Source: Escherichia coli (GTDB taxonomy: Bacteria > Pseudomonadota > Gammaproteobacteria > Enterobacterales > Enterobacteriaceae). From it: a stretch of DNA of 64,000 nucleotides. The notes under the pieces are model-generated. The model made no database searches. It worked only from the letters and a program-made list of their open reading frames with translations, and was not told the DNA's origin. Shown one piece after another: positions 1-64,000 of the stretch. A program made the position numbers and the translations under genes. The stretch is taken from assembly GCF_003991155.1 (NCBI RefSeq), contig NZ_CP031293.1, one strand, 5' to 3'. Within the stretch, counting starts at the first letter, position 1, and every line of letters starts with the position of its first letter.

Positions 1-1335
1 TTCAACAGATGCATCGGTGATCACCTGCCAGCGCGTTTTATTATCCAGCGTGGCGTCAGGATGCTGGTGCTGCCACTCTTCCAGCCGTTTATGCGCATTC
101 TCGATCATGACGATAGCGGCATCGACCATCGCCCCGACGGCAATCGCAATGCCACCCAACGACATAATATTGGCGTTCAGTCCCTGAAAGTGCATGACAA
201 TAAAAGCAATACACAACCCCAGCGGCAACGAAATAATCGCCACCAGCGCCGAGCGCACATGCCAGAGAAACAGCGCACAGACTACCGCCACCACAATAAA
301 CTCTTCCAGCAACTTGCCACTGAGGTTGTCAATGGCGCGGTCAATGAGCTGGCTGCGATCGTATGTTGTAACTATCTCCACGCCTTCCGGCAGACTGCTT
401 TTCAGCGTTTCCAGTTTGTCCTTCACGGCAGCGATCACTTCACGGGCGTTTTTGCCGGAACGCAGGATCACCACCCCGCCCGCCACTTCGCCTTCGCCGT
501 TCAGTTCGGCAATGCCCCGGCGCATCTCCGGGCCAACCTGGACCTTCGCAACATCACGCAGATAAACGGGCACGCCATTTTCACTGGCTTTTAAAACGAT
601 GTGATTAAAGTCGTCGAGCGTTTGCAGATAGCCGCTGGCGCGCACCATATATTCCGCTTCCGCCAGTTCGATCGACGAACCGCCCGTTTCCTGGTTTGAA
701 GCATCCAGCGCGCTTTTTACTTCGGCGAGACTGATGCCATACTGCGCCAGGCGCTGAGGATCGATAACCACCTGATACTCTTTCACCACACCGCCCACCG
801 ACGCCACTTCCGCAACGTCAGGGATGGTTTTTAGCTCATATTTGAGAAACCAGTCCTGCAATGAGCGTAAATCGGCCAGATCGTGCTTACCGCTGCGATC
901 CACCAGTGCATATTCATAGATCCAGCCAACACCCGTGGCATCTGGCCCCAGCTCGGCGCTGACTCCCGCAGGCAGCTTACCCTGTACCTGGTTGAGGTAC
1001 TCCAGCACCCGCGAGCGCGCCCAGTACGGATCGGTGCCATCTTCGAAAATGACATACACATAAGAGTCGCCAAACTGCGAGAAACCGCGCACAGTCTTCG
1101 CGCCAGGCACCGACAACATGGTGGTGGTTAGCGGATAAGTCACCTGATTTTCAACGATTTGCGGTGCCTGACCGGGATAGCTGGTTTTAATAATCACCTG
1201 TACATCAGAGAGATCCGGCAGTGCATCCACTGGCGTGTTAATGATAGTCCAGGTGCCCCAGATACTCAGAAACAACGCGCCCATCAGCACCAGAAAACGG
1301 TTCGTCACCGAGCGACGAATAATCCATTCAATCAT
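1..1335 (-). CDS. cusA: CusA RND copper/silver efflux pump, N-terminal ~445 codons (gene runs off window start)
   Basis: Reverse-strand translation from ATG at 1333-1335 reads [16 protein letters not shown]...; directly downstream of cusB in cusCFBA order; not in ORF track because it has no stop in window. Confidence 0.9.
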
Positions 1336-1346
1336 TGGCTATTCCC

Positions 1347-2570
1347 TCAATGCGCATGGGTAGCACTTTCAGAGCGCATCCGCTCCAGTGCGCCAGAAAT
1401 ATTGGCTTCAGAATCAATCAGGAACAGGCCGCTGGAAACCACCTTTTCACCTTCCGCCAGACCAGAGCGTAACGCGGTGACGCCTTGCGATGCCTGGAAA
1501 ACGGCAACGCGTTTCGGTACAAAGCATCCGTCAGCATCAACGGTAATCACCCGCTGTTCACTGCCGGTATCAATCAGCGCCTGTGACGGAATGAGCAGCA
1601 TCGGTTCGCTGGCGGTATTGAGTTGCAACCAGGCGTTCATGCCCGGTTTTAGCGCCTCGTCGGCGTTGTCGATTTCCAGACGCAACTGCAGCGTGCGGGT
1701 CGCGGCATCCACGCCGGGTAGCAGGGTCCATTTGCGAATGGTGAGTGTTTTATCAGGTCGCGCCGGAACGGTGAGCGTAAACTGCGAGGCATCTTTCACC
1801 AGCCAGGCGATGGACTCCGGGATCGCAGCAGTGACCCACACCGGGTCCATACCCTGAATTTTCGCGACCACGTTATCTTTGGCGATATTCATTCCCGCGC
1901 GCAGATCAAACGCGGTGATCACGCCATCAATGGGCGCTTTGAGCGTAAAGCGAGTCTGGATTTTTTGCGTGGCGATCAGGCGGCGAATATCCGCCTCCGG
2001 CATTCCCGCCAGTCTCAGCCGCTCAAGAATGCCTTCAGTCTGGGTCGCCGTACCGCCGGTTTCGCGCAGCAGTAAATACTCACTCTGCGCTTCCACCCAG
2101 TCGGGAATGGTCAGGTCGAGAAGCGGCGCGCCCTTTTGCACTTTATCGCCCACGGTAAGCGGATACACCTTGTCGATAAACCCGGCGGCGCGGGCCTGCA
2201 CAATGGCAAACTGATACTCGTTGTAACTGACATTAGCGGGGAAACTCTGGGCAAAAGTCAGCGGCCCGCGCGTGACGGTCGCCGTTTTCACCCCCAGATT
2301 CTGCGTCTGGGTCGGGTCAATGCGTACACCAGACGCAGAACTCTCTTCATCGGCATATTTCGGCACCAGATCCATATCCATAAACGGCGATTTACCTGGT
2401 TTATCGAACCGCGTATTGGGATACATCGGGTCGTACCAGAATAAGATTTTACGTTCTGCGGTCGGCGTTTTTTCTGCGGGCGGTTCAGCCTTTGCAAACC
2501 AGGTAAAACCTGCCGCAGAAATAATACCGCCCGCGATCATGCTGCCGATAATAAGCGCGATTTTTTTCAT
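1347..2570 (-). CDS. cusB: CusB periplasmic adaptor of the Cus efflux system
   Basis: 407-aa ORF MKKIALIIGSMIAGGIISAAG...; membrane-fusion protein; synteny cusC-cusF-cusB-cusA. Confidence 0.95.
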   Translation of the reverse strand: MKKIALIIGSMIAGGIISAAGFTWFAKAEPPAEKTPTAERKILFWYDPMYPNTRFDKPGKSPFMDMDLVPKYADEESSASGVRIDPTQTQNLGVKTATVTRGPLTFAQSFPANVSYNEYQFAIVQARAAGFIDKVYPLTVGDKVQKGAPLLDLTIPDWVEAQSEYLLLRETGGTATQTEGILERLRLAGMPEADIRRLIATQKIQTRFTLKAPIDGVITAFDLRAGMNIAKDNVVAKIQGMDPVWVTAAIPESIAWLVKDASQFTLTVPARPDKTLTIRKWTLLPGVDAATRTLQLRLEIDNADEALKPGMNAWLQLNTASEPMLLIPSQALIDTGSEQRVITVDADGCFVPKRVAVFQASQGVTALRSGLAEGEKVVSSGLFLIDSEANISGALERMRSESATHAH

Positions 2571-2585
2571 CTCATTAAACCTGGG

Positions 2586-2918
2586 TTACTGGCTGACTTT
2601 AATATCCTGTAATAAAGAAAGGTTGCCCTGCTGGACAAAATTAAACGCCACTTTGTCGCCAGTTTTAATTTCGCTCATTTTCGTCTGCGGGGTGATGGTA
2701 AAGCGCATGGTCATCTCCGGCCAGTTCACGGCAGCAATCGGAGCGTGATGGATGGTGATTTTTTTGCTTTCCAGATCAATACCTTTTACCACGCCAGTGG
2801 CGCTAATAACCTGTGGTTGTGCTTCGCTCATGGTTTCATGATGATGTTCGTTAGCCTGGGCATTAAAGCCAATAACGGTAAACAGACTGAACATTGCGAC
2901 TTGCAGTGCTTTTCTCAT
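2586..2918 (-). CDS. cusF: CusF periplasmic copper chaperone
   Basis: ORF from internal Met MRKALQVAMFSLFTVIGFNAQANEHHHETMSEAQ...; ~110 aa; between cusC and cusB. Confidence 0.9.
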   Translation of the reverse strand: MRKALQVAMFSLFTVIGFNAQANEHHHETMSEAQPQVISATGVVKGIDLESKKITIHHAPIAAVNWPEMTMRFTITPQTKMSEIKTGDKVAFNFVQQGNLSLLQDIKVSQ

Positions 2919-2941
2919 ATATTCTCTCCTGGAGTTAAAAA

Positions 2942-4324
2942 TTATTGCTGCCAACCGCCGCCTAAGGCGGCATATAAAGAAATTTCGTTAACCTGACGGG
3001 CATAATTCAGGTCAAGTAAAGTTTGTCGGGTTGCAAATAAAGAACGCTCAGCATCCAGCACTTCCAGATAACTTACCGCGCCGTGCTGATATAATGCCCG
3101 CGCCCGTTGCAAAGTAATTTGCAGCGACGCAAGATAACGCTGCTGGGCGCTGATTTGATCGTTCAGGCTTTGACGTAATGCCAGCGCATCTGCCACTTCT
3201 TTAAAGGCGTTCTGGATTTTCTGTTCATAATTCACCACCGACTGCTGCTGGCGAATTTCGGCGATATCCAGATTGGCCTGGTTGCGTCCGGCATTAAAAA
3301 TGGGGATCTCAATTTTAGGAATAAAATTCCACATCCCGCTGCTGGCGTTAAATAATGACGACAGATCGCTGCTGGCGGTTGATATTTCGCTGGTCAGGCT
3401 GATAGACGGGAAAAATGCCGCACGCGCAGCACCAATATTGGCATTAGCCGCCATTAACGCGTGTTCAGCTTCCATAATATCCGGGCGCTGCAATAAGATT
3501 TGCGACGACAAGCCCGCCGGTAATTTAACGCTTTGCAGGCTGTCGCTGTTTACTGTCTGCGCTTGCGGCAGCTTGCCGTAGCTTCCCAATAACAGTTGCA
3601 ATGCATTATTCGCCTGCGCCAGTTCCCCCTGACGTTTAGCGATGTCGCTGCGGGTACTTTCTATCACCCCGCGAGCCTGTTCCAGCGCCAGAACATTGCT
3701 GCTACCGGTCAACAGTTGTTTTTCGACAAACGCATATGACTGCTGATAATTACGCAGCGTTTCTTCGGCTATTTGCAATTGCGCATACGCCAGTTGCTGA
3801 TTGAAATAGCTTTGTGCGACATTAGAAACTAGCAAAATATGCACCGCGCGCTGAGCTTCCTCAGTGGCTAAATAATTTTGGCGCTCGGCTTCGCTCATGT
3901 TCTTTAAGCGACCGAAAAAATCGAGATCAAAGCTGGCGTTAAGGCCAGTCGAGAACTCCCGCGTCGTGGCTGAATCGCCTTTAAGATTGCCGCTCCAGCT
4001 GCCGCTGCCCTCGCCATTGAGCTGTGGGTAGCGGTCGGCATCGGTCAGACGATATTGCGCCCGCGCTTCCTGCACTTTCAGCGCCGCCATGCGCAAATCC
4101 CGGTTATTCACCAACGCCTCGCTAATCAGCGTCTTCACCCGATTATCAACAAAAAAGGTGCGCCAGCCCGCGTTCTGGTAGTTATCTGCTGCGTTAACCA
4201 GGCCGTTCTGGCTGAGTGAGAACTGCTGCGGCACGGGCATTGCCGGACGCTGATAATCCGGTGCCAGTGAACAACCGGTTAGCGCAAGGGCCACACAAAA
4301 TGGCAGAAGTTTACAAGGAGACAT
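2942..4324 (-). CDS. cusC: CusC outer membrane factor lipoprotein
   Basis: 460-aa ORF MSPCKLLPFCVALALTGCSLAPDYQRP... with lipobox; OMF family. Confidence 0.95.
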   Translation of the reverse strand: MSPCKLLPFCVALALTGCSLAPDYQRPAMPVPQQFSLSQNGLVNAADNYQNAGWRTFFVDNRVKTLISEALVNNRDLRMAALKVQEARAQYRLTDADRYPQLNGEGSGSWSGNLKGDSATTREFSTGLNASFDLDFFGRLKNMSEAERQNYLATEEAQRAVHILLVSNVAQSYFNQQLAYAQLQIAEETLRNYQQSYAFVEKQLLTGSSNVLALEQARGVIESTRSDIAKRQGELAQANNALQLLLGSYGKLPQAQTVNSDSLQSVKLPAGLSSQILLQRPDIMEAEHALMAANANIGAARAAFFPSISLTSEISTASSDLSSLFNASSGMWNFIPKIEIPIFNAGRNQANLDIAEIRQQQSVVNYEQKIQNAFKEVADALALRQSLNDQISAQQRYLASLQITLQRARALYQHGAVSYLEVLDAERSLFATRQTLLDLNYARQVNEISLYAALGGGWQQ

Positions 4325-4393
4325 AGGCTCATAATTTCTGGTGATTTTATGCCGCCAACTTTACTCGCCAGGCTCTGATTTTCCGGTGACAGG

Positions 4394-4415
4394 AAAATGA
4401 CAAAATTGTCATTTT
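4394..4415. promoter_or_regulatory. CusR box palindrome in the cusC-cusR divergent intergenic region
   Basis: Palindrome AAAATGACAAAATTGTCATTTT between the divergent cusC and cusR starts. Confidence 0.75.
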
Positions 4416-4480
4416 GCCAATAAGCGATTGCCATCTGATCCCGCTACTCTAGAATTGCCCGGGCAACATGCGGAGGAAAT

Positions 4481-5164
4481 ATGAAACTGTTGATTGTCGA
4501 AGATGAAAAGAAAACCGGAGAATACTTGACCAAAGGGTTAACCGAAGCCGGTTTTGTGGTCGATTTGGCCGACAACGGGCTGAATGGCTACCATCTGGCG
4601 ATGACCGGTGATTATGATCTGATAATCCTCGATATTATGCTGCCGGACGTGAACGGCTGGGATATCGTGCGCATGTTGCGTTCCGCCAATAAGGGGATGC
4701 CGATTCTGTTGCTTACCGCGCTTGGCACCATTGAACATCGCGTCAAGGGGCTGGAGTTGGGGGCCGATGACTATCTGGTGAAGCCGTTCGCTTTTGCTGA
4801 ACTGCTGGCGCGGGTGCGCACTCTCCTGCGGCGCGGGGCGGCGGTGATTATCGAAAGTCAGTTTCAGGTTGCCGATCTGATGGTCGATCTCGTCAGCCGC
4901 AAAGTCACCCGCAGCGGCACGCGCATCACTCTGACCAGTAAAGAATTTACTCTGCTGGAGTTTTTCCTTCGCCATCAGGGCGAAGTGCTGCCCCGCTCGC
5001 TTATCGCCTCGCAGGTATGGGACATGAATTTCGACAGCGACACTAACGCCATTGATGTGGCGGTGAAGCGGCTACGCGGCAAAATCGACAACGACTTTGA
5101 GCCGAAGCTGATTCAAACCGTGCGCGGCGTGGGTTACATGCTTGAGGTACCGGATGGCCAGTAA
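4481..5164 (+). CDS. cusR: CusR OmpR-family response regulator
   Basis: 227-aa [19 protein letters not shown]...; receiver plus winged-helix domains. Confidence 0.95.
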
Positions 5165-6596
5165 GCCATTTCAGCGCCCGTTTTCGCTGGCAACCCGCCT
5201 GACCTTTTTTATCAGCCTGGCCACCATCGCGGCGTTTTTCGCCTTTGCATGGATCATGATCCACTCAGTAAAAGTGCATTTTGCCGAGCAGGATATTAAT
5301 GATTTAAAAGAGATTAGCGCCACCCTTGAACGGGTACTAAATCACCCTGACGAAACGCAAGCCCGACGCTTAATGACGCTGGAAGATATTGTCAGTGGTT
5401 ATTCCAACGTGTTGATTTCCCTGGCAGATAGCCACGGCAAAACGGTGTATCACTCCCCCGGTGCGCCTGATATCCGCGAGTTTGCACGTGATGCCATACC
5501 CGATAAAGACGCTCGGAGCGGCGAGGTGTATCTCCTTTCCGGCCCGACAATGATGATGCCAGGCCACGGTCACGGGCATATGGAACACAGCAACTGGCGG
5601 ATGATTAACTTGCCGGTTGGCCCGTTGGTGGACGGCAAACCGATTTATACGCTCTACATCGCGCTTTCGATCGATTTTCATCTTCATTACATAAATGATT
5701 TGATGAATAAACTTATTATGACCGCATCGATCATCAGCATCCTGATCGTCTTTATCGTGCTGCTGGCGGTACATAAAGGCCACGCGCCAATTCGCAGCGT
5801 CAGCCGTCAAATCCAGAACATTACCTCGAAAGATCTCGACGTTCGCCTCGATCCACAGACCGTGCCCATTGAACTCGAACAACTGGTGCTGTCGTTCAAC
5901 CATATGATCGAGCGTATCGAGGATGTCTTTACCCGCCAGTCCAATTTCTCAGCGGATATCGCTCACGAAATTCGCACGCCGATTACGAATCTCATAACGC
6001 AAACGGAAATCGCCCTCAGCCAGTCGCGCAGTCAGAAGGAGCTGGAAGATGTGCTCTACTCTAATCTCGAAGAGCTGACTCGAATGGCGAAAATGGTCAG
6101 CGATATGTTGTTTCTCGCCCAGGCCGATAACAACCAGTTAATCCCCGAAAAGAAAATGCTCAACCTGGCGGATGAAGTCGGCAAAGTGTTCGATTTTTTC
6201 GAGGCGTTAGCGGAAGATCGCGGCGTGGAGTTGCGGTTTGTTGGTGACGAGTGTCAGGTTGCGGGCGATCCGCTGATGTTGCGTCGGGCGTTAAGCAACC
6301 TGCTTTCGAACGCCCTGCGTTATACGCCACCCGGAGAGGCAATTGTTGTGCGCTGCCAGACGGTCGATCACCAGGTGCAAGTTTCCGTCGAAAACCCCGG
6401 TACGCCCATTGCGCCCGAACACTTACCGCGATTGTTTGACCGTTTCTACCGCGTTGATCCTTCCCGCCAGCGAAAAGGCGAAGGTAGCGGCATTGGGCTG
6501 GCGATAGTGAAATCAATTGTTGTCGCGCATAAAGGCACGGTTGCAGTAACTTCAGATGCGCGCGGAACAAGGTTTGTTATCATATTACCCGCTTAA
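5154..6596 (+). CDS. cusS: CusS copper-sensing histidine kinase
   Basis: Start [16 protein letters not shown] overlaps the cusR stop; H-box HEIRTPIT; HATPase C-terminus. Confidence 0.9.
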
Positions 6597-6745
6597 TCCT
6601 TCAGCAAACGGCAACTTTTATAACCAGTGTAAAAATAACGTGCCGCAATAATCCTACCTATTAATGATAAAAAGCTGTCACAATTCATAAAAAACTTTAA
6701 TATACGCCACCCTAAACATAACCAGCGTTAATGTAAGGTTTTTGT

Positions 6746-8983
6746 GTGGACTGGCTTCTTGATGTTTTTGCTACCTGGCTCTACGGCTTAAAAGTAATCG
6801 CGATAACGTTAGCGGTCATCATGTTCATCAGCGGGCTGGACGATTTTTTTATTGATGTCGTCTACTGGGTACGCCGCATTAAACGCAAGTTGAGTGTTTA
6901 TCGCCGCTACCCGCGAATGAGTTACCGCGAACTGTATAAACCAGATGAAAAACCGTTAGCGATTATGGTTCCGGCGTGGAATGAAACGGGCGTCATCGGC
7001 AATATGGCCGAGCTGGCGGCGACCACGCTCGACTACGAAAACTATCATATCTTTGTTGGCACCTACCCCAACGACCCCGATACTCAGCGTGATGTTGACG
7101 AAGTGTGCGCTCGCTTCCCGAACGTGCATAAGGTAGTCTGCGCGCGTCCTGGCCCCACCAGCAAAGCCGACTGTCTGAACAACGTGCTGGACGCCATCAC
7201 CCAATTTGAACGTAGCGCCAATTTCGCTTTTGCTGGTTTTATTCTGCATGACGCCGAAGATGTGATTTCACCGATGGAATTGCGTCTGTTCAACTATCTG
7301 GTCGAGCGTAAAGATCTGATTCAGATCCCAGTGTATCCGTTCGAACGCGAATGGACGCACTTCACCAGCATGACTTACATTGATGAGTTTTCAGAACTGC
7401 ATGGCAAAGATGTTCCGGTGCGTGAAGCCCTCGCCGGACAAGTGCCCAGCGCAGGCGTCGGCACCTGTTTCAGCCGCCGCGCCGTGACCGCTCTGTTAGC
7501 TGACGGTGACGGTATTGCTTTCGACGTGCAGAGTCTGACTGAAGATTACGATATTGGCTTCCGCCTGAAAGAAAAAGGTATGACGGAAATTTTTGTCCGT
7601 TTTCCGGTGGTGGACGAAGCCAAAGAACGCGAGCAGCGTAAATTTTTACAGCACGCGCGGACGTCAAACATGATCTGCGTGCGCGAATATTTCCCCGATA
7701 CCTTTTCGACGGCGGTTCGACAAAAATCTCGCTGGATCATCGGCATTGTTTTCCAGGGCTTTAAAACCCATAAATGGACCTCCAGCCTGACGCTGAACTA
7801 CTTTCTCTGGCGCGACCGCAAAGGGGCAATCAGTAACTTTGTCAGCTTCCTCGCGATGCTGGTGATGATCCAGCTTTTGCTGTTACTGGCGTATGAAAGT
7901 TTGTGGCCCGATGCCTGGCATTTCCTTTCTATTTTCAGCGGCAGCGCATGGTTAATGACCCTGCTGTGGCTAAACTTTGGTTTGATGGTTAACCGCATCG
8001 TGCAGCGGGTGATTTTTGTCACTGGCTACTACGGTCTGACGCAGGGGCTGCTATCTGTCCTGCGTCTTTTCTGGGGCAACCTGATTAACTTCATGGCCAA
8101 CTGGCGCGCGTTAAAACAGGTACTTCAACACGGCGATCCACGTCGCGTCGCGTGGGATAAAACAACGCATGACTTCCCCAGCGTGACTGGCGATACCCGC
8201 TCGTTGCGCCCGTTAGGCCAAATTCTGCTGGAAAATCAGGTCATCACTGAAGAACAACTCGATACAGCACTGCGTAATCGCGTCGAAGGTCTACGCCTGG
8301 GCGGTTCAATGCTGATGCAGGGGCTGATTAGCGCCGAACAGCTGGCACAGGCGCTGGCAGAGCAAAACGGCGTGGCGTGGGAGTCGATCGACGCCTGGCA
8401 GATCCCTTCATCACTGATTGCCGAAATGCCGGCTTCCGTGGCGCTGCATTATGCAGTACTGCCGCTGCGTCTGGAAAATGATGAGTTAATTGTCGGCAGT
8501 GAAGATGGTATTGACCCGGTTTCGCTGGCAGCCCTGACGCGTAAAGTCGGACGCAAAGTGCGTTACGTCATTGTTCTGCGGGGACAAATTGTCACCGGAT
8601 TACGCCACTGGTATGCACGCCGACGCGGTCACGATCCGCGGGCAATGTTGTACAATGCAGTTCAGCATCAGTGGCTCACGGAACAGCAGGCCGGTGAAAT
8701 CTGGCGGCAATATGTGCCGCATCAGTTCCTGTTCGCCGAAATACTGACCACGCTCGGTCATATTAATCGTTCAGCAATTAACGTGTTGTTATTGCGCCAT
8801 GAACGCAGTTCTCTGCCGCTCGGCAAGTTTTTGGTCACCGAAGGCGTTATCAGCCAGGAAACGTTGGATCGCGTCCTGACAATTCAACGCGAATTACAAG
8901 TTTCGATGCAATCACTATTACTCAAAGCAGGTTTAAACACAGAAAAGGTTGCGCAACTGGAGTCCGAAAATGAAGGAGAATAA
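6746..8983 (+). CDS. nfrB: NfrB inner-membrane glycosyltransferase-like protein (phage N4 adsorption protein B)
   Basis: 745-aa ORF, GTG start, MDWLLDVFATWLYGLKVIA...; synteny with nfrA. Confidence 0.9.
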   Translation: MDWLLDVFATWLYGLKVIAITLAVIMFISGLDDFFIDVVYWVRRIKRKLSVYRRYPRMSYRELYKPDEKPLAIMVPAWNETGVIGNMAELAATTLDYENYHIFVGTYPNDPDTQRDVDEVCARFPNVHKVVCARPGPTSKADCLNNVLDAITQFERSANFAFAGFILHDAEDVISPMELRLFNYLVERKDLIQIPVYPFEREWTHFTSMTYIDEFSELHGKDVPVREALAGQVPSAGVGTCFSRRAVTALLADGDGIAFDVQSLTEDYDIGFRLKEKGMTEIFVRFPVVDEAKEREQRKFLQHARTSNMICVREYFPDTFSTAVRQKSRWIIGIVFQGFKTHKWTSSLTLNYFLWRDRKGAISNFVSFLAMLVMIQLLLLLAYESLWPDAWHFLSIFSGSAWLMTLLWLNFGLMVNRIVQRVIFVTGYYGLTQGLLSVLRLFWGNLINFMANWRALKQVLQHGDPRRVAWDKTTHDFPSVTGDTRSLRPLGQILLENQVITEEQLDTALRNRVEGLRLGGSMLMQGLISAEQLAQALAEQNGVAWESIDAWQIPSSLIAEMPASVALHYAVLPLRLENDELIVGSEDGIDPVSLAALTRKVGRKVRYVIVLRGQIVTGLRHWYARRRGHDPRAMLYNAVQHQWLTEQQAGEIWRQYVPHQFLFAEILTTLGHINRSAINVLLLRHERSSLPLGKFLVTEGVISQETLDRVLTIQRELQVSMQSLLLKAGLNTEKVAQLESENEGE

Positions 8984-11942
8984 CCTTAATCGCGTCATCG
9001 GATGGTCTGGTTTACTGCTGACGTCTTTATTGAGTACCAGCGCACTCGCAGACAATATCGGCACCAGCGCAGAAGAGCTGGGGCTGAGCGATTATCGCCA
9101 TTTCGTTATTTATCCCCGTCTCGACAAGGCGCTGAAGGCACAGAAAAATAACGACGAAGCAACCGCCATCCGCGAATTTGAATATATACACCAACAGGTG
9201 CCGGATAATATTCCACTAACTTTATACCTTGCGGAAGCCTATCGCCATTTTGGTCATGATGACCGGGCGCGGCTGTTGCTTGAGGATCAACTGAAACGTC
9301 ACCCAGGAGATGCCCGACTTGAGCGCAGTCTGGCGGCTATTCCAGTTGAAGTGAAAAGCGTTACGACTGTTGAAGAACTGCTGGCCCAGCAAAAAGCGTG
9401 CGATGCTGCGCCGACCCTGCGTTGTCGCAGTGAAGTTGGGCAGAATGCCCTGCGGCTGGCACAATTACCTGTCGCCAGAGCGCAACTGAACGATGCGACG
9501 TTTGCTGCATCGCCGGAAGGAAAAACGCTGCGAACCGATCTGCTGCAACGGGCAATCTACCTGAAACAATGGTCCCAGGCAGATACGCTATACAATGAAG
9601 CACGCCAGCAGAACACATTAAGCGCGGCAGAACGCCGCCAGTGGTTTGATGTGCTTCTTGCCGGGCAGCTGGACGATCGGATCCTGGCGCTGCAATCACA
9701 GGGGATCTTCACCGATCCTCAGTCATATATTACTTACGCGACCGCGCTGGCTTATCGTGGCGAAAAAGCACGCCTCCAGCGTTATCTCATTGAAAATAAG
9801 CCGCTGTTTACCACGGACGCACAAGAGAAAAGTTGGCTCTATCTGATATCTAAATACAGCGCCAACCCCGTTCAGGCGTTGGCGAATTATACGGTACAGT
9901 TTGCCGATAACCGCCAGTATGTTGTTGGCGCGACGCTACCGGTGCTGTTAAAAGAAGGTCAGTACGACGCAGCGCAAAAACTGCTCGCCACCCTCCCCGC
10001 CAATGAAATGCTTGAGGAGCGTTATACCGTTAGCGTAGCGACCCATAACAAGGCTGAAGCTCTGCGTCTGGCACGATTGCTGTATCAGCAAGAACCGGCA
10101 AATCTTACCCGCCTGGATCAACTGACCTGGCAACTGATGCAGAACGAGCAGTCACGCGAAGCTGCCGATTTATTGCTGCAACGCTATCCTTTCCAGGGCG
10201 ATGCGCGTGTCAGCCAGACGTTAATGGCGCGACTGGCGTCTCTGCTGGAAAGTCATCCTTACCTGGCAACGCCGGCGAAGGTGGCGATTTTATCGAAACC
10301 CTTACCGCTGGCGGAGCAACGTCAGTGGCAAAGTCAGTTGCCGGGTATTGCAGATAATTGCCCGGCTATAGTTCGCTTGCTGGGCGATATGTCGCCTTCC
10401 TACGATGCCGCCGCCTGGAACCGTCTGGCAAAGTGTTATCGGGACACGCTACCCGGTGTGGCGTTGTATGCATGGCTTCAGGCCGAACAACGACAACCGA
10501 ACGCCTGGCAACATCGTGCGGTAGCCTATCAGGCGTATCAGGTTGAGGACTACGCCACCGCACTGGCGGCCTGGCAGAAAATCAGTCTTCACGACATGAG
10601 CAATGAGGATCTGCTTGCTGCTGCCAATACCGCCCAGGCGGCAGGAAATGGTGCGGCTCGCGATCGCTGGCTTCAGCAGGCAGAACAACGTGGGCTGGGA
10701 AACAATGCCCTCTACTGGTGGCTGCATGCGCAACGTTACATTCCTGGTCAGCCGGAACTCGCACTGAACGATCTCACGCGCTCAATCAATATTGCGCCTT
10801 CTGCCAACGCTTACGTTGCGCGGGCGACAATTTATCGCCAACGTCATAATGTCCCGGCGGCGGTGAGTGATTTGCGCGCCGCGCTGGAACTGGAACCGAA
10901 TAATAGCAACACCCAGGCAGCGCTCGGTTACGCCTTGTGGGATAGCGGTGATATCGCACAGTCGCGGGAAATGCTCGAACAGGCGCATAAAGGGCTACCG
11001 GACGATCCGGCACTTATCCGACAACTGGCCTACGTGAACCAGCGTCTGGATGACATGCCTGCGACGCAGCACTACGCCCGGCTGGTGATTGATGACATTG
11101 ATAATCAGGCGCTGATAACCCCACTGACCCCAGAGCAAAATCAGCAACGCTTCAATTTCCGCCGTCTGCATGAGGAGGTCGGTCGCCGCTGGACGTTCAG
11201 TTTCGATTCTTCTATCGGCTTGCGTTCCGGCGCAATGAGTACCGCTAACAATAATGTCGGCGGCGCAGCGCCAGGGAAAAGCTATCGTAGCTACGGGCAA
11301 CTGGAAGCCGAGTACCGCATCGGACGCAATATGCTGCTGGAAGGCGACCTGCTCTCGGTTTACAGCCGTGTATTTGCCGATACCGGTGAAAACGGGGTGA
11401 TGATGCCGGTGAAAAATCCGATGTCCGGCACCGGTCTGCGCTGGAAGCCGCTGCGCGATCAGATCTTTTTCCTCGCCGTCGAACAGCAGTTGCCGCTGAA
11501 CGGCCAAAATGGCGCATCCGATACCATGCTGCGCGCCAGCGCCTCATTCTTTAATGGCGGCAAATACAGCGACGAATGGCACCCGAACGGTTCAGGCTGG
11601 TTTGCCCAAAACCTGTACCTCGATGCGGCGCAATATGTCCGCCAGGATATTCAGGCGTGGACGGCAGATTATCGCGTCAGCTGGCATCAGAAGGTGGCTA
11701 ACGGACAGACTATTGAGCCTTACGCTCACGTTCAGGACAACGGCTATCGTGATAAAGGCACTCAGGGCGCGCAGCTTGGCGGAGTCGGGGTCCGCTGGAA
11801 TATCTGGACCGGCGAGACGCACTACGACGCCTGGCCGCACAAAGTCAGTCTCGGCGTCGAGTATCAACATACCTTTAAGGCGATTAATCAACGTAACGGA
11901 GAGCGCAACAACGCGTTTCTCACCATTGGAGTGCACTGGTAA
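8970..11942 (+). CDS. nfrA: NfrA outer-membrane protein (phage N4 receptor)
   Basis: Start MKENNLNRVIGWSGLLLTSLLSTSALA (signal peptide); ~990 aa; TPR-like N-terminus. Confidence 0.9.
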   Translation: MKENNLNRVIGWSGLLLTSLLSTSALADNIGTSAEELGLSDYRHFVIYPRLDKALKAQKNNDEATAIREFEYIHQQVPDNIPLTLYLAEAYRHFGHDDRARLLLEDQLKRHPGDARLERSLAAIPVEVKSVTTVEELLAQQKACDAAPTLRCRSEVGQNALRLAQLPVARAQLNDATFAASPEGKTLRTDLLQRAIYLKQWSQADTLYNEARQQNTLSAAERRQWFDVLLAGQLDDRILALQSQGIFTDPQSYITYATALAYRGEKARLQRYLIENKPLFTTDAQEKSWLYLISKYSANPVQALANYTVQFADNRQYVVGATLPVLLKEGQYDAAQKLLATLPANEMLEERYTVSVATHNKAEALRLARLLYQQEPANLTRLDQLTWQLMQNEQSREAADLLLQRYPFQGDARVSQTLMARLASLLESHPYLATPAKVAILSKPLPLAEQRQWQSQLPGIADNCPAIVRLLGDMSPSYDAAAWNRLAKCYRDTLPGVALYAWLQAEQRQPNAWQHRAVAYQAYQVEDYATALAAWQKISLHDMSNEDLLAAANTAQAAGNGAARDRWLQQAEQRGLGNNALYWWLHAQRYIPGQPELALNDLTRSINIAPSANAYVARATIYRQRHNVPAAVSDLRAALELEPNNSNTQAALGYALWDSGDIAQSREMLEQAHKGLPDDPALIRQLAYVNQRLDDMPATQHYARLVIDDIDNQALITPLTPEQNQQRFNFRRLHEEVGRRWTFSFDSSIGLRSGAMSTANNNVGGAAPGKSYRSYGQLEAEYRIGRNMLLEGDLLSVYSRVFADTGENGVMMPVKNPMSGTGLRWKPLRDQIFFLAVEQQLPLNGQNGASDTMLRASASFFNGGKYSDEWHPNGSGWFAQNLYLDAAQYVRQDIQAWTADYRVSWHQKVANGQTIEPYAHVQDNGYRDKGTQGAQLGGVGVRWNIWTGETHYDAWPHKVSLGVEYQHTFKAINQRNGERNNAFLTIGVHW

Positions 11943-12833
11943 ATGCGTAAGTTCATTTTCGTATTGCTGACACTGCTTTTGGTCAGCCCTTTTTCCTTTG
12001 CGATGAAAGGTATTATCTGGCAACCACAAAACCGTGATAGTCAGGTTACCGATACCCAGTGGCAGGGGCTGATGAGTCAGTTACGTTTGCAAGGCTTCGA
12101 TACCCTGGTTTTGCAATGGACTCGTTACGGCGATGCATTCACCCAGCCAGAACAGCGCGCGTTATTGTTTAAGCGTGCCGCAGCTGCGCAACAGGCTGGC
12201 CTGAAGCTGATTGTCGGGCTGAATGCCGATCCGGAATTTTTTATGCACCAGAAACAGTCGTCTGCAGCGCTGGAAAGCTATCTTAACCGCCTGCTGGCTG
12301 CCGATCTCCAGCAAGCCAGATTATGGAGCGCCGTACCTGGCGTAACGCCGGATGGCTGGTACATCAGCGCGGAAATTGACGACCTGAACTGGCGCAGCGA
12401 AGCCGCCCGTCAGCCTTTGCTAACATGGTTAAACAACGCGCAGCGGTTGATTAGCGATGTTTCAGCAAAACCGGTTTATATCAGTAGTTTTTTCGCCGGA
12501 AACATGTCGCCCGATGGCTATCGCCAACTGCTGGAACACGTTAAAGCAACCGGCGTTAATGTCTGGGTACAGGATGGCAGCGGCGTGGATAAACTGACCG
12601 CTGAACAGCGTGAACGTTATCTACAGGCCAGCGCCGATTGCCAAAGCTCCGCCCCAGCAAGCGGCATTGTTTATGAACTGTTTGTCGCCGGCAAAGGCAA
12701 AACCTTTACAGCGAAACCGAAACCGGACGCAGAAATTGCCTCGCTGTTAGCGAAACGTTCCTCTTGCGGTAAAGACACGCTCTATTTCTCTCTGCGCTAT
12801 TTGCCCGTCGCGCACGGCATTCTCGAGTATTAA
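11943..12833 (+). CDS. ybcH: YbcH family protein (DUF4434-like)
   Basis: 296-aa ORF MRKFIFVLLTLLLVSPFSFA...; ATG abuts the nfrA stop. Confidence 0.85.
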   Translation: MRKFIFVLLTLLLVSPFSFAMKGIIWQPQNRDSQVTDTQWQGLMSQLRLQGFDTLVLQWTRYGDAFTQPEQRALLFKRAAAAQQAGLKLIVGLNADPEFFMHQKQSSAALESYLNRLLAADLQQARLWSAVPGVTPDGWYISAEIDDLNWRSEAARQPLLTWLNNAQRLISDVSAKPVYISSFFAGNMSPDGYRQLLEHVKATGVNVWVQDGSGVDKLTAEQRERYLQASADCQSSAPASGIVYELFVAGKGKTFTAKPKPDAEIASLLAKRSSCGKDTLYFSLRYLPVAHGILEY

Positions 12834-13015
12834 ATCTCCTCCAGGTAAGTCGGGTACGACCTGGCTTACCTCTTTCGCTCTCGTCAGAATTCCATCAAGA
12901 TTAATTGCTAAAAAGCGTGCTAAAGAAAGAAGATCGTTATCGGCGAACGGGCCGATCACTCATGCAGGAAGCATAGATCCTTTGAGCGGAGTTTCTGATA
13001 TCTGAGGAGTGCGAA

Positions 13016-13777
13016 ATGCAATTGAGCAGCAGTGAACCTTGCGTGGTGATCCTGACCGAAAAAGAGGTAGAGGTAAGCGTCAATAACCATGCTACGTTTA
13101 CCCTTCCGAAAAACTACCTGGCCGCCTTCGCGTGCAACAATAACGTCATTGAACTCTCAACGTTAAATCACGTATTAATCACCCACATCAACCGTAACAT
13201 CATCAACGATTATCTGTTGTTTTTAAATAAGAACTTAACCTGTATAAAGCCCTGGTCGCGGCTGGCAACCCCGGTTATCGCTTGTCATAGCCGTACACCG
13301 GAAGTGTTCCGGCTAGCCGCCAACCACAGCAAGCAGCAACCCAGCAAACCCTGCGAAGCGGAGTTGACGCGCGCATTGCTTTTTACCGTATTGTCTAACT
13401 TTCTTGAGCAATCGCGGTTTATTGCCCTACTGATGTATATCTTACGCAGCAGCGTCCGCGACAGCGTCTGCCGCATTATTCAAAGCGATATTCAGCATTA
13501 CTGGAATCTGCGAATTGTCGCCAGTTCGCTATGTTTAAGCCCCAGCCTGCTCAAAAAGAAATTAAAAAACGAAAATACCAGCTATAGCCAGATTGTCACA
13601 GAGTGTCGTATGCGTTACGCCGTACAGATGTTATTGATGGATAACAAAAATATCACTCAGGTAGCGCAATTATGTGGCTATAGCAGCACGTCGTACTTTA
13701 TCTCTGTTTTTAAGGCGTTTTACGGCCTGACACCGTTGAATTATCTCGCCAAACAGCGACAAAAAGTGATGTGGTGA
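13016..13777 (+). CDS. envY: EnvY AraC-family transcriptional regulator
   Basis: 253-aa ORF with C-terminal AraC HTH (…VAQLCGYSSTSYFISVFKAFYGLTP). Confidence 0.85.
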   Translation: MQLSSSEPCVVILTEKEVEVSVNNHATFTLPKNYLAAFACNNNVIELSTLNHVLITHINRNIINDYLLFLNKNLTCIKPWSRLATPVIACHSRTPEVFRLAANHSKQQPSKPCEAELTRALLFTVLSNFLEQSRFIALLMYILRSSVRDSVCRIIQSDIQHYWNLRIVASSLCLSPSLLKKKLKNENTSYSQIVTECRMRYAVQMLLMDNKNITQVAQLCGYSSTSYFISVFKAFYGLTPLNYLAKQRQKVMW

Positions 13778-13822
13778 AGGGCAAAGCGGAAACGGATAAG
13801 ACGGGGATAAATGAAGAAGAAA

Positions 13823-13867
13823 TGGCGCGCCCTGCAGGATTCGAACCTGCGGCCCACGACTTAGAAG
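13823..13867. repeat. attR core: 45-bp duplicate of the argU 3' end
   Basis: TGGCGCGCCCTGCAGGATTCGAACCTGCGGCCCACGACTTAGAAG matches 62547-62591; sequence diverges after 13867. Confidence 0.9.
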
Positions 13868-14289
13868 TTCCTAGAACGACATTTTAAGTCAACAACTTAC
13901 CGCGCCATCTCTGCGCTCACACGTCCCACTACCTCAAAACATGTAAAGCCTTGCAAGCCATTGTGAGGCCTTATGTGTCTCAGTTTTGTCCCTCTTTTTT
14001 GTACCAAAAAACATAGCAATTGAGGATAAACCTCATGCTATTTTCGCTTATATGCCTCTAAAGGCATGGCGCTTAAATAGATAAAAACACCACAAAAGCA
14101 TAAAAAACCACACAGTAAAACCGCAACATAAAACAATAACAGATAATTAAACCAAAAACAGATAGCGCATTGTGATAATCATTCAATACTAAACAAAATA
14201 TAAACAGTGGAGCAATATGTAATTGACTCATTAAGTTAGATATAAAAAATACATATTCAATCATTAAAACGATTGAATGGAGAACTTTT

Positions 14290-15243
14290 ATGCGGGCGAA
14301 ACTTCTGGGAATAGTCCTGACAACCCCTATTGCGATCAGCTCTTTTGCTTCTACCGAGACTATATCGTTTACTCCTGACAACATAAATGCGGGCATTAGT
14401 CTTGGAACTCTGAGCGGAAAAACAAAAGAGCGCGTTTATCTAGCTGAAGAAGGAGGCCGAAAAGTCAGTCAACTCGACTGGAAATTCAATAACGCTGCAA
14501 TTATTAAAGGTGCAATTAATTGGGATTTGATGCCCCAGATATCTATTGGGGCTGCGGGCTGGACTACTCTCGGCAGCCGAGGTGGCAATATGGTCGATCA
14601 GGACTGGATGGATTCCAGTAACCCCGGAACCTGGACAGATGAAAGTAGGCACCCTGATACACAACTCAATTATGCCAACGAATTTGATCTGAATATCAAA
14701 GGCTGGCTCCTCAACGAACCCAATTACCGCCTGGGACTCATGGCCGGATATCAGGAAAGCCGTTATAGCTTTACAGCCAGAGGTGGTTCCTATATCTACA
14801 GTTCTGAGGAGGGATTCAGAGATGATATCGGCTCCTTCCCGAATGGAGAAAGAGCAATCGGCTACAAACAACGTTTTAAAATGCCCTACATTGGCTTGAC
14901 TGGAAGTTATCGTTATGAAGATTTTGAGCTAGGTGGCACATTTAAATACAGCGGCTGGGTGGAAGCATCTGATAACGATGAGCACTATGACCCAGGAAAA
15001 AGAATCACTTATCGCAGTAAAGTCAAAGACCAAAATTACTATTCTGTTGCAGTCAATGCAGGTTATTACGTAACACCTAACGCAAAAGTTTATGTTGAAG
15101 GCGCATGGAATCGGGTTACGAATAAAAAAGGTAATACTTCACTTTATGATCACAATGATAACACTTCAGACTACAGCAAAAATGGTGCAGGCATAGAAAA
15201 CTATAACTTCATCACTACTGCTGGTCTTAAGTACACCTTTTAA
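14290..15243 (+). CDS. ompT: OmpT outer-membrane protease (omptin)
   Basis: 317-aa ORF MRAKLLGIVLTTPIAISSFASTETISFTPDNIN... Confidence 0.95.
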   Translation: MRAKLLGIVLTTPIAISSFASTETISFTPDNINAGISLGTLSGKTKERVYLAEEGGRKVSQLDWKFNNAAIIKGAINWDLMPQISIGAAGWTTLGSRGGNMVDQDWMDSSNPGTWTDESRHPDTQLNYANEFDLNIKGWLLNEPNYRLGLMAGYQESRYSFTARGGSYIYSSEEGFRDDIGSFPNGERAIGYKQRFKMPYIGLTGSYRYEDFELGGTFKYSGWVEASDNDEHYDPGKRITYRSKVKDQNYYSVAVNAGYYVTPNAKVYVEGAWNRVTNKKGNTSLYDHNDNTSDYSKNGAGIENYNFITTAGLKYTF

Positions 15244-15429
15244 CGAAGTTAACCAGATTTTCTCCCCGGTGGTATTGTATAACCCCGGGGAATTTGTTTA
15301 CAGTTACAAGTAGACAATATCCACTAATTTTGTAAGCATTTAACCTATGTCATAACGTGTAATCTCTTACCGCAACACAAGACCTCAATATATTCAAATC
15401 TTATCTTTATTCCGATATTCAGAGACACA

Positions 15430-16914
15430 ATGCGAAAAATAATTACTCATTTCAAAGTTGTTTTAACGTTACTTCTACCAGTAACCGTATCTGCCCAGCA
15501 GATACAGTGGCAATCCTGTATGGCCAGTCAATTCAACCACTGGTTTGGTGAGGAAAAACCGTCTCCTGACTTACTATGTGGTTATTTGTCTGTTCCATTA
15601 AAATATACAGACACAGGCGGAGATGCTTCTTATGAAAAAAAATCACAAGTCAAACTAGCGTTGACAAAATTGCCGGCAAAAAGCAAGCATAAAGGAAGTA
15701 TCCTGATAATAAGTGGTGGTCCCGGGTTACCAGGCATAAATCCTTATATTAACTTTGACTGGCCAGTCACAAATCTTCGTGAGTCATGGGATATTATTGG
15801 ATTTGATCCTCGAGGCGTCGGACAGTCCACTCCGACAATAAACTGCCGGCAATCAGATACAGAGACTCAGGAAAACATAACCGAAAAGCAACAAGTATTA
15901 AATAAAATTAATGCCTGTATCCATAATACCGGAGCCGAAGTCATTCGCCATATCGGCTCTAACGAGGCTGTATACGATATTGATCGTATTAGGCAAGCCT
16001 TGGGGGATAAACAACTGACAGCCGTGGCGTATTCGTATGGAACTCAAATTGCAGCCTTATATGCAGAACGTTTTCCCTACAACGTAAGATCTATCGTTCT
16101 TGATGGAGTCGTCGATATCGATGACCTGGAGGACAACTTCACATGGCAACTCAAACAGGCACAGAGTTATCAGGAAACGTTTGATCGCTTTGCATCCTGG
16201 TGTGCGCGTACAAAAAGTTGCCCGCTTTCTTCAGACAGAGATAAGGCAATAACTCAGTTCCATGAGCTATTATCAAAATTACATCACAAACCTTTATTAG
16301 ACAGTAAGGGAGAAAATATATCTTCAGATGAACTCATATCATTAACAACAGACCTTCTGCTATGGCGTTCATCATGGCCAACCCTTGCAACTGCCATACG
16401 CCAGTTCTCTCAGGGGATTGTCAGTAATGAAATTGAAACTGCGCTCAGTGCTCCGATAGCCTCAGAAGAGTCAAGCGATGCTTCGGGGGTAATCCTCTGT
16501 GTAGATCAGGGGGATGAGCAATTAACACCAGAAGAGCGAAAATCCCGAAAAGACGCTCTTGCGAATGCCTTCCCGGCTATTAACTTTGACAATGGACGTT
16601 CCGATTCACCTGATTTTTGTGAATTATGGCCAATACATAGCGACCTGAACAAAACTCGCCTGAAAAATACTGTTCTGCCCTCTGGTTTACTGTTTGTAGC
16701 ACACAAATACGACCCAACAACGCCCTGGATTAATGCCCGTAAGATGGCAGAGAAATTTTCCAGCCCGTTACTAACAATAAATGGTGATGGGCATACATTA
16801 GCTCTCACCGGAGTTAATTTATGTGTAGATAAAGCAGTTGTACATCACCTGATCACTCCACAAAAAATAGAAAATATATACTGCCCAGGAAATTCTGAAG
16901 CAGAAATACAATAA
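15430..16914 (+). CDS. Secreted alpha/beta-hydrolase, S33 (tripeptidyl aminopeptidase-like) family
   Basis: 494-aa ORF with signal peptide MRKIITHFKVVLTLLLPVTVSA; nucleophile elbow AYSYGTQ (GxSxG). Confidence 0.7.
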   Translation: MRKIITHFKVVLTLLLPVTVSAQQIQWQSCMASQFNHWFGEEKPSPDLLCGYLSVPLKYTDTGGDASYEKKSQVKLALTKLPAKSKHKGSILIISGGPGLPGINPYINFDWPVTNLRESWDIIGFDPRGVGQSTPTINCRQSDTETQENITEKQQVLNKINACIHNTGAEVIRHIGSNEAVYDIDRIRQALGDKQLTAVAYSYGTQIAALYAERFPYNVRSIVLDGVVDIDDLEDNFTWQLKQAQSYQETFDRFASWCARTKSCPLSSDRDKAITQFHELLSKLHHKPLLDSKGENISSDELISLTTDLLLWRSSWPTLATAIRQFSQGIVSNEIETALSAPIASEESSDASGVILCVDQGDEQLTPEERKSRKDALANAFPAINFDNGRSDSPDFCELWPIHSDLNKTRLKNTVLPSGLLFVAHKYDPTTPWINARKMAEKFSSPLLTINGDGHTLALTGVNLCVDKAVVHHLITPQKIENIYCPGNSEAEIQ

Positions 16915-16926
16915 TTTCAAAATATT

Positions 16927-16976
16927 CCGCTATTTGCTCCCAATGCAAAACATATATTGCATTGGGAGCATATTCA
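16927..16976 (+). terminator. Rho-independent terminator after the hydrolase gene
   Basis: Inverted repeat GCTCCCAATGCAA...TTGCATTGGGAGC followed by a T-rich tract. Confidence 0.5.
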
Positions 16977-17180
16977 TATTTTTGTTATTCTTGTATGAAA
17001 TCGTCTCATGTACACGGTCCTTTTTTCGCCGAAAACTGATATTACTTTAATCAAAAGTTGACGTGCCAGATTCGAAGTAAATTTATAAAATATCAAATCA
17101 ATATACATTTTGCACCTTCGAGATAGTAATTGCTGTTACTGTAACATGAGTTACAAACAGCTTCATACCCAGAGCTACTG

Positions 17181-17400
17181 ATGTATCAACACGATTCAAC
17201 AATACCCGATATTTATTCCATGCCTCCAGCAACGATCTTTCTTCCTCCGTTGCGATTTCCCAGCATCCTGCAGTGGCGCAATATACTCACTGAATTCCTG
17301 GATGTAGAACTGTGTGGTGACGGTCTTCCAGCCATTCGGCTCCTGCTGTATCGAAGCATACCAGGCTATTTCAATATCGCTATGCTGCGGCAGCATTTAA
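17181..17400 (-). pseudogene. tfa: Tail fibre assembly (Tfa) 3' remnant, frameshifted
   Basis: Minus-strand frames read ...EYIAPLQDA and [27 protein letters not shown] in different frames; no N-terminus. Confidence 0.65.
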
Positions 17401-17452
17401 CCCCTTGTAATTCATCGCCATAATTGATTTAATTCACAAATAAAACTATAAC

Positions 17453-18121
17453 ATGGTGAAATTAATGAAAAAAAACACAGATGATGGGGCTAAAATTTAC
17501 ACACCACTTACCCTAAAGCTTTATGACTGGTGGGTTTTGGGAGTATCAAATCGGCTTGCATGGGGATGTCCTACAAAGGAACACCTTCTTCCACACTTTC
17601 TGGAACATTTAGGTAACAACCATCTGGATATTGGTGTTGGAACTGGGTTTTACCTTACTCACGTACCTGAGAGCAGTCTGATATCTTTAATGGATTTGAA
17701 CGAAGCTAGCCTGAACGCGGCATCTACAAGGGCTGGGGAATCAAAAATTAAACATAAAATTAGCCATGATGTTTTTGAACCTTATCCCGCGGCGTTACAT
17801 GGTCAATTTGATTCCATTTCCATGTTTTACCTTCTTCACTGCCTGCCTGGAAATATATCTACAAAAAGCTGTGTAATACGCAATGCGGCGCAGGCCTTAA
17901 CTGACGATGGAACTCTATACGGAGCCACAATTCTTGGCGATGGAGTTGTGCACAATAGCTTCGGTCAAAAACTGATGCGCATTTACAATCAGAAAGGCAT
18001 CTTTTCAAACACAAAAGATTCCGAAGAAGGCTTAACACATATACTCTCAGAGCATTTCGAGAATGTTAAAACCAAGGTTCAAGGTACTGTAGTAATGTTT
18101 TCCGCTTCAGGGAAAAAATAG
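17453..18121 (+). CDS. ybcY: Class I SAM-dependent methyltransferase (YbcY-like)
   Basis: 222-aa ORF with motif I LDIGVGTGFY; sits between tfa remnants as ybcY does in DLP12. Confidence 0.7.
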   Translation: MVKLMKKNTDDGAKIYTPLTLKLYDWWVLGVSNRLAWGCPTKEHLLPHFLEHLGNNHLDIGVGTGFYLTHVPESSLISLMDLNEASLNAASTRAGESKIKHKISHDVFEPYPAALHGQFDSISMFYLLHCLPGNISTKSCVIRNAAQALTDDGTLYGATILGDGVVHNSFGQKLMRIYNQKGIFSNTKDSEEGLTHILSEHFENVKTKVQGTVVMFSASGKK

Positions 18122-18222
18122 CATCCAACCGCAGCACGTTCTTGCTTAAGACGTGCTGCGGCATAATCCCAATGATTACTCCCTGACAGGGTTCGTAGGC
18201 CACTCAATATCAGGTGCAGTTG

Positions 18223-18300
18223 ATGTATCAACACGGTTCAGCAACACCCGATACTTCTTCCAGGCTTCCAGCAACGAGGTTTCTTCCTCCGTTGCATATA
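18223..18300 (-). pseudogene. tfa: Tail fibre assembly (Tfa) C-terminal remnant, second copy
   Basis: Minus-strand frame reads [25 protein letters not shown]; direct-repeat homolog of 17181-17260. Confidence 0.6.
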
Positions 18301-18313
18301 CAGCTCACTTTTT

Positions 18314-18607
18314 TCACCCACGATTAACCAACAGCCAGACCAGCAGACACGCCACCACCGGCACAGCAAAATCCATCAGACTTGCTACATCCCACGCGCG
18401 CGGATCAAAACCGCCCCACCACGGCATATTCATTCGCTTGCCATGCCCGAACATTTCAATCCAGCGATATTCTGCCTGGGTGTGTTCACGCGCAATGAAG
18501 AACGTACAACCGGCTATCGCCCCGTAAACCCAGTTTCCGGTAAAAAGACCAATCAGTACCTGCGCAGCCACAGCACAAAGCGCATGAAGAAAAGGTGTTA
18601 TATCCAT
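18314..18607 (-). CDS. Small hydrophobic protein of unknown function
   Basis: 97-aa ORF MDITPFLHALCAVAAQVLIGLF... with predicted TM helices; same strand as tail genes. Confidence 0.35.
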   Translation of the reverse strand: MDITPFLHALCAVAAQVLIGLFTGNWVYGAIAGCTFFIAREHTQAEYRWIEMFGHGKRMNMPWWGGFDPRAWDVASLMDFAVPVVACLLVWLLVNRG

Positions 18608-18617
18608 TACTCCTCCT

Positions 18618-19322
18618 TTATCTAATATCGCTTCGGGAAGTTAATAACAACTTTAATTCTGACTCAAGTTCATCAACTCTTTCAGTCAGTTTCTGGATAT
18701 GGTGAATCAGTGGAACAACCAGACGTTCGTACATTACACCTTCGGCAACAAGGCCATTGCTGGAAATAGCTTCAGGAGCATCATCTTCGTTAGCTGGTCG
18801 CCAGTGTACAAACTGAGGAGCAATTTCTCCTACTTCCTCGGCAATCAATCCGTAGAATCCCCAGTCACGCCTGTCATTTTCGCATTGCGACCTGTACCAC
18901 ACAGGGCGCATCCTGAAAATGAGATCGGCGTGCTCTGAATCTATTGTCTCTACTGAATGTTTATAGCGGATAGACGATGTTGACCGCAGCACAGACGAAA
19001 TTGCAGGGTCAGGATTAAGATAAAGGTTTGCCGCCGCTGTAGTCGTGGCCAAATTCCATAAATAAAACGCTTCACGACCTGTCAGTGGATAAAAATCTCC
19101 GCCATAACGACCACTTTCCAGATCGTTCACTTCCACTTTGTTTTTCAGCTTATTATCAACTTCAGTTTTTGTGTATCTGGAGCTGATATCCTGCTTTGCA
19201 CTGGTCATCTCAGTCTGAAGCGTTGATACTTTTCTGCTAATTGATGAAATATCTTCCTTAGCTTTACTGACATCTCCCTTTAGCTTGGTGATATCTCCTG
19301 GAATTACTGTCGATGTAGCCAT
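18618..19322 (-). CDS. Tail-fibre-like protein with coiled coil and C-terminal S74-type intramolecular chaperone domain
   Basis: 234-aa ORF; C-terminal pattern RPVWYR...GFYGLIAEEVGEIAPQFV...LVVPLIHHIQKL resembles S74 chaperone domains. Confidence 0.55.
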   Translation of the reverse strand: MATSTVIPGDITKLKGDVSKAKEDISSISRKVSTLQTEMTSAKQDISSRYTKTEVDNKLKNKVEVNDLESGRYGGDFYPLTGREAFYLWNLATTTAAANLYLNPDPAISSVLRSTSSIRYKHSVETIDSEHADLIFRMRPVWYRSQCENDRRDWGFYGLIAEEVGEIAPQFVHWRPANEDDAPEAISSNGLVAEGVMYERLVVPLIHHIQKLTERVDELESELKLLLTSRSDIR

Positions 19323-19331
19323 TTTTCTGCC

Positions 19332-19613
19332 TCACATCCAGCCACGAAGTTGATGCTCAACAACAACCGCGTATTTATCGAATATTGACGATTTTTTTGC
19401 ATCATTAATGATGCGCACGTTTACAAAATATCCATCTTCCTTAACACATACCGGTTCGCCATCTTCAGTCAGCTCTCCGGTTTCTTTGTACACGTTACCT
19501 ATCACGTCAATAAGAATATCATCCTGCATCGACTCGTCATCATAATAACCAGCACTCTCCATAAAGGTCGAAAAGTCGGCCCTGTCGGCAAATTTGAGTG
19601 TTAAATCTTTCAT
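19332..19613 (-). CDS. Hypothetical small phage protein
   Basis: 93-aa ORF directly downstream of stf with overlapping stop/start. Confidence 0.4.
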   Translation of the reverse strand: MKDLTLKFADRADFSTFMESAGYYDDESMQDDILIDVIGNVYKETGELTEDGEPVCVKEDGYFVNVRIINDAKKSSIFDKYAVVVEHQLRGWM

Positions 19614-21991
19614 TAGATTGACTCCCCCACCTGAGCATCAGTCAATGCCTTGTGCCATATTCTGAAATTCCTGACATGACCAAATAAATGACGTAACCCG
19701 GCTGTAGTCTGGCCTCCAATACGGATAATTGCGGTGTTCTGAATATAGGACCATGTGGTTTTTGTTTCGCTGGATATACGCCCGTTACTTACTGAGCACG
19801 TAGACTGATCTGACTTTACACGCATCCCCATAACCATTTTTTCAAGCAATGCGTTTTCGTTTACCCGTCTGTTAGCTCCTCCAATATCGCAATAAGGAAA
19901 TCCGTCGTAATCTGTTGAATGACCGAAGCCAAGAATAATAGCCGCTCCGGTTTGATGACCGCCGGTATCAAAAACACGCGGTGCTGCATTTGGCGTTTTA
20001 TACCAGTTCTTATGTACCTCACAAAGAACCGTAAAAGGAAGATTATAAAGGTTATTCTTGATTGGGACTGTCACCATATCGCTTGCGCGGGTCGCTGCCG
20101 TCGTTTCTGATATAATAAAAGATGATGCGCAAGGGCCATTTTCAACCTGAGGGGTGGACAGGAAAATATAATCTCCCGATTCAACGACACCACCTTCTTT
20201 TGGTGCGTATTGTATTGCCGAGGTTATGCAGGACTCGTCAATTGCCTGAATCGTTGCCTCTGCAAAAATCCAGCCCGTAACCTCATCCTTGTTAACTCGA
20301 GCAGTGAGCCTGTCGGCAGCTACACCGGTGATTTCAACCGATAAAGACCGCGTATTAACAATGGCATATCCAAGATTAGATGAAGCGCTGCCATCGAAGG
20401 CTTCAAACCTGATCCTTAACCGGAGTTCCAAATCCGTTTTAAATCTGCACGATGTCGTCACACACTTATTATCGCCTGATACATCGACAGCCCCGGTTAC
20501 TGTAACTGACGCCATGTTAACAGGAGAGGTTTTCCCAATCAGAGAATCGTTACAGACAAATTTTCCATAAGTAAAACCAAAACTATCCGTCCCGGTTTCG
20601 GGCACATCCATATTTACCGACTTGCCCCAACTGGCAGGGGTTTCCGAATTGAGCATGTAGTTCGTTCTCTGACCCTCAATAAGCAGGCCATCACGTTCAA
20701 ATCGTGGCTCGTCAATGGCAGCCTCTGTCAGCACACCAGATTTATTAATATAGGTTGCTTTCGATGCGCGTTTAAACTTTACAACCTTATCGCCAGGCAT
20801 CGTTATTTCATCATCACCAATAACAATCTTTTTATATGATGGCGAAAACCCCGTAATCATATCCAGTGAATCGTTAAACGGTATCCACACATCAGGCAGT
20901 GGCTGTAAGACATATTTATACGGCTCTGCTGCCTGACTTGCATACTCTCTGGCTGCGTCTTCACTTGCTTTTGCAGCGGTCTGGCTTGCAGCGGATGCTT
21001 TCGCCGAGTTCGCCGCTGCAGTCTCGCTTGTCTTTGCATTGGTTTCACTGGTTTTTGCTGCTTTTTGACTGTTGGCTGATGCAGTGGCAGAAGCAGCCGC
21101 CGCACTTGCAGAACCAGCTGCGGCACTCTCGCTTTGGGCTGCTGCATCCTGACTGTTTTTCGCCGCAGTTTCGCTGGCTTTAGCATTCGTTTCGCTGGTC
21201 TTCGCTGCCGTCTGGCTGGACTTTGCGTTGGTTTCGCTCGTCTTCGCTGCTTTCTGACTGTTAGCCGCAGCAGTTGCTGATCCAGCTGCTGAAGTCGCAG
21301 AACCGGCTGCTGCGCTCTCGCTTTCAGCTGCTGCAGCCTGGCTGTTTTTCGCCGCAGTTTCACTGGCTTTAGCATTCGTTTCGCTGGTCTTCGCTGCCGT
21401 CTGGCTTGACTTTGCGTTGGTTTCGCTCGTCTTTGCTGCTGTCTCGCTATTTTTCGCGTTGGTTTCTGATTTTTTGGCTGCTGTCGCGGAATTTGCCGAT
21501 GCAGTCTGTGAGGTCGCTGCCGCCTGTGCGCTGTTAGCTGCATTCGTTTCTGAGGTTTTCGCCGCGTTCTTCGATGATGCCGCTGCAGTTTCGGATTTCT
21601 TTGCCGCCGCTGCGCTCTGAGAGGCGGCTTCGGCGTTGCGTGCCACTTCTTCCACCATTGCCTCAAAACGACGCAATGCCTCCGGCATGACATCATCTTC
21701 CGTCATGGCACCGAGAAAATCATTCAGCGTACCTGGTCTGGAGCCTTCATAGACGGTAATGGTCCCAGCATGTGAAGGCGGAAAACCTTCAACCAGCAGG
21801 GTGACGCTGTACTGGCCATACTCAACATCCATGCTGTAACGTCCGGCTTCATCCGGATTTTCAGAAGCCACCGTGTTCACCAGTACCGTGGTGCTGTTAC
21901 GCTTTGCCTTCAGTTGAATAGTGCAGTTCTGTATTGGTTTTCCCGCACCATCTTTCAGCACACCTGAGATTTTTACTGCTGCCATATCCAC
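19613..21991 (-). CDS. stf: Side tail fibre protein Stf: lambda/Rac-type N-terminus, Ser/Thr/Ala repeat array, divergent C-terminal domain
   Basis: 792-aa ORF ...AAVKISGVLKDGAGKPIQNCTIQLKAKRNSTTV...; repeated KTSETNAKxSxTAAK units. Confidence 0.85.
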   Translation of the reverse strand: MDMAAVKISGVLKDGAGKPIQNCTIQLKAKRNSTTVLVNTVASENPDEAGRYSMDVEYGQYSVTLLVEGFPPSHAGTITVYEGSRPGTLNDFLGAMTEDDVMPEALRRFEAMVEEVARNAEAASQSAAAAKKSETAAASSKNAAKTSETNAANSAQAAATSQTASANSATAAKKSETNAKNSETAAKTSETNAKSSQTAAKTSETNAKASETAAKNSQAAAAESESAAAGSATSAAGSATAAANSQKAAKTSETNAKSSQTAAKTSETNAKASETAAKNSQDAAAQSESAAAGSASAAAASATASANSQKAAKTSETNAKTSETAAANSAKASAASQTAAKASEDAAREYASQAAEPYKYVLQPLPDVWIPFNDSLDMITGFSPSYKKIVIGDDEITMPGDKVVKFKRASKATYINKSGVLTEAAIDEPRFERDGLLIEGQRTNYMLNSETPASWGKSVNMDVPETGTDSFGFTYGKFVCNDSLIGKTSPVNMASVTVTGAVDVSGDNKCVTTSCRFKTDLELRLRIRFEAFDGSASSNLGYAIVNTRSLSVEITGVAADRLTARVNKDEVTGWIFAEATIQAIDESCITSAIQYAPKEGGVVESGDYIFLSTPQVENGPCASSFIISETTAATRASDMVTVPIKNNLYNLPFTVLCEVHKNWYKTPNAAPRVFDTGGHQTGAAIILGFGHSTDYDGFPYCDIGGANRRVNENALLEKMVMGMRVKSDQSTCSVSNGRISSETKTTWSYIQNTAIIRIGGQTTAGLRHLFGHVRNFRIWHKALTDAQVGESI

Positions 21992-22049
21992 TCCACAAAA
22001 AAGCCCGCCTGAACCGGCGGGCTGTCATAACACTGTGTTACCTGGCTAA

Positions 22050-22649
22050 TCAGAATTTATAACCGACACCCACGATGAAACCGTCAGTGCGCCAGTCGCC
22101 ACTGCCGGAGCCTTCATAAGCAATATCAATGGCCACGGATTCGGTCGGGTTAAACTGCACGCCAGCTCCCCACGCCAGAGACGTGTTGCTGTGGCGATCG
22201 TCATCACTTCCGGTCAGCACATCGTGCGTTTTCCCCTTGTTGTCAGTTACGCGGAGATAATCCCCGGAGAACGTCGAAACACGGCTGTAAGCCACACCTG
22301 CCATCGCATAAGCACTGAACCATTCATTCACGCGTACAGATGGCCCCGCCATCATGCTGAACCAGCGGTTACGCACTGAATCTTCATGCCAGCGGGTATC
22401 GCTGTAATGCGTTTTTTGCTCATCTTTGGCATTGGCATAACTGAATGACGTCACCAGCCCCAGCGTGTCCGTAAATTCATAACGGTATTTCACGTTAATG
22501 CCCTTCAGGTCATCACTGCCTGGCATATCAGTATGGGTCTGAAGATACCCGGCGCTTAGTGTGGACTGATGCTCTGCTGCGCTCGCTGGCGTACCAGCGG
22601 CAACCAGCCAGACTACTGCGGACAGAATAACAGCACATAATTTACGCAT
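22050..22649 (-). CDS. lom: Lom outer-membrane protein (Ail/Lom family)
   Basis: Start MRKLCAVILSAVVWLVAAGTPASA; C-terminus ...DGFIVGVGYKF. Confidence 0.9.
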   Translation of the reverse strand: MRKLCAVILSAVVWLVAAGTPASAAEHQSTLSAGYLQTHTDMPGSDDLKGINVKYRYEFTDTLGLVTSFSYANAKDEQKTHYSDTRWHEDSVRNRWFSMMAGPSVRVNEWFSAYAMAGVAYSRVSTFSGDYLRVTDNKGKTHDVLTGSDDDRHSNTSLAWGAGVQFNPTESVAIDIAYEGSGSGDWRTDGFIVGVGYKF

Positions 22650-22716
22650 AATTACCTCTCGCTTTTCTGCAATAAAAAAGGCGTCATTTCTGACGCCCAT
22701 ATTGGGGTTATAAAAT

Positions 22717-25700
22717 TCAGCTGATACTGATGCCTGCGGTGGCTTTCTTCATCACCACAACCAGCAAATCGCTGATACTTGCTGTGGGATACCAGCCATT
22801 TACCAGCCATGCCGATACAGAAAATTCCAGTGTCATGACACCACTGCCTGCAGGCATATCAATAACACCCGTATATATCAGCGTATTATCCAGAGCCGTT
22901 CGGTTATAAATTTCAGCACCGTTTTTTCGTACTATCAGACGGCATGAGGAGTAGATATCAGTATGATCTTGCTCATGTTTAGCGCCACTGAATGCCACCG
23001 CCGGGATAACAATTTGCCGGTCAAACGGCTGATCGTCATAAACCCTGACGGTAATGGTTCCTGATGGCCACCGCTCCGGTGCACGGGAGTCCCGGGGGAA
23101 AGCTTTGCCCACCGTTTTAACAATATCGCCTTCAATCTGGTTGGCTGACAGTTTTCCCAGAATCCGGCAGTTCTGATTAATCGTGACATTGTTGAGCGTC
23201 CCGGAGTTCGCATTCACGTTACCGCTGATATCGGCATTTTTCGCCGTCAGCCGCCCGTCCGGTGTCAGGGAAAATGCCGGAGGATTACCGCCGCTGGTAA
23301 TGGTGGGAGCCGTCAGGTATTTCAGGAACACTTCGTTCATGAATATCTGATCGCCCTGACCAACAAACATCGGCTTTGTGTTGCCATTCGCAGGATTAAT
23401 CATCGCAATCCTGTCTGCCGCCAGCAGCACCTGACTCTGCATGCCGTCAGGGGTGTTTTCAATACCGGCACCAATACCCGCGATATAAAGGCGTCCGTCC
23501 TGCATCTGCTGCAGCTTCACAGCCCACATGCTGTTCAGGTTATTATTTGTATCAACCTGAACCTTCTGTATCTGCTGGATCGCTGCACTCTGGTCTTCCA
23601 GTTTCTTATTGACGGTCTGCGTGATTTCATTACTGACATCCGTGATGGACGTTCTGATTTCCGCCAGGTCAGGCGCAAGCTGACCGTTATCAATCTGCGT
23701 CCACAACTCCTGAGCCAGATGGGTTTTCCCTATCTCTCCTTTGAAAAAATCCAGATAGCCGGATGCATCATCACTCGGCTGGCCAACAGCCTCCACGAAT
23801 GCCGATTTGCCAACGGTGTTCACACTGCGGATGTAAAAATAATAATCATGGCCCGGCCTGATATTGATACTGGCAGCTATCCAGTACAGCGCCGTGCCAA
23901 GATAGCGCGCTGTGGTTTCAACCTGTCTGATATCCGCAATCCGCTTTTCCGAGAACCAGAACTCAAACTGTACCGTCGGGTCATAAACGGCAAGATGCGG
24001 CGTGGCGGTGATCTGAAAATAGCCCGGCGTCAGCTCAATCTGTGACGGCGCTGCCGGTGCGGCAATCCGGAACGATACCGATGCAGGATCGCCCTGCTGT
24101 CCCCACGCATTTACCGCCCGGACTGTCAGCCTGTAGTTCCCCAGCGCCAGTTGCGTGAAGCGGTATGTGGTTTCCGCCGTCCGGGCCGTGCTGACCAGCC
24201 GCTCACTGCCGTCATCCGCTGCCACGGTCAGGCGAAGCATGAAACTCACGCCCTTCACCACCTTCGGCGTGTCCCAGCGGGCCAGTACCTGATACTCCCC
24301 GCTGTCTGCGGTGACTTCGGCAGTCAGGTGCTGCACCGCTGGCGGCGTGACACCATTCACCGTGCCGCTCTGGTCGCCGTCAAAGTGCGCCCCGTTATCC
24401 ACGATGGCTTCTTTTTCCGGTACATGCTGCACGGCGGTGATGGCATACGTGCCGTCGTCGTTCTCACGGATACTCACGCAGCGGAACAGGCGCTGGCGCA
24501 GCGTCGGCAGCTTCAGCCCCCACACGCTGTATTCGGCTATCCCGTCAGGAAACCGGCTCACTTTCACCTTCACGCCGTCGGTGACGGACTGGACTTCCAC
24601 GCTGACCGGATTGCCCTGCCCGTCAACCAGGCTTATCAGCGTGGTACCGGAGGATGGCAGCGTGATTTCACGGTCGAGCGTCAGCGTCCGGGTCTGGCTG
24701 TTCACCGCCAGCACGCGCCCGCCAATGCTGATCCCCGCATAGTCATCATCGCAGATTTCAATAACATCACCCGGTACATGGCGAAGCCCTTCTGCGCCGA
24801 CGCTGAAATCCACGGTCTGCGTTTCCAGCAGTTCTGTTTTAATCAGCCACAGCCCGGCGCGGTGTGCCTGCCCCCGGCTGGTACAGCCAAAGGCATCCAT
24901 CTTCGTGACGTTACGACCGTAACGGGCAATGGCCTGCGTGTCCTCCACAAGCTCTGTCGCCGTCTCCCAGCCGTTATTCGGGTCAATCCAGTTCACCTCA
25001 ACGGCATTATGACGGTCCTTCAGGGCGCTGAAGCTGTAGCGGAACGGCGCGCCATCATCCGGCATCACCACATTACTACGGTTATAGGTCCACACCTTAT
25101 CCGATGGCCGGTCCTGCACGAACGTCAGCGTCTGCCCGTTCCATACCGGCATACAGCGCATCGCCGAGCAGAAATCACTGAGCACATCCCACGCCTTGCG
25201 CTGCGTGGTCAGCCAGGCATTACAGGTGATGCGCGGCTCCGTGCCACCAAAGCCATCCGGCACCGACTGGTCGCAATTCTGGCCGATGACATACAGCGCC
25301 CATTTGTCCACATCCGCCGCACCGAGACGCTTCCCCATGCCGTAGCGCGGATGGGTCAGCATATCCCACAGACACCAGGCCATGTTGTTGCTGTATGCCG
25401 GTTTAAACGTCCCGTCCCAGATACCGCTGTATTGCCGCGTCTGCGGGTTATAGTTCGACGGCACCTGCAGAATACGCCCGCGCAGATGATAATTACGGCT
25501 CACCTGCTGGCTGCCGAACTGCTCCGAGTCCACCTGCACGCCGACCAGTGCCGTGTTCGGGTAGCACTGTTTCACATCGATGATTTCGGTGTATGACGAC
25601 CAGAGCGTTTTGTTCTGCAGCTGGTCTGTGGTGCTGTCCGGCGTCATCCTGCGCATCCGGATATTAAACGGGCGCGGCGGCAGGTTATCCACCACCACTG

Positions 25701-26196
25701 AGGCCAGATACTGCGAGGTGGTTTTACCCTTAATGGTGATGTCTTTTTCCGTCACCCAGCCACCGTTACGTTGTATCTGAACCAGCAGGCGGACTTCCGA
25801 TGGATTCCTGTCCCCCTTTGAGGTGGTTTCCACCAGTGCCTGCACACCGAAGGTAAAGCGCAGACGGTCGATGTTTGCCGACGTGATGGTGCGGGTGATC
25901 GGCGTGTCATATTTCACTTCCGTACCCAGCACCGTCTCGGAACCGGAGGATTCAAATCCCTCCGGCGGAGTCTGCTCCTGCTCACCGGCCCGGAACACCA
26001 CCGTGACGCCGGATATATTGGTATTCCCCTCACTGTCCAGCACCGGCGTACTGTTCAGCAGCACGCTTTTTAATCCATCCACCGGACCTTCAACCGGCCC
26101 TTCGCTGATGGCATCGATCACACTCAGCAGCTGCGTGGACTTCAGGTTGTCCTTCGCTTCGCGCGGGGTATGCCCCTTACTGCTGCCTTTACCCAT
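22717..26196 (-). CDS. J: Tail tip host-specificity protein J
   Basis: 1159-aa [29 protein letters not shown]...; position after I. Confidence 0.9.
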
Positions 26197-26256
26197 TCGT
26201 CATGCTCCATAAACGATAAAACCGCCCGGAGGCGGTTTCACATAAAACGTTTTTCA

Positions 26257-26898
26257 TCAGCGACCAATCACCACAACCTGACCACCATCACCTTCATCTG
26301 CTGTGCTGATCTCCTGAGATACCACACGTGATCCCACGCGCATTTCACCGTACAGAACGGGCAGAACATTGCCCTGGGCAACCATATTATCCAGTGAAGA
26401 AAAATAGGTGTTCTGTTTGCCGTTATCCGTTGTCTGTGTGCGGGGGGTTTTGGGTTTAGGGGCCAGCATCTGTGCAACACCGCCAAGCGTCATACTGGCA
26501 CCGAGAGAAAACAGCAGATTACTCGCCATAATTCCTACCCCCGGCATCCATATAGCAACCGCCATAACAGCCGCCCCCAGCACAGCCTGAAACACACCGC
26601 CACTTTTGGCTCCTGCCAGACGCGGCACGATATGGATCACAGCACCATTTGCCAGCGGTTCATTAAGACGGGCTGATAATTCCGTTTCACCTGTATCACG
26701 CCCGGCAATCCGTACCTGATACCAGCCGTCGCTCAGTTTCTGACGAAACGCCGGGAGCTGTGTGGCCAGCGCCCGGATGGCTTCAGCCCCCGTTTTCACA
26801 CGAAGGTCGATGCGGCGACCAAATCGTTGTAAATCCCCGTAAAGGCAGATGCGCGCCATGCCCGGTGACGCCAGAGGGAGTGTGTGCGTCGCTGCCAT
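26257..26898 (-). CDS. I: Tail assembly protein I
   Basis: 213-aa ORF MAATHTLPLASPGMARICLYGDLQRFGRR...; overlaps K 3' end as in lambda. Confidence 0.85.
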   Translation of the reverse strand: MAATHTLPLASPGMARICLYGDLQRFGRRIDLRVKTGAEAIRALATQLPAFRQKLSDGWYQVRIAGRDTGETELSARLNEPLANGAVIHIVPRLAGAKSGGVFQAVLGAAVMAVAIWMPGVGIMASNLLFSLGASMTLGGVAQMLAPKPKTPRTQTTDNGKQNTYFSSLDNMVAQGNVLPVLYGEMRVGSRVVSQEISTADEGDGGQVVVIGR

Positions 26899-27539
26899 TT
26901 GTCGGTATACCTCTCTCGTTTGCTCAGTTGTTCAGGAATATGGTGCAGCAGCTCGCCATCACCACAGTAAATGGCGGCATGATTCGGCACCGATGAACCA
27001 AAACAGCACAGCAGCACATCGCCCGGTTGTGCTGATGACAACGGCACCTGATACAGCCCTGTGGCCTCCAGATTATCCAGATAGAGATTCTGACCGTGAC
27101 GCCACCAGTCATCCTCGCGATGAAAATCCGGCATCTCAATCCCCGCCAGATGATAAGCATCCCGGAACAGCGTGTAACAGTCCGTCACCCCGTGCTCAAA
27201 GCGCCGCCCGGTGAGATGCGGCACACAGCGGAACTTATGAATCGCCCCCCGGCAGACCAGCAACCACGGCAAATCACTCTGCACCTGCAGCCGCCGGTCA
27301 GCCTCACTCAGCCAGGGCAGACCACCGGGGTGGCTGTGGACCAGCGCCACAATCTCACCCTGCATTTCTGCCTGCAGCCAGTCCTCCGGAGCCATCCGGA
27401 AATAATCCTCCGGCTCACCGGAGATATTCACGCAGGGGAAATATCTTTCCCCCTCCGGCGTGCTTACCACGAAGCCGCACGACTCCGCTGGCGCACATCG
27501 CCGGGCGTGCGCCAGAATCGCTGATTCTGTCTCTGTCAT
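26796..27539 (-). CDS. K: Tail tip assembly protein K (JAB/MPN plus NlpC/P60)
   Basis: Start MTETESAILAHARRCAPAESCGFV...; HSHP motif. Confidence 0.85.
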   Translation of the reverse strand: MTETESAILAHARRCAPAESCGFVVSTPEGERYFPCVNISGEPEDYFRMAPEDWLQAEMQGEIVALVHSHPGGLPWLSEADRRLQVQSDLPWLLVCRGAIHKFRCVPHLTGRRFEHGVTDCYTLFRDAYHLAGIEMPDFHREDDWWRHGQNLYLDNLEATGLYQVPLSSAQPGDVLLCCFGSSVPNHAAIYCGDGELLHHIPEQLSKRERYTDKWQRRTHSLWRHRAWRASAFTGIYNDLVAASTFV

Positions 27540-27543
27540 GGGA

Positions 27544-28242
27544 TTACTGCGAAAGTTTGTTAATGGAAAGGAAGCCGCCAAAGTTGCCGACGTTATTGCG
27601 GAACTTACAACCGCTCAGGCATTTGCTGCATTTATCCTTCGTGATATCGGACGTTGGCTGGTCATATTCATCCGCGACCGCCGGACCGTGATAACCGCAC
27701 TCATCGCCGCGATAGGTCCAGGTGCAGGTGTTGGCCAGCATGATACGTCCCGGAAAAACAGCGCCGTCCGTTTCCGTCGGCGTGGACAGTACAAAGGAGG
27801 CACTGACCGCGCTCAGTTCGCTGCACTGCTCAATGCGCCAGCGGCTGATCACCTCCTGCTCCGAATCGGCGTCTCTGTTTCCGTTGACGAAGTTCACCGC
27901 ATCCAGAAAACGGGCGTAAACCTTACGCCTGACCACCGTTCCGCCGACCAGACTCTGCAGATCTTCCGCCATCCCGGTGACCATGCCGTACAGGTTAGAA
28001 ACCGTCAGCGTGGGGCGCGTACTGGTGCCTTTGCCATTCAGTTCAAAACCACTCCCCTGAATGGGATACGCCTGATACTGCCGCCCCTGCCAGGTGACCG
28101 GCTCACCTTTTTCGTTCTGCTCATTACAGAAAAAATAACGTTCTCCACCAACCTCTGTCAGATCGATTTCCCAGAGCACCACGCTGGCCGACTGCTCCGC
28201 ACGGGTGCATTCATTCAGTGTTTCCTGCCGGATATCCTGCAT
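27544..28242 (-). CDS. L: Minor tail protein L
   Basis: 232-aa ORF MQDIRQETLNECTRAEQSASVVLWEIDL... Confidence 0.9.
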   Translation of the reverse strand: MQDIRQETLNECTRAEQSASVVLWEIDLTEVGGERYFFCNEQNEKGEPVTWQGRQYQAYPIQGSGFELNGKGTSTRPTLTVSNLYGMVTGMAEDLQSLVGGTVVRRKVYARFLDAVNFVNGNRDADSEQEVISRWRIEQCSELSAVSASFVLSTPTETDGAVFPGRIMLANTCTWTYRGDECGYHGPAVADEYDQPTSDITKDKCSKCLSGCKFRNNVGNFGGFLSINKLSQ

Positions 28243-28571
28243 CAGTTCACCACCTGTTTAAACTCTGCGCTGAACTCAACACGCAACATACTGACCTGCG
28301 ACGACCATTTTGCGCAGGTCACCTTTATCTGCCTGTAACCATAAGGCGGCGTCCACAGAAAGGCCTTCCAGCCCCCGTGCTCAGCCAGAAACGACTCCAG
28401 CGCCGTGGCCTCCTCACGGGAGACAGACAGCGTCACGCTGTACGTTTTCAGGTCAGCGTTCAGCCCGGCAGGCGCACGCTGGGAATAGCCATCACCAAAG
28501 CGCACCTCCCTGACGGAAGGAGCCGATGTCACATCCATACCGGGTTTCACTTTCCAGCGGAAGGTCTTCAT
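28242..28571 (-). CDS. M: Minor tail protein M
   Basis: 109-aa ORF MKTFRWKVKPGMDVTSAPSVREV... Confidence 0.9.
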   Translation of the reverse strand: MKTFRWKVKPGMDVTSAPSVREVRFGDGYSQRAPAGLNADLKTYSVTLSVSREEATALESFLAEHGGWKAFLWTPPYGYRQIKVTCAKWSSQVSMLRVEFSAEFKQVVN

Positions 28572-31129
28572 CGTCCACCTCCGGAGAACAGGCCACCATC
28601 ACGCATCTGTGTCTGAATTTCATCACGGGCACCCTTGCGGGCCATGTCATACACCGCCTTCAGAGCGGCCGGACCTATCTGCCCGTTCGTGCCGTCGTTG
28701 TTAATCACCACATGGTTATTCTGCTCAAACGTCCCGGACGCCTGCGACCGGCTGTCTGCCATGCTGCCCGGTGTACCGACATAACCGCCGGTGGCATAGC
28801 CGCGCATCAGCCGGTAAAGATTCCCCACGCCAATCCGGCTGGTTGCCTCCTTCGTGAAGACAAACTCACCACGGTGAACAATCCCCGCTGGCTCATATTT
28901 GCCGCCGGTTCCCGTAAATCCTCCGGTTGCAAAATGGAATTTCGCCGCAGCGGCCTGAATGGCTGTACCGCCTGACGCGGATGCGCCGCCACCAACAGCC
29001 CCGCCAATGGCGCTGCCGATACTCCCGACAATCCCCACCATTGCCTGCTTAAGCAGAATTTCTGTCATCATGGACAGCACGGAACGGGTGAAGCTGCGCC
29101 AGTTCTGCTCACTGCCGGTCAGCATCGCCGCCATATTCTGTGCAATACCATCAAAGGTCTGCGTGGCTGCACTTTTTACCTGCGACATACTGTCCGTGGC
29201 GCTCTCTTCCCACTCACTCCAGCCGGACTTCAGGCCTGCCATCCAGTTCCCGCGAAGCTGGTCTTCAGCCGCCCAGGTCTTTTTCTGCTCTGACATGACG
29301 TTATTCAGCGCCAGCGGATTATCGCCATACTGTTCCTTCAGGCGCTGTTCCGTGGCTTCCCGTTCTGCCTGCCGGTCAGTCAGCCCCCGGCTTTTCGCAT
29401 CAATGGCGGCCCGTTTTGCCCGTTGCTGCTGTGCGAATTTATCCGCCTGCTGCGCCAGCGCGTTCAGGCGCTCCTGATACGTAACCTTGTCGCCAAGCGC
29501 AGCCAGCTGGCGTTTGTACTCCAGCGTCTCATCTTTATGCGCCAGCAGGGATTTCTCCTGTGCAGACAGCTGGCGACGTTGCGCCGCCTCCTCCAGTACC
29601 GCGAACTGACTCTCCGCCTTCCACAAATCCCGGCGCTGCTGGCTGATTTTCTCATTTGCTCCGGCATGCTTCTCCAGCGTCCGGAGTTCTGCCTGAAGCG
29701 TCAGCAGAGCAGCATGAGCACTGTCTTCCTGACGATCGCCCGCAGACACCTTCACGCCGGACTGTTTCGGCTTTTTCAGCGTCGCTTCATAATCCTTTTT
29801 CGCCGCCGCCATCAGCGTGTTGTAATCCGCCTGCAGGATTTTCCCGTCTTTCAGTGCCTTGTTCAGTTCTTCCTGACGGGCGGTATATTTCTCCAGCGGC
29901 GTCTGCAGCCGTTCGTAAGCCTTCTGCGCCTCTTCGGTATATTTCAGCCGTGACGCTTCGGTATCGCTCTGCTGCTGCGCATTTTTGTCCTGTTGAGTCT
30001 GCTGCTCAGCCTTCTTTCGGGCGGCTTCAAGCGCAAGACGGGCCTTTTCACGGTCATCCCAGTAACGCGCCCGCGCTTCATCGTTAACAAAATAATCATC
30101 CTTGCGCAGATTCCAGATGTCGTCTGCTTTCTTAAACGCAGCCTCTGCCTTAATCAGCATCTCCTGCGCGGTATCAGGACGACCAATATCCAGCACCGCA
30201 TCCCACATGGATTTGAATGCCCGCGCAGTCCTGTCTGCCCAGGTCTCCAGCGTGCCCATGTTCTCTTTCAGGCGGCGGGTCTGGTCATCAAACCCTTTCG
30301 TTGCGGCCTCGTTCGCCGCCTGCAATGCCCCGGCTTCATCGCCGGAACGCTGCAACTGAGCAACATACGCAATCTGCTCCGCCGTCACGTTATGGAACTG
30401 GCGTGCCATCGCCGTCAGCCCCGACGTCGGGTCTGTGGTCAGCTTCCCGAAGGCTTCAGCGACCTTGTCCACCTCCACGCTGGATGCAGAGGAGAAACGC
30501 GCCACACTCTGGCTGATGGACGCAATCTGAGCCTCACCGCTTACCCCCGCCTTAACCAGTGCGCTGAGTGACTCGCTGGTCTGGTCAAACGTCAGCCCTG
30601 CCGCCTGCCCGGCTCTGGACAGGACCAGCATGCGATCTGCCGTCAGCCCCGACTGATTGCCGGAAAGGACCAGCGTTTTGTTGAAATCGGACAGGGTTGA
30701 GTTGCCCTGATACCAGGCATACGCCAGCGCACCGGTCGCCACCGCCAGCGAGGTGGCCCCGACCATCGGCAGGGTGAGCGCACCGGCAAGCCCCCTGAAC
30801 ATGGGGATCATCCCGCCGAAGGAGTCCTTCACCTGACCACCCTGTTGCAGCAGGATCAGCCACGGACTTTGCCCGCCTGCAAGCTGCGTGGCCACGTCAG
30901 TGAACTGCGCAGGCAGCATACGCATGGCAGCTTTATACTGCCCAACGGAAATCCCCGCTTTCTGTGCAGCCAGCGCCTGTCGGCTCAGCGACTGTTCAAC
31001 GACTGCCGCTGTTTTTTTCGCATCACTTTCCGTACCGGAAAAATGACGCCTGACTCTGGCCATCTGCTCGTCAAATCTGGCCGCATCCAGACTCAAATCA
31101 ACGACCAGATCGCCTACCGGTTCAGCCAT
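28568..31129 (-). CDS. H: Tail tape measure protein H
   Basis: 853-aa ORF MAEPVGDLVVDLSLDAARFDEQMARV...; long coiled coils. Confidence 0.9.
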   Translation of the reverse strand: MAEPVGDLVVDLSLDAARFDEQMARVRRHFSGTESDAKKTAAVVEQSLSRQALAAQKAGISVGQYKAAMRMLPAQFTDVATQLAGGQSPWLILLQQGGQVKDSFGGMIPMFRGLAGALTLPMVGATSLAVATGALAYAWYQGNSTLSDFNKTLVLSGNQSGLTADRMLVLSRAGQAAGLTFDQTSESLSALVKAGVSGEAQIASISQSVARFSSASSVEVDKVAEAFGKLTTDPTSGLTAMARQFHNVTAEQIAYVAQLQRSGDEAGALQAANEAATKGFDDQTRRLKENMGTLETWADRTARAFKSMWDAVLDIGRPDTAQEMLIKAEAAFKKADDIWNLRKDDYFVNDEARARYWDDREKARLALEAARKKAEQQTQQDKNAQQQSDTEASRLKYTEEAQKAYERLQTPLEKYTARQEELNKALKDGKILQADYNTLMAAAKKDYEATLKKPKQSGVKVSAGDRQEDSAHAALLTLQAELRTLEKHAGANEKISQQRRDLWKAESQFAVLEEAAQRRQLSAQEKSLLAHKDETLEYKRQLAALGDKVTYQERLNALAQQADKFAQQQRAKRAAIDAKSRGLTDRQAEREATEQRLKEQYGDNPLALNNVMSEQKKTWAAEDQLRGNWMAGLKSGWSEWEESATDSMSQVKSAATQTFDGIAQNMAAMLTGSEQNWRSFTRSVLSMMTEILLKQAMVGIVGSIGSAIGGAVGGGASASGGTAIQAAAAKFHFATGGFTGTGGKYEPAGIVHRGEFVFTKEATSRIGVGNLYRLMRGYATGGYVGTPGSMADSRSQASGTFEQNNHVVINNDGTNGQIGPAALKAVYDMARKGARDEIQTQMRDGGLFSGGGR

Positions 31130-31960
31130 ACCGGACTCCTCCTGCGATCCCTTCTGATACTGTCATCAGCATTACGTCATCCTCCGTCATGTCCGCCACA
31201 TCCGTGGAAGTAGGGATAACTTCATTCCCGTCCGGGCCAAAGCGGACACCTCCGGCAAGCCCTGCCGCTTTCTGCATCAGCACATCATCTTCAGGCTCTT
31301 CGTCAGCCTCGCGCCGGTTCAGCAGACTGAAATCCAGCGGATGCATATCCGGATCGCTGAAAAACAGGCTGAGCACGGTGTACGTCAGCCCGGAAAAGTG
31401 CATATCCAGCAGAACATCATGAAAATAATGGGTACTGTAAAAGCGGTGCCAGTCGGCATACTCCGTGGATGACATCCCGGCAAGCATGGCACGCCAGTCG
31501 GGTCGCCCCATCTCACGCGCCAGTTTCAGGGCAAAACTCAGCTCACCGTCGAACGCTTTCCCGCAGAAACAGGCTCTGCAGGCCCGGAGTCCTCTGCCTG
31601 TTCAGGGGCATCATTCACCACAAACTCATACATACCGGACAGCCGGTACACCACGTTTTCAGCATGAGAAATTGCCTCCGTGGGCCAGGTGGTAAGCACT
31701 TCCTGCTCAATCTGTTTAACGGCTTCATTCATGGAAGGCAGCTTTGTCTTCTGCGGATGGTTATGCCACAGGGACATCGCCACCACAAAAGCACCGGTTC
31801 TGATGGCGTCTTCCACAGTAAACTTCCGGTTGCTGTCTGACTCCGCCTGTTCTGCCTGCCGTTTCATCAGGGCGAGATGCTCAATACGCTGCAGGGCTGA
31901 CAGTTCAGAAAGCGTGACGGTCACACCGTTATGTTCAAATGATTCGGTTTTCAGGAACAT
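31122..31960 (-). CDS. GT: Tail assembly chaperone G-T fusion, made by -1 programmed frameshift
   Basis: G frame (31538-31960) and T frame (31122-31511) overlap at slippery heptamer GGGAAAG. Confidence 0.8.
31538..31960 (-). CDS. G: Tail assembly chaperone G
   Basis: 140-aa ORF MFLKTESFEHNGVTVTLSELSALQRIEHL... Confidence 0.9.
   Translation of the reverse strand: MFLKTESFEHNGVTVTLSELSALQRIEHLALMKRQAEQAESDSNRKFTVEDAIRTGAFVVAMSLWHNHPQKTKLPSMNEAVKQIEQEVLTTWPTEAISHAENVVYRLSGMYEFVVNDAPEQAEDSGPAEPVSAGKRSTVS
31556..31562 (-). promoter_or_regulatory. G-T -1 ribosomal frameshift slippery site
   Basis: Minus-strand GGGAAAG (plus-strand CTTTCCC) near the 3' end of G. Confidence 0.75.
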
Positions 31961-31975
31961 CGCTGACTCTCCGGA

Positions 31976-32716
31976 TTAACTGGCGGTGACGTTGATTTCT
32001 GCAACCGCAGCAAGTTCACCATTACCGGATACGACCGGAATGTTGACCTTGCCTGCAGCAACACCTTTCACGGTGATGGTCATACCACTGACCGACACGG
32101 TGGCTTTTGTTTTATCCGCAGACACCGCACGGAAGCTCTTGTCGGTTGCGCCTTCCGGCTGGAATGCCACGGTCAGCGTCGTGCTCTTCCCTTTCACCAC
32201 CGAGGTGCTGGCAGGCGTCACGGTCATGCCGGTTGCCGCTGTTACCGTGCTGCGATCTTCTGCCATCGACGGACGTCCCACATTGGTGACTTTCACCGTG
32301 CGGGTGATCACTTCCTTCGCCGTCACCGCCTTACCGATACTGCTGACCCAGCCGCGGAACACATCGATCGTGCCGTTCGGGAAGCGGATTTTATAGGCAC
32401 GGGTATCACCTTCATTAAACCACGCCAGCAGCGCCTGCTGCCCCTGCTCTCCGGGCATCCACGCCAGCGTGAAGCTGGTATCTCCGGCAGATTTCTGCCC
32501 CTGTCCGGTCGCGGTCCAGTCCGCATCTTCATCATCGAGATAACTGTCGTCATAGGACTCAGCGGTCAGTTCGCCGGGCGTCAGGTCTTTAACCTTTGCC
32601 AGACGCGACCAGTCATTGTCTGAAAGCGGGTTTGCATAAGGGTCGCCGCTCCCGTTATAAACCCACAGTGTGGTCCCGGCCCCTTTCACCGGTGCCAGAG
32701 GATTTGGTGTTGGCAT
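31976..32716 (-). CDS. V: Major tail protein V
   Basis: Start [27 protein letters not shown]...; Ig-like C-terminus. Confidence 0.9.
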
Positions 32717-32723
32717 ATCGTCC

Positions 32724-33119
32724 TCACATTTCATAGGTAATGACATAAGTCAGATCGGCTGAACTCCACAGGCCCGCATCATCGTCGCGCCGGTAGTCAT
32801 AGCCACTGGCCACCATACTGGTGATCAAATCTGACAGTGCCGGGATATCGCTCATCACCGGATAAATCCGGGACTCCATCCACGAATCCAGCTCTGAATC
32901 CGGCACCTGAGCAGGCAGGAAAACTTCAATATGCAGCTCCGCCTGCCAGGTATCGCTGTCCAGCTCTTCGCCCGTGTATTCAGCGCCGGTGAGATAAACG
33001 GCAATTGCCGGAAAATCTTCCTCATCAAAAACAGCAGGGCGACCATCAAAAAGCGTCGCCCCGGTGTCATGCTTCTCCAGTGCATCCAGTACGGCTGCAC
33101 GGAGTTCAGTATGTTTCAT
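32724..33119 (-). CDS. U: Tail terminator protein U
   Basis: 131-aa [27 protein letters not shown]... Confidence 0.9.
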
Positions 33120-33694
33120 CGCTTTATTACCATTCTCAGTTGATGCTGCAGCGCATAGCCCAGCTCTTTCGGAAGACGCTCACGCCGTATCCGCTCAATA
33201 TTCTGTTTAAACGCCGTGGTCAGCGGCACCGCCATCGGGATTTTCACCACATCAATGGGGTAACGGTTTTTCCCGGCCACACGCTGCATGACATGCCACC
33301 GGCCATTTTTCAGTTGCTGAATAAACGCGCCGGGAATACGACGGTTTCCCACCACAAGCACGCTGCCGCCACCTTTCAGGGATGAACGCTGCCCCTTTTT
33401 ACGACGCCTGCGTCGGGACAGGACAACCCGCGCGTTACCCAGCCTGATTACGGGCAAATCCCCCCGGTTAACCTTGATTCTGGCCTGCGGATTTTTGACC
33501 GTGGCCCTTTTCAGCCTGGCCCTTTCCTTTACCAGTTTCCGGCGTACCTTTGTCTCACGGGCAACCTGTGACGCCGACTGCGATATCGCGGATGAAGCAA
33601 CGCGGTTAATGGCCATTGCGGCGGCACCGGGCACCGCCGTTCTGCTGATACGGCTGAGGTTTTCAACGGCCTGCTCAAGACCTTTTATGGCCAT
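33116..33694 (-). CDS. Z: Tail completion protein Z
   Basis: 192-aa ORF MAIKGLEQAVENLSRISRTAVPG... Confidence 0.9.
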   Translation of the reverse strand: MAIKGLEQAVENLSRISRTAVPGAAAMAINRVASSAISQSASQVARETKVRRKLVKERARLKRATVKNPQARIKVNRGDLPVIRLGNARVVLSRRRRRKKGQRSSLKGGGSVLVVGNRRIPGAFIQQLKNGRWHVMQRVAGKNRYPIDVVKIPMAVPLTTAFKQNIERIRRERLPKELGYALQHQLRMVIKR

Positions 33695-33705
33695 ACATCC
33701 CCCTT

Positions 33706-34059
33706 TCAGCGGCGACGGTTAACGGCAGGCGGTACGCCCCGCCCAAGCCAGAGATGACAGCTTCCGCCATCATCCGGCGAAATCCGGTCTATCCAGAAGT
33801 TTTCCTCACCGATGGTCAGCGTGTCGCCGCGCCGCAGCTGCCGCACATCATCAGTCCGGACAAACAGGGACGGGCTGGAGCCTTCAACGCGCACGCCCTG
33901 TCCGGCATAGCTGATATTTTCAGGGTCATCAAAAACACCACGTATCACAGCACCGGACTGCTCACCGGATGTCATGGTGGCTGACGTTCCCATGTACCCG
34001 CGTATCGTTTCATCGGCGCGGGCAATGGCAGCATCGAACAGGTTATCGAAATCAGCCAC
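33706..34059 (-). CDS. FII: Head-tail joining protein FII
   Basis: 117-aa ORF MADFDNLFDAAIARADETIRGYMG... Confidence 0.9.
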   Translation of the reverse strand: MADFDNLFDAAIARADETIRGYMGTSATMTSGEQSGAVIRGVFDDPENISYAGQGVRVEGSSPSLFVRTDDVRQLRRGDTLTIGEENFWIDRISPDDGGSCHLWLGRGVPPAVNRRR

Positions 34060-34070
34060 AGCGCCTCCCG

Positions 34071-34469
34071 TTATTGCATTCTGGCCAGGCCGCGCTCTGT
34101 CATTTCAGCTGCCACACCGGCAGAGACACGGAACGCCGTTCCCGGCAGCACAAATGCCACAGGTTCATCCCGCGTGGCGTGAAGTGCATCAGTATGCAGC
34201 GTCACCAGTGCCACAACCGTGACCAGTTCAGCCGTATCCTGAATCACGGTATCCGGCTGCGCTGATACCACCTCATTTTCATGCCCGGTCAGCACATTTT
34301 CCCGGCTGAGAGGGGTGTCCTGACCGGCAGTTTCATCCGTGTCATCAAGCTCTTCTTCCAGCTCTGCCACACGAAGCGCCAGTTCTTCTTTCGTTCCCGT
34401 CAAACTGACATCGCGGTTCAGTTGCTCACCCAGCTCCTGAAGACGGGCAATCAGTTCATCTTTCGTCAT
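34071..34469 (-). CDS. FI: DNA packaging protein FI
   Basis: Start MTKDELIARLQELGEQLNRDVSLTG... (internal Met of the 145-aa ORF). Confidence 0.85.
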   Translation of the reverse strand: MTKDELIARLQELGEQLNRDVSLTGTKEELALRVAELEEELDDTDETAGQDTPLSRENVLTGHENEVVSAQPDTVIQDTAELVTVVALVTLHTDALHATRDEPVAFVLPGTAFRVSAGVAAEMTERGLARMQ

Positions 34470-34510
34470 GAACTCCTCCACAGAGAGAAAATGGCCCCGA
34501 AGGGCCATGA

Positions 34511-35536
34511 TTACGCCAGTTGTACAGACACGAACTCATCAGGATCAGCCAGCAGCATCAGCGGTGCTGACTGAATCATGGTGAACTCACGCGCCGGATC
34601 GCCGGTGGTCACCCAGTTTTTCGGGTAACGGGCAGAGGCGTTAATGCCTTCGCGCTGTGCGTCCGCATCCTGAATGCAGCCATAGGTGCGCAGACCGCGT
34701 GCCTGAGTGTTCCCCAGCACCATCGTGTTGTCCGGCAGGAAGTTCTTTTTGACGCCGTTTTCCACGTACTGTCCGGAATACACGACGATGGCCACATCGC
34801 CATACATCCCCTTGTAGGACACCGCTTTGCCCAGGTCTTTCACCGCTGTCTCCAGCTCGGAATGAGAGCCGCGACGAGTATCCAGCTTCTCCTTGACGGC
34901 TTTGAAGGAACGGAACAGCGCCCAGCCTTTCGGATCAAACACGATGATATTCACCACTCCGCTGGCGTTCAGCGCGTAGGCTTCGATATCGTCGGTCGGG
35001 TCATACGTGGACTTGTCACGCTTGCTCCACTCCGTGCCGCCGGACTGCGTGATGTTGTTGGCCGCACTGCGGCCCATATCCACCTCAACCGGATCGAAAG
35101 CTTCACCGGTCATGGTGTATTTGCCCTTAAGCACGGCAGAAACTGCCTGCATCTCTTCGACCTGGGCAATGGCCAGCTCTTCGTCACGCATGTTCTGCAT
35201 AATGATGCGACGGCGGCGGTAAGCCGGGTCCGCCAGATTCTGCGGATCTTCATCCGGCAGGCGACGCAGGGTCATCTGCGGATTCACCTCATGCTTCGGC
35301 TTGACATATCCCGGCGTAAATTCAGAGGTGGAGCCGCCACGGGAGCGGATAACCTCACCGGAAACAATCGGCGAAACGTACAGCGCCATGTTTACCAGCC
35401 CCGGAATTTGTGAGAGATAGACTTTCTCCGTGGTGAAGGGATAGCTCTCACGGAAAAAGAGACGCAGAAACAGCGGATCAAACTTAAATTTCTGCTCATT
35501 TGCCGCCAGCAGCTGGGCGGTTGTGTACATCGACAT
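34511..35536 (-). CDS. E: Major capsid protein E
   Basis: Start MSMYTTAQLLAANEQKFKFDPLFLRL... Confidence 0.9.
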   Translation of the reverse strand: MSMYTTAQLLAANEQKFKFDPLFLRLFFRESYPFTTEKVYLSQIPGLVNMALYVSPIVSGEVIRSRGGSTSEFTPGYVKPKHEVNPQMTLRRLPDEDPQNLADPAYRRRRIIMQNMRDEELAIAQVEEMQAVSAVLKGKYTMTGEAFDPVEVDMGRSAANNITQSGGTEWSKRDKSTYDPTDDIEAYALNASGVVNIIVFDPKGWALFRSFKAVKEKLDTRRGSHSELETAVKDLGKAVSYKGMYGDVAIVVYSGQYVENGVKKNFLPDNTMVLGNTQARGLRTYGCIQDADAQREGINASARYPKNWVTTGDPAREFTMIQSAPLMLLADPDEFVSVQLA

Positions 35537-35591
35537 AAAAAAATCCCGTAAAAAAAGCCGCACAGGCGGCCTTTAGTGATGAAGGGTAAGG

Positions 35592-35924
35592 TTAAACGAT
35601 GCTGATTGCCGTTCCGGCAAACGCGGTCCGTTTTTTCGTCTCGTCGCTGGCAGCCTCCGGCCAGAGCACATCCTCATAACGGAACGTGCCGGACTTGTAG
35701 AACGTCAGCGTGGTGCTGGTCTGGTCAGCAGCAACAGCAAGAATGCCAACGGCAGCACCGTCGGTGGTGCCATCCCACGCAACCAGCTTACGGGTGGAGG
35801 TGTCCAGCATCAGCGGGGTCATTGCAGGCGCTTTCGCACTCAATCCGCCTGGCGCGGTTGCGGTATGAGCCGGGTCACTGTTGCCCAGCGGCTGGTAATG
35901 GGTAAAGGTTTCTTTGCTCGTCAT
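35592..35924 (-). CDS. D: Capsid decoration protein D
   Basis: Start [27 protein letters not shown]... Confidence 0.9.
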
Positions 35925-35933
35925 AAACATCCC

Positions 35934-37233
35934 TTACACTGGTGTGTTCAGCAAATCGTTAACGGCATCAGATGCCGGGTTACCTGCAGCCAGCGGTGCC
36001 GGTGCACCCTGCATCAGACGATCCAGCGCAGTGTCACTGCGCGCCTGTGCACTCTGTGGTGCTGCGGCCAGAATGCGGCGGGCCGTTTCCACGGTCATAC
36101 CGGGGGTTTCTGCCAGAACGCGCGCCTGTTCTTCGCGTCCGTGAGCCTCCTCACAGTTGAGGATCCCCATAATGCGGCTGTTTTCTGCCGCAACCGCTGC
36201 AGTGATCTGCGCGTTCACGTCCGGCTGCGCCGCGCTGGCGTTTTCGCCCTCCGTCGCTGGCACCACCTCAGTAACGTCAGCCTGCGAAGCAGTGGCTGAA
36301 ACAGTTGTTGATTGAGTCTCTTTGGTCATTCGCCCTCCTGAGAGACGGGATTTATGTGCATCCAGTGCATCACGCATGACGGTGATCGCATCGGTGCTGT
36401 TAACAAGTTCATCAGCCAGTCCGGCATCAATGGCCTCCTGACCGCTGTACACTGCAGCCTCGGTATCCAGCACAGCCTGCACAGACAGGCCGGTATATGC
36501 CGACACCTTCTGCGCAAACATCCGGCGGGTTGCGTCCATCCGGGACTGCAGTGTCTCCCGGACGTCATCCGGAAGATGGCTGTAAGGATTGCCATCCACC
36601 TTATGGCTGCCGCTGTAAATCAGCGTGATTTCCACGCCCTGTTTCTCCAGGGCAGCACCGTAATTACTGTGAGCCATCATGACGCCGATGGAGCCTGTCC
36701 GGGCGGTCTGCGTGACCAGACGCCGGGAGGCGGCACTGGCAAGCAGCTGACCTGCACTGCAGTTCATGTCGTTGGCCAGCGCCCATACCGGTTTTATGTC
36801 ACGCACACGGGCGATGATGTCAGCGCAGTCAAATGCCCCCGCCACCATTCCGCCTGGCGTGTCCATATCGAGCAGAATGCCGTCCACCATCGGGTCGCTG
36901 GCGGCCTGTTGCAGACGGGCGATAATGCCGTTGTAACCGGTCATCCCCGAGTACGGCTGCAGCGCCCGCGTCCGGCTGACCAGCGTGCCGGACACCGGCA
37001 GCACGGCGATGCCGTTCATGACCTGATAACTGCGGGCCTGTCGTGGTCCGTCATCATCACCGGATAATGCCAGCGTCGCGAGTGCCTCCTGGGCAGTCAG
37101 GCTGTCGCCGGACACCGCATCCGTCAGGCGGCTGATCCCAAGCTGGCCTGCAAGCGCACAAAAGAAAACCCGCGCATAGGCGGGTTCAAGCATCAGCGGC
37201 TCATTAAAGGCCATGCTGGCAATATGCGGGAGA

Positions 37234-37252
<19 letters not shown>
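35934..37252 (-). CDS. C: Head maturation protease C (scaffold Nu3 nested in the same frame)
   Basis: ORF contains VTAELRNLPHIASMAFNEPLMLEP...; probable GTG start after an AGGAGG run; start coordinate approximate. Confidence 0.8.
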
Positions 37253-40934
<3,682 letters not shown>

Positions 40935-40960
<26 letters not shown>

Positions 40961-41480
40961 TCAGCAACCCCGGTATCAGTTCATCCAGCGCGGCTGCTTT
41001 GTTCATGGCTTTGATGATATCCCGTTTCAGGAAATCAACATGTCGGTTTTCCAGTTCCGGAAAACGCCGCTGCACCGACAGGGGGATCCCGTCGAGAATA
41101 CTGGCAATTTCACCTGCGATACGCGACAGCACGAAAGTACAGAATGCGGTTTCCACCACTTCAGCGGAGTCTCTGGCATTTTTCAGCTCCTGTGCGTCGG
41201 CCTGCGCACGCGTAAGTCGATGGCGTTCGTACTCAATAGTCCCTGGCTGGAGATCTGTCTCGCTGGCCTGCAGCAGTTCTTCAACCTCCCGGCGCAGCTT
41301 TTCGTTCTCAATTTCAGCATCCCTTTCGGCATACCATTTTATGACGGCGGCAGAGTCATAAAGCACCTCATTACCCTTGCCACCGCCTCGCAGAACGGGC
41401 ATTCCCTGTTCCTGCCAGTTCTGAATGGTACGGATACTCGCACCGAAAATGTCAGCCAGCTGCTTTTTGTTGACTTCCAT
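40935..41480 (-). CDS. nu1: Terminase small subunit Nu1
   Basis: 181-aa ORF MEVNKKQLADIFGASIRTIQNWQEQGMPV... (HTH). Confidence 0.95.
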
Positions 41481-41657
41481 TGCTCATTCCACGGACAAAA
41501 ACAGAGAAAGGAAACGACAGAGGCCAAAAAGCTCGCTTTCAGCACCTGTCGTTTCCTTTCTTTTCAGGGGGTGTTTTAAATAAAAACATTAGGTTACGGC
41601 GAAGAAGAACGGAAACACCTTAAACCGGAAAATTTTCATAAATAGCGAAAACCCGCG

Positions 41658-41669
41658 AGGTCGCCGCCC
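41658..41669. other. cosN cohesive-end site, lambda type
   Basis: Plus strand AGGTCGCCGCCC is the reverse complement of GGGCGGCGACCT; flanking sequence matches lambda left-end TTTTCGCTATTTATG. Confidence 0.85.
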
Positions 41670-41868
41670 CGTAACCTGTCGGATCGCCGGAAAGGACCCG
41701 CAAAATGATAATAATTATCATCTACATGTCACAACGTGCATCTACGCCATCAAACCACGTCAAATAATCAATTATGACGCAGGTATCGTATTAATTGATC
41801 TGCATCAACTTAACGTAAAAACAACTTCAGACAATACAAATCAGCGACACTGAATACGGGGCAACCTC

Positions 41869-42063
41869 ATGTCAACGAAGAACAGAACCCGCAGAACAAC
41901 AACCCGCAACATCCGCTTTCCTAACCAAATGATTGAACAAATTAACATCGCTCTTGAGCAAAAAGGGTCCGGGAATTTCTCAGCCTGGGTCATTGAAGCC
42001 TGCCGTCGGAGACTAACGTCAGAAAAGAGAGCATATACATCAATCCAAAGTGATGATGGATGA
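41869..42063 (+). CDS. Small protein, possibly ribbon-helix-helix type
   Basis: 64-aa ORF MSTKNRTRRTTTRNIRFPNQMIEQINIALEQKG...; between cos and bor. Confidence 0.4.
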   Translation: MSTKNRTRRTTTRNIRFPNQMIEQINIALEQKGSGNFSAWVIEACRRRLTSEKRAYTSIQSDDG

Positions 42064-42425
42064 ACATCCCGGTTTCTTCCACCATCGCACCGGAAAAGCG
42101 ACTATGAGGGTAACCCTGCGTCTGTCAGCACAGTAAAACCCGGTGTGCATCGTTTTTGATTATTCCCGCACACTCACGCAGAAGGAATTCCCCGTCGGGC
42201 TACGGTCATGGTTAATGCGGGAATACGGCGACGATACAGCGCAGCTAAAAGGGTAATAGACGGATAGACCGGTTTATTTCATTCCACAGGATTCTGAGTG
42301 TCCCCAACTTCCTCCAATAGTCTGAGCGTACACCTATATAGTTTTAATTTTCATCAATCCATTTAACTATCGTTTAATTGTTGTCACATAGGATTCTGCC
42401 GTTTTTAACAATGCAGGATAATAAG

Positions 42426-42719
42426 ATGAAAAAAATGTTGTTTTCTGCCGCTCTGGCAATGCTTATTACAGGATGTGCTCAACAGACGTTTACTGTTGGA
42501 AACAAACCGACAGCAGTAACACCAAAGGAAACCATCACCCATCACTTCTTCGTTTCGGGAATTGGACAGGAGAAAACTGTTGATGCAGCCAAAATTTGTG
42601 GCGGCGCAGAAAATGTTGTTAAAACAGAAACCCAGCAAACATTCGTAAATGGATTGCTCGGTTTTATTACTTTAGGCATTTATACTCCGCTGGAAGCGCG
42701 TGTGTATTGCTCACAATAA
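42426..42719 (+). CDS. bor: Bor lipoprotein (Iss-family serum-resistance protein)
   Basis: Start MKKMLFSAALAMLITGCAQQTFTV... with lipobox; convergent with Rz as in lambda. Confidence 0.9.
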   Translation: MKKMLFSAALAMLITGCAQQTFTVGNKPTAVTPKETITHHFFVSGIGQEKTVDAAKICGGAENVVKTETQQTFVNGLLGFITLGIYTPLEARVYCSQ

Positions 42720-42750
42720 TTGCATGAGTTGCCCATCGATATGGGCAGCT

Positions 42751-43212
42751 CTATCTGCACTGCTCATTAATATACTTCTGGGTTCCTTCCAGTTGTTTTT
42801 GCATAGTGATCAGCCTCTCTCTGAGGGTGAAATAATCCCGTTCAGCGGTGTCTGCCAGTCGGGGGGAGGCTGCATTATCCACGCCGGAGGCGGTGGTGGC
42901 TTCACGCACTGACTGACAGACTGCTTTGATGTGCAACCGACGACGACCAGCGGCAACATCATCACGCAGAGCATCATTTTCAGCTTTCGCATCAGCTAAC
43001 TCCTTCGTGTATTTTGCATCGAGCGCAGCAACATCACGCTGACGCATCTGCATGTCAGTAATTGCCGCGTTCGCCAGCTTCAGTTCTCTGGCATTTTTGT
43101 CGCGCTGGGCTTTGTAGGTAATGGCGTTATCACGGTAATGATTAACCGCCCATGACAGACAGACGATGATGCAGATAACCAGAGCGGAGATAATCGCGGT
43201 TAATCTGTTCAT
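42751..43212 (-). CDS. Rz: Rz inner-membrane spanin
   Basis: 153-aa [39 protein letters not shown]... Confidence 0.9.
42810..42992 (-). CDS. Rz1: Rz1 outer-membrane lipoprotein spanin, embedded in Rz in another frame
   Basis: 60-aa ORF ...[19 protein letters not shown]...PPPPPAW... Confidence 0.85.
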
Positions 43213-43685
43213 ACCTCAATCTCTCTGACCATTCCGCCCGCTTCTTTGAATTTTGCAATCAGGCTGTCAGCCTTATGCTCGAACTGACCATAACCAGCGC
43301 CCGGAAGTGAAGCCCAGATATTGCTGCAACGGTCGATAGCCTGACGAATATCACCGCGATCAATCATCGGTAAAGCGCCACGCTCTTTAATCTGTTGCAG
43401 TGCCACAGCGTCCTGGCTTTTCGGAGAGAAGTCTTTCAGGCCAAGCTGCTTGCGGTAAGCAACCCACCAGCGTGAAAGAAGTTGATAACGGCCTGCAGCT
43501 GTTGATTTGAGTTTCGGGTTTAGCGTGACAAGTTTGCGAGGGTGATCGGAGTAATCAGTGAAGAGTTCTCCACCGACAATAACGTCATAACCGTGGTTAC
43601 GTGTCGGTTGTCGCCCGTTATCCGTTCCCTCTGACCATGCCACCATATCAAGGAAAGCTTTACGCTGGGAATTTAGTACCTGCAT
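43209..43685 (-). CDS. R: Endolysin R (lambda-type lytic transglycosylase)
   Basis: 158-aa ORF ...[38 protein letters not shown]... Confidence 0.9.
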
Positions 43686-43688
43686 AAA

Positions 43689-44015
43689 TTACTCCTTAGA
43701 GCCACCAAACTTGTTACCGATTACTCTCATTGCAGCCCCACGAATAGCATCAACACCGATCAGCCCCACCCCACCACCAATGGCAACAGATAGTGATTTA
43801 GGCCATCCGACATACTCAAGAGCGGATGCAAAAGTCAGCGTCAGAGCGCCACAGAGTAGAATTTCGAGTGTTTTTCGCTTCCAGCCGCCACCACCGCCAA
43901 AATAGGCAATACGTAAACCAGCCATAACAATCGACATAATCACTGCGCCCAGCGGTGTGTCTCCACGCCACCAGCTCTGGACCAACTCCAGCCATGTATT
44001 TGGGTTATGAGGCAT
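43689..44015 (-). CDS. Putative holin, not lambda S type
   Basis: 108-aa ORF with about three hydrophobic segments, immediately upstream of R. Confidence 0.6.
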   Translation of the reverse strand: MPHNPNTWLELVQSWWRGDTPLGAVIMSIVMAGLRIAYFGGGGGWKRKTLEILLCGALTLTFASALEYVGWPKSLSVAIGGGVGLIGVDAIRGAAMRVIGNKFGGSKE

Positions 44016-44160
44016 TTGTAGTTATCTCTCACCTCGCTGATACAGCAGGTGCAAATTGAGGAAACATCATGTACCGCAAATCAGAAGCGGAAACGTCAAA
44101 GAAGCCGAGTCAATGGATAACTGCGGGATAGGCTAGGACCAAGGAATCCCCAGACCCAGA

Positions 44161-44189
44161 AACGACAAAACCCGCTCGATGGCGGGTTT
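44161..44189 (-). terminator. Candidate tR'-like terminator upstream of the lysis genes
   Basis: Hairpin AAACCCGC-TCGATG-GCGGGTTT; on the minus strand it is followed by a U-rich tract. Confidence 0.4.
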
Positions 44190-44306
44190 AAGCTGTGTGG
44201 CGAAGTGAGCACACTTAACAGATTACGATATTTTTTGCGTACGCGTTAGTGTTTTGATAGAATTTTCAGCCACATAAAAATTCATTCTTATAATTCGGGA
44301 TATATA

Positions 44307-45170
44307 ATGGATATAACTTGTTTAGAATGTGGCAATGTTCTTGACGACCCAACTGTAGCTTGCGATAAATGCGGTGCCACGCCTCATGTTGTAGTGCTGG
44401 GCAAACAATCGTACTTTCCTATTGGTGCTGTAACAGCAAATCTTGAAAAAAATGATTCAAGAGCATTTGATTATCGATTAGGTGAAGTTTGGGATCTAAA
44501 AAATGAAGTCACATCTGAATTCATAACCAGAATTGAGAAAAAATTTAGCCGAAAAAACAAATTTCATAACTTCCTAGACTCAGATCACAACCCTTCATCC
44601 ATTCCTACGATCCTAAAAAAATACATTAATAAGAATAATGAATTCATTGATTTATCTAGAGCTATAATAGAGAAGCTTAAACATAATGCTAATAACGAAT
44701 CGAGAGTTGCCCAACTTCAGGGGGGGAGCGTTGTTTTCATCCACTATAAGTCTACCGAACCAGAGGATTTGGGGAAACTTCTAATCGTAATGGTTGATAA
44801 ACAAAGCGCCTATGACTTTGATTCGGATAAGTTGACCCCAACAAGATTAAATCCAATTAATACCGATGCCTTACGGCAGGCTGCGATGTTCGATTTAACT
44901 TTATTCGAAGCCAGTTATCCAGAAAACAAGGGTGACTCATATGTACATTTCTTGCAAGGTAAATCTAAAAGCGATTTTTTCAAAGACTCATTAGGTTGCC
45001 GACATGATTCGGACAATAAAAGAAGCATTCAGCAATTATTCAGTGCTATAGATATTTTTGCTAGTAAAAACTCACTCGGTCGTGTACTGCGTGATACTAT
45101 TGACAATGAAGTTAAATCCTTACTGGAAAAAAATCAAAAGATAAACACGGAAATAAGTCCGTTAAGATAG
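44307..45170 (+). CDS. Zn-ribbon + NdpA/YejK-like nucleoid-associated-protein-family protein, truncated by frameshift at an A7 tract
   Basis: 287-aa ORF; N-terminal CLECGN-x10-CDKCG; FSRKNKFHNF, GGSVVFIHYK and YVHFLQGKSKSDFFKDSLG align by eye to YejK; AT-rich. Confidence 0.7.
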   Translation: MDITCLECGNVLDDPTVACDKCGATPHVVVLGKQSYFPIGAVTANLEKNDSRAFDYRLGEVWDLKNEVTSEFITRIEKKFSRKNKFHNFLDSDHNPSSIPTILKKYINKNNEFIDLSRAIIEKLKHNANNESRVAQLQGGSVVFIHYKSTEPEDLGKLLIVMVDKQSAYDFDSDKLTPTRLNPINTDALRQAAMFDLTLFEASYPENKGDSYVHFLQGKSKSDFFKDSLGCRHDSDNKRSIQQLFSAIDIFASKNSLGRVLRDTIDNEVKSLLEKNQKINTEISPLR

Positions 45171-45481
45171 AGGATATTTCAAAAATAATTGACTCATGCC
45201 TGACTGATTCACACAAATGTAAGGGAACGTTTGTCGATTTTGTTAATCTTAATGGTTTCCAGATTGACCCTCAATTTGAACCAACTCCTAAAGCAGCTGA
45301 AAGCGCGCTTACAATTGAAGTGGCAGATAACGACAATAATTTTAAGTTGAAAATAATGCGTGGAGCTATTGGAGACGAAAAGTCAAATAAGCCTGTAATT
45401 CTCACTGACAACAAATGCGAAATTGTGATAAAATTGAGTCAGGCAAATTATGATGAACTCAAAAGATATAGAGACAGCTAA
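45116..45481 (+). other. Open -1 frame continuing the upstream gene (YejK-like C-terminal region)
   Basis: Frame open from 45116 to TAA at 45479-45481, 2 nt before the next ATG; needs a -1 shift at AAAAAAA 45127-45133. Confidence 0.55.
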
Positions 45482-45483
45482 TA

Positions 45484-46698
45484 ATGACAATTGCTGATGA
45501 CTTATCAAGATTAGCGCAGATTATTAACGGAGCCTCAAGCAGAGTTGAGGGCTACTACACTGTCATAAGTCTTGAAGAAAGCATTGTTATTGTAAATAGT
45601 TCTGAAATAATTAGACTGTTACAATCTATAGGTTATAAAAAGGCAACAACCTGCATCGAAAATAATGAAATTTGGCTAGATCGCCAAGCTTCATCTTGGG
45701 ATGATGCTATAATTTATGAGAATGTTGAGTCTTTTTGGTCTAGAGTAAACACCCAAAACGCTCTTCCGAAAAATTATATCATCGGAACGCCGTTAATACT
45801 CCCTACTTCTAAGAATGAAAGCATCGAAAAAATCCATATTTTCTTTATGTGGAAAGATATCCTTTCATTAATTGCTGATCATCATAACAGTGACTGCTCT
45901 GTCTTATTTTTCACCAATGAAGACAAAAGTTATACAGTCGAACTCACGCATTTTTTACAATATAGCGAGATTAATCGCTTATCGAACTCGTCTCTTAAAT
46001 ATGAAATTATAAAGGAGCTTCTCGACACAATAAAAATCAATGATTTACACAAAAGCGAGCGCAAGCTCGTTATACGCTCAGCCATAAACGAAGTATTTAA
46101 AGCAAATGGTACGTTCAATTTCTTTGACTTGCTTAACTCTACTGAACTCGTCAGGAAAAAATATGATGAACTATATGAGATTTACACAAAGAGGTTTTCT
46201 GTAAATAAAATTCTTAACGAACTCGATGAGAAAAATCTTGAGTTCACGAGTAAAATTAACGAATTCATATCATCTAATCAGACAAAAGCATTGACTATTC
46301 CCGGTGCATTAATAGCAGCTGGTGGCTTAGTGAAGGCTAATGAAACAACCGAAGCAATATTGATTATCGCAGGACTTTGGATGATAAAAAAAGTCAATTA
46401 CATTTCTATTGAGATATTCAATGAAACATTCGACAACTTACGTTCTCGAGTGGAGTCCGCTTTCGATAAGTATTTAAAGTTTGAAGAAAATAAAGAAATC
46501 AAAGATAATGCAGATAGTATTAAGAGTAGCATTACAGGTTTGATTGATAAAGCTAAAAAAAGGATGAGAACTGTTAAATATCTCGCATCAGCCATGTTTT
46601 ATGGAGGCCTTATTTACGTTGGATATAAACAGTTCCCAGTCTTTTTTGAAAAATCGGCAGTAAATCTATTTTATTTTTTATGCCATACTATAAGCTAA
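45484..46698 (+). CDS. Hypothetical membrane-anchored protein, two C-terminal TM segments
   Basis: 404-aa AT-rich ORF; hydrophobic LTIPGALIAAGGLV...ILIIAGLWMI and YLASAMFYGGLIYVGY; no Walker or nuclease motifs seen. Confidence 0.7.
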   Translation: MTIADDLSRLAQIINGASSRVEGYYTVISLEESIVIVNSSEIIRLLQSIGYKKATTCIENNEIWLDRQASSWDDAIIYENVESFWSRVNTQNALPKNYIIGTPLILPTSKNESIEKIHIFFMWKDILSLIADHHNSDCSVLFFTNEDKSYTVELTHFLQYSEINRLSNSSLKYEIIKELLDTIKINDLHKSERKLVIRSAINEVFKANGTFNFFDLLNSTELVRKKYDELYEIYTKRFSVNKILNELDEKNLEFTSKINEFISSNQTKALTIPGALIAAGGLVKANETTEAILIIAGLWMIKKVNYISIEIFNETFDNLRSRVESAFDKYLKFEENKEIKDNADSIKSSITGLIDKAKKRMRTVKYLASAMFYGGLIYVGYKQFPVFFEKSAVNLFYFLCHTIS

Positions 46699-47034
46699 CA
46701 TTGCTAAACAGCCGTCAACAAACCCCATTGCAGTTTGCAGTTCCTTCCTAATTGTGCCATCAGAGCATTTTCTCTTCTTCGCAATAGTGCGTAATGAGAT
46801 ACCGATAACAAAGTGGGCGATGATGAGCTCATATTCCTCTGGTTTATACCTTCTCAACCGAGCCACACAACTGTCTATCATGATGCCTTCGTCATCATCA
46901 CACTGAATCCGTGACTTTTTGCCATGAGGTAAAAGTCCCTTGAAACCAGCCGCTATCGGCTGCCAGTCCACTCCGCTATTGTCTGAAGCAGCCCAAGCTC
47001 CCCAACGATCCATTACTTCATACATATCACGCAT
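46678..47034 (-). CDS. quuD: Late-gene antiterminator Q (DLP12 QuuD-like)
   Basis: Start MRDMYEVMDRWGAWAASDNSGVDWQPIAAGFKGLLP...; 3' end overlaps the convergent 45484-46698 gene. Confidence 0.8.
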   Translation of the reverse strand: MRDMYEVMDRWGAWAASDNSGVDWQPIAAGFKGLLPHGKKSRIQCDDDEGIMIDSCVARLRRYKPEEYELIIAHFVIGISLRTIAKKRKCSDGTIRKELQTAMGFVDGCLAMLAYSMA

Positions 47035-47255
47035 CAACTTTCTCCACAAAATCAGGCCAGAACGCCAATTACAAGCAAAAATCAACAAAACAGTATTAGT
47101 TGATTGTTATCTCTGACTTCATACTCCTGCTCCTGTCAGGGTTTTGGCGTAATTCTTCAGTATTCGGTAATCGGTCAAAACAGAACCGGGGAAACGATAT
47201 AAGCGCAGACGCCCCCAGCGGTGGCGAAGAAATTCTGCCATATTAAACTCAAACA

Positions 47256-47618
47256 TCATTCATTCCCCATTTCGGTGATGGTCAGTTCCAGCCTCCCACC
47301 TTTGGTAACAGGCATCTTCACAACGCGGTAATCAACGACCTGAGCATCATCCAGCCAGAAACCTGCTTTAGTGAGTGCGTCAAAAGCGGCTTTTTGCAGA
47401 TTATCCAGGTCACGGCGACGGCGATCCGGCATGTGGCACTCAATGCGGATTTTCACAGGCATAGCTAGGCCGATATCCAGCATTGCGTTTTTAATGATTC
47501 GGGCGACGTTATCGCGGTATGCCTGCCCCTCTGCGCTGACGTGCGTGCGCCCGCGATTATGGCGGTAATAGCGATTATTGCTCGGAGGCCAGGGTAATGT
47601 GATACTGTAGGTATTCAC
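47256..47618 (-). CDS. rusA: RusA Holliday-junction resolvase
   Basis: 120-aa [34 protein letters not shown]... Confidence 0.9.
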
Positions 47619-47905
47619 GCCTTAATAACCCCCTCTTTCAGCCAGATAACCTGTGTTCTCGCCATACCTTCCAGCGCGCATTCTTTTGCATATGCAGCAT
47701 CGACAAAATGTGTGCGGCGGTCGATTTCGTCGTGGCAGGCAGAACATGCAATGGTGGCAATCAGGTCTGGCGGTTTGATACCGGTACCGCACAATCCAGC
47801 CAGCCGGATATGTGCCAGTACAGACGTTTCAGAATTGCCATTACATACGCCAGGGATTCTTACCTGGCATTCCCGACCACGCGCTGCTTTTCTCAAATCA
47901 GCCAT
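47615..47905 (-). CDS. ybcO: YbcO-like protein (DUF1364, putative nuclease)
   Basis: Start [35 protein letters not shown]... Confidence 0.8.
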
Positions 47906-48068
47906 GATTCCTCCTTGCTGCCAGTCGCAACCATTTTTTATCAACCAGGCTAGCGGTATATCCGAGCAGTGTTGGTATTTCGGATGGCTTCGGCTCAGGC
48001 TTACGCTTACGACGATTTGATACTCTGTAGATGTGTCCGTTCATGACACGAATAAGCGGTGTAGCCAT
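47898..48068 (-). CDS. ninE: NinE family protein
   Basis: Reverse-strand translation [31 protein letters not shown]... (56 aa); start overlaps ybcN stop. Confidence 0.6.
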   Translation of the reverse strand: MATPLIRVMNGHIYRVSNRRKRKPEPKPSEIPTLLGYTASLVDKKWLRLAARRNHG

Positions 48069-48523
48069 TACGCCTCCTGCTTGTCACGGAGCAGCTGGAA
48101 CTCGCAGCTCTGCGGAATAGTCAGGTGGCAGCCAATATTCACCGCCCAGGCTTCAACCTTACACAGGAAGACATACATCTCTCCGGTATCAAGATCGGAG
48201 GTATGGCGTAACGACTGGATAGTGGTGATATCACCGGTTACGACATCAACCAGGTCTTTGGTTTCATAACCGAGATATGTGTGTTTGAGAGCATCTTTTA
48301 CCCAAGCTGGAGTGGCGAACGTTTTACCCCTGTTGATGAGGTATTCACTGATTTCGCTGTACCACATGTGGCTGAGTGCATTCTGGGAAAGACTGCGTTT
48401 CTCACGCCACGGTTTAAGCACCATGCGAAAGCATTTGCCCTCCTCCAGATAAGGCTGGATCTGCCGACCGATAGCGGTGAAGTTACCGCGATGTAATTTG
48501 ATGCCATCTTGTGGGAGATTCAC
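48068..48523 (-). CDS. ybcN: YbcN-like nin-region protein (DUF1367)
   Basis: 151-aa [37 protein letters not shown]... Confidence 0.8.
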
Positions 48524-48719
48524 GCTTCACCTCCGCAGAGGTCAAACGCTGGATGCAAAAAATCGCAGGTGCATCTCTGCATCTGTGAAGGGAGAAGAGA
48601 GTTTGGATTGTATGTGCGCATAAACGTCCCCGTTTAGCGCAGAAGTCACCGGAGTTGTTCAGGCTCCGATGACATGATTATGGCAAAATGATTATGTAAA
48701 ATCAAAAGCCAAAAAACAA

Positions 48720-49664
48720 TTATGGTTTATTTTCTAGCTCTGATTTTTTGAAAGCTTCTATCAGACGATTAGCATCTTCTGTACCACCAGGAAGCACGTT
48801 TGATTTTTTAAGAATATACGGTGGGAACTTTGTGGTTAAATATTCATGCTTAAACCATCTACGAAACTCTGACAATGCAGAATCAGGATAGGCATTAATG
48901 ATCTGAGGATTGGAACTTGCCTGAAGAAAATCTTCAGGGTAATAATGCTCACAGTCTACTCTTTCTCCAAATTCTGTTGCTAACCCCTTTGCTTTCCAGT
49001 GACGCGCCCAGCAAGAACCAACACTGCCATCAGGTACGGTATGCTGATTAATCGCTAATCCAGCATTGATGAGATCTACCATCATACCTGCAATTTCATT
49101 AAATATAATGAAATACCCATCAGGTATGGTTCCCTTATCTTTTAATAAAGATACTCTGTCATGGTAATGCCTCCACGGGTCCTCCGGTTGATATTTTAGC
49201 GCCTCGTATATAAATGTCTTGAGGCCTTTTTTAGCAAGCTCTCTGTAAGATCTAATTGCAGTCTCACTTTCTGCTTGTTTTGCTTCAAAGGCATAGTATT
49301 CAAGTATAGCCATGCATACAACATCTGGATAAGCATGGTACTCAACACCATTTCGAATTATTGGTATATAAAGTTTTTCATCTGTAAAACCTTCATTAAG
49401 AAGATATGTACCAATAAAAGTCATTCTTCCTTTTTTGAAAATACCGTTCTCAACAGATTGAGCCCACTCATCGGTAATTTCCTTGATTCGCAAACGCTGA
49501 ACACCACAAACATTTGCCAACCCATTCTGAGTAAGGTACGGAATTCCGTTATCGAGTACCCCCATTTCTATACCGTTAATGACAGCCTCTTGCTTAACAT
49601 CTAAGTCTAAAGGTATGGATCTGAGGGAGGTAGTTCTCTGTTGTGCCATTTTTGATCCTATCAA
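48720..49664 (-). CDS. Hypothetical protein with possible Bro-N/KilA-N-like N-terminus (nin-region moron)
   Basis: 314-aa AT-rich ORF; N-terminal GVLDNGIPYLTQNGLANVCGV loosely resembles Bro-N; C-terminal region unassigned. Confidence 0.55.
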   Translation of the reverse strand: MIGSKMAQQRTTSLRSIPLDLDVKQEAVINGIEMGVLDNGIPYLTQNGLANVCGVQRLRIKEITDEWAQSVENGIFKKGRMTFIGTYLLNEGFTDEKLYIPIIRNGVEYHAYPDVVCMAILEYYAFEAKQAESETAIRSYRELAKKGLKTFIYEALKYQPEDPWRHYHDRVSLLKDKGTIPDGYFIIFNEIAGMMVDLINAGLAINQHTVPDGSVGSCWARHWKAKGLATEFGERVDCEHYYPEDFLQASSNPQIINAYPDSALSEFRRWFKHEYLTTKFPPYILKKSNVLPGGTEDANRLIEAFKKSELENKP

Positions 49665-49853
49665 TTTGAATTCATTGAAAAAATTAGGTGTTCCCTATGC
49701 ATTAGAACACTCATCATAGTAACCCCACTCGTTTGTGAAAAAAACTAATTTCACAATCAGTTAACTCTCAAAATAACTGATATTCATACTCTCGCTATCC
49801 CATATATAGACATCCTTGTTTTAATACAACACTCATGGCTGGCGGCTATACTC

Positions 49854-50171
49854 CTAACAGATTTGACGCAAATACGGCAATACTCGACTCCACTTATCAT
49901 CCTGCCACGGCTGAAGTTTTACATGTGCCGTTTCTCGGACGAGGATTGCTCGCGCTCTGTTGAGTATCTGGGGATATTCTTGCTCGATGGAAGTGAAGTG
50001 ACCAGCTTCACCATGCTCCGCATCCTGAAGAAGATGAGTAACGTTCTGGTAGGCAATTAACATCACATTCCCTGCTCGCCATAACCAGGCGAGTGTGCAA
50101 AGTTCGTTATCAGTGAATTGTTTTGTGATTGGGGATTGTTGAACTGCTAGAACGAGAACGCCAGCATCCAT
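49854..50171 (-). CDS. Hypothetical phage protein
   Basis: 105-aa ORF (non-ATG start likely); between the 314-aa gene and the recombinase. Confidence 0.35.
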   Translation of the reverse strand: MDAGVLVLAVQQSPITKQFTDNELCTLAWLWRAGNVMLIAYQNVTHLLQDAEHGEAGHFTSIEQEYPQILNRARAILVRETAHVKLQPWQDDKWSRVLPYLRQIC

Positions 50172-50282
50172 TGGCAGTCCCTATAGTAAAACCATAGCTC
50201 AGGACGCTTCGTTCAGGATAGATAATTTTATTGTACTTACCTAACTTTCTTACTATAGCACGGTTGAAAAAGTGATTATTAC

Positions 50283-51809
50283 TCAAAAATAAACCTCACC
50301 ATCAACCATATATTTGAGAGTACTTATCGCCTGCTGGGCGGATATTGTTTTCATTAAAGGATAGTGTTTAAAAACAATGCCATTCATAAAATAGATATCA
50401 CAGGTTTTATTATCTGTATTGATTATGATTTTTTCGAATGTTTTATAGGCAAGTGTACGACATAGCTCTCGCCCATTTTTACTGGTTAAGTCAATAGCAT
50501 GAAAATCACCAAGTGAGCTCACCGCTTTACTCTTCAAAGTTTTTAATGATACAGAAGCCCTTCGTAATTCCTTATCTAATACTCTGATTTTTTCTGCTAT
50601 AGCGGTAACTTCAGGCGCAACAGATAATGCAGCAATTAAATTATTAATTTTCATCTGGAGCTCAATAATTTTCAACTCTAAAGTTTCATTAGCATCTTTC
50701 TTGTTTTCAACTGGTTGGATTTTACTACAATTAAAAAGCAACTCATTAATGATATTATAATCAACCAAATCTCTCTTTATTGATGGCCTGTCACATCGAT
50801 GCAGTCTTCTCATCGGACAAACATAATAGCCATGCAAACTTCCAGATACCGCATGAACAATCATGGTATTACCACAAGCCTCGCACTTCATAACTGTTCG
50901 AAGTAGATTTATCAACATAGGATTTTTGCTACTATTGCTAATACCAAAAGGTGCCAACCGAATTTCCTGCACAGCGTAAAACAAATCATCTGATATGACT
51001 CTGGGATAATAGCCAGCGATTTCACTTATTCCTTTACCTCTTGCACGATATGAAGGTACGCATATACCTATCAGAGCTTTATTCGCTAATAATTTTTCAA
51101 TTACAGAAGGTCCCCATGCACTTTCTTTTCCTGAGAAATTCTTTACAGCATGATCATTTAAATACTTGGCTATTGCATTCAATGAGCGCCTTTCCATCCT
51201 GAGTTTAAAAATTAGCTCAATAGTTTTCACCCTGTCGGGGTCTGGAACAAAAGCCGTTCTTTTGTCATCTAAGGAGAGCCATCTCGGACAAGACGCCGTC
51301 ATAATCGTGCCTGACTCCAGTGCATCCTGCCGTTTTTTCTTCCATGATAATTTAACCCGACTTGACTTTATCTCGCTTTCTTCATTTGCCCTTTGTGCTA
51401 TAAGTATGGCTTTTATTAATGAATATGGATCATTCAAAGAGTCAATATTATAGACTGTATTATCGCAAAGAGTTATAACATCAATACCGTGATTCAAAAT
51501 CAATTTCAGACGCTCAATCGCTTCACCGACTTTTTCTCTTGAAAGTCTGTCCAGACTTTCAACTAACAATGTAGTTCCTGGCAATATATAACCATGCTCT
51601 ATAGCATCTAAAAATTCCGAAAAAGCTCCTGATTGTGCATGCTTTCCTTTGAATGCACTTAATCCTAAATCTTCATATGTTATGGTATCAAGATAATAAT
51701 CACTATTTACCTTTAACCATTCAGCAATAAGTCTTCTCTGTCGGTTTAATGAGTCGCCAGACATCTGACCTGGTGATGAAAATCGCATATATGCTATGGC
51801 TTTTTTCAT
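50283..51809 (-). CDS. ybcK: Large serine recombinase (YbcK-like)
   Basis: 508-aa AT-rich ORF MKKAIAYMRFSSPGQ... with resolvase catalytic domain, recombinase domain and Cys-rich zinc ribbon. Confidence 0.8.
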   Translation of the reverse strand: MKKAIAYMRFSSPGQMSGDSLNRQRRLIAEWLKVNSDYYLDTITYEDLGLSAFKGKHAQSGAFSEFLDAIEHGYILPGTTLLVESLDRLSREKVGEAIERLKLILNHGIDVITLCDNTVYNIDSLNDPYSLIKAILIAQRANEESEIKSSRVKLSWKKKRQDALESGTIMTASCPRWLSLDDKRTAFVPDPDRVKTIELIFKLRMERRSLNAIAKYLNDHAVKNFSGKESAWGPSVIEKLLANKALIGICVPSYRARGKGISEIAGYYPRVISDDLFYAVQEIRLAPFGISNSSKNPMLINLLRTVMKCEACGNTMIVHAVSGSLHGYYVCPMRRLHRCDRPSIKRDLVDYNIINELLFNCSKIQPVENKKDANETLELKIIELQMKINNLIAALSVAPEVTAIAEKIRVLDKELRRASVSLKTLKSKAVSSLGDFHAIDLTSKNGRELCRTLAYKTFEKIIINTDNKTCDIYFMNGIVFKHYPLMKTISAQQAISTLKYMVDGEVYF

Positions 51810-52065
51810 GGTGACACCTGCTAACGTATGCTTTTATAAACCTTAGTGGTGAGATATAATTTTTGTTTAATTTTTATTTAAAAAGACAATTAAGGTCACA
51901 TTATCTTGAATATACAACAATAATCGTATTGCAATTTTCTTACGCCATAATCTTGAAAGCACAAAAGAATACATAAAAAAATAAAGACATTAACAAAAAG
52001 CATAAAACGAGGCTCATATAAATATAAGAGCCTCCATATTTTAGTCGTTTAGAAACAAATTATTT

Positions 52066-52398
52066 TTAATGTGGTGTGCTTCGTGACAATAAATTAATAA
52101 CCAACACACCGGCACAAATCAACATCATGCCTATAATGGCTGGCAGGTCCAGCCGTTGGCCGAAAAATCCCCATGACAGTAAGCTAATCAGGACAATACC
52201 GACTCCTGACCAGATAGCATAAGCAATCCCTGTAGGAATATAAGCCAGCGTCTGAGCTAATAACCAGAATGATGCACAATAACAAATAATTGTACCAACA
52301 GATGGCCATAACCGTGTAAAACCTTCTGAAAACTTCATTAAGGTTGTACCAATGACCTCTGCAAGTATTGCACCACCAAGATAAATATAAGGGTTCAT
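52066..52398 (-). CDS. emrE: EmrE small multidrug resistance transporter
   Basis: Start MNPYIYLGGAILAEVIGTTLMKFSEGF...; four TM helices. Confidence 0.9.
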   Translation of the reverse strand: MNPYIYLGGAILAEVIGTTLMKFSEGFTRLWPSVGTIICYCASFWLLAQTLAYIPTGIAYAIWSGVGIVLISLLSWGFFGQRLDLPAIIGMMLICAGVLVINLLSRSTPH

Positions 52399-52465
52399 AG
52401 CATATTCTTTCCTGTTCAAACTGGAGAGAATTGTACTACAGTTTGAAATCAACTCACCTGTTTCA

Positions 52466-52768
52466 TCATTGTGTACCCATTGATGTTCTTTTATATACCC
52501 TCAATAAGCGTTTCATCGCGGCACTCTGGCGACACTCCTTAAAAATCAGATTCGTGCTCACCTTTCCTTCCCGTTCTTCTCTGGTAGCGAACCGGTAATA
52601 CACCGTTCGCCAGACCTTACCATCAACGACCAGGATTCCTGCCCGCGCCATTTTAGCCGCAGCCTGATTTATGCTGGTTACGGTTGCGCCTGTTACCGCG
52701 GCAACGTCCTGTGCACAGAAGCTCTTATGCGTCCCCAGGTAATGAATAATTGCCTCTTTGCCCGTCAT
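52466..52768 (-). CDS. ren: Ren protein
   Basis: 100-aa ORF MTGKEAIIHYLGTHKSFCAQDVAAVTGATVTSINQAAAKMARAG... Confidence 0.85.
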   Translation of the reverse strand: MTGKEAIIHYLGTHKSFCAQDVAAVTGATVTSINQAAAKMARAGILVVDGKVWRTVYYRFATREEREGKVSTNLIFKECRQSAAMKRLLRVYKRTSMGTQ

Positions 52769-53466
52769 ACACTTGCTCCTTTCAGTCCGAACTTAGCTTT
52801 AATTTCTGCGATCTTCGCCAGAGCCTGTGCACGATTTAGAGGTCTACCGCCCATAACAGGAAGTTGTTTTACTGGTTCAGGGATCGCCTCACCACGGTTA
52901 ATTCGCGCGGTCATACAAGTCAGTTCATCGGCAGCCTTGCGCCGTAATTCCGTATCAGTAAGCGCATTGGCCCGCATATTCTGGTACAGGCTAGTAACCA
53001 GCCAGTAGTGCGCGTTTGATTTCCACGGATAAGACTCTGCATCCGGATACAGGCCACGCTTCCGGCAATACTCGTAAACCATATCAACCAGCTCGCTGGC
53101 GTTTGGCAGTCCGGCAATAACGGATACTTCTTCACGGCACCATGCAACAAACTGCCCGGGTGATGGCAGGAATGGTCGATTCTGCCGACGGGCTACGCGC
53201 ATTCCTGCGTTAACCTGTTCCATTGTGGTGATCCCGTTTTCCCGGAAAGCCAGAACCCACTGGCGGCGGATTTCGTTCAGTTCGTTCTGGTCCCGGTTAG
53301 CCAGGCTCGCCGGGAAAGTTGCCAGTAACTGGCTGAACACACCATTGATGATCTGCGCTACCTGCTGTACCTGAGGCTTTTCGTCGTACTGTTCCGGCAT
53401 GTTGTTGGCGATCCGACGCATCTGCTCACGGTCAAAGTTAATCATCTGTGCGGCGATGTTTTTCAT
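52765..53466 (-). CDS. P: Replication protein P (helicase loader), lambda type
   Basis: 233-aa ORF MKNIAAQMINFDREQMRRIANNMPEQYDEKPQ... Confidence 0.9.
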   Translation of the reverse strand: MKNIAAQMINFDREQMRRIANNMPEQYDEKPQVQQVAQIINGVFSQLLATFPASLANRDQNELNEIRRQWVLAFRENGITTMEQVNAGMRVARRQNRPFLPSPGQFVAWCREEVSVIAGLPNASELVDMVYEYCRKRGLYPDAESYPWKSNAHYWLVTSLYQNMRANALTDTELRRKAADELTCMTARINRGEAIPEPVKQLPVMGGRPLNRAQALAKIAEIKAKFGLKGASV

Positions 53467-54392
53467 AAATCCACCCCGTAAATCCAGTCTGTGTTTGTCA
53501 GGTCGAGTTTTGGTTTGCTAGCTGTCACGCCTGCCTGTTGCTTGTTACGGTTGATTTCGAGTTGGGTCCACTTGTCGCGGAGTTTGGCCGGACTTAGCAC
53601 GTTACCGGACCAGAAGTTGTCCTGGCATGCCCAGCGGAACAGCACGCACATGTCGCGGTGGTTACGTCCGTCACGTTCACGCATCAGGCGGATATCGTTA
53701 GCCCACCCTGCAAAATTCGGTTTTCTGGCTGATGGCGCGATGGTCTTCACCATGTCAAACATCCACTCTGCGGCGGTCAGGTCTTCTGCTGTCCCCCACC
53801 TGCTGCCGCTCTGAATTGCAGCATCTGGTTTCTCCACAGGAAGGTCGTTTTCTGGCTGGTCAGAGGATTCGCCAGAATTCTCGGACGAAAAAGGTTTTAT
53901 ATTGTCTTTTGTTAGTTTGTCTTTTGTGTTTACCTGATTCGGGTAAACGTCTTTACCTGATTTGGGTAAACTTTTTTTACCTGATTCAGGTAAATTTACC
54001 TCTTTCAGGTAAACTTTATTTTTCTTACCTGATTCGGGTAATGTTGACCATTCACTGACCACATTATTAATGCCGATATTCCGCCCGCTCTGAATAAAAA
54101 TCCCACGCTTTACCAGAACACTTTTTGCAGCAGAACACTTGTGCGGCAATATCCCGGTTAACTCGGAAAGTTGCTCGTTGCTCACCCAATCCATTTTTTT
54201 ATTAAAGCCATATGTTTTGCGCATGACAGCCAGGAAGACCAGAAGCTGGTGCTGTGTTAATCCGGCCAGCATCACAGCTTCCAGCAACTCATTTGCAATG
54301 CGCGTATAACCATCATCGAGATCTGCCACGCGCCGCTCCTTTTGTGCCGCATCCGGCACTGGAAAATTGAATATCTCAGCAGTGTTTGCCAT
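53463..54392 (-). CDS. O: Replication initiator O-like, non-lambda specificity
   Basis: Start MANTAEIFNFPVPDAAQKERRVADLDDGY...; iteron array inside gene; C-terminus lambda-O-like. Confidence 0.8.
   Translation of the reverse strand: MANTAEIFNFPVPDAAQKERRVADLDDGYTRIANELLEAVMLAGLTQHQLLVFLAVMRKTYGFNKKMDWVSNEQLSELTGILPHKCSAAKSVLVKRGIFIQSGRNIGINNVVSEWSTLPESGKKNKVYLKEVNLPESGKKSLPKSGKDVYPNQVNTKDKLTKDNIKPFSSENSGESSDQPENDLPVEKPDAAIQSGSRWGTAEDLTAAEWMFDMVKTIAPSARKPNFAGWANDIRLMRERDGRNHRDMCVLFRWACQDNFWSGNVLSPAKLRDKWTQLEINRNKQQAGVTASKPKLDLTNTDWIYGVDL
53929..54044. repeat. Replication origin iterons inside O
   Basis: Four to five ~20-bp repeats TTACCTGATTCGGGTAAAC (variants TTTGGG, TCAGG) at roughly 24-bp spacing. 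Confidence 0.75.
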
Positions 54393-54478
54393 AATTCCTC
54401 CCGCAATGAGTGTGTTACGATTTGCACCTGAAAGTCGGTTCTGTTCCAGCAGACCGGCTTTCGCCATTTCTGAACCTG

Positions 54479-55018
54479 TCATATTGCCCCCAGCATGGTG
54501 GTGACCATCGCCATCAGTGGACCAGCCAGATCTGGGTCCACACGAAACATCGACACAATACCTTCACTAATTTCCTTCAGTTTCTGGTGGCGTGGTGCGT
54601 TGAGAATGACAGCCTGTTTTGCCTCACTGAGTTCCTTTTCCATTTCAGCCAACCTAGCCATAAAGCTATCCTGCTCAACCAGGTAACCGCGATATTCCAG
54701 CGGTAGTACCGCCAGAATTGCCGGGGTCAGTTCACGCACGTTATTTCGGTATTTTTCAGAATCGAATTTGTTATCGAGGAAGCGGAACAGCTTCTGGCGT
54801 GCACGGCTGACATCATCAGGGAAATCGATGGTGCCGCCGCCCAGCTCCCGATACTCATTCACAATGAGTGCGGCAACAACATCCTGATTATCTGCAGCCG
54901 ACCAGGCGCGAACGGCATCACGGATTTTTTCGTGGCCTGGCGCCTGTTTTGTTTGAGAACGATTTATCACCGCAGTCGGGGTAAATCCGCTAGTCTGTTG
55001 GTATGTAATTGGTTGCAT
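54479..55018 (-). CDS. YdaT-like protein in the cII position
   Basis: 179-aa ORF; EYRELGGGTIDFP and LTPAILAVLPLEYRGYL resemble Rac YdaT. Confidence 0.55.
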   Translation of the reverse strand: MQPITYQQTSGFTPTAVINRSQTKQAPGHEKIRDAVRAWSAADNQDVVAALIVNEYRELGGGTIDFPDDVSRARQKLFRFLDNKFDSEKYRNNVRELTPAILAVLPLEYRGYLVEQDSFMARLAEMEKELSEAKQAVILNAPRHQKLKEISEGIVSMFRVDPDLAGPLMAMVTTMLGAI

Positions 55019-55099
55019 AATTGATTCCTTTAGTTTGAATTGACTGTTAATCAGTCTGTTAAGTTGATTGCTTATTGTTAAAGAGCGTGAAATGGAAAT

Positions 55100-55330
55100 T
55101 TAAGCTGCGTTCTTTTCGGTGTGTGGAAACAACTTCGGAAGATCCGGGCGAATCTGGTATGCCTTCACAACTCCACCAGTAGCCGTAACAATGCTGCCGA
55201 CATGTTCAGGGGATACCTTTGCTTTGTTGTGAAGCCACTTATAGACGGCCTGCTGTGAAACTTCGCAGGCATCGCCCAGTTTCTTTTGTGAACCAACTAT
55301 ATTGATCGCTGTTTTGATTGCTGGGTTCAT
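55100..55330 (-). CDS. Cro-like HTH regulator (YdaS family)
   Basis: 76-aa ORF MNPAIKTAINIVGSQKKLGDACEVSQQAVYKWLHNK...; divergent from the repressor. Confidence 0.7.
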   Translation of the reverse strand: MNPAIKTAINIVGSQKKLGDACEVSQQAVYKWLHNKAKVSPEHVGSIVTATGGVVKAYQIRPDLPKLFPHTEKNAA

Positions 55331-55434
55331 AACAACCTCCGTGGTTAATCTGAACCAAGATTAAAACTATGGTTGTTTTTAGTCAACAACCATTTTCGTT
55401 TGATGGAATAAAACCTTGGTTGTACATTTGGTCT
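55331..55434. promoter_or_regulatory. OR-like operator/promoter region between cro and cI
   Basis: Inverted repeats TTAATCTGAACCAAGATTAA (55345-55364) and ATGGTTGTT-N7-AACAACCAT (55369-55393). Confidence 0.6.
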
Positions 55435-56124
55435 ATGAAAACAACACTCTCAGAAAGACTTAAAGAAGCCAGATCAGCGCGAGGCCTTACACAAAAGGCA
55501 CTTGGGGATTTGGTTGGGGTTAGCCAGGCTGCTATTCAGAAAATCGAAACAGGGAAAGCTAACCAAACAACTAAAATCGTGGAGATCGCGAACGCTTTGG
55601 GTGTGCGCGCAGAATGGTTATCTTCTGGCATTGGAAATATGTCAGACAGTACAGTGCAACCAATACAATCAACTCTCAGCCATTCCAAATACTTCAAGAT
55701 TGACGTTCTTGATATAGAAGTCAGTGCTGGGCCGGGAGTCATCAACCGTGAGTTTGTAGAAGTTCTACGCTCGGTTGAGTACTCGTTTGACGATGCTCGT
55801 CACATGTTCGATGGTAGGAAAGCGGAAAATATCCGCATCATTAACGTGCGTGGTGACAGCATGTCAGGAACGATCGAACCAGGTGATCTGCTGTTCGTTG
55901 ATATCACTGTTAAATCTTTCGACGGTGATGGTATCTATGCGTTTCTGTACGACGACACAGCCCATGTAAAGCGCCTGCAAATGATGAAGGATAAGCTGCT
56001 GGTCATCTCTGATAACAAAAGCTACTCACCGTGGGACCCGATCGAGAAAGACGAGATGAACCGGGTGTTCATCTTCGGTAAGGTTATTGGGAGCATGCCG
56101 CAGACGTACAGGAAACACGGATAA
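55435..56124 (+). CDS. cI: CI-like repressor with S24 LexA-type autopeptidase domain
   Basis: Start MKTTLSERLKEARSARGLTQKALGDLVGVSQAAIQKIE (HTH); C-terminal GDSM and KRL catalytic motifs. Confidence 0.85.
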   Translation: MKTTLSERLKEARSARGLTQKALGDLVGVSQAAIQKIETGKANQTTKIVEIANALGVRAEWLSSGIGNMSDSTVQPIQSTLSHSKYFKIDVLDIEVSAGPGVINREFVEVLRSVEYSFDDARHMFDGRKAENIRIINVRGDSMSGTIEPGDLLFVDITVKSFDGDGIYAFLYDDTAHVKRLQMMKDKLLVISDNKSYSPWDPIEKDEMNRVFIFGKVIGSMPQTYRKHG

Positions 56125-56204
56125 TCAGCTGCGTGCTGATGAGGCTTTAGGGTAATGCGCTGAAAGAATTCTTTATAAAAATAACATTACGGGAAAGGCA
56201 AAAA

Positions 56205-56474
56205 ATGAGTGATAAAAAACTTATTAAAAAATCAAATAACTGTGTAGATGCATATGCTGATGCATTTGGATATTCATCTTTTGGGGAAGATGACGATCGC
56301 TTAGGCTCCATATCTTTCTTTCAGCATGTTACAGAATGGGACGCTGATGGTAGTAATGACACTGAAAGCGTAAAGTACAACATTGCAACAATTCGCATGA
56401 CGGAAGATTTAATGCTTAAACTCGCTGACTTTATTCGCGATCAGCATGATAGAGCTAAAACCAATAAGTCATAA
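56205..56474 (+). CDS. Hypothetical acidic protein, first gene in the rexAB position
   Basis: 89-aa AT-rich ORF MSDKKLIKKSNNCVDAYADAFGYSSFGEDDD... Confidence 0.5.
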   Translation: MSDKKLIKKSNNCVDAYADAFGYSSFGEDDDRLGSISFFQHVTEWDADGSNDTESVKYNIATIRMTEDLMLKLADFIRDQHDRAKTNKS

Positions 56475-56482
56475 TATTAACA

Positions 56483-56923
56483 ATGAAATACGGTTATTAC
56501 GAAGCTCCAAACCTAACTGAAAAGCTTGAACAAGCGGCAAGATCATCATCTTTGCACACCGCAGCATTTTCTCAATCAGCTGGTATGTCTGGCGATAATG
56601 TACCTATGCTACAATCAAGTGGTAGCGGTGGCTCTGGGAGTAATAATGTGCTTGAATCAAAAGTTGCAAAGCTTGAGTCTGATGTGTCCTACATCCGACG
56701 TGACGTTGATGAGCTTAAGACAGATGTCAAATCTATCGACAGAAACATGATCGCTGTTCTGGAGCGACTCGATTCAATAAAAGAGTCACTAGCCAAAAAA
56801 CCATCCATCGATGCTATCGATAAAAAGATTTCAGACGCAAAGCTTGCGGTATTGCTTGGTGTTCCAGCAATCATCGCTGCAGGAACAGGGCTTTATAAGC
56901 TATCAATGTACTTTTTTCTTTAG
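56483..56923 (+). CDS. Hypothetical coiled-coil protein with C-terminal TM anchor, second gene in the rexAB position
   Basis: 146 aa; heptad-like VLESKVAKLESDVSYIRRDVDELKTDVKSIDRNM; hydrophobic tail LAVLLGVPAIIAAGTGLYKLSMYFFL. Confidence 0.55.
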   Translation: MKYGYYEAPNLTEKLEQAARSSSLHTAAFSQSAGMSGDNVPMLQSSGSGGSGSNNVLESKVAKLESDVSYIRRDVDELKTDVKSIDRNMIAVLERLDSIKESLAKKPSIDAIDKKISDAKLAVLLGVPAIIAAGTGLYKLSMYFFL

Positions 56924-57002
56924 TGCTTAAGAAACTGCTCGCCACCTCGCATTAGGCAAAGCGATTTTTCATTCCCTATTACCCTTTCTTAACCAATCAT
57001 CT

Positions 57003-57031
57003 AAACCCGGCCCCGTGCCGGGTTTTCTTTT
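57003..57031 (+). terminator. Rho-independent terminator ending the cI operon
   Basis: AAACCCGGC-CCCGT-GCCGGGTTT hairpin followed by TTCTTTTG. Confidence 0.75.
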
Positions 57032-57158
57032 GCCCTCCCCTCATCACACACACCGTTAAAAAAACCACCATAACCTCGCTTCAGTTATCGCTATGCGATT
57101 CAAGTCACAAAATAAATCCATCCTAAATACAACCAGTTATATCTAAAACAACCAATAA

Positions 57159-57202
57159 AACAACTTTTGTTGTTGACGATAAAACAACTATAGTTTTAAA
57201 TA
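57159..57202 (+). promoter_or_regulatory. Candidate OL/pL: operator palindrome plus promoter elements
   Basis: AACAAC-TTTT-GTTGTT palindrome overlapping a TTGACG -35; TAAATA 18 bp downstream; half-sites shared with OR. Confidence 0.4.
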
Positions 57203-57274
57203 AGTTCATCGCAACAACACAACGATACGGCAACCACCTGATTCACCGTTGCGATGACCGCTTAGATCCGCAGC

Positions 57275-57685
57275 TTGAATTTCAGCAGGCTCCGGGGAGT
57301 GCGAGGGGTGAAGCGGACGCGTGAACGTCGGTGTGACCAGCTGAAATCAACTCAACACTTCATACCTCAGTCGCTTCAACGAGGCGGCTTAGTTATGACA
57401 ACCGGCGGCCATCCACCGCCTGAATACGCGCAGAAGTCTCTATATGTTCAGCAGCCCAGCTTACGGGCAGGAGTTTTTATGGTTCATCAACATTACGGTA
57501 CGCAGACCGTTAATCGCGGTGCGGTCATGCCAGGAATGCTGGTCAAACACAAAGATGGTACCTGGACTGCATCGGCTAATTTACGCGGACGGCTTTATCT
57601 GCATCGCGGCGTCGAGCGCACTTATACCCGTGACTTGCTCGTGGAAATTTTTCTCGACGGACGCGGCAACGGCCTGAATCACTAA
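57275..57685 (+). CDS. Hypothetical early-left protein with Arg-rich motif, possible N-like antiterminator
   Basis: ORF with non-ATG start; N-terminal [12 protein letters not shown] resembles the lambda N Arg-rich motif; rest of protein unlike N. Confidence 0.35.
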
Positions 57686-57760
57686 TCCCCTTTCCTGTTT
57701 TCCTAATCAGCCTGGCATTTCGCGGGCGATATTTTCACAGCCATTTTCAGGAGTTCAGCC

Positions 57761-58057
57761 ATGAACGCTTATTACATTCAGGATCGTCTTGAGGCTCAGA
57801 GCTGGGCACGTCACTACCAGCAGATCGCCCGTGAAGAGAAAGAGGCAGAACTGGCAGACGACATGGAAAAAGGCCTGCCCCAGCACCTGTTTGAATCGCT
57901 ATGCATCGATCATTTGCAACGCCACGGGGCCAGCAAAAAAGCCATTACCCGTGCGTTTGATGACGATGTTGAGTTTCAGGAGCGCATGGCAGAACACATC
58001 CGGTACATGGTTGAAACCATTGCTCACCACCAGGTTGATATTGATTCAGAGGTATAA
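57761..58057 (+). CDS. gam: Gam, host RecBCD inhibitor (short form)
   Basis: 98-aa [41 protein letters not shown]... Confidence 0.9.
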
Positions 58058-58062
58058 AACGG

Positions 58063-58848
58063 ATGAGTACAGCACTCGCAACGCTGGCTGGGAAGCTGGC
58101 TGAACGTGTCGGCATGGATTCAGTCGACCCACAGGAACTGATCACCACTCTTCGCCAGACGGCATTTAAAGGTGATGCCAGCGATGCGCAGTTCATCGCA
58201 TTGTTGATCGTCGCCAACCAGTACGGCCTTAATCCGTGGACGAAAGAAATTTACGCCTTCCCTGATAAGCAGAACGGCATCGTTCCGGTGGTGGGCGTTG
58301 ATGGCTGGTCCCGCATCATCAATGAAAACCAGCAGTTTGATGGCATGGACTTTGAGCAGGACAACGAATCCTGTACATGCCGAATTTACCGCAAGGACCG
58401 TAATCATCCGATCTGCGTTACCGAGTGGATGGATGAATGCCGCCGCGAACCATTCAAAACCCGCGAAGGCAGAGAAATCACGGGGCCGTGGCAGTCGCAT
58501 CCCAAACGGATGTTACGGCATAAAGCCATGATTCAGTGTGCCCGTCTGGCCTTCGGATTTGCTGGTATCTATGACAAGGATGAAGCCGAGCGCATTGTCG
58601 AAAATACCGCATACACTGCAGAACATCAGCCGGAACGCGACATCACTCCGGTTAACGATGAAACCATGCAGGAGATTAACACTCTGCTGATCGCCCTGGA
58701 TAAAACATGGGATGACGACTTATTGCCGCTCTGTTCCCAGATATTTCGCCGCGACATTCGCGCATCGTCAGAACTGACACAGGCCGAAGCAGTGAAAGCT
58801 CTTGGATTCCTGAAACAGAAAGCCACTGAGCAGAAGGTGGCAGCATGA
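58063..58848 (+). CDS. bet: Bet single-strand annealing recombinase
   Basis: 261-aa [35 protein letters not shown]... Confidence 0.95.
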
Positions 58849-59525
58849 CACCGGACATTATCCTGCAGCGTACCGGGATCGACGTGAGAGCTGTCGAACA
58901 GGGGGATGATGCATGGCACAAATTACGGCTCGGCGTCATCACCGCTTCAGAAGTTCACAACGTGATAGCAAAGCCCCGCTCAGGAAAGAAGTGGCCTGAC
59001 ATGAAAATGTCCTACTTCCACACCCTGCTGGCTGAGGTTTGCACCGGTGTGGCTCCGGAAGTTAATGCTAAGGCGCTGGCATGGGGAAAACAGTACGAGA
59101 ACGACGCCAGAACTCTGTTTGAATTCACTTCCGGCGTGAATGTTACTGAATCCCCGATCATCTATCGCGACGAAAGTATGCGCACCGCCTGCTCTCCCGA
59201 TGGTTTATGCAGTGACGGCAATGGCCTTGAGCTGAAATGCCCGTTTACCTCCCGGGATTTCATGAAGTTCCGGCTCGGTGGTTTCGAGGCCATAAAATCG
59301 GCTTACATGGCCCAGGTGCAGTACAGCATGTGGGTGACGCGAAAAGATGCCTGGTACTTTTCCAACTATGACCCGCGTATGAAGCGTGAAGGCCTGCATT
59401 ATGTCGTGGTTGAGCGGGATGAAAAGTACATGGCGAGTTTTGACGAGATGGTGCCGGAGTTCATCGAAAAAATGGACGAGGCACTGGCTGAAATTGGTTT
59501 TGTATTTGGGGAGCAATGGCGATGA
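58845..59525 (+). CDS. exo: Exo 5'-3' exonuclease (lambda Red alpha)
   Basis: 226-aa [43 protein letters not shown]... Confidence 0.95.
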
Positions 59526-59676
59526 CGCATCCTCACGATAATATCCGGGTAGGCGCGATCACTTTCGTCTACTCCATTACAAAGCGAGGCTGGGTATTTC
59601 CCGGCCTTTCTGTTATCAGAAATCCACTGAAAGCACAGCGGCTGGCTGAGGAGATAAATAATAAACGGGGGGCTGT

Positions 59677-60234
59677 ATGACTGATTTCACCGGAAGCAAT
59701 ACTCCTGCCGAACATCGCGACAGCTGGCGCACACCACCAGAGATTTTTGCTGCGCTTAATGCAGAGTTCGTTTTTCAACTTGATGCTGCAGCCAGCGAAA
59801 AAAACCGACTATGTCGGCTTTTTATCTCACAGGAGCAGAACACATTAACCACTTCATGGCCTGAAGCAATGGGATATGCCTCTGGTTATGTCTGGTTGAA
59901 TCCACCATACAGCAATATTTCCCCTTTTGTGAAAAAGGCAGCCACTGAAAACAAATTCAGTAGTGTGGGATGTGTAATGTTATTGCCTGCTGACACATCT
60001 GTCGGATGGTTTCATGAAGCGATACAAACCGCCAGTGAGGTCAGATTCATCACGGCAGGACGACTGGCATTTATTAACCCACTCACCGGGAAACCCGTCA
60101 GTGGAAATAATAAAGGCTCGATGCTCATTATCTGGCACCCATACCCCCGTACACACTGCCACTTTACGACCGTTGATCGTGGAGAGTTGATGGCGTTCGG
60201 CTCAAGGATTCTTGCCCGTCGGGAGGCTGCATGA
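59677..60234 (+). CDS. Phage N6-adenine DNA methyltransferase (Dam-like)
   Basis: 185-aa ORF with catalytic NPPY motif (WLNPPYSN). Confidence 0.7.
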   Translation: MTDFTGSNTPAEHRDSWRTPPEIFAALNAEFVFQLDAAASEKNRLCRLFISQEQNTLTTSWPEAMGYASGYVWLNPPYSNISPFVKKAATENKFSSVGCVMLLPADTSVGWFHEAIQTASEVRFITAGRLAFINPLTGKPVSGNNKGSMLIIWHPYPRTHCHFTTVDRGELMAFGSRILARREAA

Positions 60235-60310
60235 CAACCACGGAATGCATTTTTCTGGCAGCGGGCTTCATATTCTGTGTGCTTATGCTTGCCGACATGG
60301 GACTTGTTCA

Positions 60311-60526
60311 ATGACACCTCAGCAGGAAAACGCCCTTCGCAGCATTGCCCGTCAGGCTAATTCTGAAATCAAAAAAGCCAGACAGCAGTTTCCGGATAAA
60401 AACGTCGATGACATTTGCCGTAGCGTACTGAAGAAGCACCGCGAAACGGTAACGCTGATGGGATTCACACCGACTCATTTAAGCCTGGCGATCGGCATGT
60501 TAAACGGCGTCTTTAAGGAGCGATGA
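60311..60526 (+). CDS. Hypothetical small phage protein
   Basis: 71 aa from internal Met MTPQQENALRSIARQANSEIKKARQ... Confidence 0.4.
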   Translation: MTPQQENALRSIARQANSEIKKARQQFPDKNVDDICRSVLKKHRETVTLMGFTPTHLSLAIGMLNGVFKER

Positions 60527-60624
60527 ACATGAAAAGCAAAATCATCAGGGAGCTACAGGCTCCTTTTTTATTGTTCGCATTCATCCTCAAGCGTATTAAC
60601 CAACAATTCAGGGATTAATGGAAG

Positions 60625-60843
60625 ATGGCAGACATCATTGATTCAGCATCAGAAATCGAAGAATTACAGCGCAATACAGCAATAAAAATGCGTCGTCTGA
60701 ACTACCAGACTGTATCCGCAACTCATTGTTGTGAGTGTGGCGATCCGATAGATGAGCGAAGACGCCTGGCTGTTCAGGGTTGTCGGACTTGTGCAAGTTG
60801 CCAGGAGGAGATCGAACTTAAGAACAAACAATGGGGACTGTGA
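60625..60843 (+). CDS. TraR/DksA-family C4 zinc-finger protein
   Basis: 72-aa ORF with CCECGDPIDERRR...CRTCASC. Confidence 0.7.
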   Translation: MADIIDSASEIEELQRNTAIKMRRLNYQTVSATHCCECGDPIDERRRLAVQGCRTCASCQEEIELKNKQWGL

Positions 60844-60890
60844 TGGCCTCAAAGCAGCAAATTTCAACATCGTCCAACTGAGGTGTAAAA

Positions 60891-61169
60891 ATGTTCAGAA
60901 TCATTTTTCCTAACACCTGGTACGTCGACCACCACGGCACTCCCTGCAAAATCCTGCGTTCTACCCACAACAAAGTTCACTACATCCGAAAAGGCAGAAC
61001 ATGTATCGCCAGCATGTTCCGCTTTAATCATGACTTTGAACCTGTGAATAAAGCTGATGCAGATCGGATAGCAGAAGAGATCGAAACGGCAGAACACATT
61101 AAGAAGTTACGTGACATGCGTTCAAAAAGCAGAGGTAACCATGGAATCATACAGCCTCACACTCGATGA
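60891..61169 (+). CDS. Hypothetical phage protein
   Basis: 92-aa ORF upstream of xis. Confidence 0.35.
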   Translation: MFRIIFPNTWYVDHHGTPCKILRSTHNKVHYIRKGRTCIASMFRFNHDFEPVNKADADRIAEEIETAEHIKKLRDMRSKSRGNHGIIQPHTR

Positions 61170-61512
61170 GGCCTGTCAGTTTCTTAAGATATCCAGACCA
61201 ACCGCCACCAACTGGATACGAACAGGCCGCCTACAGGCAACACGTAAAGATCCAACCAAGCCAAAATCTCCTTACCTCACAACACGGCAAGCCTGCATTG
61301 CGGCGCTTCAGTCTCCGCTGCATACTGTCCAGGTGAGCGCGGGTGATGGCATAACAGAGGAAAGAAAATGTCACTCTTCCGCAGAAATGAAATATGGTAT
61401 GCCTCGTATTCGCTCCCGGGCGGGAAACGAATTAAGGAATCTCTTGGCACAAAGGACAAGCGGCAAGCTCAGGAGTTGCACGACAAGCGAAAAGCAGAAC
61501 TCTGGCGAGTAG
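61141..61512 (+). CDS. xis: Excisionase / AlpA-like HTH protein
   Basis: [31 protein letters not shown]... immediately upstream of and overlapping int; exact 3' extent uncertain. Confidence 0.5.
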
Positions 61513-62531
61513 AAAAGCTAGGGGATTTACCTGATGTCACTTTTGAAGAGGCCTGCCTAAGATGGCTTGAGGAAAAAGCTGATAAAAAATCTCTCGATTC
61601 AGATAAAAGCCGGATTGAGTTCTGGCTTGAACATTTTGAGGGTATAAGGCTTAAAGATATCTCGGAGGCAAAGATTTACTCTGCTGTAAGCAGAATGCAT
61701 AACAGAAAGACGAAAGAAATATGGAAACAGAAAGTTCAGGCCGCCATCAGGAAAGGTAAAGAACTGCCTGTTTATGAACCAAAGCCAGTATCAACTCAGA
61801 CAAAGGCAAAGCATCTTGCCATGATAAAGGCCATTCTCCGTGCTGCAGAACGCGACTGGAAGTGGCTGGAAAAAGCGCCTGTCATCAAGATACCAGCGGT
61901 CAGAAACAAGCGAGTCAGATGGCTGGAAAAGGAGGAAGCAAAACGCCTTATTGATGAGTGCCCCGAACCACTGAAATCTGTCGTCAAGTTTGCGCTGGCA
62001 ACTGGTCTGAGAAAGTCGAACATCATAAATCTGGAATGGCAACAAATCGACATGCAGCGACGAGTTGCCTGGGTGAATCCAGAAGAGAGCAAATCAAACC
62101 GCGCCATTGGTGTGGCGCTGAACGATACCGCCTGTAAAGTGTTGCGTGATCAAATAGGCAAGCATCGCAAATGGGTGTTTGTACATACCAAGGCGGCTAA
62201 GCGAGCAGATGGAACATCAACGCCTGCGGTCAGGAAGATGCGCATCGACAGCAAGACATCATGGCTATCAGCTTGTCGTCGTGCAGGAATTGAAGATTTC
62301 CGTTTCCATGACCTCAGACACACCTGGGCAAGCTGGCTGATTCAGTCAGGCGTCCCATTATCAGTGCTTCAGGAAATGGGCGGATGGGAGTCCATAGAAA
62401 TGGTTCGTAGGTATGCTCACCTTGCGCCTAATCATTTGACAGAGCATGCGAGGAAAATAGACGACATTTTTGGTGATAATGTCCCAAATATGTCCCACTC
62501 TGGAATTATGGAGGATATAAAGAAGGCGTAA
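61368..62531 (+). CDS. intD: Tyrosine integrase (DLP12 IntD-like, argU-specific)
   Basis: 387-aa [36 protein letters not shown]...; C-terminal [10 protein letters not shown]...RYAH catalytic motifs; next to tRNA-Arg. Confidence 0.9.
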
Positions 62532-62546
62532 CTGATTGAATTGTAA

Positions 62547-62623
62547 TGGCGCGCCCTGCAGGATTCGAACCTGCGGCCCACGACTTAGAAGGTCGTTGCT
62601 CTATCCAACTGAGCTAAGGGCGC
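62547..62623 (-). tRNA. argU: tRNA-Arg (anticodon UCU), attL site
   Basis: Reverse complement GCGCCCTTAGCTCAGTTGGATAGAGCAACGACCTTCTAAGTCGTGGGCCGCAGGTTCGAATCCTGCAGGGCGCGCCA; 3' 45 nt duplicated at 13823. Confidence 0.9.
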
Positions 62624-62864
62624 GTTGATACCGCAATGCGGTGTAATCGCGTGAATTATACGGTCAACCCTTGCTGAGTCAATGGCTTTTGATCTGGTTG
62701 CTGAACAAGTGAACGACCGCGTCTGATTTTCTGATTTATTTCGTTATAGCGGCAAACAAACGCACACCGCTGCGCGTCTGAATCAAGAAAACCCGTATTT
62801 TCATGTATCAAGTACAATTTCCCGCCCTAACGGAAAATTGTCCGATCCAATGAGACTGGTAACT

Positions 62865-63497
62865 ATGAAACCAACGTCGGTGATCATTATGGATACTCAT
62901 CCTATCATCAGAATGTCTATTGAAGTTCTGTTGCAAAAAAACAATGAATTGCAAATTGTCCTGAAAACGGATGATTATCGCATAACCATCGATTATCTCC
63001 GAACCCGTCCTGTTGATTTAATCATTATGGATATAGACTTGCCCGGAACAGACGGTTTTACCTTCCTGAAAAGGATCAAACAAATCCAGAGTACAGTGAA
63101 AGTATTATTTTTATCATCGAAATCAGAATGCTTTTATGCTGGCAGAGCGATACAAGCTGGTGCTAACGGTTTTGTCAGTAAATGCAATGATCAGAATGAT
63201 ATTTTTCATGCCGTTCAGATGATCCTCTCCGGATACACTTTTTTTCCCAGCGAAACGCTCAACTATATAAAAAGCAATAAATGCAGTACGAATAGTTCAA
63301 CGGTCACGGTGCTATCTAATCGTGAAGTAACCATATTACGTTATCTGGTTAGCGGATTATCTAATAAAGAAATTGCCGATAAGTTATTACTTAGCAATAA
63401 AACAGTTAGTGCACATAAATCTAATATTTATGGCAAGCTAGGTTTGCATTCAATTGTAGAGCTTATCGACTACGCCAAATTATATGAATTAATATAA
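62865..63497 (+). CDS. fimZ: FimZ LuxR-family response regulator
   Basis: Start MKPTSVIIMDTHPIIRMSIEVLLQKN...; LuxR HTH at C-terminus. Confidence 0.9.
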   Translation: MKPTSVIIMDTHPIIRMSIEVLLQKNNELQIVLKTDDYRITIDYLRTRPVDLIIMDIDLPGTDGFTFLKRIKQIQSTVKVLFLSSKSECFYAGRAIQAGANGFVSKCNDQNDIFHAVQMILSGYTFFPSETLNYIKSNKCSTNSSTVTVLSNREVTILRYLVSGLSNKEIADKLLLSNKTVSAHKSNIYGKLGLHSIVELIDYAKLYELI

Positions 63498-63499
63498 TA

Positions 63500-64000
63500 T
63501 TAATTATAATTGATCATAAATATCGCATCCGCTTTCGCCACACCAGGCTGAACACCGCTGGCTAACGCTCGATAATTGGCAAAAAAGTTTAGTGTGACAT
63601 TGCCATTAGCATCAACTTCCTCAGTCGAGCTCGCCTCCCCCAGTGCGAGCCGGGAGCGATCGCTATTACGTAATTCGATGGCGACGGTTTGTGCCATTGC
63701 GGGATCATCCAGAGCCAGCAGGTTGGCATCAGATGCCGGCGTTCCCGTAAATAAAATCGCAACTGAACCCGGAGGACATCCCTCCAGCCGCAGGCTAAAA
63801 GGGACGAGTGCCGTGGTATCGCCAGCGCTCAGTAATTGTGTCGTAGGCCATCTGCCTAAATCTACCGTCTTATCCTTATCCGCTGTGTTTACGGTACAGG
63901 AGAAATCAACAACGTTACCGTGCAAATTGATATTAATCGTTCCTAAAGGGTCAACTGCCCATCCACTGGAACTCCACAGTAGCCCGCAGAAACAGCTAAA
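63500..64000 (-). CDS. sfmF: Fimbrial subunit-like protein, C-terminal part (gene probably runs off window end)
   Basis: 141-aa ORF with fimbrial C-terminus ...ADAIFMINYN; synteny sfm-fimZ-argU. Confidence 0.7.
   Translation of the reverse strand, partial: FSCFCGLLWSSSGWAVDPLGTININLHGNVVDFSCTVNTADKDKTVDLGRWPTTQLLSAGDTTALVPFSLRLEGCPPGSVAILFTGTPASDANLLALDDPAMAQTVAIELRNSDRSRLALGEASSTEEVDANGNVTLNFFANYRALASGVQPGVAKADAIFMINYN

Follow-up and report, generated by a model that had tools for sequence, protein, structure and literature searches.

Within a 64,000-nucleotide stretch of an Escherichia coli genome (RefSeq assembly GCF_003991155.1, contig NZ_CP031293.1; hereafter the window), a two-gene prophage cassette is a copy of the already known antiphage system DS-1, and this copy is probably inactive (OFF) through a frameshift in its first gene. 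With one A restored, the first protein, DS-1A, is identical at 391 of 391 residues to the published DS-1A (WP_000355468.1), and its partner DS-1B shares the accession WP_000150292.1 with the published protein and matches it at all 399 residues that were printed. Gene order and the 2-nt spacing are also shared; the published clone however encodes a DS-1A of 391 aa, whereas the window copy, with a tract of seven rather than eight A, encodes 287 aa and is not full length. The NCBIfam models agree with this identification: repaired DS-1A scores 451 bits and the truncated window ORF 349 bits against NF053868 (DS1_1_antiphage; equivalog cut-off 330 bits), and DS-1B scores 375 bits against NF053869 (DS1_2_antiphage; cut-off 315 bits).

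The same two accessions, WP_000150292.1 and WP_000355468.1, make up candidate D390, that is DS-1, the effect of which was replicated (DeWeirdt, Mahoney & Laub, 'DefensePredictor', Science 2026, PMC13092281; bioRxiv 10.1101/2025.01.08.631726). The cloned system protects E. coli, with -log10 EOP values for the intact allele of 7.6 (Bas1), 2.7 (Bas26), 1.7 (Bas3), 1.7 (T3), 1.0 (T5) and 0.9 (T7); no plaques formed with Bas1, the EOP of which fell by over 10^7 (PMC13092281), an outcome that fits abortive and direct immunity alike. Table S7 of that work has no T4 row for DS-1, though T4 was on the same plates, and the paper gives the phenotype and a YejK domain annotation but no mechanism (PMC13092281). 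Given that DS-1 was validated experimentally in 2025-26, the cassette is not new. A first-pass annotation, made from the letters alone, had proposed the pair as a defence module of a composition not described before. The former proposal is borne out by the reduced plaquing of these phages on cells with the identical cloned proteins, which applies to the intact allele only; the latter does not stand, as DS-1 has been described, NF053868 and NF053869 exist and the architecture has been published as type II PANGU. That annotation also expected no DefenseFinder or PADLOC hit, and PADLOC-DB 2.0 (2023) indeed has no match for either protein.

The prophage that carries the cassette is lambdoid and occupies the DLP12/argU site. 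The two genes lie between those for a lambda-family holin (43689-44015, minus strand, WP_001120496.1), which bounds the cargo slot on the left, and a Q-family antiterminator (46678-47034, minus strand, WP_001205470.1), which bounds it on the right, is convergent with DS-1B and overlaps the end of the DS-1B gene by its last 21 nt. The two plus-strand ORFs occupy 44307-45170 (287 aa) and 45484-46698 (404 aa), and the GC content is 33-37% over 44200-46800 and about 50% on either side, confirming the initial description of two AT-rich plus-strand genes between Q and the holin. In other phages this slot also holds non-defence morons, such as stx and nmpC, and no publication that specifically names a Q-holin 'defence hotspot' came up in a literature search. 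The cassette region is identical to that of strain LWY24; elsewhere, ybcK is intact in the window and IS3-interrupted in LWY24.

Upstream of the holin gene, a block at 44016-44255 is common to prophages with differing cargo at this site, and homology to prophages carrying KAP NTPase or TIGR04255 cargo stops at query positions ~233-250. This block probably holds the late promoter and leader, and a terminator-like hairpin within it (44168-44189, minus strand, the late-gene strand) is a candidate tR'-type terminator. The cassette had been described as antisense to the late operon; its orientation is indeed opposite to the late genes, but it probably lies upstream of the late-promoter/terminator block rather than antisense within the late transcript. 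The cargo-specific region that precedes the cassette (44256-44306, plus strand) contains GGGA 7 nt before the DS-1A ATG. There is a weak sigma-70-like match, TTGATA-16-AAAAAT, at 44254-44281 upstream of DS-1A, but the promoter scan was no better than shuffled sequence (12 found, 10.3 expected), and no promoter is therefore assigned to the cassette. Rfam gave no match in or near it.

The truncated DS-1A ORF (44307-45170, plus strand, WP_001588485.1) consists of 274 authentic residues followed by 13 out of frame, and it contains a zinc ribbon and the N-terminal part of a YejK-like domain. Both features had been noted at first reading. The ribbon residues are present as C5-x2-C8-x10-C19-x2-C22 (CxxC-x10-CxxC, residues 5-22, codons 44319-44372, plus strand), with a weak match to Pfam zinc-ribbon models (E 0.14), and among DS-1A homologues the ribbon is shared by the enterobacterial and some other proteins, while those of the Pseudomonas type lack it. 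For the second domain all comparisons agree: DS-1A matches Pfam NA37 (PF04245), the family anticipated for it, over residues 64-376 (E 1.5e-23), a Foldseek search matches YejK (PDB 9be2, E 4e-15), and a profile comparison gives YejK at E 3.6e-19, so that YejK is the only solved relative found by fold and profile comparison with the PDB. The GKSKSDFFK patch of DS-1A aligns with the YejK DNA-binding residues R173/R176/K177. DS-1A thus resembles YejK/NdpA (PMC11229321) in fold, domain and a basic patch at the DNA-binding position, at ~19% identity; unlike YejK, it carries a zinc ribbon at its N-terminus, is encoded in AT-rich prophage cargo and always occurs together with DS-1B. Its score of 81 bits against the YejK equivalog NF001557 does not reach the cut-off of 341, and by these sequence comparisons DS-1A is classed as a member of the NA37 superfamily and not as YejK itself.

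The frameshift is located in a poly-A tract at 45127-45133 (plus strand), which is A7 here and A8 in the intact allele. An A8 tract yields the intact 391-aa DS-1A, A9 a 279-aa product and A7 the 287-aa product, and with A7 the DS-1A ORF therefore stops at 45170. The remainder of the gene (45171-45481, plus strand) is untranslated and corresponds to the C-terminal domain, residues ~288-391 of the original frame, which ends in TAA at 45479-45481, 2 nt before the DS-1B ATG at 45484. The first-pass annotation had placed the gene-1 stop and the gene-2 ATG 2 nt apart; since the gene-1 frame is interrupted, this holds for the downstream original frame and not for the actual ORF. The slip from A8 to A7 cuts DS-1A at residue 274, before the C-terminal domain, and would uncouple DS-1B translation from that of DS-1A. 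In YejK, C-terminal truncation abolishes dimerisation and DNA binding (PMC11229321), and the window copy of DS-1A is probably inactive because the truncation removes the region that YejK needs for both. Some function might be kept by the A7 allele through slippage.

Slip alleles of this tract are not confined to the window. In a sequence index, A8 was found in 10,333 blocks, A7 in 744 and A9 in 246. Three or more prophage backbones carry A7, and likewise A9, with 2013 Illumina drafts among the carriers; this recurrence is possibly a small, new point. It can be speculated that the A7 copy represents a reversible switch in its OFF position, an A7/A8/A9 contingency locus by which a costly defence is phase-varied, or that slippage restores enough full-length DS-1A. 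The recurrence of both alleles and the intact DS-1B gene downstream of the frameshift speak for such a reading; an A8 tract is however short for efficient phase variation, the ~9% of OFF alleles would also be expected from a simple mutational hot spot with weak purifying selection, a separate disruption by IS1 also occurs and points to decay rather than switching, and no reversion was observed. We consider this reading unlikely, though it deserves some weight.

The second gene, DS-1B (45484-46698, plus strand, 404 aa, WP_000150292.1), is intact and encodes the membrane-anchored partner. Its most conserved stretch is residues 226-268 (46159-46287, plus strand), a long helix that runs up to the first hydrophobic segment and in which Y227, S239, N241, K242, E246, K257, Q266 and K268 are invariant. 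This is followed by a hydrophobic helical hairpin (residues 269-284 and 290-305 with the loop KANETTE between them; 46288-46398, plus strand) and by a C-terminal hydrophobic helix (residues ~372-392; 46597-46659, plus strand), the hydropathy signal of which is weak in the E. coli protein but more distinct in homologues. Of the earlier picture, a soluble N-terminal region with two C-terminal transmembrane segments, the soluble part is retained, and there are three hydrophobic helices instead of two. The N-terminal region is mildly acidic (net charge -8, pI 5.3; median charge -8 over 44 homologues). As first reported, the protein has no recognised motif: Pfam gave no match, Foldseek against the PDB returned nothing below E 0.6, and a DS-1B profile matched no PDB sequence.

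An operon of comparable architecture has been reported. Type II PANGU is a bicistronic E. coli antiphage operon that encodes the YejK-like Pag2A followed by Pag2B, which combines C-terminal transmembrane helices with a soluble, acidic N-terminal 'DNA-mimic' domain. In the model proposed for it, chromosome degradation by phage nucleases frees the nucleoid protein, which then activates the effector and so brings about abortive infection (Li et al., bioRxiv 10.64898/2026.04.06.716658). Protection depends on both genes, neither of which is toxic by itself, cells stop growing at high MOI, Pag2A-GFP is nucleoid-bound before infection and dissociates from the nucleoid once T4 infects, the KD between Pag2A and the Pag2B N-domain is 19 nM, phages that escape carry mutations in denA, and PANGU-Ecu blocks T4 by 3-4 logs under IPTG induction (bioRxiv 10.64898/2026.04.06.716658). 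DS-1 likewise has the YejK-like gene first and the membrane partner second, a likeness of architecture; DS-1B has hydrophobic helices, and the acidity of its N-terminal region is mild. The two differ in that PANGU-Ecu blocks T4, an effect not on record for DS-1, and the PANGU text makes no mention of a zinc ribbon. Type I PANGU (Pag1A with the GRel toxSAS Pag1B) shares with DS-1 a YejK-like sensor and a proposed release-and-activate logic, its effector being a soluble alarmone synthetase, in contrast to the membrane protein of DS-1.

By analogy with type II PANGU, we infer the sensing route and effector action of DS-1 as follows. DS-1A would sit on the chromosome as a YejK-like dimeric DNA clamp, an infecting phage would degrade the host DNA and so release it, and free DS-1A may then bind the soluble, mildly acidic N-terminal region of DS-1B, which in turn would harm membrane function, such that the infected cell no longer supports phage growth (abortive infection). 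The notion of a DNA-binding sensor with a membrane effector, put forward at first reading as an abortive-infection logic, agrees with the type II PANGU report. T3, T7 and T5 degrade host DNA, and for this reason the activity of DS-1 on them is consistent with the sensing of host-DNA damage. Points against the mechanism are the lack of a T4 row for DS-1, the modest acidity of DS-1B and its lack of an informative fold relative. On balance, we regard the explanation as a whole, a DS-1 cassette in the Q-holin slot that would act in abortive infection via DS-1A release and is OFF in the window, as reasonably probable.

DS-1 could instead confer direct, non-abortive immunity at DNA entry, with membrane-anchored DS-1B bringing the DS-1A clamp to phage DNA as it enters and thereby blocking its replication or transcription, as proposed for Kiwa, in which the membrane protein KwaA is combined with the DNA-binding protein KwaB. 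The combination of a clamp that binds DNA non-specifically with a membrane protein, the full block of Bas1 and the exclusion functions that prophages commonly encode are all compatible with this. Kiwa, which also joins a membrane protein to a DNA-binding protein but in the opposite gene order, was nevertheless rejected as a relative of DS-1, given that PADLOC yielded no match and YejK is the sole PDB fold match. Also, type II PANGU, which shares the architecture, acts by abortive infection, and its YejK-like protein already sits on the nucleoid before a phage infects. Direct immunity at entry is for these reasons an improbable account, and abortive infection via DS-1A release is preferred.

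It is more doubtful still that the frameshift is a homopolymer sequencing or assembly error and that the real genome has an intact DS-1. Eight-base homopolymers are error-prone on some platforms, and A7 is found in only 3 of 106 complete-genome records. The same 287-aa product is however present on 373 contigs across sources, platforms and several prophage backbones, and a RefSeq entry, WP_001588485.1, exists for the product.

The association of the two genes is obligate. In eight of eight contexts the gene directly before the DS-1B homologue is YejK-like, with an overlap or a gap of at most 18 nt, and one of these contexts is a Yersinia prophage, unrelated to the present one, that has the pair in the corresponding Q-holin slot, in line with the proposed test of conservation at other such slots. 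Clustered at 50% identity, the DS-1B family falls into 775 groups. The INPHARED phage genomes contain no DS-1B homologue, and DS-1B is therefore known from prophages and a few plasmid-like records. Homologous pairs occur in integrase islands adjoining AbiEii, AAA_21, nSTAND and BstA genes; this setting, the reproducible defence with the cloned transcription unit and the low YejK equivalog score of DS-1A make it very improbable that the two genes work for the prophage (for instance in silencing, lysogenic conversion or the organisation of the nucleoid) with plasmid-borne defence as a side effect, even if YejK is a housekeeping nucleoid protein and the slot accommodates non-defence morons elsewhere.

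The locus is thus already catalogued, with NCBIfam models, a published phenotype and a mechanistic model for the matching architecture, and a real defence system had been picked from raw sequence alone by the first reading. PGAP labels the truncated DS-1A plainly as 'nucleoid-associated protein'; given this label and the passing HMM score, defence counts based on HMMs would score a probably inactive copy as present. We tentatively suggest, as a minority possibility, that the A-run of DS-1A (A8 = ON; A7, A9 = OFF) is a hypermutable contingency tract by which lambdoid lysogens may toggle a costly abortive-infection system, which, if true, would explain the occurrence of both slip alleles in several unrelated prophage backbones with DS-1B intact.

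A lambdoid prophage occupies the DLP12/argU site; cus/nfrA/ompT border it at one end, an integrase and a tRNA at the other. As the first-pass annotation described, two AT-rich plus-strand genes, gene 1 (44307-45170, ORF of 287 aa) and gene 2 (45484-46698, ORF of 404 aa), are located here between a lambda-family holin (43689-44015, minus strand) on the left and a Q-family antiterminator (46678-47034, minus strand) on the right. Their stretch has a G+C content of 33-37% against about 50% on both flanks, which fits acquired cargo. The serum-survival lipoprotein gene iss/bor (42426-42719, plus strand) is found beside the lysis genes.

Equivalog models for both proteins exist in NCBIfam release 20. 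The intact form of the gene 1 product (DS-1A, WP_000355468.1) scores 451 bits against NF053868 ('DS1_1_antiphage, nucleoid-associated anti-phage protein'; cut-off 330) and even the truncated ORF of the window scores 349, while the gene 2 product (DS-1B, WP_000150292.1, named 'anti-phage protein' in recent RefSeq annotation) reaches 375 bits against NF053869 ('DS1_2_antiphage'; cut-off 315). The name DS-1 comes from DefensePredictor (DeWeirdt, Mahoney & Laub, Science 2026, PMC13092281; preprint January 2025), whose supplementary tables equate transcription unit D390, consisting of WP_000150292.1 and WP_000355468.1, with DS-1. Gene 1 of the window, given one additional A, encodes exactly the 391-aa DS-1A printed there, and gene 2 agrees with DS-1B over all 399 printed residues. 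D390 was listed as a 'predicted novel defense gene' with a log-odds of 12.7, and its protection was replicated, with -log10 EOP values of 7.6 for Bas1, 2.7 for Bas26, 1.7 for Bas3, 1.7 for T3, 1.0 for T5 and 0.9 for T7, and smaller plaques of SECphi27 (PMC13092281). The main text mentions only a YejK nucleoid-associated domain newly validated in defence, and DS-1 was outside the set of systems that the authors studied further (PMC13092281). The cassette is thus already known as DS-1 and not, as had been proposed, an undescribed system; by its sequence identity with DS-1, whose phenotype other authors demonstrated with the intact allele, it is a defence system, and the earlier functional interpretation was largely right. 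Neither protein has a model in PADLOC-DB 2.0 (2023), as had been anticipated.

The domain reading of gene 1 is also borne out. The N-terminal zinc ribbon is present as C5-x2-C8-x10-C19-x2-C22, and the NA37/YejK domain is recovered by Pfam (E 1.5e-23), by a profile search against PDB sequences (E 3.6e-19) and by the AlphaFold model (pLDDT 87), which reproduces the two-domain YejK fold and has E. coli YejK (9be2, E 4e-15) as its only significant PDB match. A conserved 'F-x-x-G-K-S-K-S-D-F-F-K' segment lines up with R173/R176/K177 of YejK, mutation of which abolishes DNA binding in that protein. The ribbon is not universal, as Pseudomonas-type homologues carry an acidic N-terminal extension in its place. 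For gene 2, in which no motif had been recognized, a Pfam search gave no match. Its model (pLDDT 84) comprises an alpha/beta region (residues ~1-210), a long and very conserved helix (220-268; invariant Y227, S239, N241, K242, E246, K257, Q266 and K268), two hydrophobic helices forming a hairpin (269-284 and 290-305), another long helix and a last hydrophobic helix (~372-392).

DS-1 is probably also known as type II PANGU. PANGU systems consist of two genes in an operon, centred on a YejK-like nucleoid-associated protein, and type II pairs the YejK-like Pag2A with a transmembrane effector, Pag2B, whose N-terminal domain is acidic and 'DNA-mimicking' and whose membrane region is C-terminal (Li et al., April 2026 preprint, 10.64898/2026.04.06.716658). 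In the type II example from uropathogenic E. coli (PANGU-Ecu) both genes are needed and neither alone is toxic, growth stalls at high multiplicity of infection, pointing to abortive infection, Pag2A-GFP leaves the nucleoid upon T4 infection, the KD of Pag2A for the Pag2B N-domain is 19 nM, and T4 escape mutants map to denA (endonuclease II); the authors state that the route of Pag2B activation by Pag2A is not known (Li et al., 2026). Compared by description only, DS-1 and PANGU-Ecu share their architecture and species, and the DS-1B family, by its size and strict pairing, also speaks for identity. However, PANGU-Ecu blocks T4 by 3-4 logs when induced with IPTG, whereas no entry for T4 is given for DS-1, even though its plates included this phage. 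Either the two are different systems or they differ through expression level: PANGU-Ecu was codon-optimized and IPTG-induced, whereas DS-1 was cloned as the predicted E. coli transcription unit.

The most likely mechanism follows the analogy with type II PANGU: a DS-1A dimer would clamp chromosomal DNA until phage-induced chromosome degradation releases it; it may then bind the cytoplasmic part of DS-1B, which would compromise the membrane and abort the infection. T3, T7 and T5 all degrade host DNA, and their restriction by DS-1 fits the sensing of chromosome degradation.

A word-indexed search returned 69 relatives of DS-1B, mostly from Enterobacterales, and a full profile search 775 clusters at 50% identity, 371 of them at E <= 1e-10. 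A YejK-like gene lies directly upstream, overlapping or separated by at most 18 nt, in all eight contexts examined (Pseudoteredinibacter, Pseudoalteromonas, Serratia, Yersinia and four metagenomic contigs, these last with relatives as remote as E 1e-17). The pair in Yersinia enterocolitica (46% and 38% identity) occupies the same Q-holin slot in another lambdoid prophage, whose holin belongs to a different family. Other contexts are integrase islands with AbiEii, AAA_21, nSTAND or BstA-type genes alongside; at the Serratia loci (L006-L008) a BstA_C gene follows the pair directly. The window prophage itself carries a full-length homologue of BstA (48720-49649, minus strand), which scores 402 bits with the PADLOC BstA model over profile positions 5-291 of 292. 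It lies within AT-rich sequence of the nin region and is, after DS-1, this prophage's second known gene for abortive-infection defence; a short ORF encoding a P22AR C-terminal domain (49854-50171, minus strand) adjoins it.

A block of ~240 nt preceding the holin gene (44016 to ~44255) is conserved across 336 genomes. The slot bounded by this block and Q holds a KAP-family NTPase in ETEC H10407 (L020, 3297-4628), and in strain EC29 (L021, 3401-5128) a TIGR04255-family gene with two hypothetical ones. All of this cargo runs on the plus strand, as DS-1 does, and could be further defence cargo; the holin beside the block is identical. The block also contains, some 150 nt ahead of the holin and on the strand of the late genes, a terminator-like hairpin with a trailing T-run (44168-44189, minus strand), which is a candidate for a late-leader terminator of the tR' type. 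At its right end the cargo adjoins or overlaps the stop codon of Q, both in the window and in Yersinia. Given this end and the conserved block on the holin side, the most probable location of the cargo is between Q and the late promoter/leader, outside the late transcript. The cassette had been called antisense to the late operon, which holds for its strand relative to the minus-strand holin but probably not for the transcript; early rightward transcription past Q would be antisense to it.

The copy in the window is probably inactive. Alignment with strain 2016C-3878 shows seven A residues (A7) at 45127-45133 against eight (A8) in the intact allele, so that the gene 1 ORF leaves its frame after 274 authentic residues and stops at 45170, 13 residues later. 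The lost residues 275-391 line up with the YejK C-domain, with its basic residues R276/R280/K284 and its dimerization arm; YejK truncated so as to lack this arm stays monomeric and fails to bind DNA (PMC11229321). The 2-nt spacing noted earlier is that of the original frame, whose TAA (45479-45481) precedes the gene 2 ATG. Ribosomes on the A7 allele stop 314 nt ahead of the DS-1B start, which has a weak Shine-Dalgarno sequence, and translational coupling would therefore be lost. This, the loss of the C-domain and arm, and the need for both genes in PANGU-Ecu argue for a loss-of-function allele.

The A7 allele is common and not a one-off error. Its exact 287-aa product is present on 373 contigs, and in the index of the sequence collection it accounts for 744 blocks, against 10,333 blocks for the intact A8 protein and 246 for the product of an A9 allele, which has 279 aa and ends in ...LLEKKIKR. 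Both slip alleles, A7 and A9, are spread over three or more different prophage backbones apiece, and Illumina drafts of 2013 are among their carriers (L022-L035). A7 is found in three of the 106 complete-genome carriers, LWY24 and two STEC isolates from Switzerland, the latter two with a different prophage. The cassette of the window is exactly that of LWY24; ybcK (recombinase, 508 aa; 50283-51809, minus strand) is intact in the window and has an IS3-family element in LWY24, and the tRNA beside the integrase (62550-62623, minus strand) lies ~1.33 kb earlier than LWY24 coordinates predict. IS1 insertion is a second, independent route to DS-1A loss: in E. coli AF5 (L002, 3208-5157) it disrupts DS-1A and leaves DS-1B intact, and the resulting 230-aa remnant is found on 87 contigs. 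Four more A7 runs, two per gene (44446-44452, 44615-44621, 46386-46392 and 46555-46561), offer further places in the AT-rich cassette where slippage might occur. The recurrent A7 and A9 alleles are most simply read as slippage at a mutational hot spot, and a true reversible switch between A7, A8 and A9 seems rather unlikely. We contend that this recurrent A7/A9 polymorphism is the sole possibly new point of the locus.

Follow-up and report, generated by a model that had tools for sequence, protein, structure and literature searches.

The window analysed here, a 64,000-nt stretch of Escherichia coli DNA (contig NZ_CP031293.1), very probably holds an OFF allele of the prophage-borne DS-1 system, i.e. 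a real and heritable loss-of-function allele made by slippage. The cassette is the two-gene anti-phage system DS-1 with a frameshifted sensor gene rather than an intact copy, and its loss of function is probably recent. For the interrupted reading frame the initial annotation had offered four mechanisms, namely sequencing error, recent inactivating mutation, phase-variable switch and programmed slippage; among these, the inactivating mutation is the only one that found support.

Reading frames at the A tract

Direct reading of the sequence gives GAAAAAAAT for positions 45126–45134, which includes a run of seven A's (A7, Table 1). The truncated DS-1A ORF encodes native residues 1–275 and then, before its TAG, 12 residues read out of frame (NQKINTEISPLR); it retains a zinc-ribbon-like CxxC...CxxC motif at the N-terminus and the greater part of the NA37/YejK domain. 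The −1 frame has a TAA at 45113–45115, is open from 45116 for 121 codons and ends with TAA, leaving a gap of 2 nt to the ATG of gene 2. The third frame contains 21 stops across this stretch, and since the DNA has ~34–35 % GC, such an open −1 frame is not a product of chance. Addition of one A to A7 yields a single ORF of 391 aa with zero differences to WP_000355468.1. The 287-aa product corresponds to WP_001588485.1, which is an ordinary CDS and not a pseudogene in the RefSeq annotation of E. coli LWY24.

These readings bear out the initial annotation, which had described one YejK/NdpA-like gene split by an A7 frameshift, an ORF terminating at 45170 next to a −1 frame open from 45116 to a TAA at 45479–45481, and a protein of ~390 aa upon insertion of one A. 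The repaired protein ends 2 nt before gene 2 and matches Pfam NA37 (YejK/NdpA domain) over residues 64–376 (E = 1.5e-23). The likewise proposed resemblance of the −1 frame to the C-terminal region of YejK agrees with the end of this match at residue 376 and with a profile match of the −1-frame product itself (see below).

Table 1. Features of the DS-1 cassette and its immediate surroundings in the window
Feature	Position	Strand	Remarks
Holin gene	43689..44015	−	
Candidate sigma-70 promoter	44254..44281	+	TTGATA, 16-nt spacer, AAAAAT; weak consensus match only
Truncated DS-1A (pag2A-like) ORF	44307..45170	+	287 aa; ATG 44307, TAG 45168–45170
A7 homopolymer, site of 1-nt deletion	45127..45133	+	Functional allele A8, GAA AAA AAA TCA = E-K-K-S
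DS-1A out-of-frame remainder (−1 frame)	45134..45481	+	Residues 277–391 of the intact protein; TAA 45479–45481
DS-1B (pag2B-like) effector gene	45484..46698	+	404 aa, intact, identical to WP_000150292.1
Q antiterminator gene	46678..47034	−	

Identity of the cassette

In related E. coli genomes, WP_000355468.1 is encoded by one 391-aa gene annotated as 'nucleoid-associated anti-phage protein', and WP_000150292.1 ('anti-phage protein') follows 2 nt after. The supplementary tables of the DefensePredictor study (Science 2026, PMC13092281) give both proteins together under the name DS-1 (working id D390), and the DS-1 construct gave −log10 EOP values of 7.6 for Bas1, 2.7 for Bas26, and 1.7 for T3 and Bas3 (Table S7). 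The allele assayed by these authors was the intact 391-aa DS-1A only (PMC13092281). The window shares with DS-1 the gene pair and the prophage cassette; gene 2 is identical and gene 1 becomes identical once an A is added. The validated construct differs in that its protein A has 391 aa, whereas gene 1 of the window is frameshifted to 287 aa.

Profile searches place both genes in the curated families. The repaired protein scores 451 bits against the NCBIfam equivalog NF053868 (DS1_1_antiphage; cutoff 330) over positions 3–369, and gene 2 scores 375 bits against NF053869 (DS1_2_antiphage; cutoff 315). The actual 287-aa ORF reaches 349 bits against NF053868 (cutoff 330), aligned to positions 3–277 of 369 only. 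Neither protein was matched in PADLOC-DB 2023, a database older than the system.

The closest architectural counterpart is type II PANGU, which consists of the YejK-like NAP Pag2A and the membrane protein Pag2B with an N-terminal acidic DNA-mimic domain (bioRxiv 10.64898/2026.04.06.716658). In that study, defence against T4 depended on both PANGU genes. When the phage degraded the host genome, the NAP departed from the nucleoid and attached, with an affinity in the nanomolar range, to the effector's DNA-mimic domain, and the infection was aborted; in Pag1A, salt bridges to the effector are made by E278 and D282 (bioRxiv 10.64898/2026.04.06.716658). How Pag2A activates Pag2B was left open by the authors of that study (bioRxiv 10.64898/2026.04.06.716658). 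Compared by architecture, DS-1 is alike in being a two-gene E. coli operon in which a YejK-like NAP, the sensor DS-1A, precedes DS-1B, a putative membrane effector whose N-terminal part is acidic and which has a hydrophobic segment towards the C-terminus. Its first gene encodes a YejK-like NAP according to both the NA37 match and the fold match to PDB 9be2. Residues 1–265 of gene 2 are acidic (pI 5.2; 38 D+E vs. 29 K+R), and a single segment, at 291–309, exceeds 1.5 on the Kyte-Doolittle scale; judged from composition, this is consistent with membership in type II PANGU without proving it. The window differs from type II PANGU in its truncated sensor. By analogy, DS-1 most likely works as a type II PANGU, in which case the NAP would come off the degraded nucleoid, bind the DNA mimic of the effector and thereby abort the infection. 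The initial annotation's guess of a 'possibly toxic system' came close to this: the system is a validated anti-phage system, and it is the similar PANGU systems for which abortive infection has been reported.

E. coli YejK (NdpA; PDB 9be2) shares fold and domain with DS-1A (Foldseek E = 4.8e-14 over 362 columns; phmmer E = 1.2e-9) and is its sole significant fold match and sole solved relative. Identity to YejK is only ~18 %, however, and DS-1A scores 81 bits against a YejK equivalog cutoff of 341. Further differences from YejK are an additional zinc-ribbon-like CxxC...CxxC segment at the N-terminus of DS-1A, its mobile, prophage-borne nature and its pairing with an effector.

Genomic setting

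Over its positions 1–50933 and 50929–64000, the window matches E. coli LWY24 (NZ_CP054556.1) with 100 % identity. In LWY24, a 1,331-bp IS3 interrupts a recombinase gene; this element is absent from the window, which therefore represents a separate sequence from a sister isolate of LWY24. The cassette resides in a lambdoid prophage bounded on one side by intD and a tRNA-Arg gene, while ompT, envY, nfrA and the cus operon adjoin the other. The two genes (44307–46698) have ~34 % GC as compared to ~50 % in their neighbours, are flanked by the holin and Q antiterminator genes and are transcribed in the direction opposite to the phage late genes, a typical moron position. When searched with megablast, 50,697 deposited phage genomes yielded no match to the cassette. 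A search of Rfam at gathering thresholds returned a tRNA at 62550–62623 as sole match, and none near the tract. Promoter-like sites around the cassette are no more frequent than in shuffled sequence; the candidate sigma-70 promoter (Table 1) is a weak lead and not a finding.

The lost C-terminal part of DS-1A

The 115 residues encoded by 45134–45478 alone match positions 270–369 of the 369 positions of NF053868 (DS1_1) with E = 1.4e-27. Among the 110 homologues retrieved at E ≤ 1e-10, the full-length ones comprise 380–396 aa down to 31 % identity and originate from Enterobacterales, Pseudomonas and others. An alignment of 33 homologues revealed F309 and F324 in the C-terminal part to be invariant, and K284, I291, N314, E325, T327, D341, G356, K362 and P363 to be near-invariant. 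In the AlphaFold2 model of DS-1A (mean pLDDT 86) the frameshift falls at the end of helix 258–277, and the lost part, with pLDDT values of ~84–95 per 10-residue block, comprises four helices and four strands. On the strength of this model and the alignment, the lost ~115 residues are a conserved domain that is predicted to be folded. Two observations named beforehand as speaking against a split gene, i.e. homologues ending together with the 287-aa ORF and a −1 frame devoid of conservation, were thus not made: full-length homologues reach 380–396 aa, and the −1 frame carries the DS1_1 match and the invariant residues of the 33 homologues.

Ancestral length of the tract

The comparison of tract length across homologous loci that the initial annotation had proposed identified A8 as the majority state, A7 and A9 as minority states, and no tract at all in the Klebsiella orthologue. 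A survey of complete genomes yielded 106 records with the cassette at ≥99 % identity, in 105 of 5,426 complete E. coli genomes. Three records carry A7 (LWY24, 2018-166 and STEC2018-553) and four A9 (CB6886, deposited twice, PK12 and 21AR0303). An exact match to the A8 68-mer was found in 87 records, and the remaining 12, on a haplotype with a flanking SNP, were taken as A8; hence, ~99 of the 106 cassettes (~93 %) have an in-frame A8 and one ORF. The Klebsiella orthologue (~91 % identity) reads GAACGAAAGTCA (CTG GAA CGA AAG TCA) and forms a single 391-aa ORF without A tract. Judged from these sequences, the in-frame A8 is the functional state, from which A7 is derived by loss of one A.

Recurrence of the A7 and A9 alleles

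The A7 allele is real, heritable and recurrent. Exact matches in a wider protein collection retrieved the 287-aa (A7) product from 373 contigs (744 index blocks), the A9 product (279 aa, ending EKKIKR) from 97 contigs (246 blocks) and the intact product from at least 1,000 contigs (10,333 blocks), counts that include clonal redundancy and some error-prone long-read assemblies and hence give rough frequencies. On this basis ~9 % of the cassettes in the collection, about 1 in 11, are A7 or A9. Where the tract itself was read, in 33 related loci, all 287-aa loci have A7, all intact loci A8 and all 279-aa loci A9. Based on cassette haplotypes defined by 21 SNP sites, A7 occurs on at least four and A9 on at least six haplotypes, in at least three different prophage backbones, and three SNP haplotypes carry A7, A8 and A9 each. 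On the haplotype and in the prophage type of the window, A7 is also present in LWY24, GCA_000457065 and GCA_000459275. None of the 21 A7 or A9 loci from other assemblies has a second lesion, the repaired gene 1 encoding 391 aa and gene 2 404 aa in each; the window is likewise otherwise intact (391 and 404 aa). This lack of second lesions means that the frameshifts are young, or in principle reversible.

Slippage at the A8 run and phase variation

The A8 run was compared with other homopolymers of both genes by looking up the exact sequences of the predicted −1 and +1 products (contig counts, deletion/insertion). The A8 tract of gene 1 (373/97) stands above the 7-mers, i.e. A7 at nt 309 (16/0) and G7 at nt 414 (28/27) of gene 1 and A7 at nt 903 (53/0) and A7 at nt 1072 (8/0) of gene 2, and T6 at nt 669 of gene 1 was found shifted least (1/0). 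The frequency of shift alleles therefore climbs steeply with run length across A8, the four 7-mers and T6. Indel rates in E. coli are known to rise steeply with homopolymer length, and the observed trend implies that mutation pressure, i.e. plain replication slippage, alone explains the A8 variants. In some strains IS1 interrupts the cassette (230-aa fragment on 87 contigs), and another frameshift allele yields a 337-aa product (20 contigs). This cassette is being inactivated by many routes, with the A8 run as its most vulnerable spot, and a dedicated switch is not required.

That the run serves as a slow, reversible ON/OFF switch under selection, with lysogens holding an OFF state recoverable in one step, is unlikely. 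Such a switch would explain why all 21 loci are otherwise intact and why ~9 % of cassettes are OFF on many backgrounds. The fuller version, in which slippage between A7, A8 and A9 hedges lysogens between the cost of abortive infection and protection and the window is caught OFF, is decidedly unlikely. It would fit the presence of both longer and shorter tracts on several identical SNP haplotypes, the position of all 21 A7 and A9 loci one step from ON, the share of OFF cassettes in the collection, and the existence of homopolymer switches in other genes and other defence systems. Against it stand the same length trend in the 6- and 7-base runs of both genes, the absence of the tract from the Klebsiella orthologue and the irreversible loss of the cassette via IS1 insertion. 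Moreover, in E. coli with functional mismatch repair, slippage at an A8 run is expected to be orders of magnitude slower than at classical contingency tracts.

A homopolymer phase switch within a defence system is exemplified by the G-tract of pglX in the Pgl system of Streptomyces. The 7C tract of Mycobacterium tuberculosis glpK is another homopolymer frameshift switch (bioRxiv 10.1101/717272). DS-1A resembles both in having an intragenic mononucleotide run of which +1 and −1 variants inactivate the gene and recur on many backgrounds. It differs from them in that its tract is short for a repair-proficient host, unconserved in Klebsiella and similar in behaviour to the other runs of the cassette. 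As at contingency loci, +1 and −1 variants of the tract were found among close relatives (the three identical haplotypes); variation beyond the expectation from tract length, or conservation of the tract, was not. Neither the control homopolymers nor the Klebsiella orthologue gave a sign of elevated or reversible switching at the DS-1A tract. Of the phase-variable option raised in the initial annotation, the variation in both directions is thus retained, while the length-dependent trend shared with the other homopolymers of the cassette counts against a switch.

Sequencing error and programmed slippage

It is highly improbable that the A7 tract results from a sequencing or assembly error in a genome that truly has A8 and an intact gene. 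Homopolymer miscalls are the commonest error of long reads, some A7 or A9 assemblies (loci L009, L011 and L016) have other split genes nearby, and the closest match of the window, LWY24, is a single complete assembly. Nevertheless, the window and LWY24 are separate sequences, as the IS3 difference testifies, and both have A7; the independent assemblies GCA_000457065 and GCA_000459275 have it as well, on the same haplotype and in the same prophage type. Blocks whose longest contig exceeds 1 Mb account for 3.0 % of the intact, 3.2 % of the A7 and 2.4 % of the A9 blocks, so A7 is not commoner than the intact allele among them, and most A7 blocks hold only contigs of 2–20 kb, typical of short-read assemblies. 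Lack of enrichment among >1 Mb blocks and prevalence of short contigs also led to rejection of long-read homopolymer errors as the main cause of the recurrent A7 and A9 alleles. In the 50 kb of LWY24 annotation compared, no gene is disrupted by a simple frameshift alone: the four pseudogenes are all truncated remnants, one of them also frameshifted. Sequencing error, as considered in the initial annotation, is hence unlikely given the same allele, haplotype and prophage type in independent assemblies (L004, L012 and LWY24) and the 373 contigs.

It is hardly credible that A_AAA_AAT supports programmed −1 ribosomal frameshifting, or transcriptional slippage, with the full-length protein as a regulated minor product. 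Frame 0 does read GA A AAA AAT, a formal X_XXY_YYZ heptamer with AAU rather than AAG as A-site codon, and the open −1 frame has its end exactly at that of the intact gene. However, A7 is derived and in the minority, and no shift is needed with the ancestral A8. The 80 nt that follow the tract fold at −8.8 kcal/mol, no better than shuffled sequence (z = −0.17), no Shine-Dalgarno-like element (GGAG, AGGA) lies upstream of the tract, and neither the site nor the two-frame layout is conserved, the 33 aligned homologues and other full-length matches being single proteins of ~380–396 aa. The efficient −1 motif of E. coli is A_AAA_AAG with stimulators, and RNA polymerase slips appreciably only from about nine consecutive A or T onwards. 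The A7 allele could give rise to a little full-length protein through low-level slippage in transcription or on the ribosome, a trace being the most that is expected. This part of the initial annotation found no support, considering the ~93 % in-frame A8 cassettes, the lack of a tract in the Klebsiella orthologue, the single ORFs of all homologues and the missing stimulatory structure.

Consequences and significance

Under the preferred reading, a slippage-made loss-of-function allele of DS-1A, replication slippage would have removed one A from the A8 run. Translation of the A7 allele leaves the native frame after residue 275, adds the 12 wrong residues and stops, so that the conserved C-terminal domain of ~115 residues is lost. 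As the most slippage-prone site of the cassette, the A8 run collects most of the knock-out alleles. The truncated sensor should, by analogy, be unable to sense or to activate, since PANGU needs both genes and residues 278 and 282 of Pag1A contact the effector. Only 2 nt separate the stop of gene 1 from the start of gene 2 in the intact allele (TAATAATG), and gene 2 is preceded by no more than a weak GAGA. With A7, translation ends 313 nt before DS-1B, as compared to 2 nt in the intact allele, and this earlier termination suggests a loss of translational coupling that probably lowers DS-1B expression.

DS-1 is an already described and experimentally validated system with curated NCBIfam models, and a homopolymer frameshift is an ordinary lesion; no new mechanism is revealed, and the interest of the allele is mainly practical. 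The natural A7/A8 pairs on identical haplotypes represent ready-made isogenic controls for work on DS-1 and PANGU and allow a test of the need for the C-terminal domain of the NAP. With 349 bits against a cutoff of 330 and a normal CDS annotation, the truncated gene would lead defence censuses to count the strain as DS-1-positive. Given the ~9 % of cassettes with A7 or A9, in addition to breaks at other homopolymers and by IS1, presence/absence calls overstate the carriage of functional DS-1.

Lesions in the DS-1 genes

Both genes of the two-gene anti-phage cassette DS-1, DS-1A and DS-1B, are decaying at homopolymers. Frameshifted alleles at seven-base runs of the cassette other than the A7 tract disrupted in the window were detected in public data on 8–55 contigs for each of the runs checked (three A7 and one G7), and in the related locus L033, a T6 to T7 change results in a DS-1B product of 388 aa. 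A lesion of a different kind was found in a human blood isolate (locus L003, NZ_OZ547033.1, 2084–2778), where an IS1 element located within DS-1A leaves fragments of 159 and 230 aa; in the protein collection, 87 contigs carry the 230-aa fragment.

Coordinates of features in the window
Feature	Position	Strand	Details
Direct repeat, tail-fibre region	21014–21255 and 21203–21444		two overlapping copies, ~242 bp, 86 % identity
iss/bor	42426–42719	+	increased serum survival lipoprotein Iss
Strong terminator-like hairpin	44168–44189	− (late-gene strand)	AAACCCGCCATCGAGCGGGTTT, then T-rich tail
Further 7-base homopolymers, DS-1A	44446–44452, 44615–44621, 44720–44726		
Further 7-base homopolymers, DS-1B	46386–46392, 46555–46561		
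BstA C-terminal domain-containing protein gene	48720–49664	−	314 aa in ORF list, 309 aa as annotated

Other genes and repeats of the prophage

A second prophage-borne abortive-infection gene is likely present 2 kb from DS-1, the product of which contains the Pfam domain BstA_C and is named accordingly in newer RefSeq records; an NCBIfam search with this product yielded no match. The iss/bor gene, which adjoins the lysis genes, represents another moron of the DS-1-carrying prophage; some related prophages lack it or have other sequence in its place (e.g., locus L004). Close to the direct repeat, several partial tail-fibre pseudogenes are annotated in LWY24 (E. coli NZ_CP054556.1), the closest match of the window.

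LWY24 is otherwise identical to the window and differs solely by a 1,331-bp IS3-family element, which splits the prophage recombinase/zinc-ribbon gene at window position 50929–50933 and is flanked by a target duplication of these 5 bases. Since the element is absent from the window, the gene should be uninterrupted there. In related loci, the recombinase gene codes for 508 aa with resolvase, recombinase and zinc-ribbon domains.

Flanks of the DS-1 cassette

Downstream, DS-1B and the Q antiterminator gene converge and share 21 nt at their 3′ ends (46678–46698). On the opposite side, the most variable stretch among the related loci extends from 44016 to 44231, and the hairpin is placed between the holin gene and the cassette. 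This hairpin resembles a tR'-type terminator; if it is of this type, the insertion site of the DS-1 cassette would have Q on one side and the late promoter/terminator region on the other.

Follow-up and report, generated by a model that had tools for sequence, protein, structure and literature searches.

We suggest that the 309-aa protein encoded on the minus strand at 48720..49649 of the window, the 64,000-nucleotide stretch of Escherichia coli DNA analysed here, is very probably a defence protein of the BstA abortive-infection family, and that its gene is cargo in a complete lambda-like prophage integrated at argU/DLP12, with its self-immunity element, aba (anti-BstA), at about 49628-49698. 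Family membership, domain layout, cassette boundaries and a family-wide repeat architecture at bstA 5' ends were obtained directly. It is the repeat signature, and not the bstA gene itself, that goes beyond the literature searched.

Coding sequence and family identity

Both open reading frames of the original prediction, of 314 and 105 aa, are present on the minus strand exactly where it placed them (48720..49664, read from a TTG start, and 49854..50171). The larger frame stands, with an amended length: ATG 49649 is almost certainly the true bstA start, giving 309 aa, and the TTG 49664 reading is less likely, because AGGA is read 6 nt 5' of this ATG, RefSeq annotates bstA as a 930-nt CDS beginning there, and the 91%-identical BstA relatives start at the equivalent position. 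The predicted AT-richness was also seen, with a GC content of 0.36-0.42 in the bstA region against about 0.5 in the flanks.

The guess that this is a BstA protein was correct. The protein matches PHROG 6287, 'BstA abortive infection system, replication inhibitor' (E=1.9e-136, residues 10-313, profile 2-303 of 304), and the PADLOC BstA model (E=3.8e-121, profile 5-291 of 292) end to end, and BLASTP gave 40% identity to BstA-BTP1 of Salmonella phage BTP1 over 97% of the latter (E=5e-77). The proposed comparison with the BstA family revealed full-length homology in both halves. The PHROG matches were to the BstA family only; NCBIfam gave no match for the 309-aa protein or the 105-aa ORF. Across 55 sequences, including BstA-BTP1 and BstA-Ec, 31 columns are invariant and all are kept in the window protein; the GVLDNGIPYLTQNGLA motif holds six of these residues (M29, G30, G35, L39, T40 and L44). 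An intact copy of the ORF, 100% identical in DNA sequence, occurs in about 108 complete E. coli genomes, which come from many different hosts and countries.

The protein is identical (309/309) to WP_000068668.1 of E. coli NCTC8623, whose coordinates agree with the entry for that strain in Table S1 of Owen et al. 2021 (PMC8585504). On this protein identity, the bstA of the window is already catalogued as a BstA homolog and the gene is known. The NCTC8623 homolog is only listed in that paper, where the BstA proteins of BTP1, K. pneumoniae 52.145 and E. coli NCTC10963 were tested (PMC8585504). In recent RefSeq records the identical protein bears the name 'BstA C-terminal domain-containing protein'. 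Identity of the window protein with BstA-Ec was rejected, the BstA-Ec cloning primer being absent from the window and the two proteins only 38-39% identical; the primer is present in strain 2012C-4431, whose locus is identical at the primer.

Domain layout and predicted structure

The AlphaFold model, built from a 55-sequence alignment (mean pLDDT 86), has disordered residues 1-10, an alpha/beta N-terminal domain at about residues 14-125 and then a mostly helical C-terminal domain. The N-terminal domain (49275..49610, minus strand), a three-stranded sheet with helices, is the one called KilA-N(-like) in the literature, a label that denotes remote homology (PMC8585504). The C-terminal domain, at about residues 155-300 (48750..49187, minus strand), is BstA_C (PF26567), precomputed for the identical-protein cluster and for all close relatives; no similar solved structure was found for it. 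Our Pfam-A scan, with a release apparently lacking PF26567, detected no domain in the 314-aa protein or in 55 relatives, Bro-N, KilA-N, ANT and P22_AR included. In the BFVD comparison of predicted structures, antirepressor, KilA, Bro and 'repressor domain' proteins dominate as the original prediction would have it, and the matches are weak. Its BstA/KilA-N idea was essentially right; the KilA-N(-like) label is compatible with these results, which hint at it.

Cargo cassette, exchange slot and genomic position

Over its whole length the window matches the E. coli PEC403 chromosome (100% / 99.996% identity), and it contains cusCFBA, nfrAB and ompT, followed by the lambda-like prophage, which is complete from intD to the tail fibres (int, exo-bet-gam, cI/cro, O, P, ren, emrE, ybcK, cassette, ybcN-ninE-ybcO-rusA-Q, lysis, lambda-type head/tail). 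The expected DLP12 backbone on both sides, with ybcL/ybcM replaced, was borne out by blastn against MG1655 DLP12: the window is collinear with K-12 at 96.5-96.9% identity as far as 48707 and from 50244 onwards, with 1536 bp between them (48708..50243, minus strand) in place of 1812 bp with ybcL-ybcM. The cassette is flanked by ybcK (50283..51809), ylcH (48520..48621) and ybcN (48068..48523).

The 105-aa ORF matches P22_AR_C (PF10548, E=1.4e-13, residues 15-85), PHROG 7640 (E=1.7e-69) and the C-terminal 70-90 positions of the Ant PHROG profiles. Its 78% identity to a 202-aa homolog in strain EH031 is confined to residues 101-198 of the latter, so its 5' half is missing, and these alignments mark the ORF as what is left of a P22_AR_C antirepressor-type gene after loss of its 5' part. 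In NCTC8623 and O104:H4 its reading frame is broken by internal stops. Beside bstA it was found in this one cassette alone, and in 0 of about 160 other fetched bstA loci. We rejected the ORF as a functional BstA partner, as it is absent from other bstA loci, truncated, and a pseudogene in two strains.

By its homology elsewhere the cassette is composite: in about 700 other E. coli genomes the DNA homology of the P22_AR_C module ends at that ORF's stop codon, and different cargo comes next. We compared this interval across the window (48708-49853), L172 (4131-4640), L173 (4120-4916) and L005 (6894-8252). It holds bstA in the window, ybcL-ybcM in K-12 (which has no P22_AR_C ORF), a 169-aa PHROG-1779 protein in O104:H4, and a HEPN-domain protein with a 133-aa partner in EH031. 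On these sequence comparisons, DLP12-type prophages have a slot for cargo exchange that runs from the P22_AR_C ORF (or ybcK) to ylcH-ybcN.

Typically, though not universally, bstA lies just downstream of the prophage repressor (PMC8585504). At least 42 of 95 representative bstA loci have a cI/S24-like ORF upstream, a lower bound from four query repressors only, and the closest relatives in other genera, in Lonsdalea (74% identity) and Morganella (69%), are both arranged cI - bstA - N. The window bstA is not downstream of cI; it lies in the nin region, between ybcK and ylcH-ybcN, a recombinase/nin-region context of which we found no mention in Owen et al. 2021 (PMC8585504). The 91%-identical alleles likewise lie in nin regions of other lambdoid phages, for instance in the order helicase - ren - small ORFs - bstA - DUF1367-like ORF - ybcO - rusA (L023). 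These alleles share 91% protein and about 77% DNA identity, with many synonymous changes and the protein preserved. In most of them, DNA similarity to the window sets in 44-61 nt 5' of the ATG (49693-49710), in two at the ATG itself, and it ends near the stop codon.

Several further observations concern the same prophage and its relatives. Immediately downstream of the prophage's cI-like S24 repressor, the slot canonical for BstA and RexAB (window 56205-56923, plus strand; L001 19606-20324) is occupied by two small ORFs of 89 and 146 aa (PHROG 4231 and 3556, function unassigned), which may be other lysogen-expressed cargo. A third bstA context, neither repressor locus nor nin region, was seen in L006 (Logan contig SRR18076608_18632, 1109-2053), where a 76%-identical BstA lies beside Baseplate_J, Phage_Wedge1, tail-fibre and acyltransferase genes and keeps a 10/12 repeat pair at 57 bp. 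Between Q and holin (44307-46698, plus strand) the window carries an AT-rich gene pair matching NCBIfam DS1_1_antiphage (nucleoid-associated, YejK-like) and DS1_2_antiphage above the curated cut-offs, the match having been made on the PEC403 copy, which differs from the window by one base. The DS1_1 gene of the window has lost 1 nt from an A8 run near 45127, a frameshift that leaves 287 aa, and the 404-aa DS1_2 gene (45484-46698) is intact; neither gene has a model in PADLOC v2.

Paired direct repeats at bstA 5' ends across the family

In BTP1 the aba comprises 63 bp of DNA, the first 34 bp of bstA and the 29 bp before them, with terminal CCCGCC direct repeats that are each essential by point mutation; it acts as DNA, at high copy number only, and is specific to its own BstA (PMC8585504). 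The BstA-Ec and BstA-Kp loci contain cognate aba elements, unmapped there (PMC8585504). We found no statement on repeats in non-BTP1 homologs in that paper or its supplements, and our literature search for later work on aba or the BstA mechanism returned citing papers only.

Using bstA loci from two scans of viral contigs together with loci fetched before, anchored on the invariant Met of the xMGVL motif, we obtained 164 usable 5' regions, of which 102 were kept as a non-redundant set, and counted direct repeats of at least 8/9 at every spacing from 15 to 110 bp. Such a repeat was detected at 57 bp in 32 loci and at 56 bp in 13, against at most 8 loci (typically 1-4) at any other spacing. A coding control stretch gave 2 loci at 57 bp and 0 at 56 bp, and composition-preserving shuffles of the first 54 representatives gave a mean of 0.8 per spacing (maximum 7). 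The second count was of 12-nt matches, with copy 1 restricted to 105-145 nt upstream of the Met anchor: at 56-57 bp, repeats of at least 9/12 were present in 52/102 loci (1-6 for eight other spacing pairs) and of at least 10/12 in 37/102 (0-2 for the same pairs). At fixed coordinates the copies share 7.0/15 positions within a locus versus 4.4/15 between loci, the within-locus value being reached by 0/10000 permutations, and most of the excess identity falls in a stretch of about 15-18 nt (copy-1 positions -131 to -114).

The pair brackets the bstA start codon, with copy 1 in non-coding DNA about 40 nt 5' of the ATG and copy 2 in codons 3-8, within the unconserved, disordered N-terminal tail, a position corresponding to that of the proven terminal repeats of the BTP1 aba. 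The repeat sequence varies widely from locus to locus (for example CAGCAGGCCGCC, CAGCCGGCCACC, TTGAAGGCCACC, AAAAGAGATCAC, TTGGGCACCACC, GAGCAGCACCCC, TTTTGGTGTACA and TCCGAAGGAAAT), and within one locus both copies change together; the BstA-Ec locus reads AGCAGATCCCT / AGCGAATCCCT and BTP1 CCCGCCA at 56 bp. These are the properties to be expected of a cognate, locus-specific aba. Two other origins were considered and rejected: a 57-bp tandem duplication, since identity is raised mostly over about 15-18 nt and drops towards background elsewhere, and repressor operators, since the repeats are kept in loci without a cI-like gene upstream. Many relatives (L018, L006, L007, L009, L047) have GATC, a Dam site, in copy 2 at codons 4-8 of bstA and GAAC in copy 1; the window has GAAC in both copies.

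We favour, with some reserve, the hypothesis that the co-varying pair at 56-57 bp is a general sequence signature of the cognate aba across the BstA family and that the mobile unit extends from aba copy 1 to the bstA stop codon. If so, aba specificity would be predictable and swappable from sequence alone, and an aba-to-stop unit would explain how bstA could leave the cI slot with its self-immunity kept, as in the nin-region allele.

Candidate aba of the window locus

We infer from the family-wide position that 49628..49698 (minus strand) is the candidate aba of the window bstA, with two boxes 57 bp apart: copy 1, ATAGGGAACACC, at 49698..49687, 38-49 nt 5' of the ATG, and copy 2, ACAGAGAACTAC, at 49641..49630, in codons 3-7. 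The original prediction had pointed to a possible internal anti-element; a pair is indeed present at the family-typical place and spacing, with just 8/12 ungapped identity and no significance of its own. AGGGAAC-ACCT aligns with AGAGAACTACCT with one gap, a gapped score reached by 743/2000 shuffles, and exact 6-mer repeats around the window ATG gave nothing convincing. The 91%-identical relatives read AGAGAACACCCT / AGAGAACGACCT (10/12) at the same coordinates, and the assignment is made because of this positional homology, not the score of the window's own pair. Given the degenerate pair, the self-immunity of the window allele could be weakened. Copy 1 coincides with the 5' edge of the DNA homology between alleles, suggesting that the transferable module runs from the aba to the bstA stop codon.

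Proposed function, expression and alternative readings

By homology to the three tested BstA proteins, the window protein would collect on the DNA of an incoming phage as it replicates and halt that replication, so that the infected cell would die with no progeny released. The prophage's own lytic growth would be spared by the short cognate aba across the start codon, which on the replicating prophage would neutralise BstA; here it would consist of the two AG(G/A)GAAC-type boxes. Defence activity, expression in the lysogen and aba function are thus ascribed to the window allele by analogy. Three homologs, 42-48% identical to BstA-BTP1, all gave defence, each with its own aba, and BstA-Ec was less active than BstA-BTP1 against coliphages (PMC8585504).

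Expression would most likely be that of a moron with its own putative promoter, although bstA could also be expressed on induction only, or be silent. The only promoter-like match in the 204-bp AT-rich spacer 5' of bstA is a weak sigma-70-like TTTTCA-17-TATGAT (49713..49741, minus strand; 9/12 in the consensus scan), and promoter-like and terminator-like sites are no more numerous in the region than in shuffles. An inverted repeat of 8 bp, TTGTGAAA-N8-TTTCACAA (49756..49733, minus strand, read from the sequence), overlaps the -35-like hexamer and could be an operator; its spacing does not fit CRP. An Rfam search of 48300-50500 (E<=0.1) gave no match. Just downstream of the bstA stop, in DNA common to K-12, tandem 14-mers (48674-48701; TTTTACATAATCAT / TTTGCCATAATCAT on the minus strand), each with CATAAT, overlap a promoter-like sequence (48705..48677, extended -10) from which ylcH-ybcN would be transcribed.

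It is unlikely that bstA is a passenger gene, silent or in decay, that was transferred to the early-lytic nin operon with no lysogenic promoter, an eroded aba and no defence. The position away from cI, the chance-level promoter-like match, a repeat pair weaker than in the relatives, the decaying 105-aa remnant alongside and the frameshifted DS1_1 defence gene of the same prophage would all suit such a passenger; its ORF is nevertheless intact with every family-invariant residue kept, the DNA is fully conserved in the roughly 108 genomes from many hosts and countries, and the protein-over-DNA conservation of the 91%-identical nin alleles (about 77% at the DNA level) suggests purifying selection at such sites.

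We consider it quite improbable that BstA is made in the lytic phase, from pR after induction or infection, blocking phages that co-infect or co-reside, with the prophage protected by its own aba as this is amplified. The aba works at high copy only, i.e. on replicating DNA, as this reading would have it (PMC8585504). The gene also lies in the delayed-early nin operon, oriented as O, P, ren and Q, and the scan detected no terminator-like site between ybcK and ybcN that would separate it from pR-driven transcription. Cargo of the same slot (ybcL-ybcM, the HEPN pair) is nonetheless of the typical moron kind, and morons usually have their own promoters. All characterised BstA proteins are, moreover, constitutive and act from the prophage state (PMC8585504).

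An antirepressor or Bro-type regulator of prophage induction (KilA-N/Bro-N head and effector tail) instead of a defence protein is very improbable, for the weak BFVD fold similarity to antirepressor, KilA and Bro proteins and the adjoining P22_AR_C fragment are set against an overwhelming full-length BstA-model match, a BstA_C C-terminal domain, a P22_AR_C adjacency limited to this one cassette, and no Bro-N, KilA-N, ANT or P22_AR in Pfam for the protein and its 55 relatives.

Significance and comparison with known systems

As one more BstA in a prophage, already named by RefSeq, PADLOC and PHROGs, the gene adds little in itself. It belongs to a BstA clade whose alleles lie away from the repressor locus, in a nin slot of DLP12-type prophages that is prone to recombination and holds other probable defence cargo in other strains, and these alleles raise the question of how and when they are expressed. 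The repeat comparison makes the question of the BstA paper, on the aba in non-BTP1 homologs and its specificity code, directly testable, with predicted box pairs (about 12-18 nt, fixed 56-57 bp) for about half of 102 diverse loci, BstA-Ec included.

The closest characterised system is BstA of BTP1 (PMC8585504), a prophage-borne protein of the same two-domain family, 40% identical over its full length, in which repeats 56-57 bp apart likewise bracket the start codon at the proven aba place. It differs in location, directly downstream of cI and upstream of N in BTP1 and in the nin region from ybcK to ybcN in the window, and in repeat sequence, CCCGCC versus AG(G/A)GAAC, a difference expected of cognate pairs. 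BstA-Ec of E. coli NCTC10963 is also a lambdoid-prophage BstA with defence and its own aba in the locus (PMC8585504), where we predict repeats AGCAGATCCCTAC / AGCGAATCCCTGC 57 bp apart; unlike the window protein, to which it is 38-39% identical, it has 298-301 aa and the canonical cI-to-N position. The NCTC8623 homolog has the identical protein in the same ybcK / P22_AR_C / bstA / ylcH-ybcN context and differs by the internal stop in its P22_AR_C ORF.

RexAB of phage lambda is likewise prophage-encoded abortive infection and accessory cargo of a lambdoid phage (PMC8585504). Its proteins and mechanism are unrelated to those of BstA. RexAB acts by membrane depolarisation and is co-transcribed with cI, and it is not known to have a DNA-based self-immunity element. 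P22 Ant and other P22_AR_C antirepressors share with the cassette the C-terminal domain matched by the 105-aa ORF, which is without their whole N-terminal half, and BstA itself has neither a P22_AR nor an ANT domain.

Follow-up and report, generated by a model that had tools for sequence, protein, structure and literature searches.

YbcK, a large serine recombinase carried together with emrE as cargo of a DLP12-like lambdoid prophage of Escherichia coli

Introduction

Why would a lambdoid prophage equipped with a tyrosine integrase also carry, in the middle of its genome, a gene for a second, integrase-type recombinase, and on which DNA would such an enzyme act? The question is raised by a 64,000-nucleotide stretch of Escherichia coli DNA (RefSeq assembly GCF_003991155.1, contig NZ_CP031293.1; hereafter, "the window"), which contains, at argU, a lambdoid prophage that appears to be complete, its gene content comprising terminase, head, tail, lysis, replication and integrase genes. 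The integration module of the prophage itself is an intD-type tyrosine integrase gene (61368..62531, plus strand) adjoining tRNA-Arg(tct) at 62547-62623, from which the serine recombinase gene ybcK is distinct, just as a preliminary description of the locus had proposed.

Results

Locus organization and the cargo hotspot

The open reading frames of ybcK (50283..51809, minus strand; a 508-aa large serine recombinase, LSR, according to Pfam, PHROG, profile and AF2/Foldseek evidence) and emrE (52066..52398, minus strand; a 110-aa SMR multidrug efflux transporter by Pfam and RefSeq name) were confirmed to the base, and both lie between ren (52466..52768, minus strand; open reading frame and RefSeq label) and the ninB-like ybcN (48068..48523, minus strand), after which ninE, ybcO and rusA follow. 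Many E. coli chromosomes match positions 49600-52800 of the window at 100% identity, and in these RefSeq names the genes ybcK, ylcJ, emrE and ren; ylcJ, a small open reading frame at 51867..52017 (minus strand; RefSeq and K-12 comparison) that encodes 49 aa in K-12, is labelled as frameshifted by RefSeq in these identical genomes. The earlier view of ybcK and emrE as DLP12-like nin-region cargo is borne out by the K-12 prophage DLP12, which keeps the order ren-emrE-ylcJ-ybcK, and the gene pair is already annotated, and hence already known, in K-12. Their placement "between ren and the nin genes" was correct too, but it left out two genes located between ybcK and the nin genes, namely, a 5'-truncated gene for a P22AR_C (anti-repressor-like) protein (49854..50171, minus strand; domain and prophage comparison) and bstA (48720..49664, minus strand), which encodes a 314-aa abortive-infection defence protein (PADLOC BstA, 3.8e-121; PHROG 6287, 1.9e-136).

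The GC content of the emrE-ylcJ-ybcK block is 0.31-0.41 vs. ~0.5 in its flanks, and, judging by this composition, the block is foreign, low-GC cargo. Its left edge falls within the last ~10-30 nt of ren, where similarity to cargo-free prophages sets in again at 52494 and that to an emrE island at the fliE locus stops at 52475. On the other side, the truncated P22AR_C gene matches the 3' half of a gene (202 aa) found whole in other prophages, and the truncation marks an illegitimate junction ~110 nt 3' of ybcK. Next to the ybcK block, bstA fills the second cargo slot of the ren-ninB interval. Beyond it, upstream of ybcN, lies a ~130-bp linker of the ylcH region (48538..48678, no strand assigned; prophage comparison), and since a second copy of this linker brackets the cargo cassette in other prophages, it is the right-hand limit of the hotspot. 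Other prophages have SIR2, NACHT, HEPN, DUF4041, DUF4145, hydrolase, ybcL-ybcM or BstA genes in this interval, and the ybcK block is located in a ren-ninB cargo/defence hotspot. PADLOC matched neither YbcK nor EmrE, the only match among the neighbours in the window being the 314-aa BstA.

In many E. coli, an emrE-ybcL-ybcM island devoid of ybcK is found at the fliE locus, relative to which K-12 holds an extra segment of ~2.1 kb (ylcJ and ybcK). No terminal inverted repeats were seen at the ends of this segment, the junctions of which are blurred by 8-9% divergence.

YbcK and EmrE proteins

The assignment of YbcK as an LSR was confirmed by matches to all three LSR domains of Pfam: Resolvase (residues 4-161, E=5e-19), Recombinase (PF07508; residues 191-284, 2e-14) and Zn_ribbon_recom (residues 302-357, 8e-8). 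The resulting architecture consists of a catalytic domain (residues 1-~165, with Ser11), a recombinase domain (~190-285), a zinc ribbon (Cys309/312/331/339), a coiled coil (~367-428) and a beta-rich tail. The AF2 model (pLDDT 79.9) has helices at 367-395 and 401-428, and its best Foldseek matches are full-length SprA, PhiC31, Bxb1 and A118. A search of the PDB with the single YbcK sequence gave no match, and a profile search was required: the family profile matched SPbeta SprA (9dxh, 2e-17), the A118 integrase, PhiC31 and TP901-1, with the recombinase domain aligning to those of SprA and A118, while PHROG 95 ("integrase") matched YbcK at E=2e-120.

The catalytic serine, the presence of which was worth checking, is there in the N-terminal motif as Ser11, in a pocket with R9, D87, R88 and R91. 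Throughout a 25-sequence family alignment (genus-level relatives at 27-62% identity), R9, S11, Q15, D47, S51, D87, R88, R91 and the four cysteines are invariant and Y7 nearly so, and all nine catalytic residues (including Y7) and the zinc cysteines are invariant in 34 E. coli protein alleles. By sequence and predicted fold, YbcK is a complete and catalytically equipped LSR, and it looks fully functional. As for its neighbour, EmrE matches Pfam Multi_Drug_Res/SMR at 3-94 (E=2e-35), and its sequence, MNPYIYLGGAILAEV, has Glu at position 14, i.e., the membrane-embedded Glu14 is in place.

What relatives of YbcK do can be read from their surroundings. In Klebsiella michiganensis and Mangrovibacter yixingensis, yecE/DUF72 is interrupted by an ~11-kb island carrying a YbcK-family LSR; its attL is found 35-65 nt ahead of the start of the LSR gene, and its 18-nt terminal inverted repeats match at 16/18 positions. 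Other members of the family sit at prophage ends. Relatives of YbcK are thus real island and prophage integrases. Another lambdoid prophage has a 60%-identical relative next to a SIR2 gene in its nin region, and further ones lie beside AbiTii, RexB or STAND NTPase genes.

Distribution and conservation of ybcK

Among 5426 complete E. coli genomes, ybcK is present in 1425 (near full length in 1399), i.e., in about a quarter of them, with a median of one and a maximum of two places per positive genome. It occurs in a single context, together with ylcJ and emrE in the first cargo slot after ren, with emrE upstream of it in every testable locus. The reading frame is intact in 79 of the 80 related viral loci from IMG/VR (34 protein alleles), and its dN/dS is 0.06-0.16 (15 allele pairs; dS up to 0.17), i.e., the gene is under strong purifying selection. 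Occasional disruptions by IS1 or IS3 occur. Its synonymous diversity exceeds that of emrE, and the gene is still intact. The carriers include viable phages (Perceval, 4A7, Turner, D2, 1W, 3W and the PhiR phages), of which Perceval and 4A7 have tyrosine Int and Xis besides ybcK; Perceval is an active prophage (PMC9928086). The intact frames, the low dN/dS and the viable phage carriers together mark ybcK as a gene that is maintained and no debris. The suggestion that ybcK might be a remnant of another element therefore stands only in part: the foreign, low-GC block and the integrase nature of the family members agree with an origin elsewhere, but the gene is not decaying.

Search for recombination sites and rearrangements

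No significant direct or inverted repeats were found at 48400-52900, where only short, chance-level pairs occur, and a dyad scan with 16-nt arms over 50000-52500 peaked at 12/16, which equals the mode of block-shuffled controls; the same site-finding method recovered the att sites of the 37%-identical relatives. The remark that no obvious cognate site lies near the recombinase gene is upheld by both searches. A weak inverted repeat (14/17; 51847-51863 vs. 50285-50301) does bracket the ybcK reading frame at the position where the element-side arm of the relative sits, but 2-4% of shuffles reach its score, K-12 has it at 13/17 only, and it is absent in 18 relatives; as a candidate YbcK site it is a weak lead only. 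Inverted copies of the upstream arm 3' of the 40-60%-identical relatives were all at chance level.

Two further candidates were rejected. A crossover at the ybcK stop was considered because the K-12 sequence and those of the other variants part 9 nt past it, but an alignment of ~65% continues beyond this point, and with the downstream sequences still this much alike, the position is an allele boundary and not a recombination site. A K-12-only inverted repeat with 13-nt arms 3' of ybcK, considered as a partner site, does not exist in the window; 675 genomes have it, with one copy each.

None of 60 records drawn from among the 1425 ybcK-positive genomes has a prophage-chromosome junction at ybcK, which argues against routine use of YbcK as the integrase of the phage. 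No inverted pieces were seen at the locus in the 80 IMG/VR loci, and no inversion against phage 4A7, whose homologous segments, those of the tail-fibre region included, are all collinear with the window prophage. The population rearrangements at ybcK are IS1 and IS3 insertions or deletions only. No attP/attB or directionality factor is known for YbcK, and the literature search returned no report of its activity.

Expression of emrE and ybcK

In phage Perceval, emrE is treated as a lysogen-expressed moron (PMC9928086). K-12 ybcK is kept silent by a Rho/NusG-dependent terminator, tybcK, located in its untranslated leader (PMC4150792). In the window, the corresponding conserved leader spans ~130 nt 5' of the start codon (51810..51940, minus strand; aligned by eye). 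Across six alleles, these ybcK-proximal ~130 nt vary little, as judged by eye for a sub-region that has no score of its own, segregating sites amounting to 13% of ybcK third-codon positions vs. 18% of the whole 256-nt intergenic region. From its near-identity with the K-12 leader, Rho-dependent silencing of ybcK would be expected in the window strain as well. A hairpin followed by a T-run 3' of emrE (52006..52037, minus strand; dyad GGAGGCTC...GAGCCTC, then TTTT), which pairs at 12/16, resembles an intrinsic terminator that would set emrE apart from ybcK; because it is missing from the list of a consensus scan, this role is one that we only infer.

Discussion

The emrE-ylcJ-ybcK block is probably best understood as a known cargo of DLP12-family lambdoid phages, the recombinase of which looks functional and is maintained, with no target for YbcK within the window. 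The block would have spread among lambdoid phages by homologous or illegitimate recombination at the ren and ylcH/ninB flanks, and not through YbcK. In a lysogen, the Rho-dependent terminator of the ybcK leader would keep the gene off, and, after infection or induction, N-antiterminated rightward early transcription running through ren, emrE and ybcK would lead to YbcK being made. As with serine integrases in general, a YbcK dimer would then bind each of two sites of ~40-50 bp, the two bound sites would synapse as a tetramer in which Ser11 cuts all four strands, and rotation of the subunits would be followed by religation of the strands. The site pair would lie outside the window, an integration-type reaction in trans being our best guess. 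As no substrate was found, the functional half of this explanation is what we infer, and confinement of ybcK expression to early transcription is itself extrapolated from the K-12 data and gene order. No paper found gives YbcK a recombination function; the papers deal with Rho-dependent silencing and with a sabinene-tolerance phenotype reported for YbcK overexpression or deletion in K-12/BL21, which has no obvious tie to recombination.

Several other explanations deserve weighing. YbcK might be, or until recently have been, the mobilising integrase of a ~2.1-kb element made of ybcK and ylcJ that inserted beside emrE, or might offer the phage a second, Int-independent route of integration into a different chromosomal site, as the ybcK-free fliE-locus island, the extra K-12 segment, the att sites just upstream of the genes of true integrases of the family and the bracketing repeat at the arm position of the relative would have it; this is doubtful, however, given that the ends of the K-12 segment (as far as their 8-9% divergence lets junctions be placed) have no terminal inverted repeats, that in E. 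coli the gene is single-copy and confined to one context, that the repeat weakens in K-12 and vanishes in 18 relatives, and that no chromosome junction lies at or near ybcK in the related genomes and phages compared. That YbcK is an active, early-transcribed integrase kept besides tyrosine Int and acting in trans on a second chromosomal attachment site or on another mobile element, resident or incoming, is, taken as a claim of its own, unlikely; if true, it would make YbcK a hotspot-resident recombinase taking part in phage-phage competition or cargo capture, and not a passive passenger. An equally unlikely opposite is a stranded, inert integrase gene that persists only because emrE and the phage carry it along, for which the missing cognate site, the absence of population rearrangements, the silencing in K-12 and the tolerated IS1/IS3 disruptions would all speak, were it not for the low dN/dS at appreciable dS, the 79 intact frames out of 80, the invariance of catalytic and zinc residues across alleles and relatives (with Y7 nearly so) and a synonymous diversity above that of emrE in a gene that remains whole.

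Because the slot otherwise holds anti-phage genes, YbcK could also be thought of as a defence or exclusion factor acting on incoming or co-resident foreign DNA, in keeping with the SIR2, NACHT, HEPN, DUF4041 and BstA genes of the ren-ninB interval and with the SIR2, AbiTii, RexB and STAND NTPase neighbours of its relatives; YbcK, however, has no PADLOC match and, per the K-12 data, is silent in lysogens, unlike most prophage defence genes, which leaves such a role quite improbable. Recombinases often lie beside defence cargo merely as mobility genes, and an LSR serving as a defence effector would be, to our knowledge, without precedent. Hardly credible at all is a tail-fibre invertase, although serine recombinases do flip tail-fibre segments in e14 (Pin), Mu (Gin) and P1 (Cin), and two tfa-like fragments are present at 17100-18350, on which the preliminary description had supposed that YbcK might act. 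The tfa repeats (17179-17253 and 18221-18295) are pieces of tail-fibre-assembly genes, 88% identical and in direct orientation, that flank a methyltransferase gene, and the sole inverted pair between 16000 and 22500 (26 nt, 73% match) lies within repetitive coding sequence; since the repeats are direct gene fragments, the tail-fibre idea was rejected, in line with the lack of inversions in the 80 loci and the collinearity with 4A7. Tail-fibre invertases are, moreover, proteins of ~190 aa with a C-terminal helix-turn-helix, as opposed to the 508-aa, integrase-type YbcK.

To return to the reading of the block as maintained phage cargo, it is at least clarified that ybcK is not a pseudogene, not a tail-fibre invertase and not the integrase of the prophage. 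Its target, if found, would explain the presence of a second integrase-type enzyme in lambdoid phages, and could also supply genome engineering with a new serine integrase of enterobacterial origin.

Comparison with known systems

The closest counterpart is DLP12 of K-12, with the ren-emrE-ylcJ-ybcK order in common, ~97% nucleotide identity over 50274-52679 and 508-aa YbcK and 110-aa EmrE products in both. DLP12, however, is cryptic, whereas the window prophage looks complete; ren is split by IS3 in DLP12 but not in the window; and the similarity falls from ~97% to ~65% at 9 nt past the ybcK stop, the cargo 3' of ybcK being truncated P22AR_C and bstA in the window vs. ybcL-ybcM in DLP12.

The Hin, Gin, Cin and Pin invertases, which flip tail-fibre segments between paired inverted 26-bp sites with the aid of an enhancer, have the serine-recombinase catalytic domain in common with YbcK, in agreement with a weak match of PHROG 125 ("DNA invertase") to residues 1-258, but none of their features (~190 aa, helix-turn-helix, inverted sites, enhancer, tail-fibre flipping) is seen at ybcK. 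The LSR of the yecE islands belongs to one family with YbcK (full-length alignment, 36-37% identity) and is located at the edge of a mobile element, with attL/attR, 18-nt arms (16/18) and a precisely split host gene, neither of which ybcK has. Finally, the solved phage serine integrases are 14-20% identical to YbcK, which differs from them in its extra C-terminal beta-rich region (~458-507) and in the mid-genome position of its gene in a phage that has tyrosine Int/Xis as well, while SPbeta SprA, A118, PhiC31, Bxb1 and TP901-1 have the same succession of a catalytic Ser domain, a long helix E, a recombinase domain and a coiled-coil-inserted zinc ribbon.

Prophage Organization

An apparently complete lambdoid prophage occupies the DLP12 site of the E. 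coli chromosome in the window, and its early right region, encoded on the minus strand, reads in the direction of transcription: cro-like gene, YdaT-like gene, O, P, ren (52466-52768), emrE (52066-52398), a frameshifted ylcJ (51867-52017), ybcK (50283-51809), a short P22AR_C ORF (49854-50171), a 314-aa ORF (48720-49664), ylcH, the ninB-like ybcN (48068-48523), ninE, ybcO, rusA, ylcG and Q. The ren-emrE-ylcJ-ybcK order is identical to that of DLP12 in K-12, the interval 49600-52800 shows 100% identity with many sequenced strains and bears the same gene names in RefSeq, and the ybcK-emrE feature has been described and annotated before. The coordinates of the recombinase and emrE in the preliminary description agree exactly with the ORF calls, domain matches and RefSeq names, and the gene order bears out its placing of both genes as cargo between ren and the nin genes, as in DLP12; the recombinase is likewise distinct from the 387-aa tyrosine integrase, which is encoded at 61368-62531, adjoining tRNA-Arg(tct) (62547-62623).

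Elsewhere in the prophage, a low-GC (33-36%) gene pair lies on the plus strand between the Q antiterminator and holin genes. The product of 44307-45170 is an NA37/YejK-like nucleoid-associated protein of 287 aa, versus 391 aa in NZ_CP029747.1, which otherwise matches, and the gene may be frameshifted; the 404-aa product of 45484-46698 has no match in Pfam or PADLOC.

Integrity, Conservation and Expression of ybcK

YbcK contains all three large serine recombinase (LSR) domains (Pfam) and is an integrase in PHROGs (E=2e-120). In a family alignment of 25 members with 27-62% identity, R9, S11, Q15, D47, S51, D87, R88 and R91 of the catalytic pocket are invariant, as are the zinc ligands C309, C312, C331 and C339; Y7 is nearly so. 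With the domains intact and the catalytic residues invariant, a YbcK devoid of its catalytic serine can therefore be dismissed, S11 being present here and throughout the family. A single-sequence search for structural relatives returned no match, whereas the family-alignment profile matched SPbeta SprA (2e-17), A118 integrase, PhiC31 and TP901-1. In the AlphaFold model (pLDDT 79.9), a catalytic domain, long helix E, a recombinase domain, a zinc ribbon and a coiled coil of two helices can be recognised, and the structures that it matches best are full-length serine integrases.

Among 5426 complete E. coli genomes, 1425 carry ybcK (median of one site per genome, maximum of two), near full-length in 1399 of them, and emrE is found upstream at every testable locus. 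The 508-aa ORF is intact in 79/80 viral-contig loci, and no catalytic or zinc-binding residue is changed in any of the 34 protein alleles from these loci. Six alleles compared in pairs give dN/dS values of 0.06-0.16 (dS <=0.17). YbcK also occurs at ~98% amino-acid identity in 12 isolated-phage records, among which Perceval, documented as an active prophage (PMC9928086), and 4A7 encode a canonical tyrosine integrase and excisionase besides YbcK. The suggestion that the gene might be a remnant of another element thus does not stand as far as decay is concerned, the intact ORFs, the low dN/dS and the phage carriers all speaking against it, and ybcK is, judging by its sequence, a well-conserved enzyme. 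Within 50283-52398, the proportion of segregating third-codon positions among the six alleles is 13% in ybcK versus 3.6% in the adjacent emrE, so that coalescence depth differs between the two halves of the block.

In K-12, ybcK is kept silent by a Rho/NusG-dependent terminator located in its leader (PMC4150792). The leader in the window is nearly identical to that of K-12, and visual inspection of the alleles shows it to be less variable than the synonymous sites of ybcK. As the gene order places ybcK in the rightward early operon, it would presumably be made after infection or induction, on antiterminated transcription, in contrast to emrE, which has been treated as a lysogen-expressed moron (PMC9928086). 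In BL21, ybcK is reported to have a sabinene-tolerance phenotype (PMC7181518).

Search for YbcK Target Sites

No candidate YbcK substrate was found inside the window, and repeat and dyad scans around ybcK gave nothing above chance level, in keeping with the earlier remark that no obvious cognate site is present. An inverted repeat with a 14/17 match brackets the ORF, one arm at -54..-38 and the other across the last 17 nt, with a score reached by only 2-4% of shuffles; in K-12 the match is down to 13/17, and 18 relatives lack the repeat. At the K-12 DLP12 locus (L006, 2614-2662), a perfect inverted repeat with 13-nt arms (AAAATACGTGACA, 24 nt, TGTCACGTATTTT) lies ~200 nt downstream of ybcK and is confined to ybcL/ybcM-type variants (675 genomes, one copy per genome); being absent from the window and single-copy, it was rejected as a YbcK site.

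The tfa-repeat region, which had been proposed as a possible target, fares no better: its repeats (17179-17253 and 18221-18295) are fragments of tail-fibre-assembly genes, 88% identical and in direct orientation, with a methyltransferase gene between them, and YbcK is not of the small-invertase type that flips tail fibres, so that a role as a tail-fibre invertase was rejected. Across 80 loci, no inverted segments were seen within 10 kb of ybcK; the structural variants examined are IS insertions or deletions, or swapped cargo downstream of ybcK, and all segments homologous between phage 4A7 and the window prophage are collinear.

A Cargo Hotspot between ren and ybcN

The GC content is 31-41% at 50200-52400 versus ~50% in the flanks. 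A cargo hotspot spans the interval from ren to the ylcH/ybcN linker; in other E. coli prophages it is filled by SIR2, NACHT, HEPN, DUF4041, DUF4145, NADAR plus phosphoribosyltransferase-like, hydrolase or ybcL-ybcM genes, or by almost nothing. In the window, emrE-ylcJ-ybcK takes the first slot, and the second, directly 3' of ybcK, holds the 314-aa ORF, a BstA abortive-infection defence protein (PADLOC E=3.8e-121; PHROG 6287) that has no Pfam match and is a "hypothetical protein" in RefSeq. The P22AR_C (anti-repressor-like) ORF preceding bstA corresponds to the 3' half of a 202-aa gene found complete in other prophages (L020-L022), its 5' half having been lost at the junction. This truncated ORF is the mark of an illegitimate recombination junction ~110 nt downstream of ybcK, and progressively shorter pieces of it are kept in O157 and other variants.

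A ~130-bp ylcH-region sequence upstream of ybcN (48538-48678 in the window) is present in two copies in some prophages, the direct repeats enclosing the second cassette, with P22AR_C and defence genes (901-1007 and 3167-3301 in L020; 2048-2232 and 3590-3720 in L021; 3601-3707 and 5473-5576 in L022). It also ends (4266-4412) an emrE island at the fliE locus of NZ_LR134222.1 (L005), and could serve as a linker for swapping cassettes by homologous recombination. This island, emrE-ybcL-ybcM without ybcK (4483-6342), is found in many E. coli between fliE and yedK, outside any prophage; it adjoins IS200/IS605 tnpA/tnpB, and its divergence from the DLP12 copies is 8-9%. Relative to it, K-12 has an extra ~2.1 kb with ylcJ and ybcK, at the junctions of which, too diverged to read, no terminal repeats were found. 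Transfer of the emrE-ylcJ-ybcK block from phage to phage probably takes place through ordinary recombination in conserved flanking sequence.

Comparison with Related Recombinases

The genomic settings of YbcK relatives vary: the one in Atlantibacter sits at a prophage end adjoining ssrA, those in Yersinia and Erwinia at prophage ends 3' of tail-fibre genes, others in the nin region of further lambdoid prophages (one adjoining a SIR2 gene), some next to umuC and some in plasmid-like pilus regions. In plasmid-like DNA of Citrobacter (L015, 8145-11530) and Mixta (L119, 8319-11527) a YbcK-family LSR lies beside type IV pilus genes and a PilV/shufflon-type gene (a faint match); the equivalent position in IncI plasmids is held by the tyrosine recombinase Rci. 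For the related Mixta island, the adjoining gene is a truncated one for a type II/IV secretion ATPase instead of yecE, which is interrupted in the two hosts considered next.

For the LSRs of Klebsiella michiganensis (L121) and Mangrovibacter (L122), 36-37% identical to YbcK, the element can be defined as an island of ~11 kb, precisely interrupting yecE (DUF72), with the recombinase gene at its left edge and attL 35-65 nt upstream of the start codon. The att sites lie at 9941-9967 and 20916-20947 in L121 and at 9943-9969 and 21360-21390 in L122; the 18-nt terminal arms, CCTTTCTTATGATACACT and AGTGTATCAATAGAAAGG, are inverted copies (16/18 match), and a GT.ATCCTG core is common to both junctions. 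The recovery of these sites means that the YbcK family includes real integrases and that the approach is able to find such sites. Whereas the same approach yielded no att sites at ybcK, the yecE-island LSRs have clear ones, together with a split host gene.

Follow-up and report, generated by a model that had tools for sequence, protein, structure and literature searches.

The closest described systems to the locus reported here are the replication origins of lambda and related phages. In the literature on these systems, O is described as binding the iterons as a dimer via its N-terminus and binding P via its C-terminus (Tsurimoto & Matsubara 1981; Furth & Yates 1978; Wickner & Zahn 1986; PMC6022878, PMC8022706), and lambda-82 and lambda-phi80 hybrids that combine a non-lambda O N-terminus with the lambda C-terminus and lambda P appear there as classical (Furth & Yates 1978, in PMC6022878). 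The lambda iterons ITN1-4 occupy codons 117-145 of O, and the arrays of P22, phi80, mEpX1, HK97-like phages and Gifsy-1 are found at the same place in O. Six iterons are present in the Stx phages 933W and P27, with the extra copies lying promoter-proximal, beyond the core four, and O lengthened accordingly; these extra proximal iterons are weakly bound, yet required (PMC7466680).

Here, we analyzed a 64,000-nucleotide stretch of Escherichia coli DNA (the window), whose matches are E. coli chromosomes that carry a prophage next to tRNA-Arg/intD, and propose that an iteron array within its O gene is very probably the replication origin of a lambdoid prophage at this (DLP12) site, organized like the lambda ori and recognized by a different initiator allele, with a mechanism argued from homology. 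Within the lambda O/iteron family this origin is ordinary and very widespread, though it has an iteron sequence of its own.

A repeat search of the window confirmed five iterons at 53929-54042 within O, which is encoded on the minus strand. The initial annotation had placed repeats in O at 53929-54044, which was accurate; its count of four to five resolves to five, whereas the spacing of ~24 bp that it gave is actually 19-29 bp. On the plus strand the copies start at 53929, 53952, 53976, 53995, and 54024, with 19-nt cores TTTACCTGATTCGGGTAAA, TTTACCTGATTTGGGTAAA, TTTACCTGATTCAGGTAAA, TTTACCTCTTTCAGGTAAA, and CTTACCTGATTCGGGTAAT, giving start-to-start distances of 23, 24, 19, and 29 bp (29, 19, 24, and 23 bp in O-sense order). 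The plus-strand consensus is TTTACCTGATTCGGGTAAA and the O-sense consensus is TTTACCCGAATCAGGTAAA, i.e., TTTACC-CGAATCA-GGTAAA, so that half-sites TTACC and GGTAA flank a 7-bp centre, and every copy is an imperfect palindrome with 14-18 of its 19 positions self-complementary. With up to 3 mismatches allowed, the consensus matched 7 times in the 64-kb window (both strands counted), always within the array, compared to 0.03 matches expected from shuffled sequence and 0 of 100 shuffles reaching 7; at up to 4 mismatches, no further site was found in the window beyond the array. The array covers O codons 117-155, directly after the Phage_rep_O domain (aa 21-115) and between the two O domains, in agreement with a lambda-type origin, which has four or more imperfect palindromes of 17-19 bp spaced about two helical turns apart.

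Read in O-sense from the promoter-proximal side, and all on the minus strand, the array begins with iteron 1 (54024-54042, ATTACCCGAATCAGGTAAG), which encodes TLPESGK, followed by iteron 2 (53995-54013, TTTACCTGAAAGAGGTAAA), whose centre (GAAAGAG) diverges and whose reading frame differs, giving VYLKEVN. Iteron 3 (53976-53994, TTTACCTGAATCAGGTAAA) is self-complementary at 18 of 19 positions and is followed by iteron 4 (53952-53970, TTTACCCAAATCAGGTAAA) and by iteron 5 (53929-53947, TTTACCCGAATCAGGTAAA), which is read as VYPNQVN in the same frame as iteron 2 and abuts an AT-rich tract. Because iterons 1, 3, and 4 translate as (T/N/S)LP(E/K)SGK and iterons 2 and 5 are read in a different frame, the repetition is at the level of DNA and not of peptide. 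Iteron 2 aligns with lambda ITN1, and iterons 2-5 are spaced at 19, 24, and 23 bp compared to 20, 24, and 23 bp in both lambda and P22; since iterons 2-5 align on lambda ITN1-4, iteron 1, which has no counterpart among the four lambda iterons (alignment A1), is an extra promoter-proximal copy. The Stx phages resemble this arrangement in their extra proximal copies, though theirs are iterons of the lambda sequence type and the window array has one extra copy of a different sequence. Given the weak binding of the extra proximal copies in Stx phages (PMC7466680), the five iterons here may not all be used equally.

To place this array among known origin types, the dominant repeat was extracted identically from each O gene. 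Lambda and 21 share the iteron ATCCCTCAAAACGAGGGAT in 4 copies, as does 434 according to the annotation of its record; phi80 and mEp237 have TTCCCGAAAACGGGAA (4 copies), P22 has TTTACC-RAATC-GGTAAA (4 copies), mEpX1 has TGTCTCGAAGTTAGAGACA (4 copies), the HK97-like mEp213 has TTAGCCAAGTCAGCTAA (4 copies), SEN34 has TTAGCGGAAGTTGCTAA and mEp043 GTGTCACCAAAACGGTGAC (at least 2 copies each), and Gifsy-1 has ATCCCCGAAAACGGGGAT (7 copies), next to the 5 copies of TTTACC-CGAATCA-GGTAAA in this window. With so many iteron types in the comparison, the type found here is one entry in a long, regular series. The initial annotation had described iterons in the O linker that are positioned like those of the lambda ori but differ in sequence, which this comparison bore out, and alignment with the lambda, 21, phi80, and Rac origins, as it had suggested, found all four to differ from the array.

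The likeness to lambda (with which phages 21 and 434 are grouped) is extensive and includes an array at the same O codons, an AT-rich tract with ACAAAAGACA, the TTCGTC...CTCTGA segment beside it, iterons 2-5 spaced like ITN1-4, an O C-terminus and P that are ~98% and 96% identical, respectively, and a pO/oop-like antisense promoter. In contrast, the lambda iteron is ATCCCTCAAAACGAGGGAT rather than TTTACCCGAATCAGGTAAA, is present in four rather than five copies, and is paired with an N-terminal domain that is 50% identical to the one here. With iterons unrelated in sequence and this degree of N-terminal identity, assignment to the lambda specificity type (lambda, 21, 434) was rejected, as was a separate phage 21 type, given that phage 21 has lambda iterons. 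The phi80 gene 15 type was rejected on its iteron, TTCCCGAAAACGGGAA, and an N-terminus 40% identical, and the Rac replicon (ydaU/ydaV, oriJ) on the lack of significant similarity between O and YdaU (DUF1376; E 0.91); no iteron pattern was found in ydaU-ydaV of Rac.

Gene O (53463-54392, minus strand) encodes 309 aa from an ATG at 54392, with a GGGAGGA Shine-Dalgarno sequence 5 nt upstream. This ATG aligns with the start of lambda O and with the starts of all relatives (MANTAE...), and judging from these sequences it is probably the true start. Many annotations, including RefSeq and phage 4C10, begin O at an in-frame ATG at 54482 that overlaps the upstream stop codon, yielding a protein of 339 aa whose 30-codon extension (54392 vs 54482) overlaps an oop-like region. 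This antisense element (54367-54470, plus strand) consists of a promoter-like site, TTGAAT-17-CATAAT with an upstream TG (54367-54395, plus strand), that aligns with lambda pO, followed by a hairpin at ~54431-54463 with a short T-run, antisense to the junction between a YdaT-like gene and O. Rfam matched only the flanking tRNA and no family for an oop-like RNA.

The O protein carries the Pfam domain Phage_rep_O (PF04492; aa 21-115 of the 309-aa form, E 1.2e-34) and matches phrog_277, "replication initiation O-like" (E 6e-164). Its predicted origin-binding domain, a winged helix-turn-helix of non-lambda type according to Pfam and a structure model, spans 54045-54392 (minus strand), and its N-terminal ~116 residues are 50% identical to lambda O, 58% to P22 gp18, and 40% to phi80, followed by a linker that cannot be aligned with lambda O. 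In the AlphaFold model, residues 1-116 have a mean pLDDT of 80, exceeding 90 across most of residues 40-110, and form a helix-turn-helix (helices 72-79 and 83-95) followed by a beta hairpin. The best matches of this model in a fold search of solved structures were CRP/MarR-type winged helices, with weak, generic scores that speak to fold class and not to function, and a sequence search of solved structures returned no relative of O. Across phages, the start of the predicted recognition helix co-varies with the iteron half-site, with PHKCS (this type) and PTKCS (P22) accompanying TTACC, HTHC and HTHV (SEN34, mEp213) accompanying TTAGC, and KRCN (lambda) accompanying TCCCTC; from this we infer that determinants of specificity may lie at the start of this helix. 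The C-terminal, P-interacting part of O (53463-53889, minus strand) is of lambda type, with DNA 88-98% identical to lambda and a protein ~98% identical to lambda O by BLASTP, with few differences from about residue 170 to the end. The start of gene P (52765-53466, minus strand) overlaps the O stop, and P, a lambda-type helicase loader, is 96% identical to lambda P (Pfam Phage_lambda_P, E 4e-61; phrog_109), so that the C-terminal domain of O is coupled to a downstream helicase-loader gene as in a lambda-type origin. The pairing of a non-lambda O N-terminal half with a lambda-type P noted in the initial annotation therefore holds, at 50% and 96% identity, respectively, and the O C-terminus (~98%) is lambda-type as well.

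Directly promoter-distal to the last iteron lies a 39-bp AT-rich tract (53890-53928, minus strand) of 25.6% GC, compared to 50% for the window, with two TGTCTTTTG motifs (ACAAAAGACA in O-sense), which is presumably the unwinding region. The elements ACACAAAAGACA...ACAAAAGA beside the last iteron are kept in lambda, P22, and all relatives of this type that were examined, and only loosely in phi80. To the right of the tract, the segment TTCGTCCGAGAATTCTGGCGAATCCTCTGA (53860-53889, minus strand) is the first stretch of the lambda-type module, common to lambda, 4C10, and phi80 and absent in relatives with other C-termini (alignment A1). A sliding profile of the O-P DNA against lambda gave 38-68% identity over O-sense nt 1-480; from nt 481 onward, and through the whole of P, identity was 88-98%, a single 60-nt stretch at 78% excepted. 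The profile was reversed against an E. coli O of 284 aa, Klebsiella phage GZ7, and a Salmonella O of 294 aa (72-93% to nt 480, then unrelated). The switch to lambda-like DNA is sharp, taking place over ~15 bp in the distal AT-rich tract at roughly 53890-53905 (alignment A1). The module exchange that had been suggested from the sequence is thereby supported by the DNA identity profile, with an exchanged unit consisting of the O N-terminal domain, the iterons, and most of the AT-rich tract. By this sequence comparison, that unit appears to be one exchangeable module and the O C-terminus with P a second, which were apparently joined by an old recombination within the AT-rich tract or at the conserved segment adjoining it; the resulting combination looks like a standard and highly successful lambdoid replicon, neither a recent nor an unusual hybrid.

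In other replicons this N-terminus and iteron module has a different partner, namely a loader of DnaC/IstB type in Klebsiella phage GZ7 and beside the E. coli 284-aa O, and a different P-family protein beside the Salmonella 294-aa O. These three share with the window an N-terminal domain 84-90% identical, TTACC-N7-GGTAA iterons in 4-6 copies, and the same AT-rich tract, but past that tract their O C-terminus and loader are unrelated to those of lambda. In these relatives the N-terminal coding DNA is 73-85% identical and the iteron stretch 75-93%; the iteron stretch is the more identical of the two in one case, the E. coli 284-aa O (88-93%), and in no other. Within this N-terminal type (relatives of 278-308 aa), TTACC-N7-GGTAA iterons with LPESGKK units vary from 4 to at least 6 copies, which suggests that iterons are frequently gained and lost via slippage or unequal exchange.

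Fifteen deposited phage genomes carry the full O gene at 97-99% identity, among them Lambda_4C10, 4A7, 1W, 3W, Perceval, Turner, IdasGreatGrand, and several PhiR phages, and a further 148 phage records match only its lambda-type C-terminal half. Near-identical O/ori/P regions occur in genomes deposited as phages, several of which list laboratory propagation hosts, and the iterons of phage 4C10 are identical to those in the window. Of 5426 complete E. coli genomes, 2296 (~40%) contain the segment comprising the O N-terminus and iterons across 80% or more of its length, and the equivalent lambda segment is rarer, in 1324 of the 5426. More than 400 contigs encode exactly this O protein, whose cluster at 90% identity has 7825 members. 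A protein database search and cluster look-up returned only generic names ("replication protein") and no phage 82 label; at the matching E. coli prophage, RefSeq labels O "replication protein" and P "replication protein P" with no origin annotated, and the iterons are unmarked both in the phage 4C10 record and in the RefSeq E. coli record examined. With 15 phage genomes, 2296 E. coli genomes, a cluster of this size, and a relative in P22, the claim in the initial annotation of a new origin specificity and a useful orthogonal replicon candidate was overstated.

The origin is embedded in a mosaic prophage whose other modules were also compared. In the immunity region, a YdaS-family protein takes the cro position and a YdaT-family protein (phrog "CII-like activator") the cII position (54479-55018 and 55100-55330, minus strand), with a divergent S24/LexA-like repressor opposite them (55369-56124, plus strand); Rac-type families are limited to these cro- and cII-position genes, and the prophage in this way combines a Rac-like regulatory set with lambda-like replication genes. 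Ren is separated from the nin genes by an emrE-like SMR transporter and a 508-aa serine recombinase similar to ybcK (50283-52452, minus strand), a cargo shared with phage 4C10 and with DLP12 of K-12. Over the nin region (orf33, ybcN/orf151, ninE, ybcO, rusA, ylcG; 47129-48600, minus strand), identity to the phage 82 record X92588 is 96%, a similarity that ends at Q, where the prophage encodes a 136-aa Phage_antitermQ protein in place of the 230-aa Q82. The interval from Q to the lysis cassette holds two cargo genes on the opposite strand (44307-46698, plus strand): one encodes a 287-aa protein of the NA37 (YejK-like nucleoid-associated) family that appears truncated compared to a 391-aa gene in strain MRY15-117, and the other a 404-aa protein with no Pfam or PADLOC match; PADLOC found nothing in these neighbouring cargo genes. 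A 387-aa tyrosine integrase sits directly beside a tRNA gene (62550-62623), and in the matching RefSeq genome the integrase is intD and the tRNA is tRNA-Arg, followed by fimZ, so that the prophage has one of its ends at 61368-62623, in the DLP12/argU attachment site. Overall, this prophage, which still has O and P, appears to be related to the DLP12 remnant but of full length.

Of the alternatives to our interpretation, the one that survives best bears on novelty and not on mechanism, and holds that the array is the classical phage 82 origin type and thus an already well-known ori, a view for which we find the case evenly balanced. The nin region of the prophage from ybcN/orf151 through rusA to orf45 matches the phage 82 record X92588 at 96% identity, and phages that share this O/ori also share an X92588-like nin region. 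The phage 82 ori is described as carrying five repeats with lambda-like sequence to their right; it was reportedly sequenced in 1979, by Moore and coworkers and by Grosschedl and Hobom, and is said to have been used in lambda-82 hybrid genetics. The title of Furth & Yates 1978 (in PMC6022878) attests to hybrids of lambda and 82 whose crossovers lie within O, and the 82 O C-terminus would therefore be compatible with lambda P, in the same architecture as seen here, where a type-specific N-terminus and ori are joined to a lambda-compatible C-terminus and P. On the other hand, lambdoid genomes are mosaic, and the Q gene here already differs from Q82. Among the phage records searched, which also lack a 1979-era phi80 ori entry, no phage 82 ori or O matched, an absence that carries no weight either way, and literature searches for this ori yielded only mentions in reference lists.

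It is unlikely, by comparison, that the array is a mere sequence variant of the P22 gene 18 origin whose functional specificity it would share. P22 has the closest classical iteron, sharing the outer half-sites TTTACC/GGTAAA, the spacing pattern, and the AT-rich motif, and its gp18 N-terminal domain is the most similar among the classical phages (58% identical overall, 65% locally), with a similar start to the predicted recognition helix (PHKCSAAK here vs PTKCSTAK). However, P22 has four iterons of 17 bp with a 5-nt centre compared to five of 19 bp with a 7-nt centre, and gp18 has a different C-terminus and partners with a DnaB-type helicase (gp12) and not with P. The wider centre is seen in every copy here, which on sequence grounds would set the array apart from the P22 type, and in all relatives examined. 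Relative to P22 it represents a symmetric 1+1 bp expansion between identical half-sites, accompanied by changes in the winged-helix domain, with ~40% of the N-terminal residues different. To a winged-helix protein that binds as a dimer, half-sites 2 bp further apart would present both a changed distance and a changed rotational setting.

Somewhat less probable still is that the origin is a dead remnant in a prophage as defective as DLP12 in K-12. The prophage does occupy the DLP12 site, carries the DLP12-like emrE and ybcK cargo, and has one moron gene (the NA37-family protein) that appears truncated relative to another strain, but O and P are intact open reading frames, the exact O protein recurs on the >400 contigs noted above, the iterons match those of phage 4C10 in full, and integrase, recombination, immunity, nin, and lysis genes as well as long open reading frames of structural size all fall within the window. 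Finally, we can practically dismiss the idea that the repeats are only an LPESGKK peptide linker produced by slippage with no function in DNA: the array does encode a low-complexity linker rich in Lys, Ser, Gly, and Pro, and relatives of 284, 294, 300, and 308 aa vary in carrying 3-5 LPESGKK units, but a change of reading frame makes two of the five copies encode unrelated peptides, all copies are palindromic, and position, spacing, and the flanking AT-rich motif match those of experimentally defined origins.

Returning to a lambda-type origin served by a different O allele, we propose a mechanism by homology with lambda. Dimers of the winged-helix N-terminal domain of O would bind the five palindromic iterons (half-sites TTACC/GGTAA, 7-bp centre), and the resulting nucleoprotein complex would destabilize the adjoining tract of 26% GC. 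The lambda-type C-terminal domain of O would then recruit the lambda-type P carrying host DnaB, which host chaperones would release, while transcription from the cro-side early promoter would run through the origin. Given that P and the chain of host factors are those of lambda, any orthogonality would be limited to origin recognition.

Searches of the literature with the iteron strings in both orientations returned no paper, and the searchable literature yielded no experiments on binding to, or replication from, iterons of this type. We suggest, tentatively and with somewhat less than even confidence, that TTACC-N7-GGTAA is the commonest lambdoid origin in E. coli, that it may lack prior experimental characterization, and that it may be functionally orthogonal to the origins of both lambda and P22. 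If so, P22 and this type would form a natural pair in which to study how a dimeric initiator is re-tuned to the spacing of its half-sites, and the array would provide a ready-made plasmid origin that depends on lambda P and is unrecognized by lambda O. For engineering, it could provide a second replicon similar to lambda-dv with separate origin recognition, sharing with lambda its dependence on P, DnaB, and chaperones.

The importance of these findings is modest, and they leave current understanding of lambdoid replication unchallenged. For annotation, they indicate that O is often called 30 codons too long. For the biology of lambdoid phages, they provide a clean natural example of initiators built from two modules, in which the recognition half travels with the iterons and the loader-recruiting half travels with P, and they reveal a "non-lambda" origin type that is more frequent in E. 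coli genomes than that of lambda itself.
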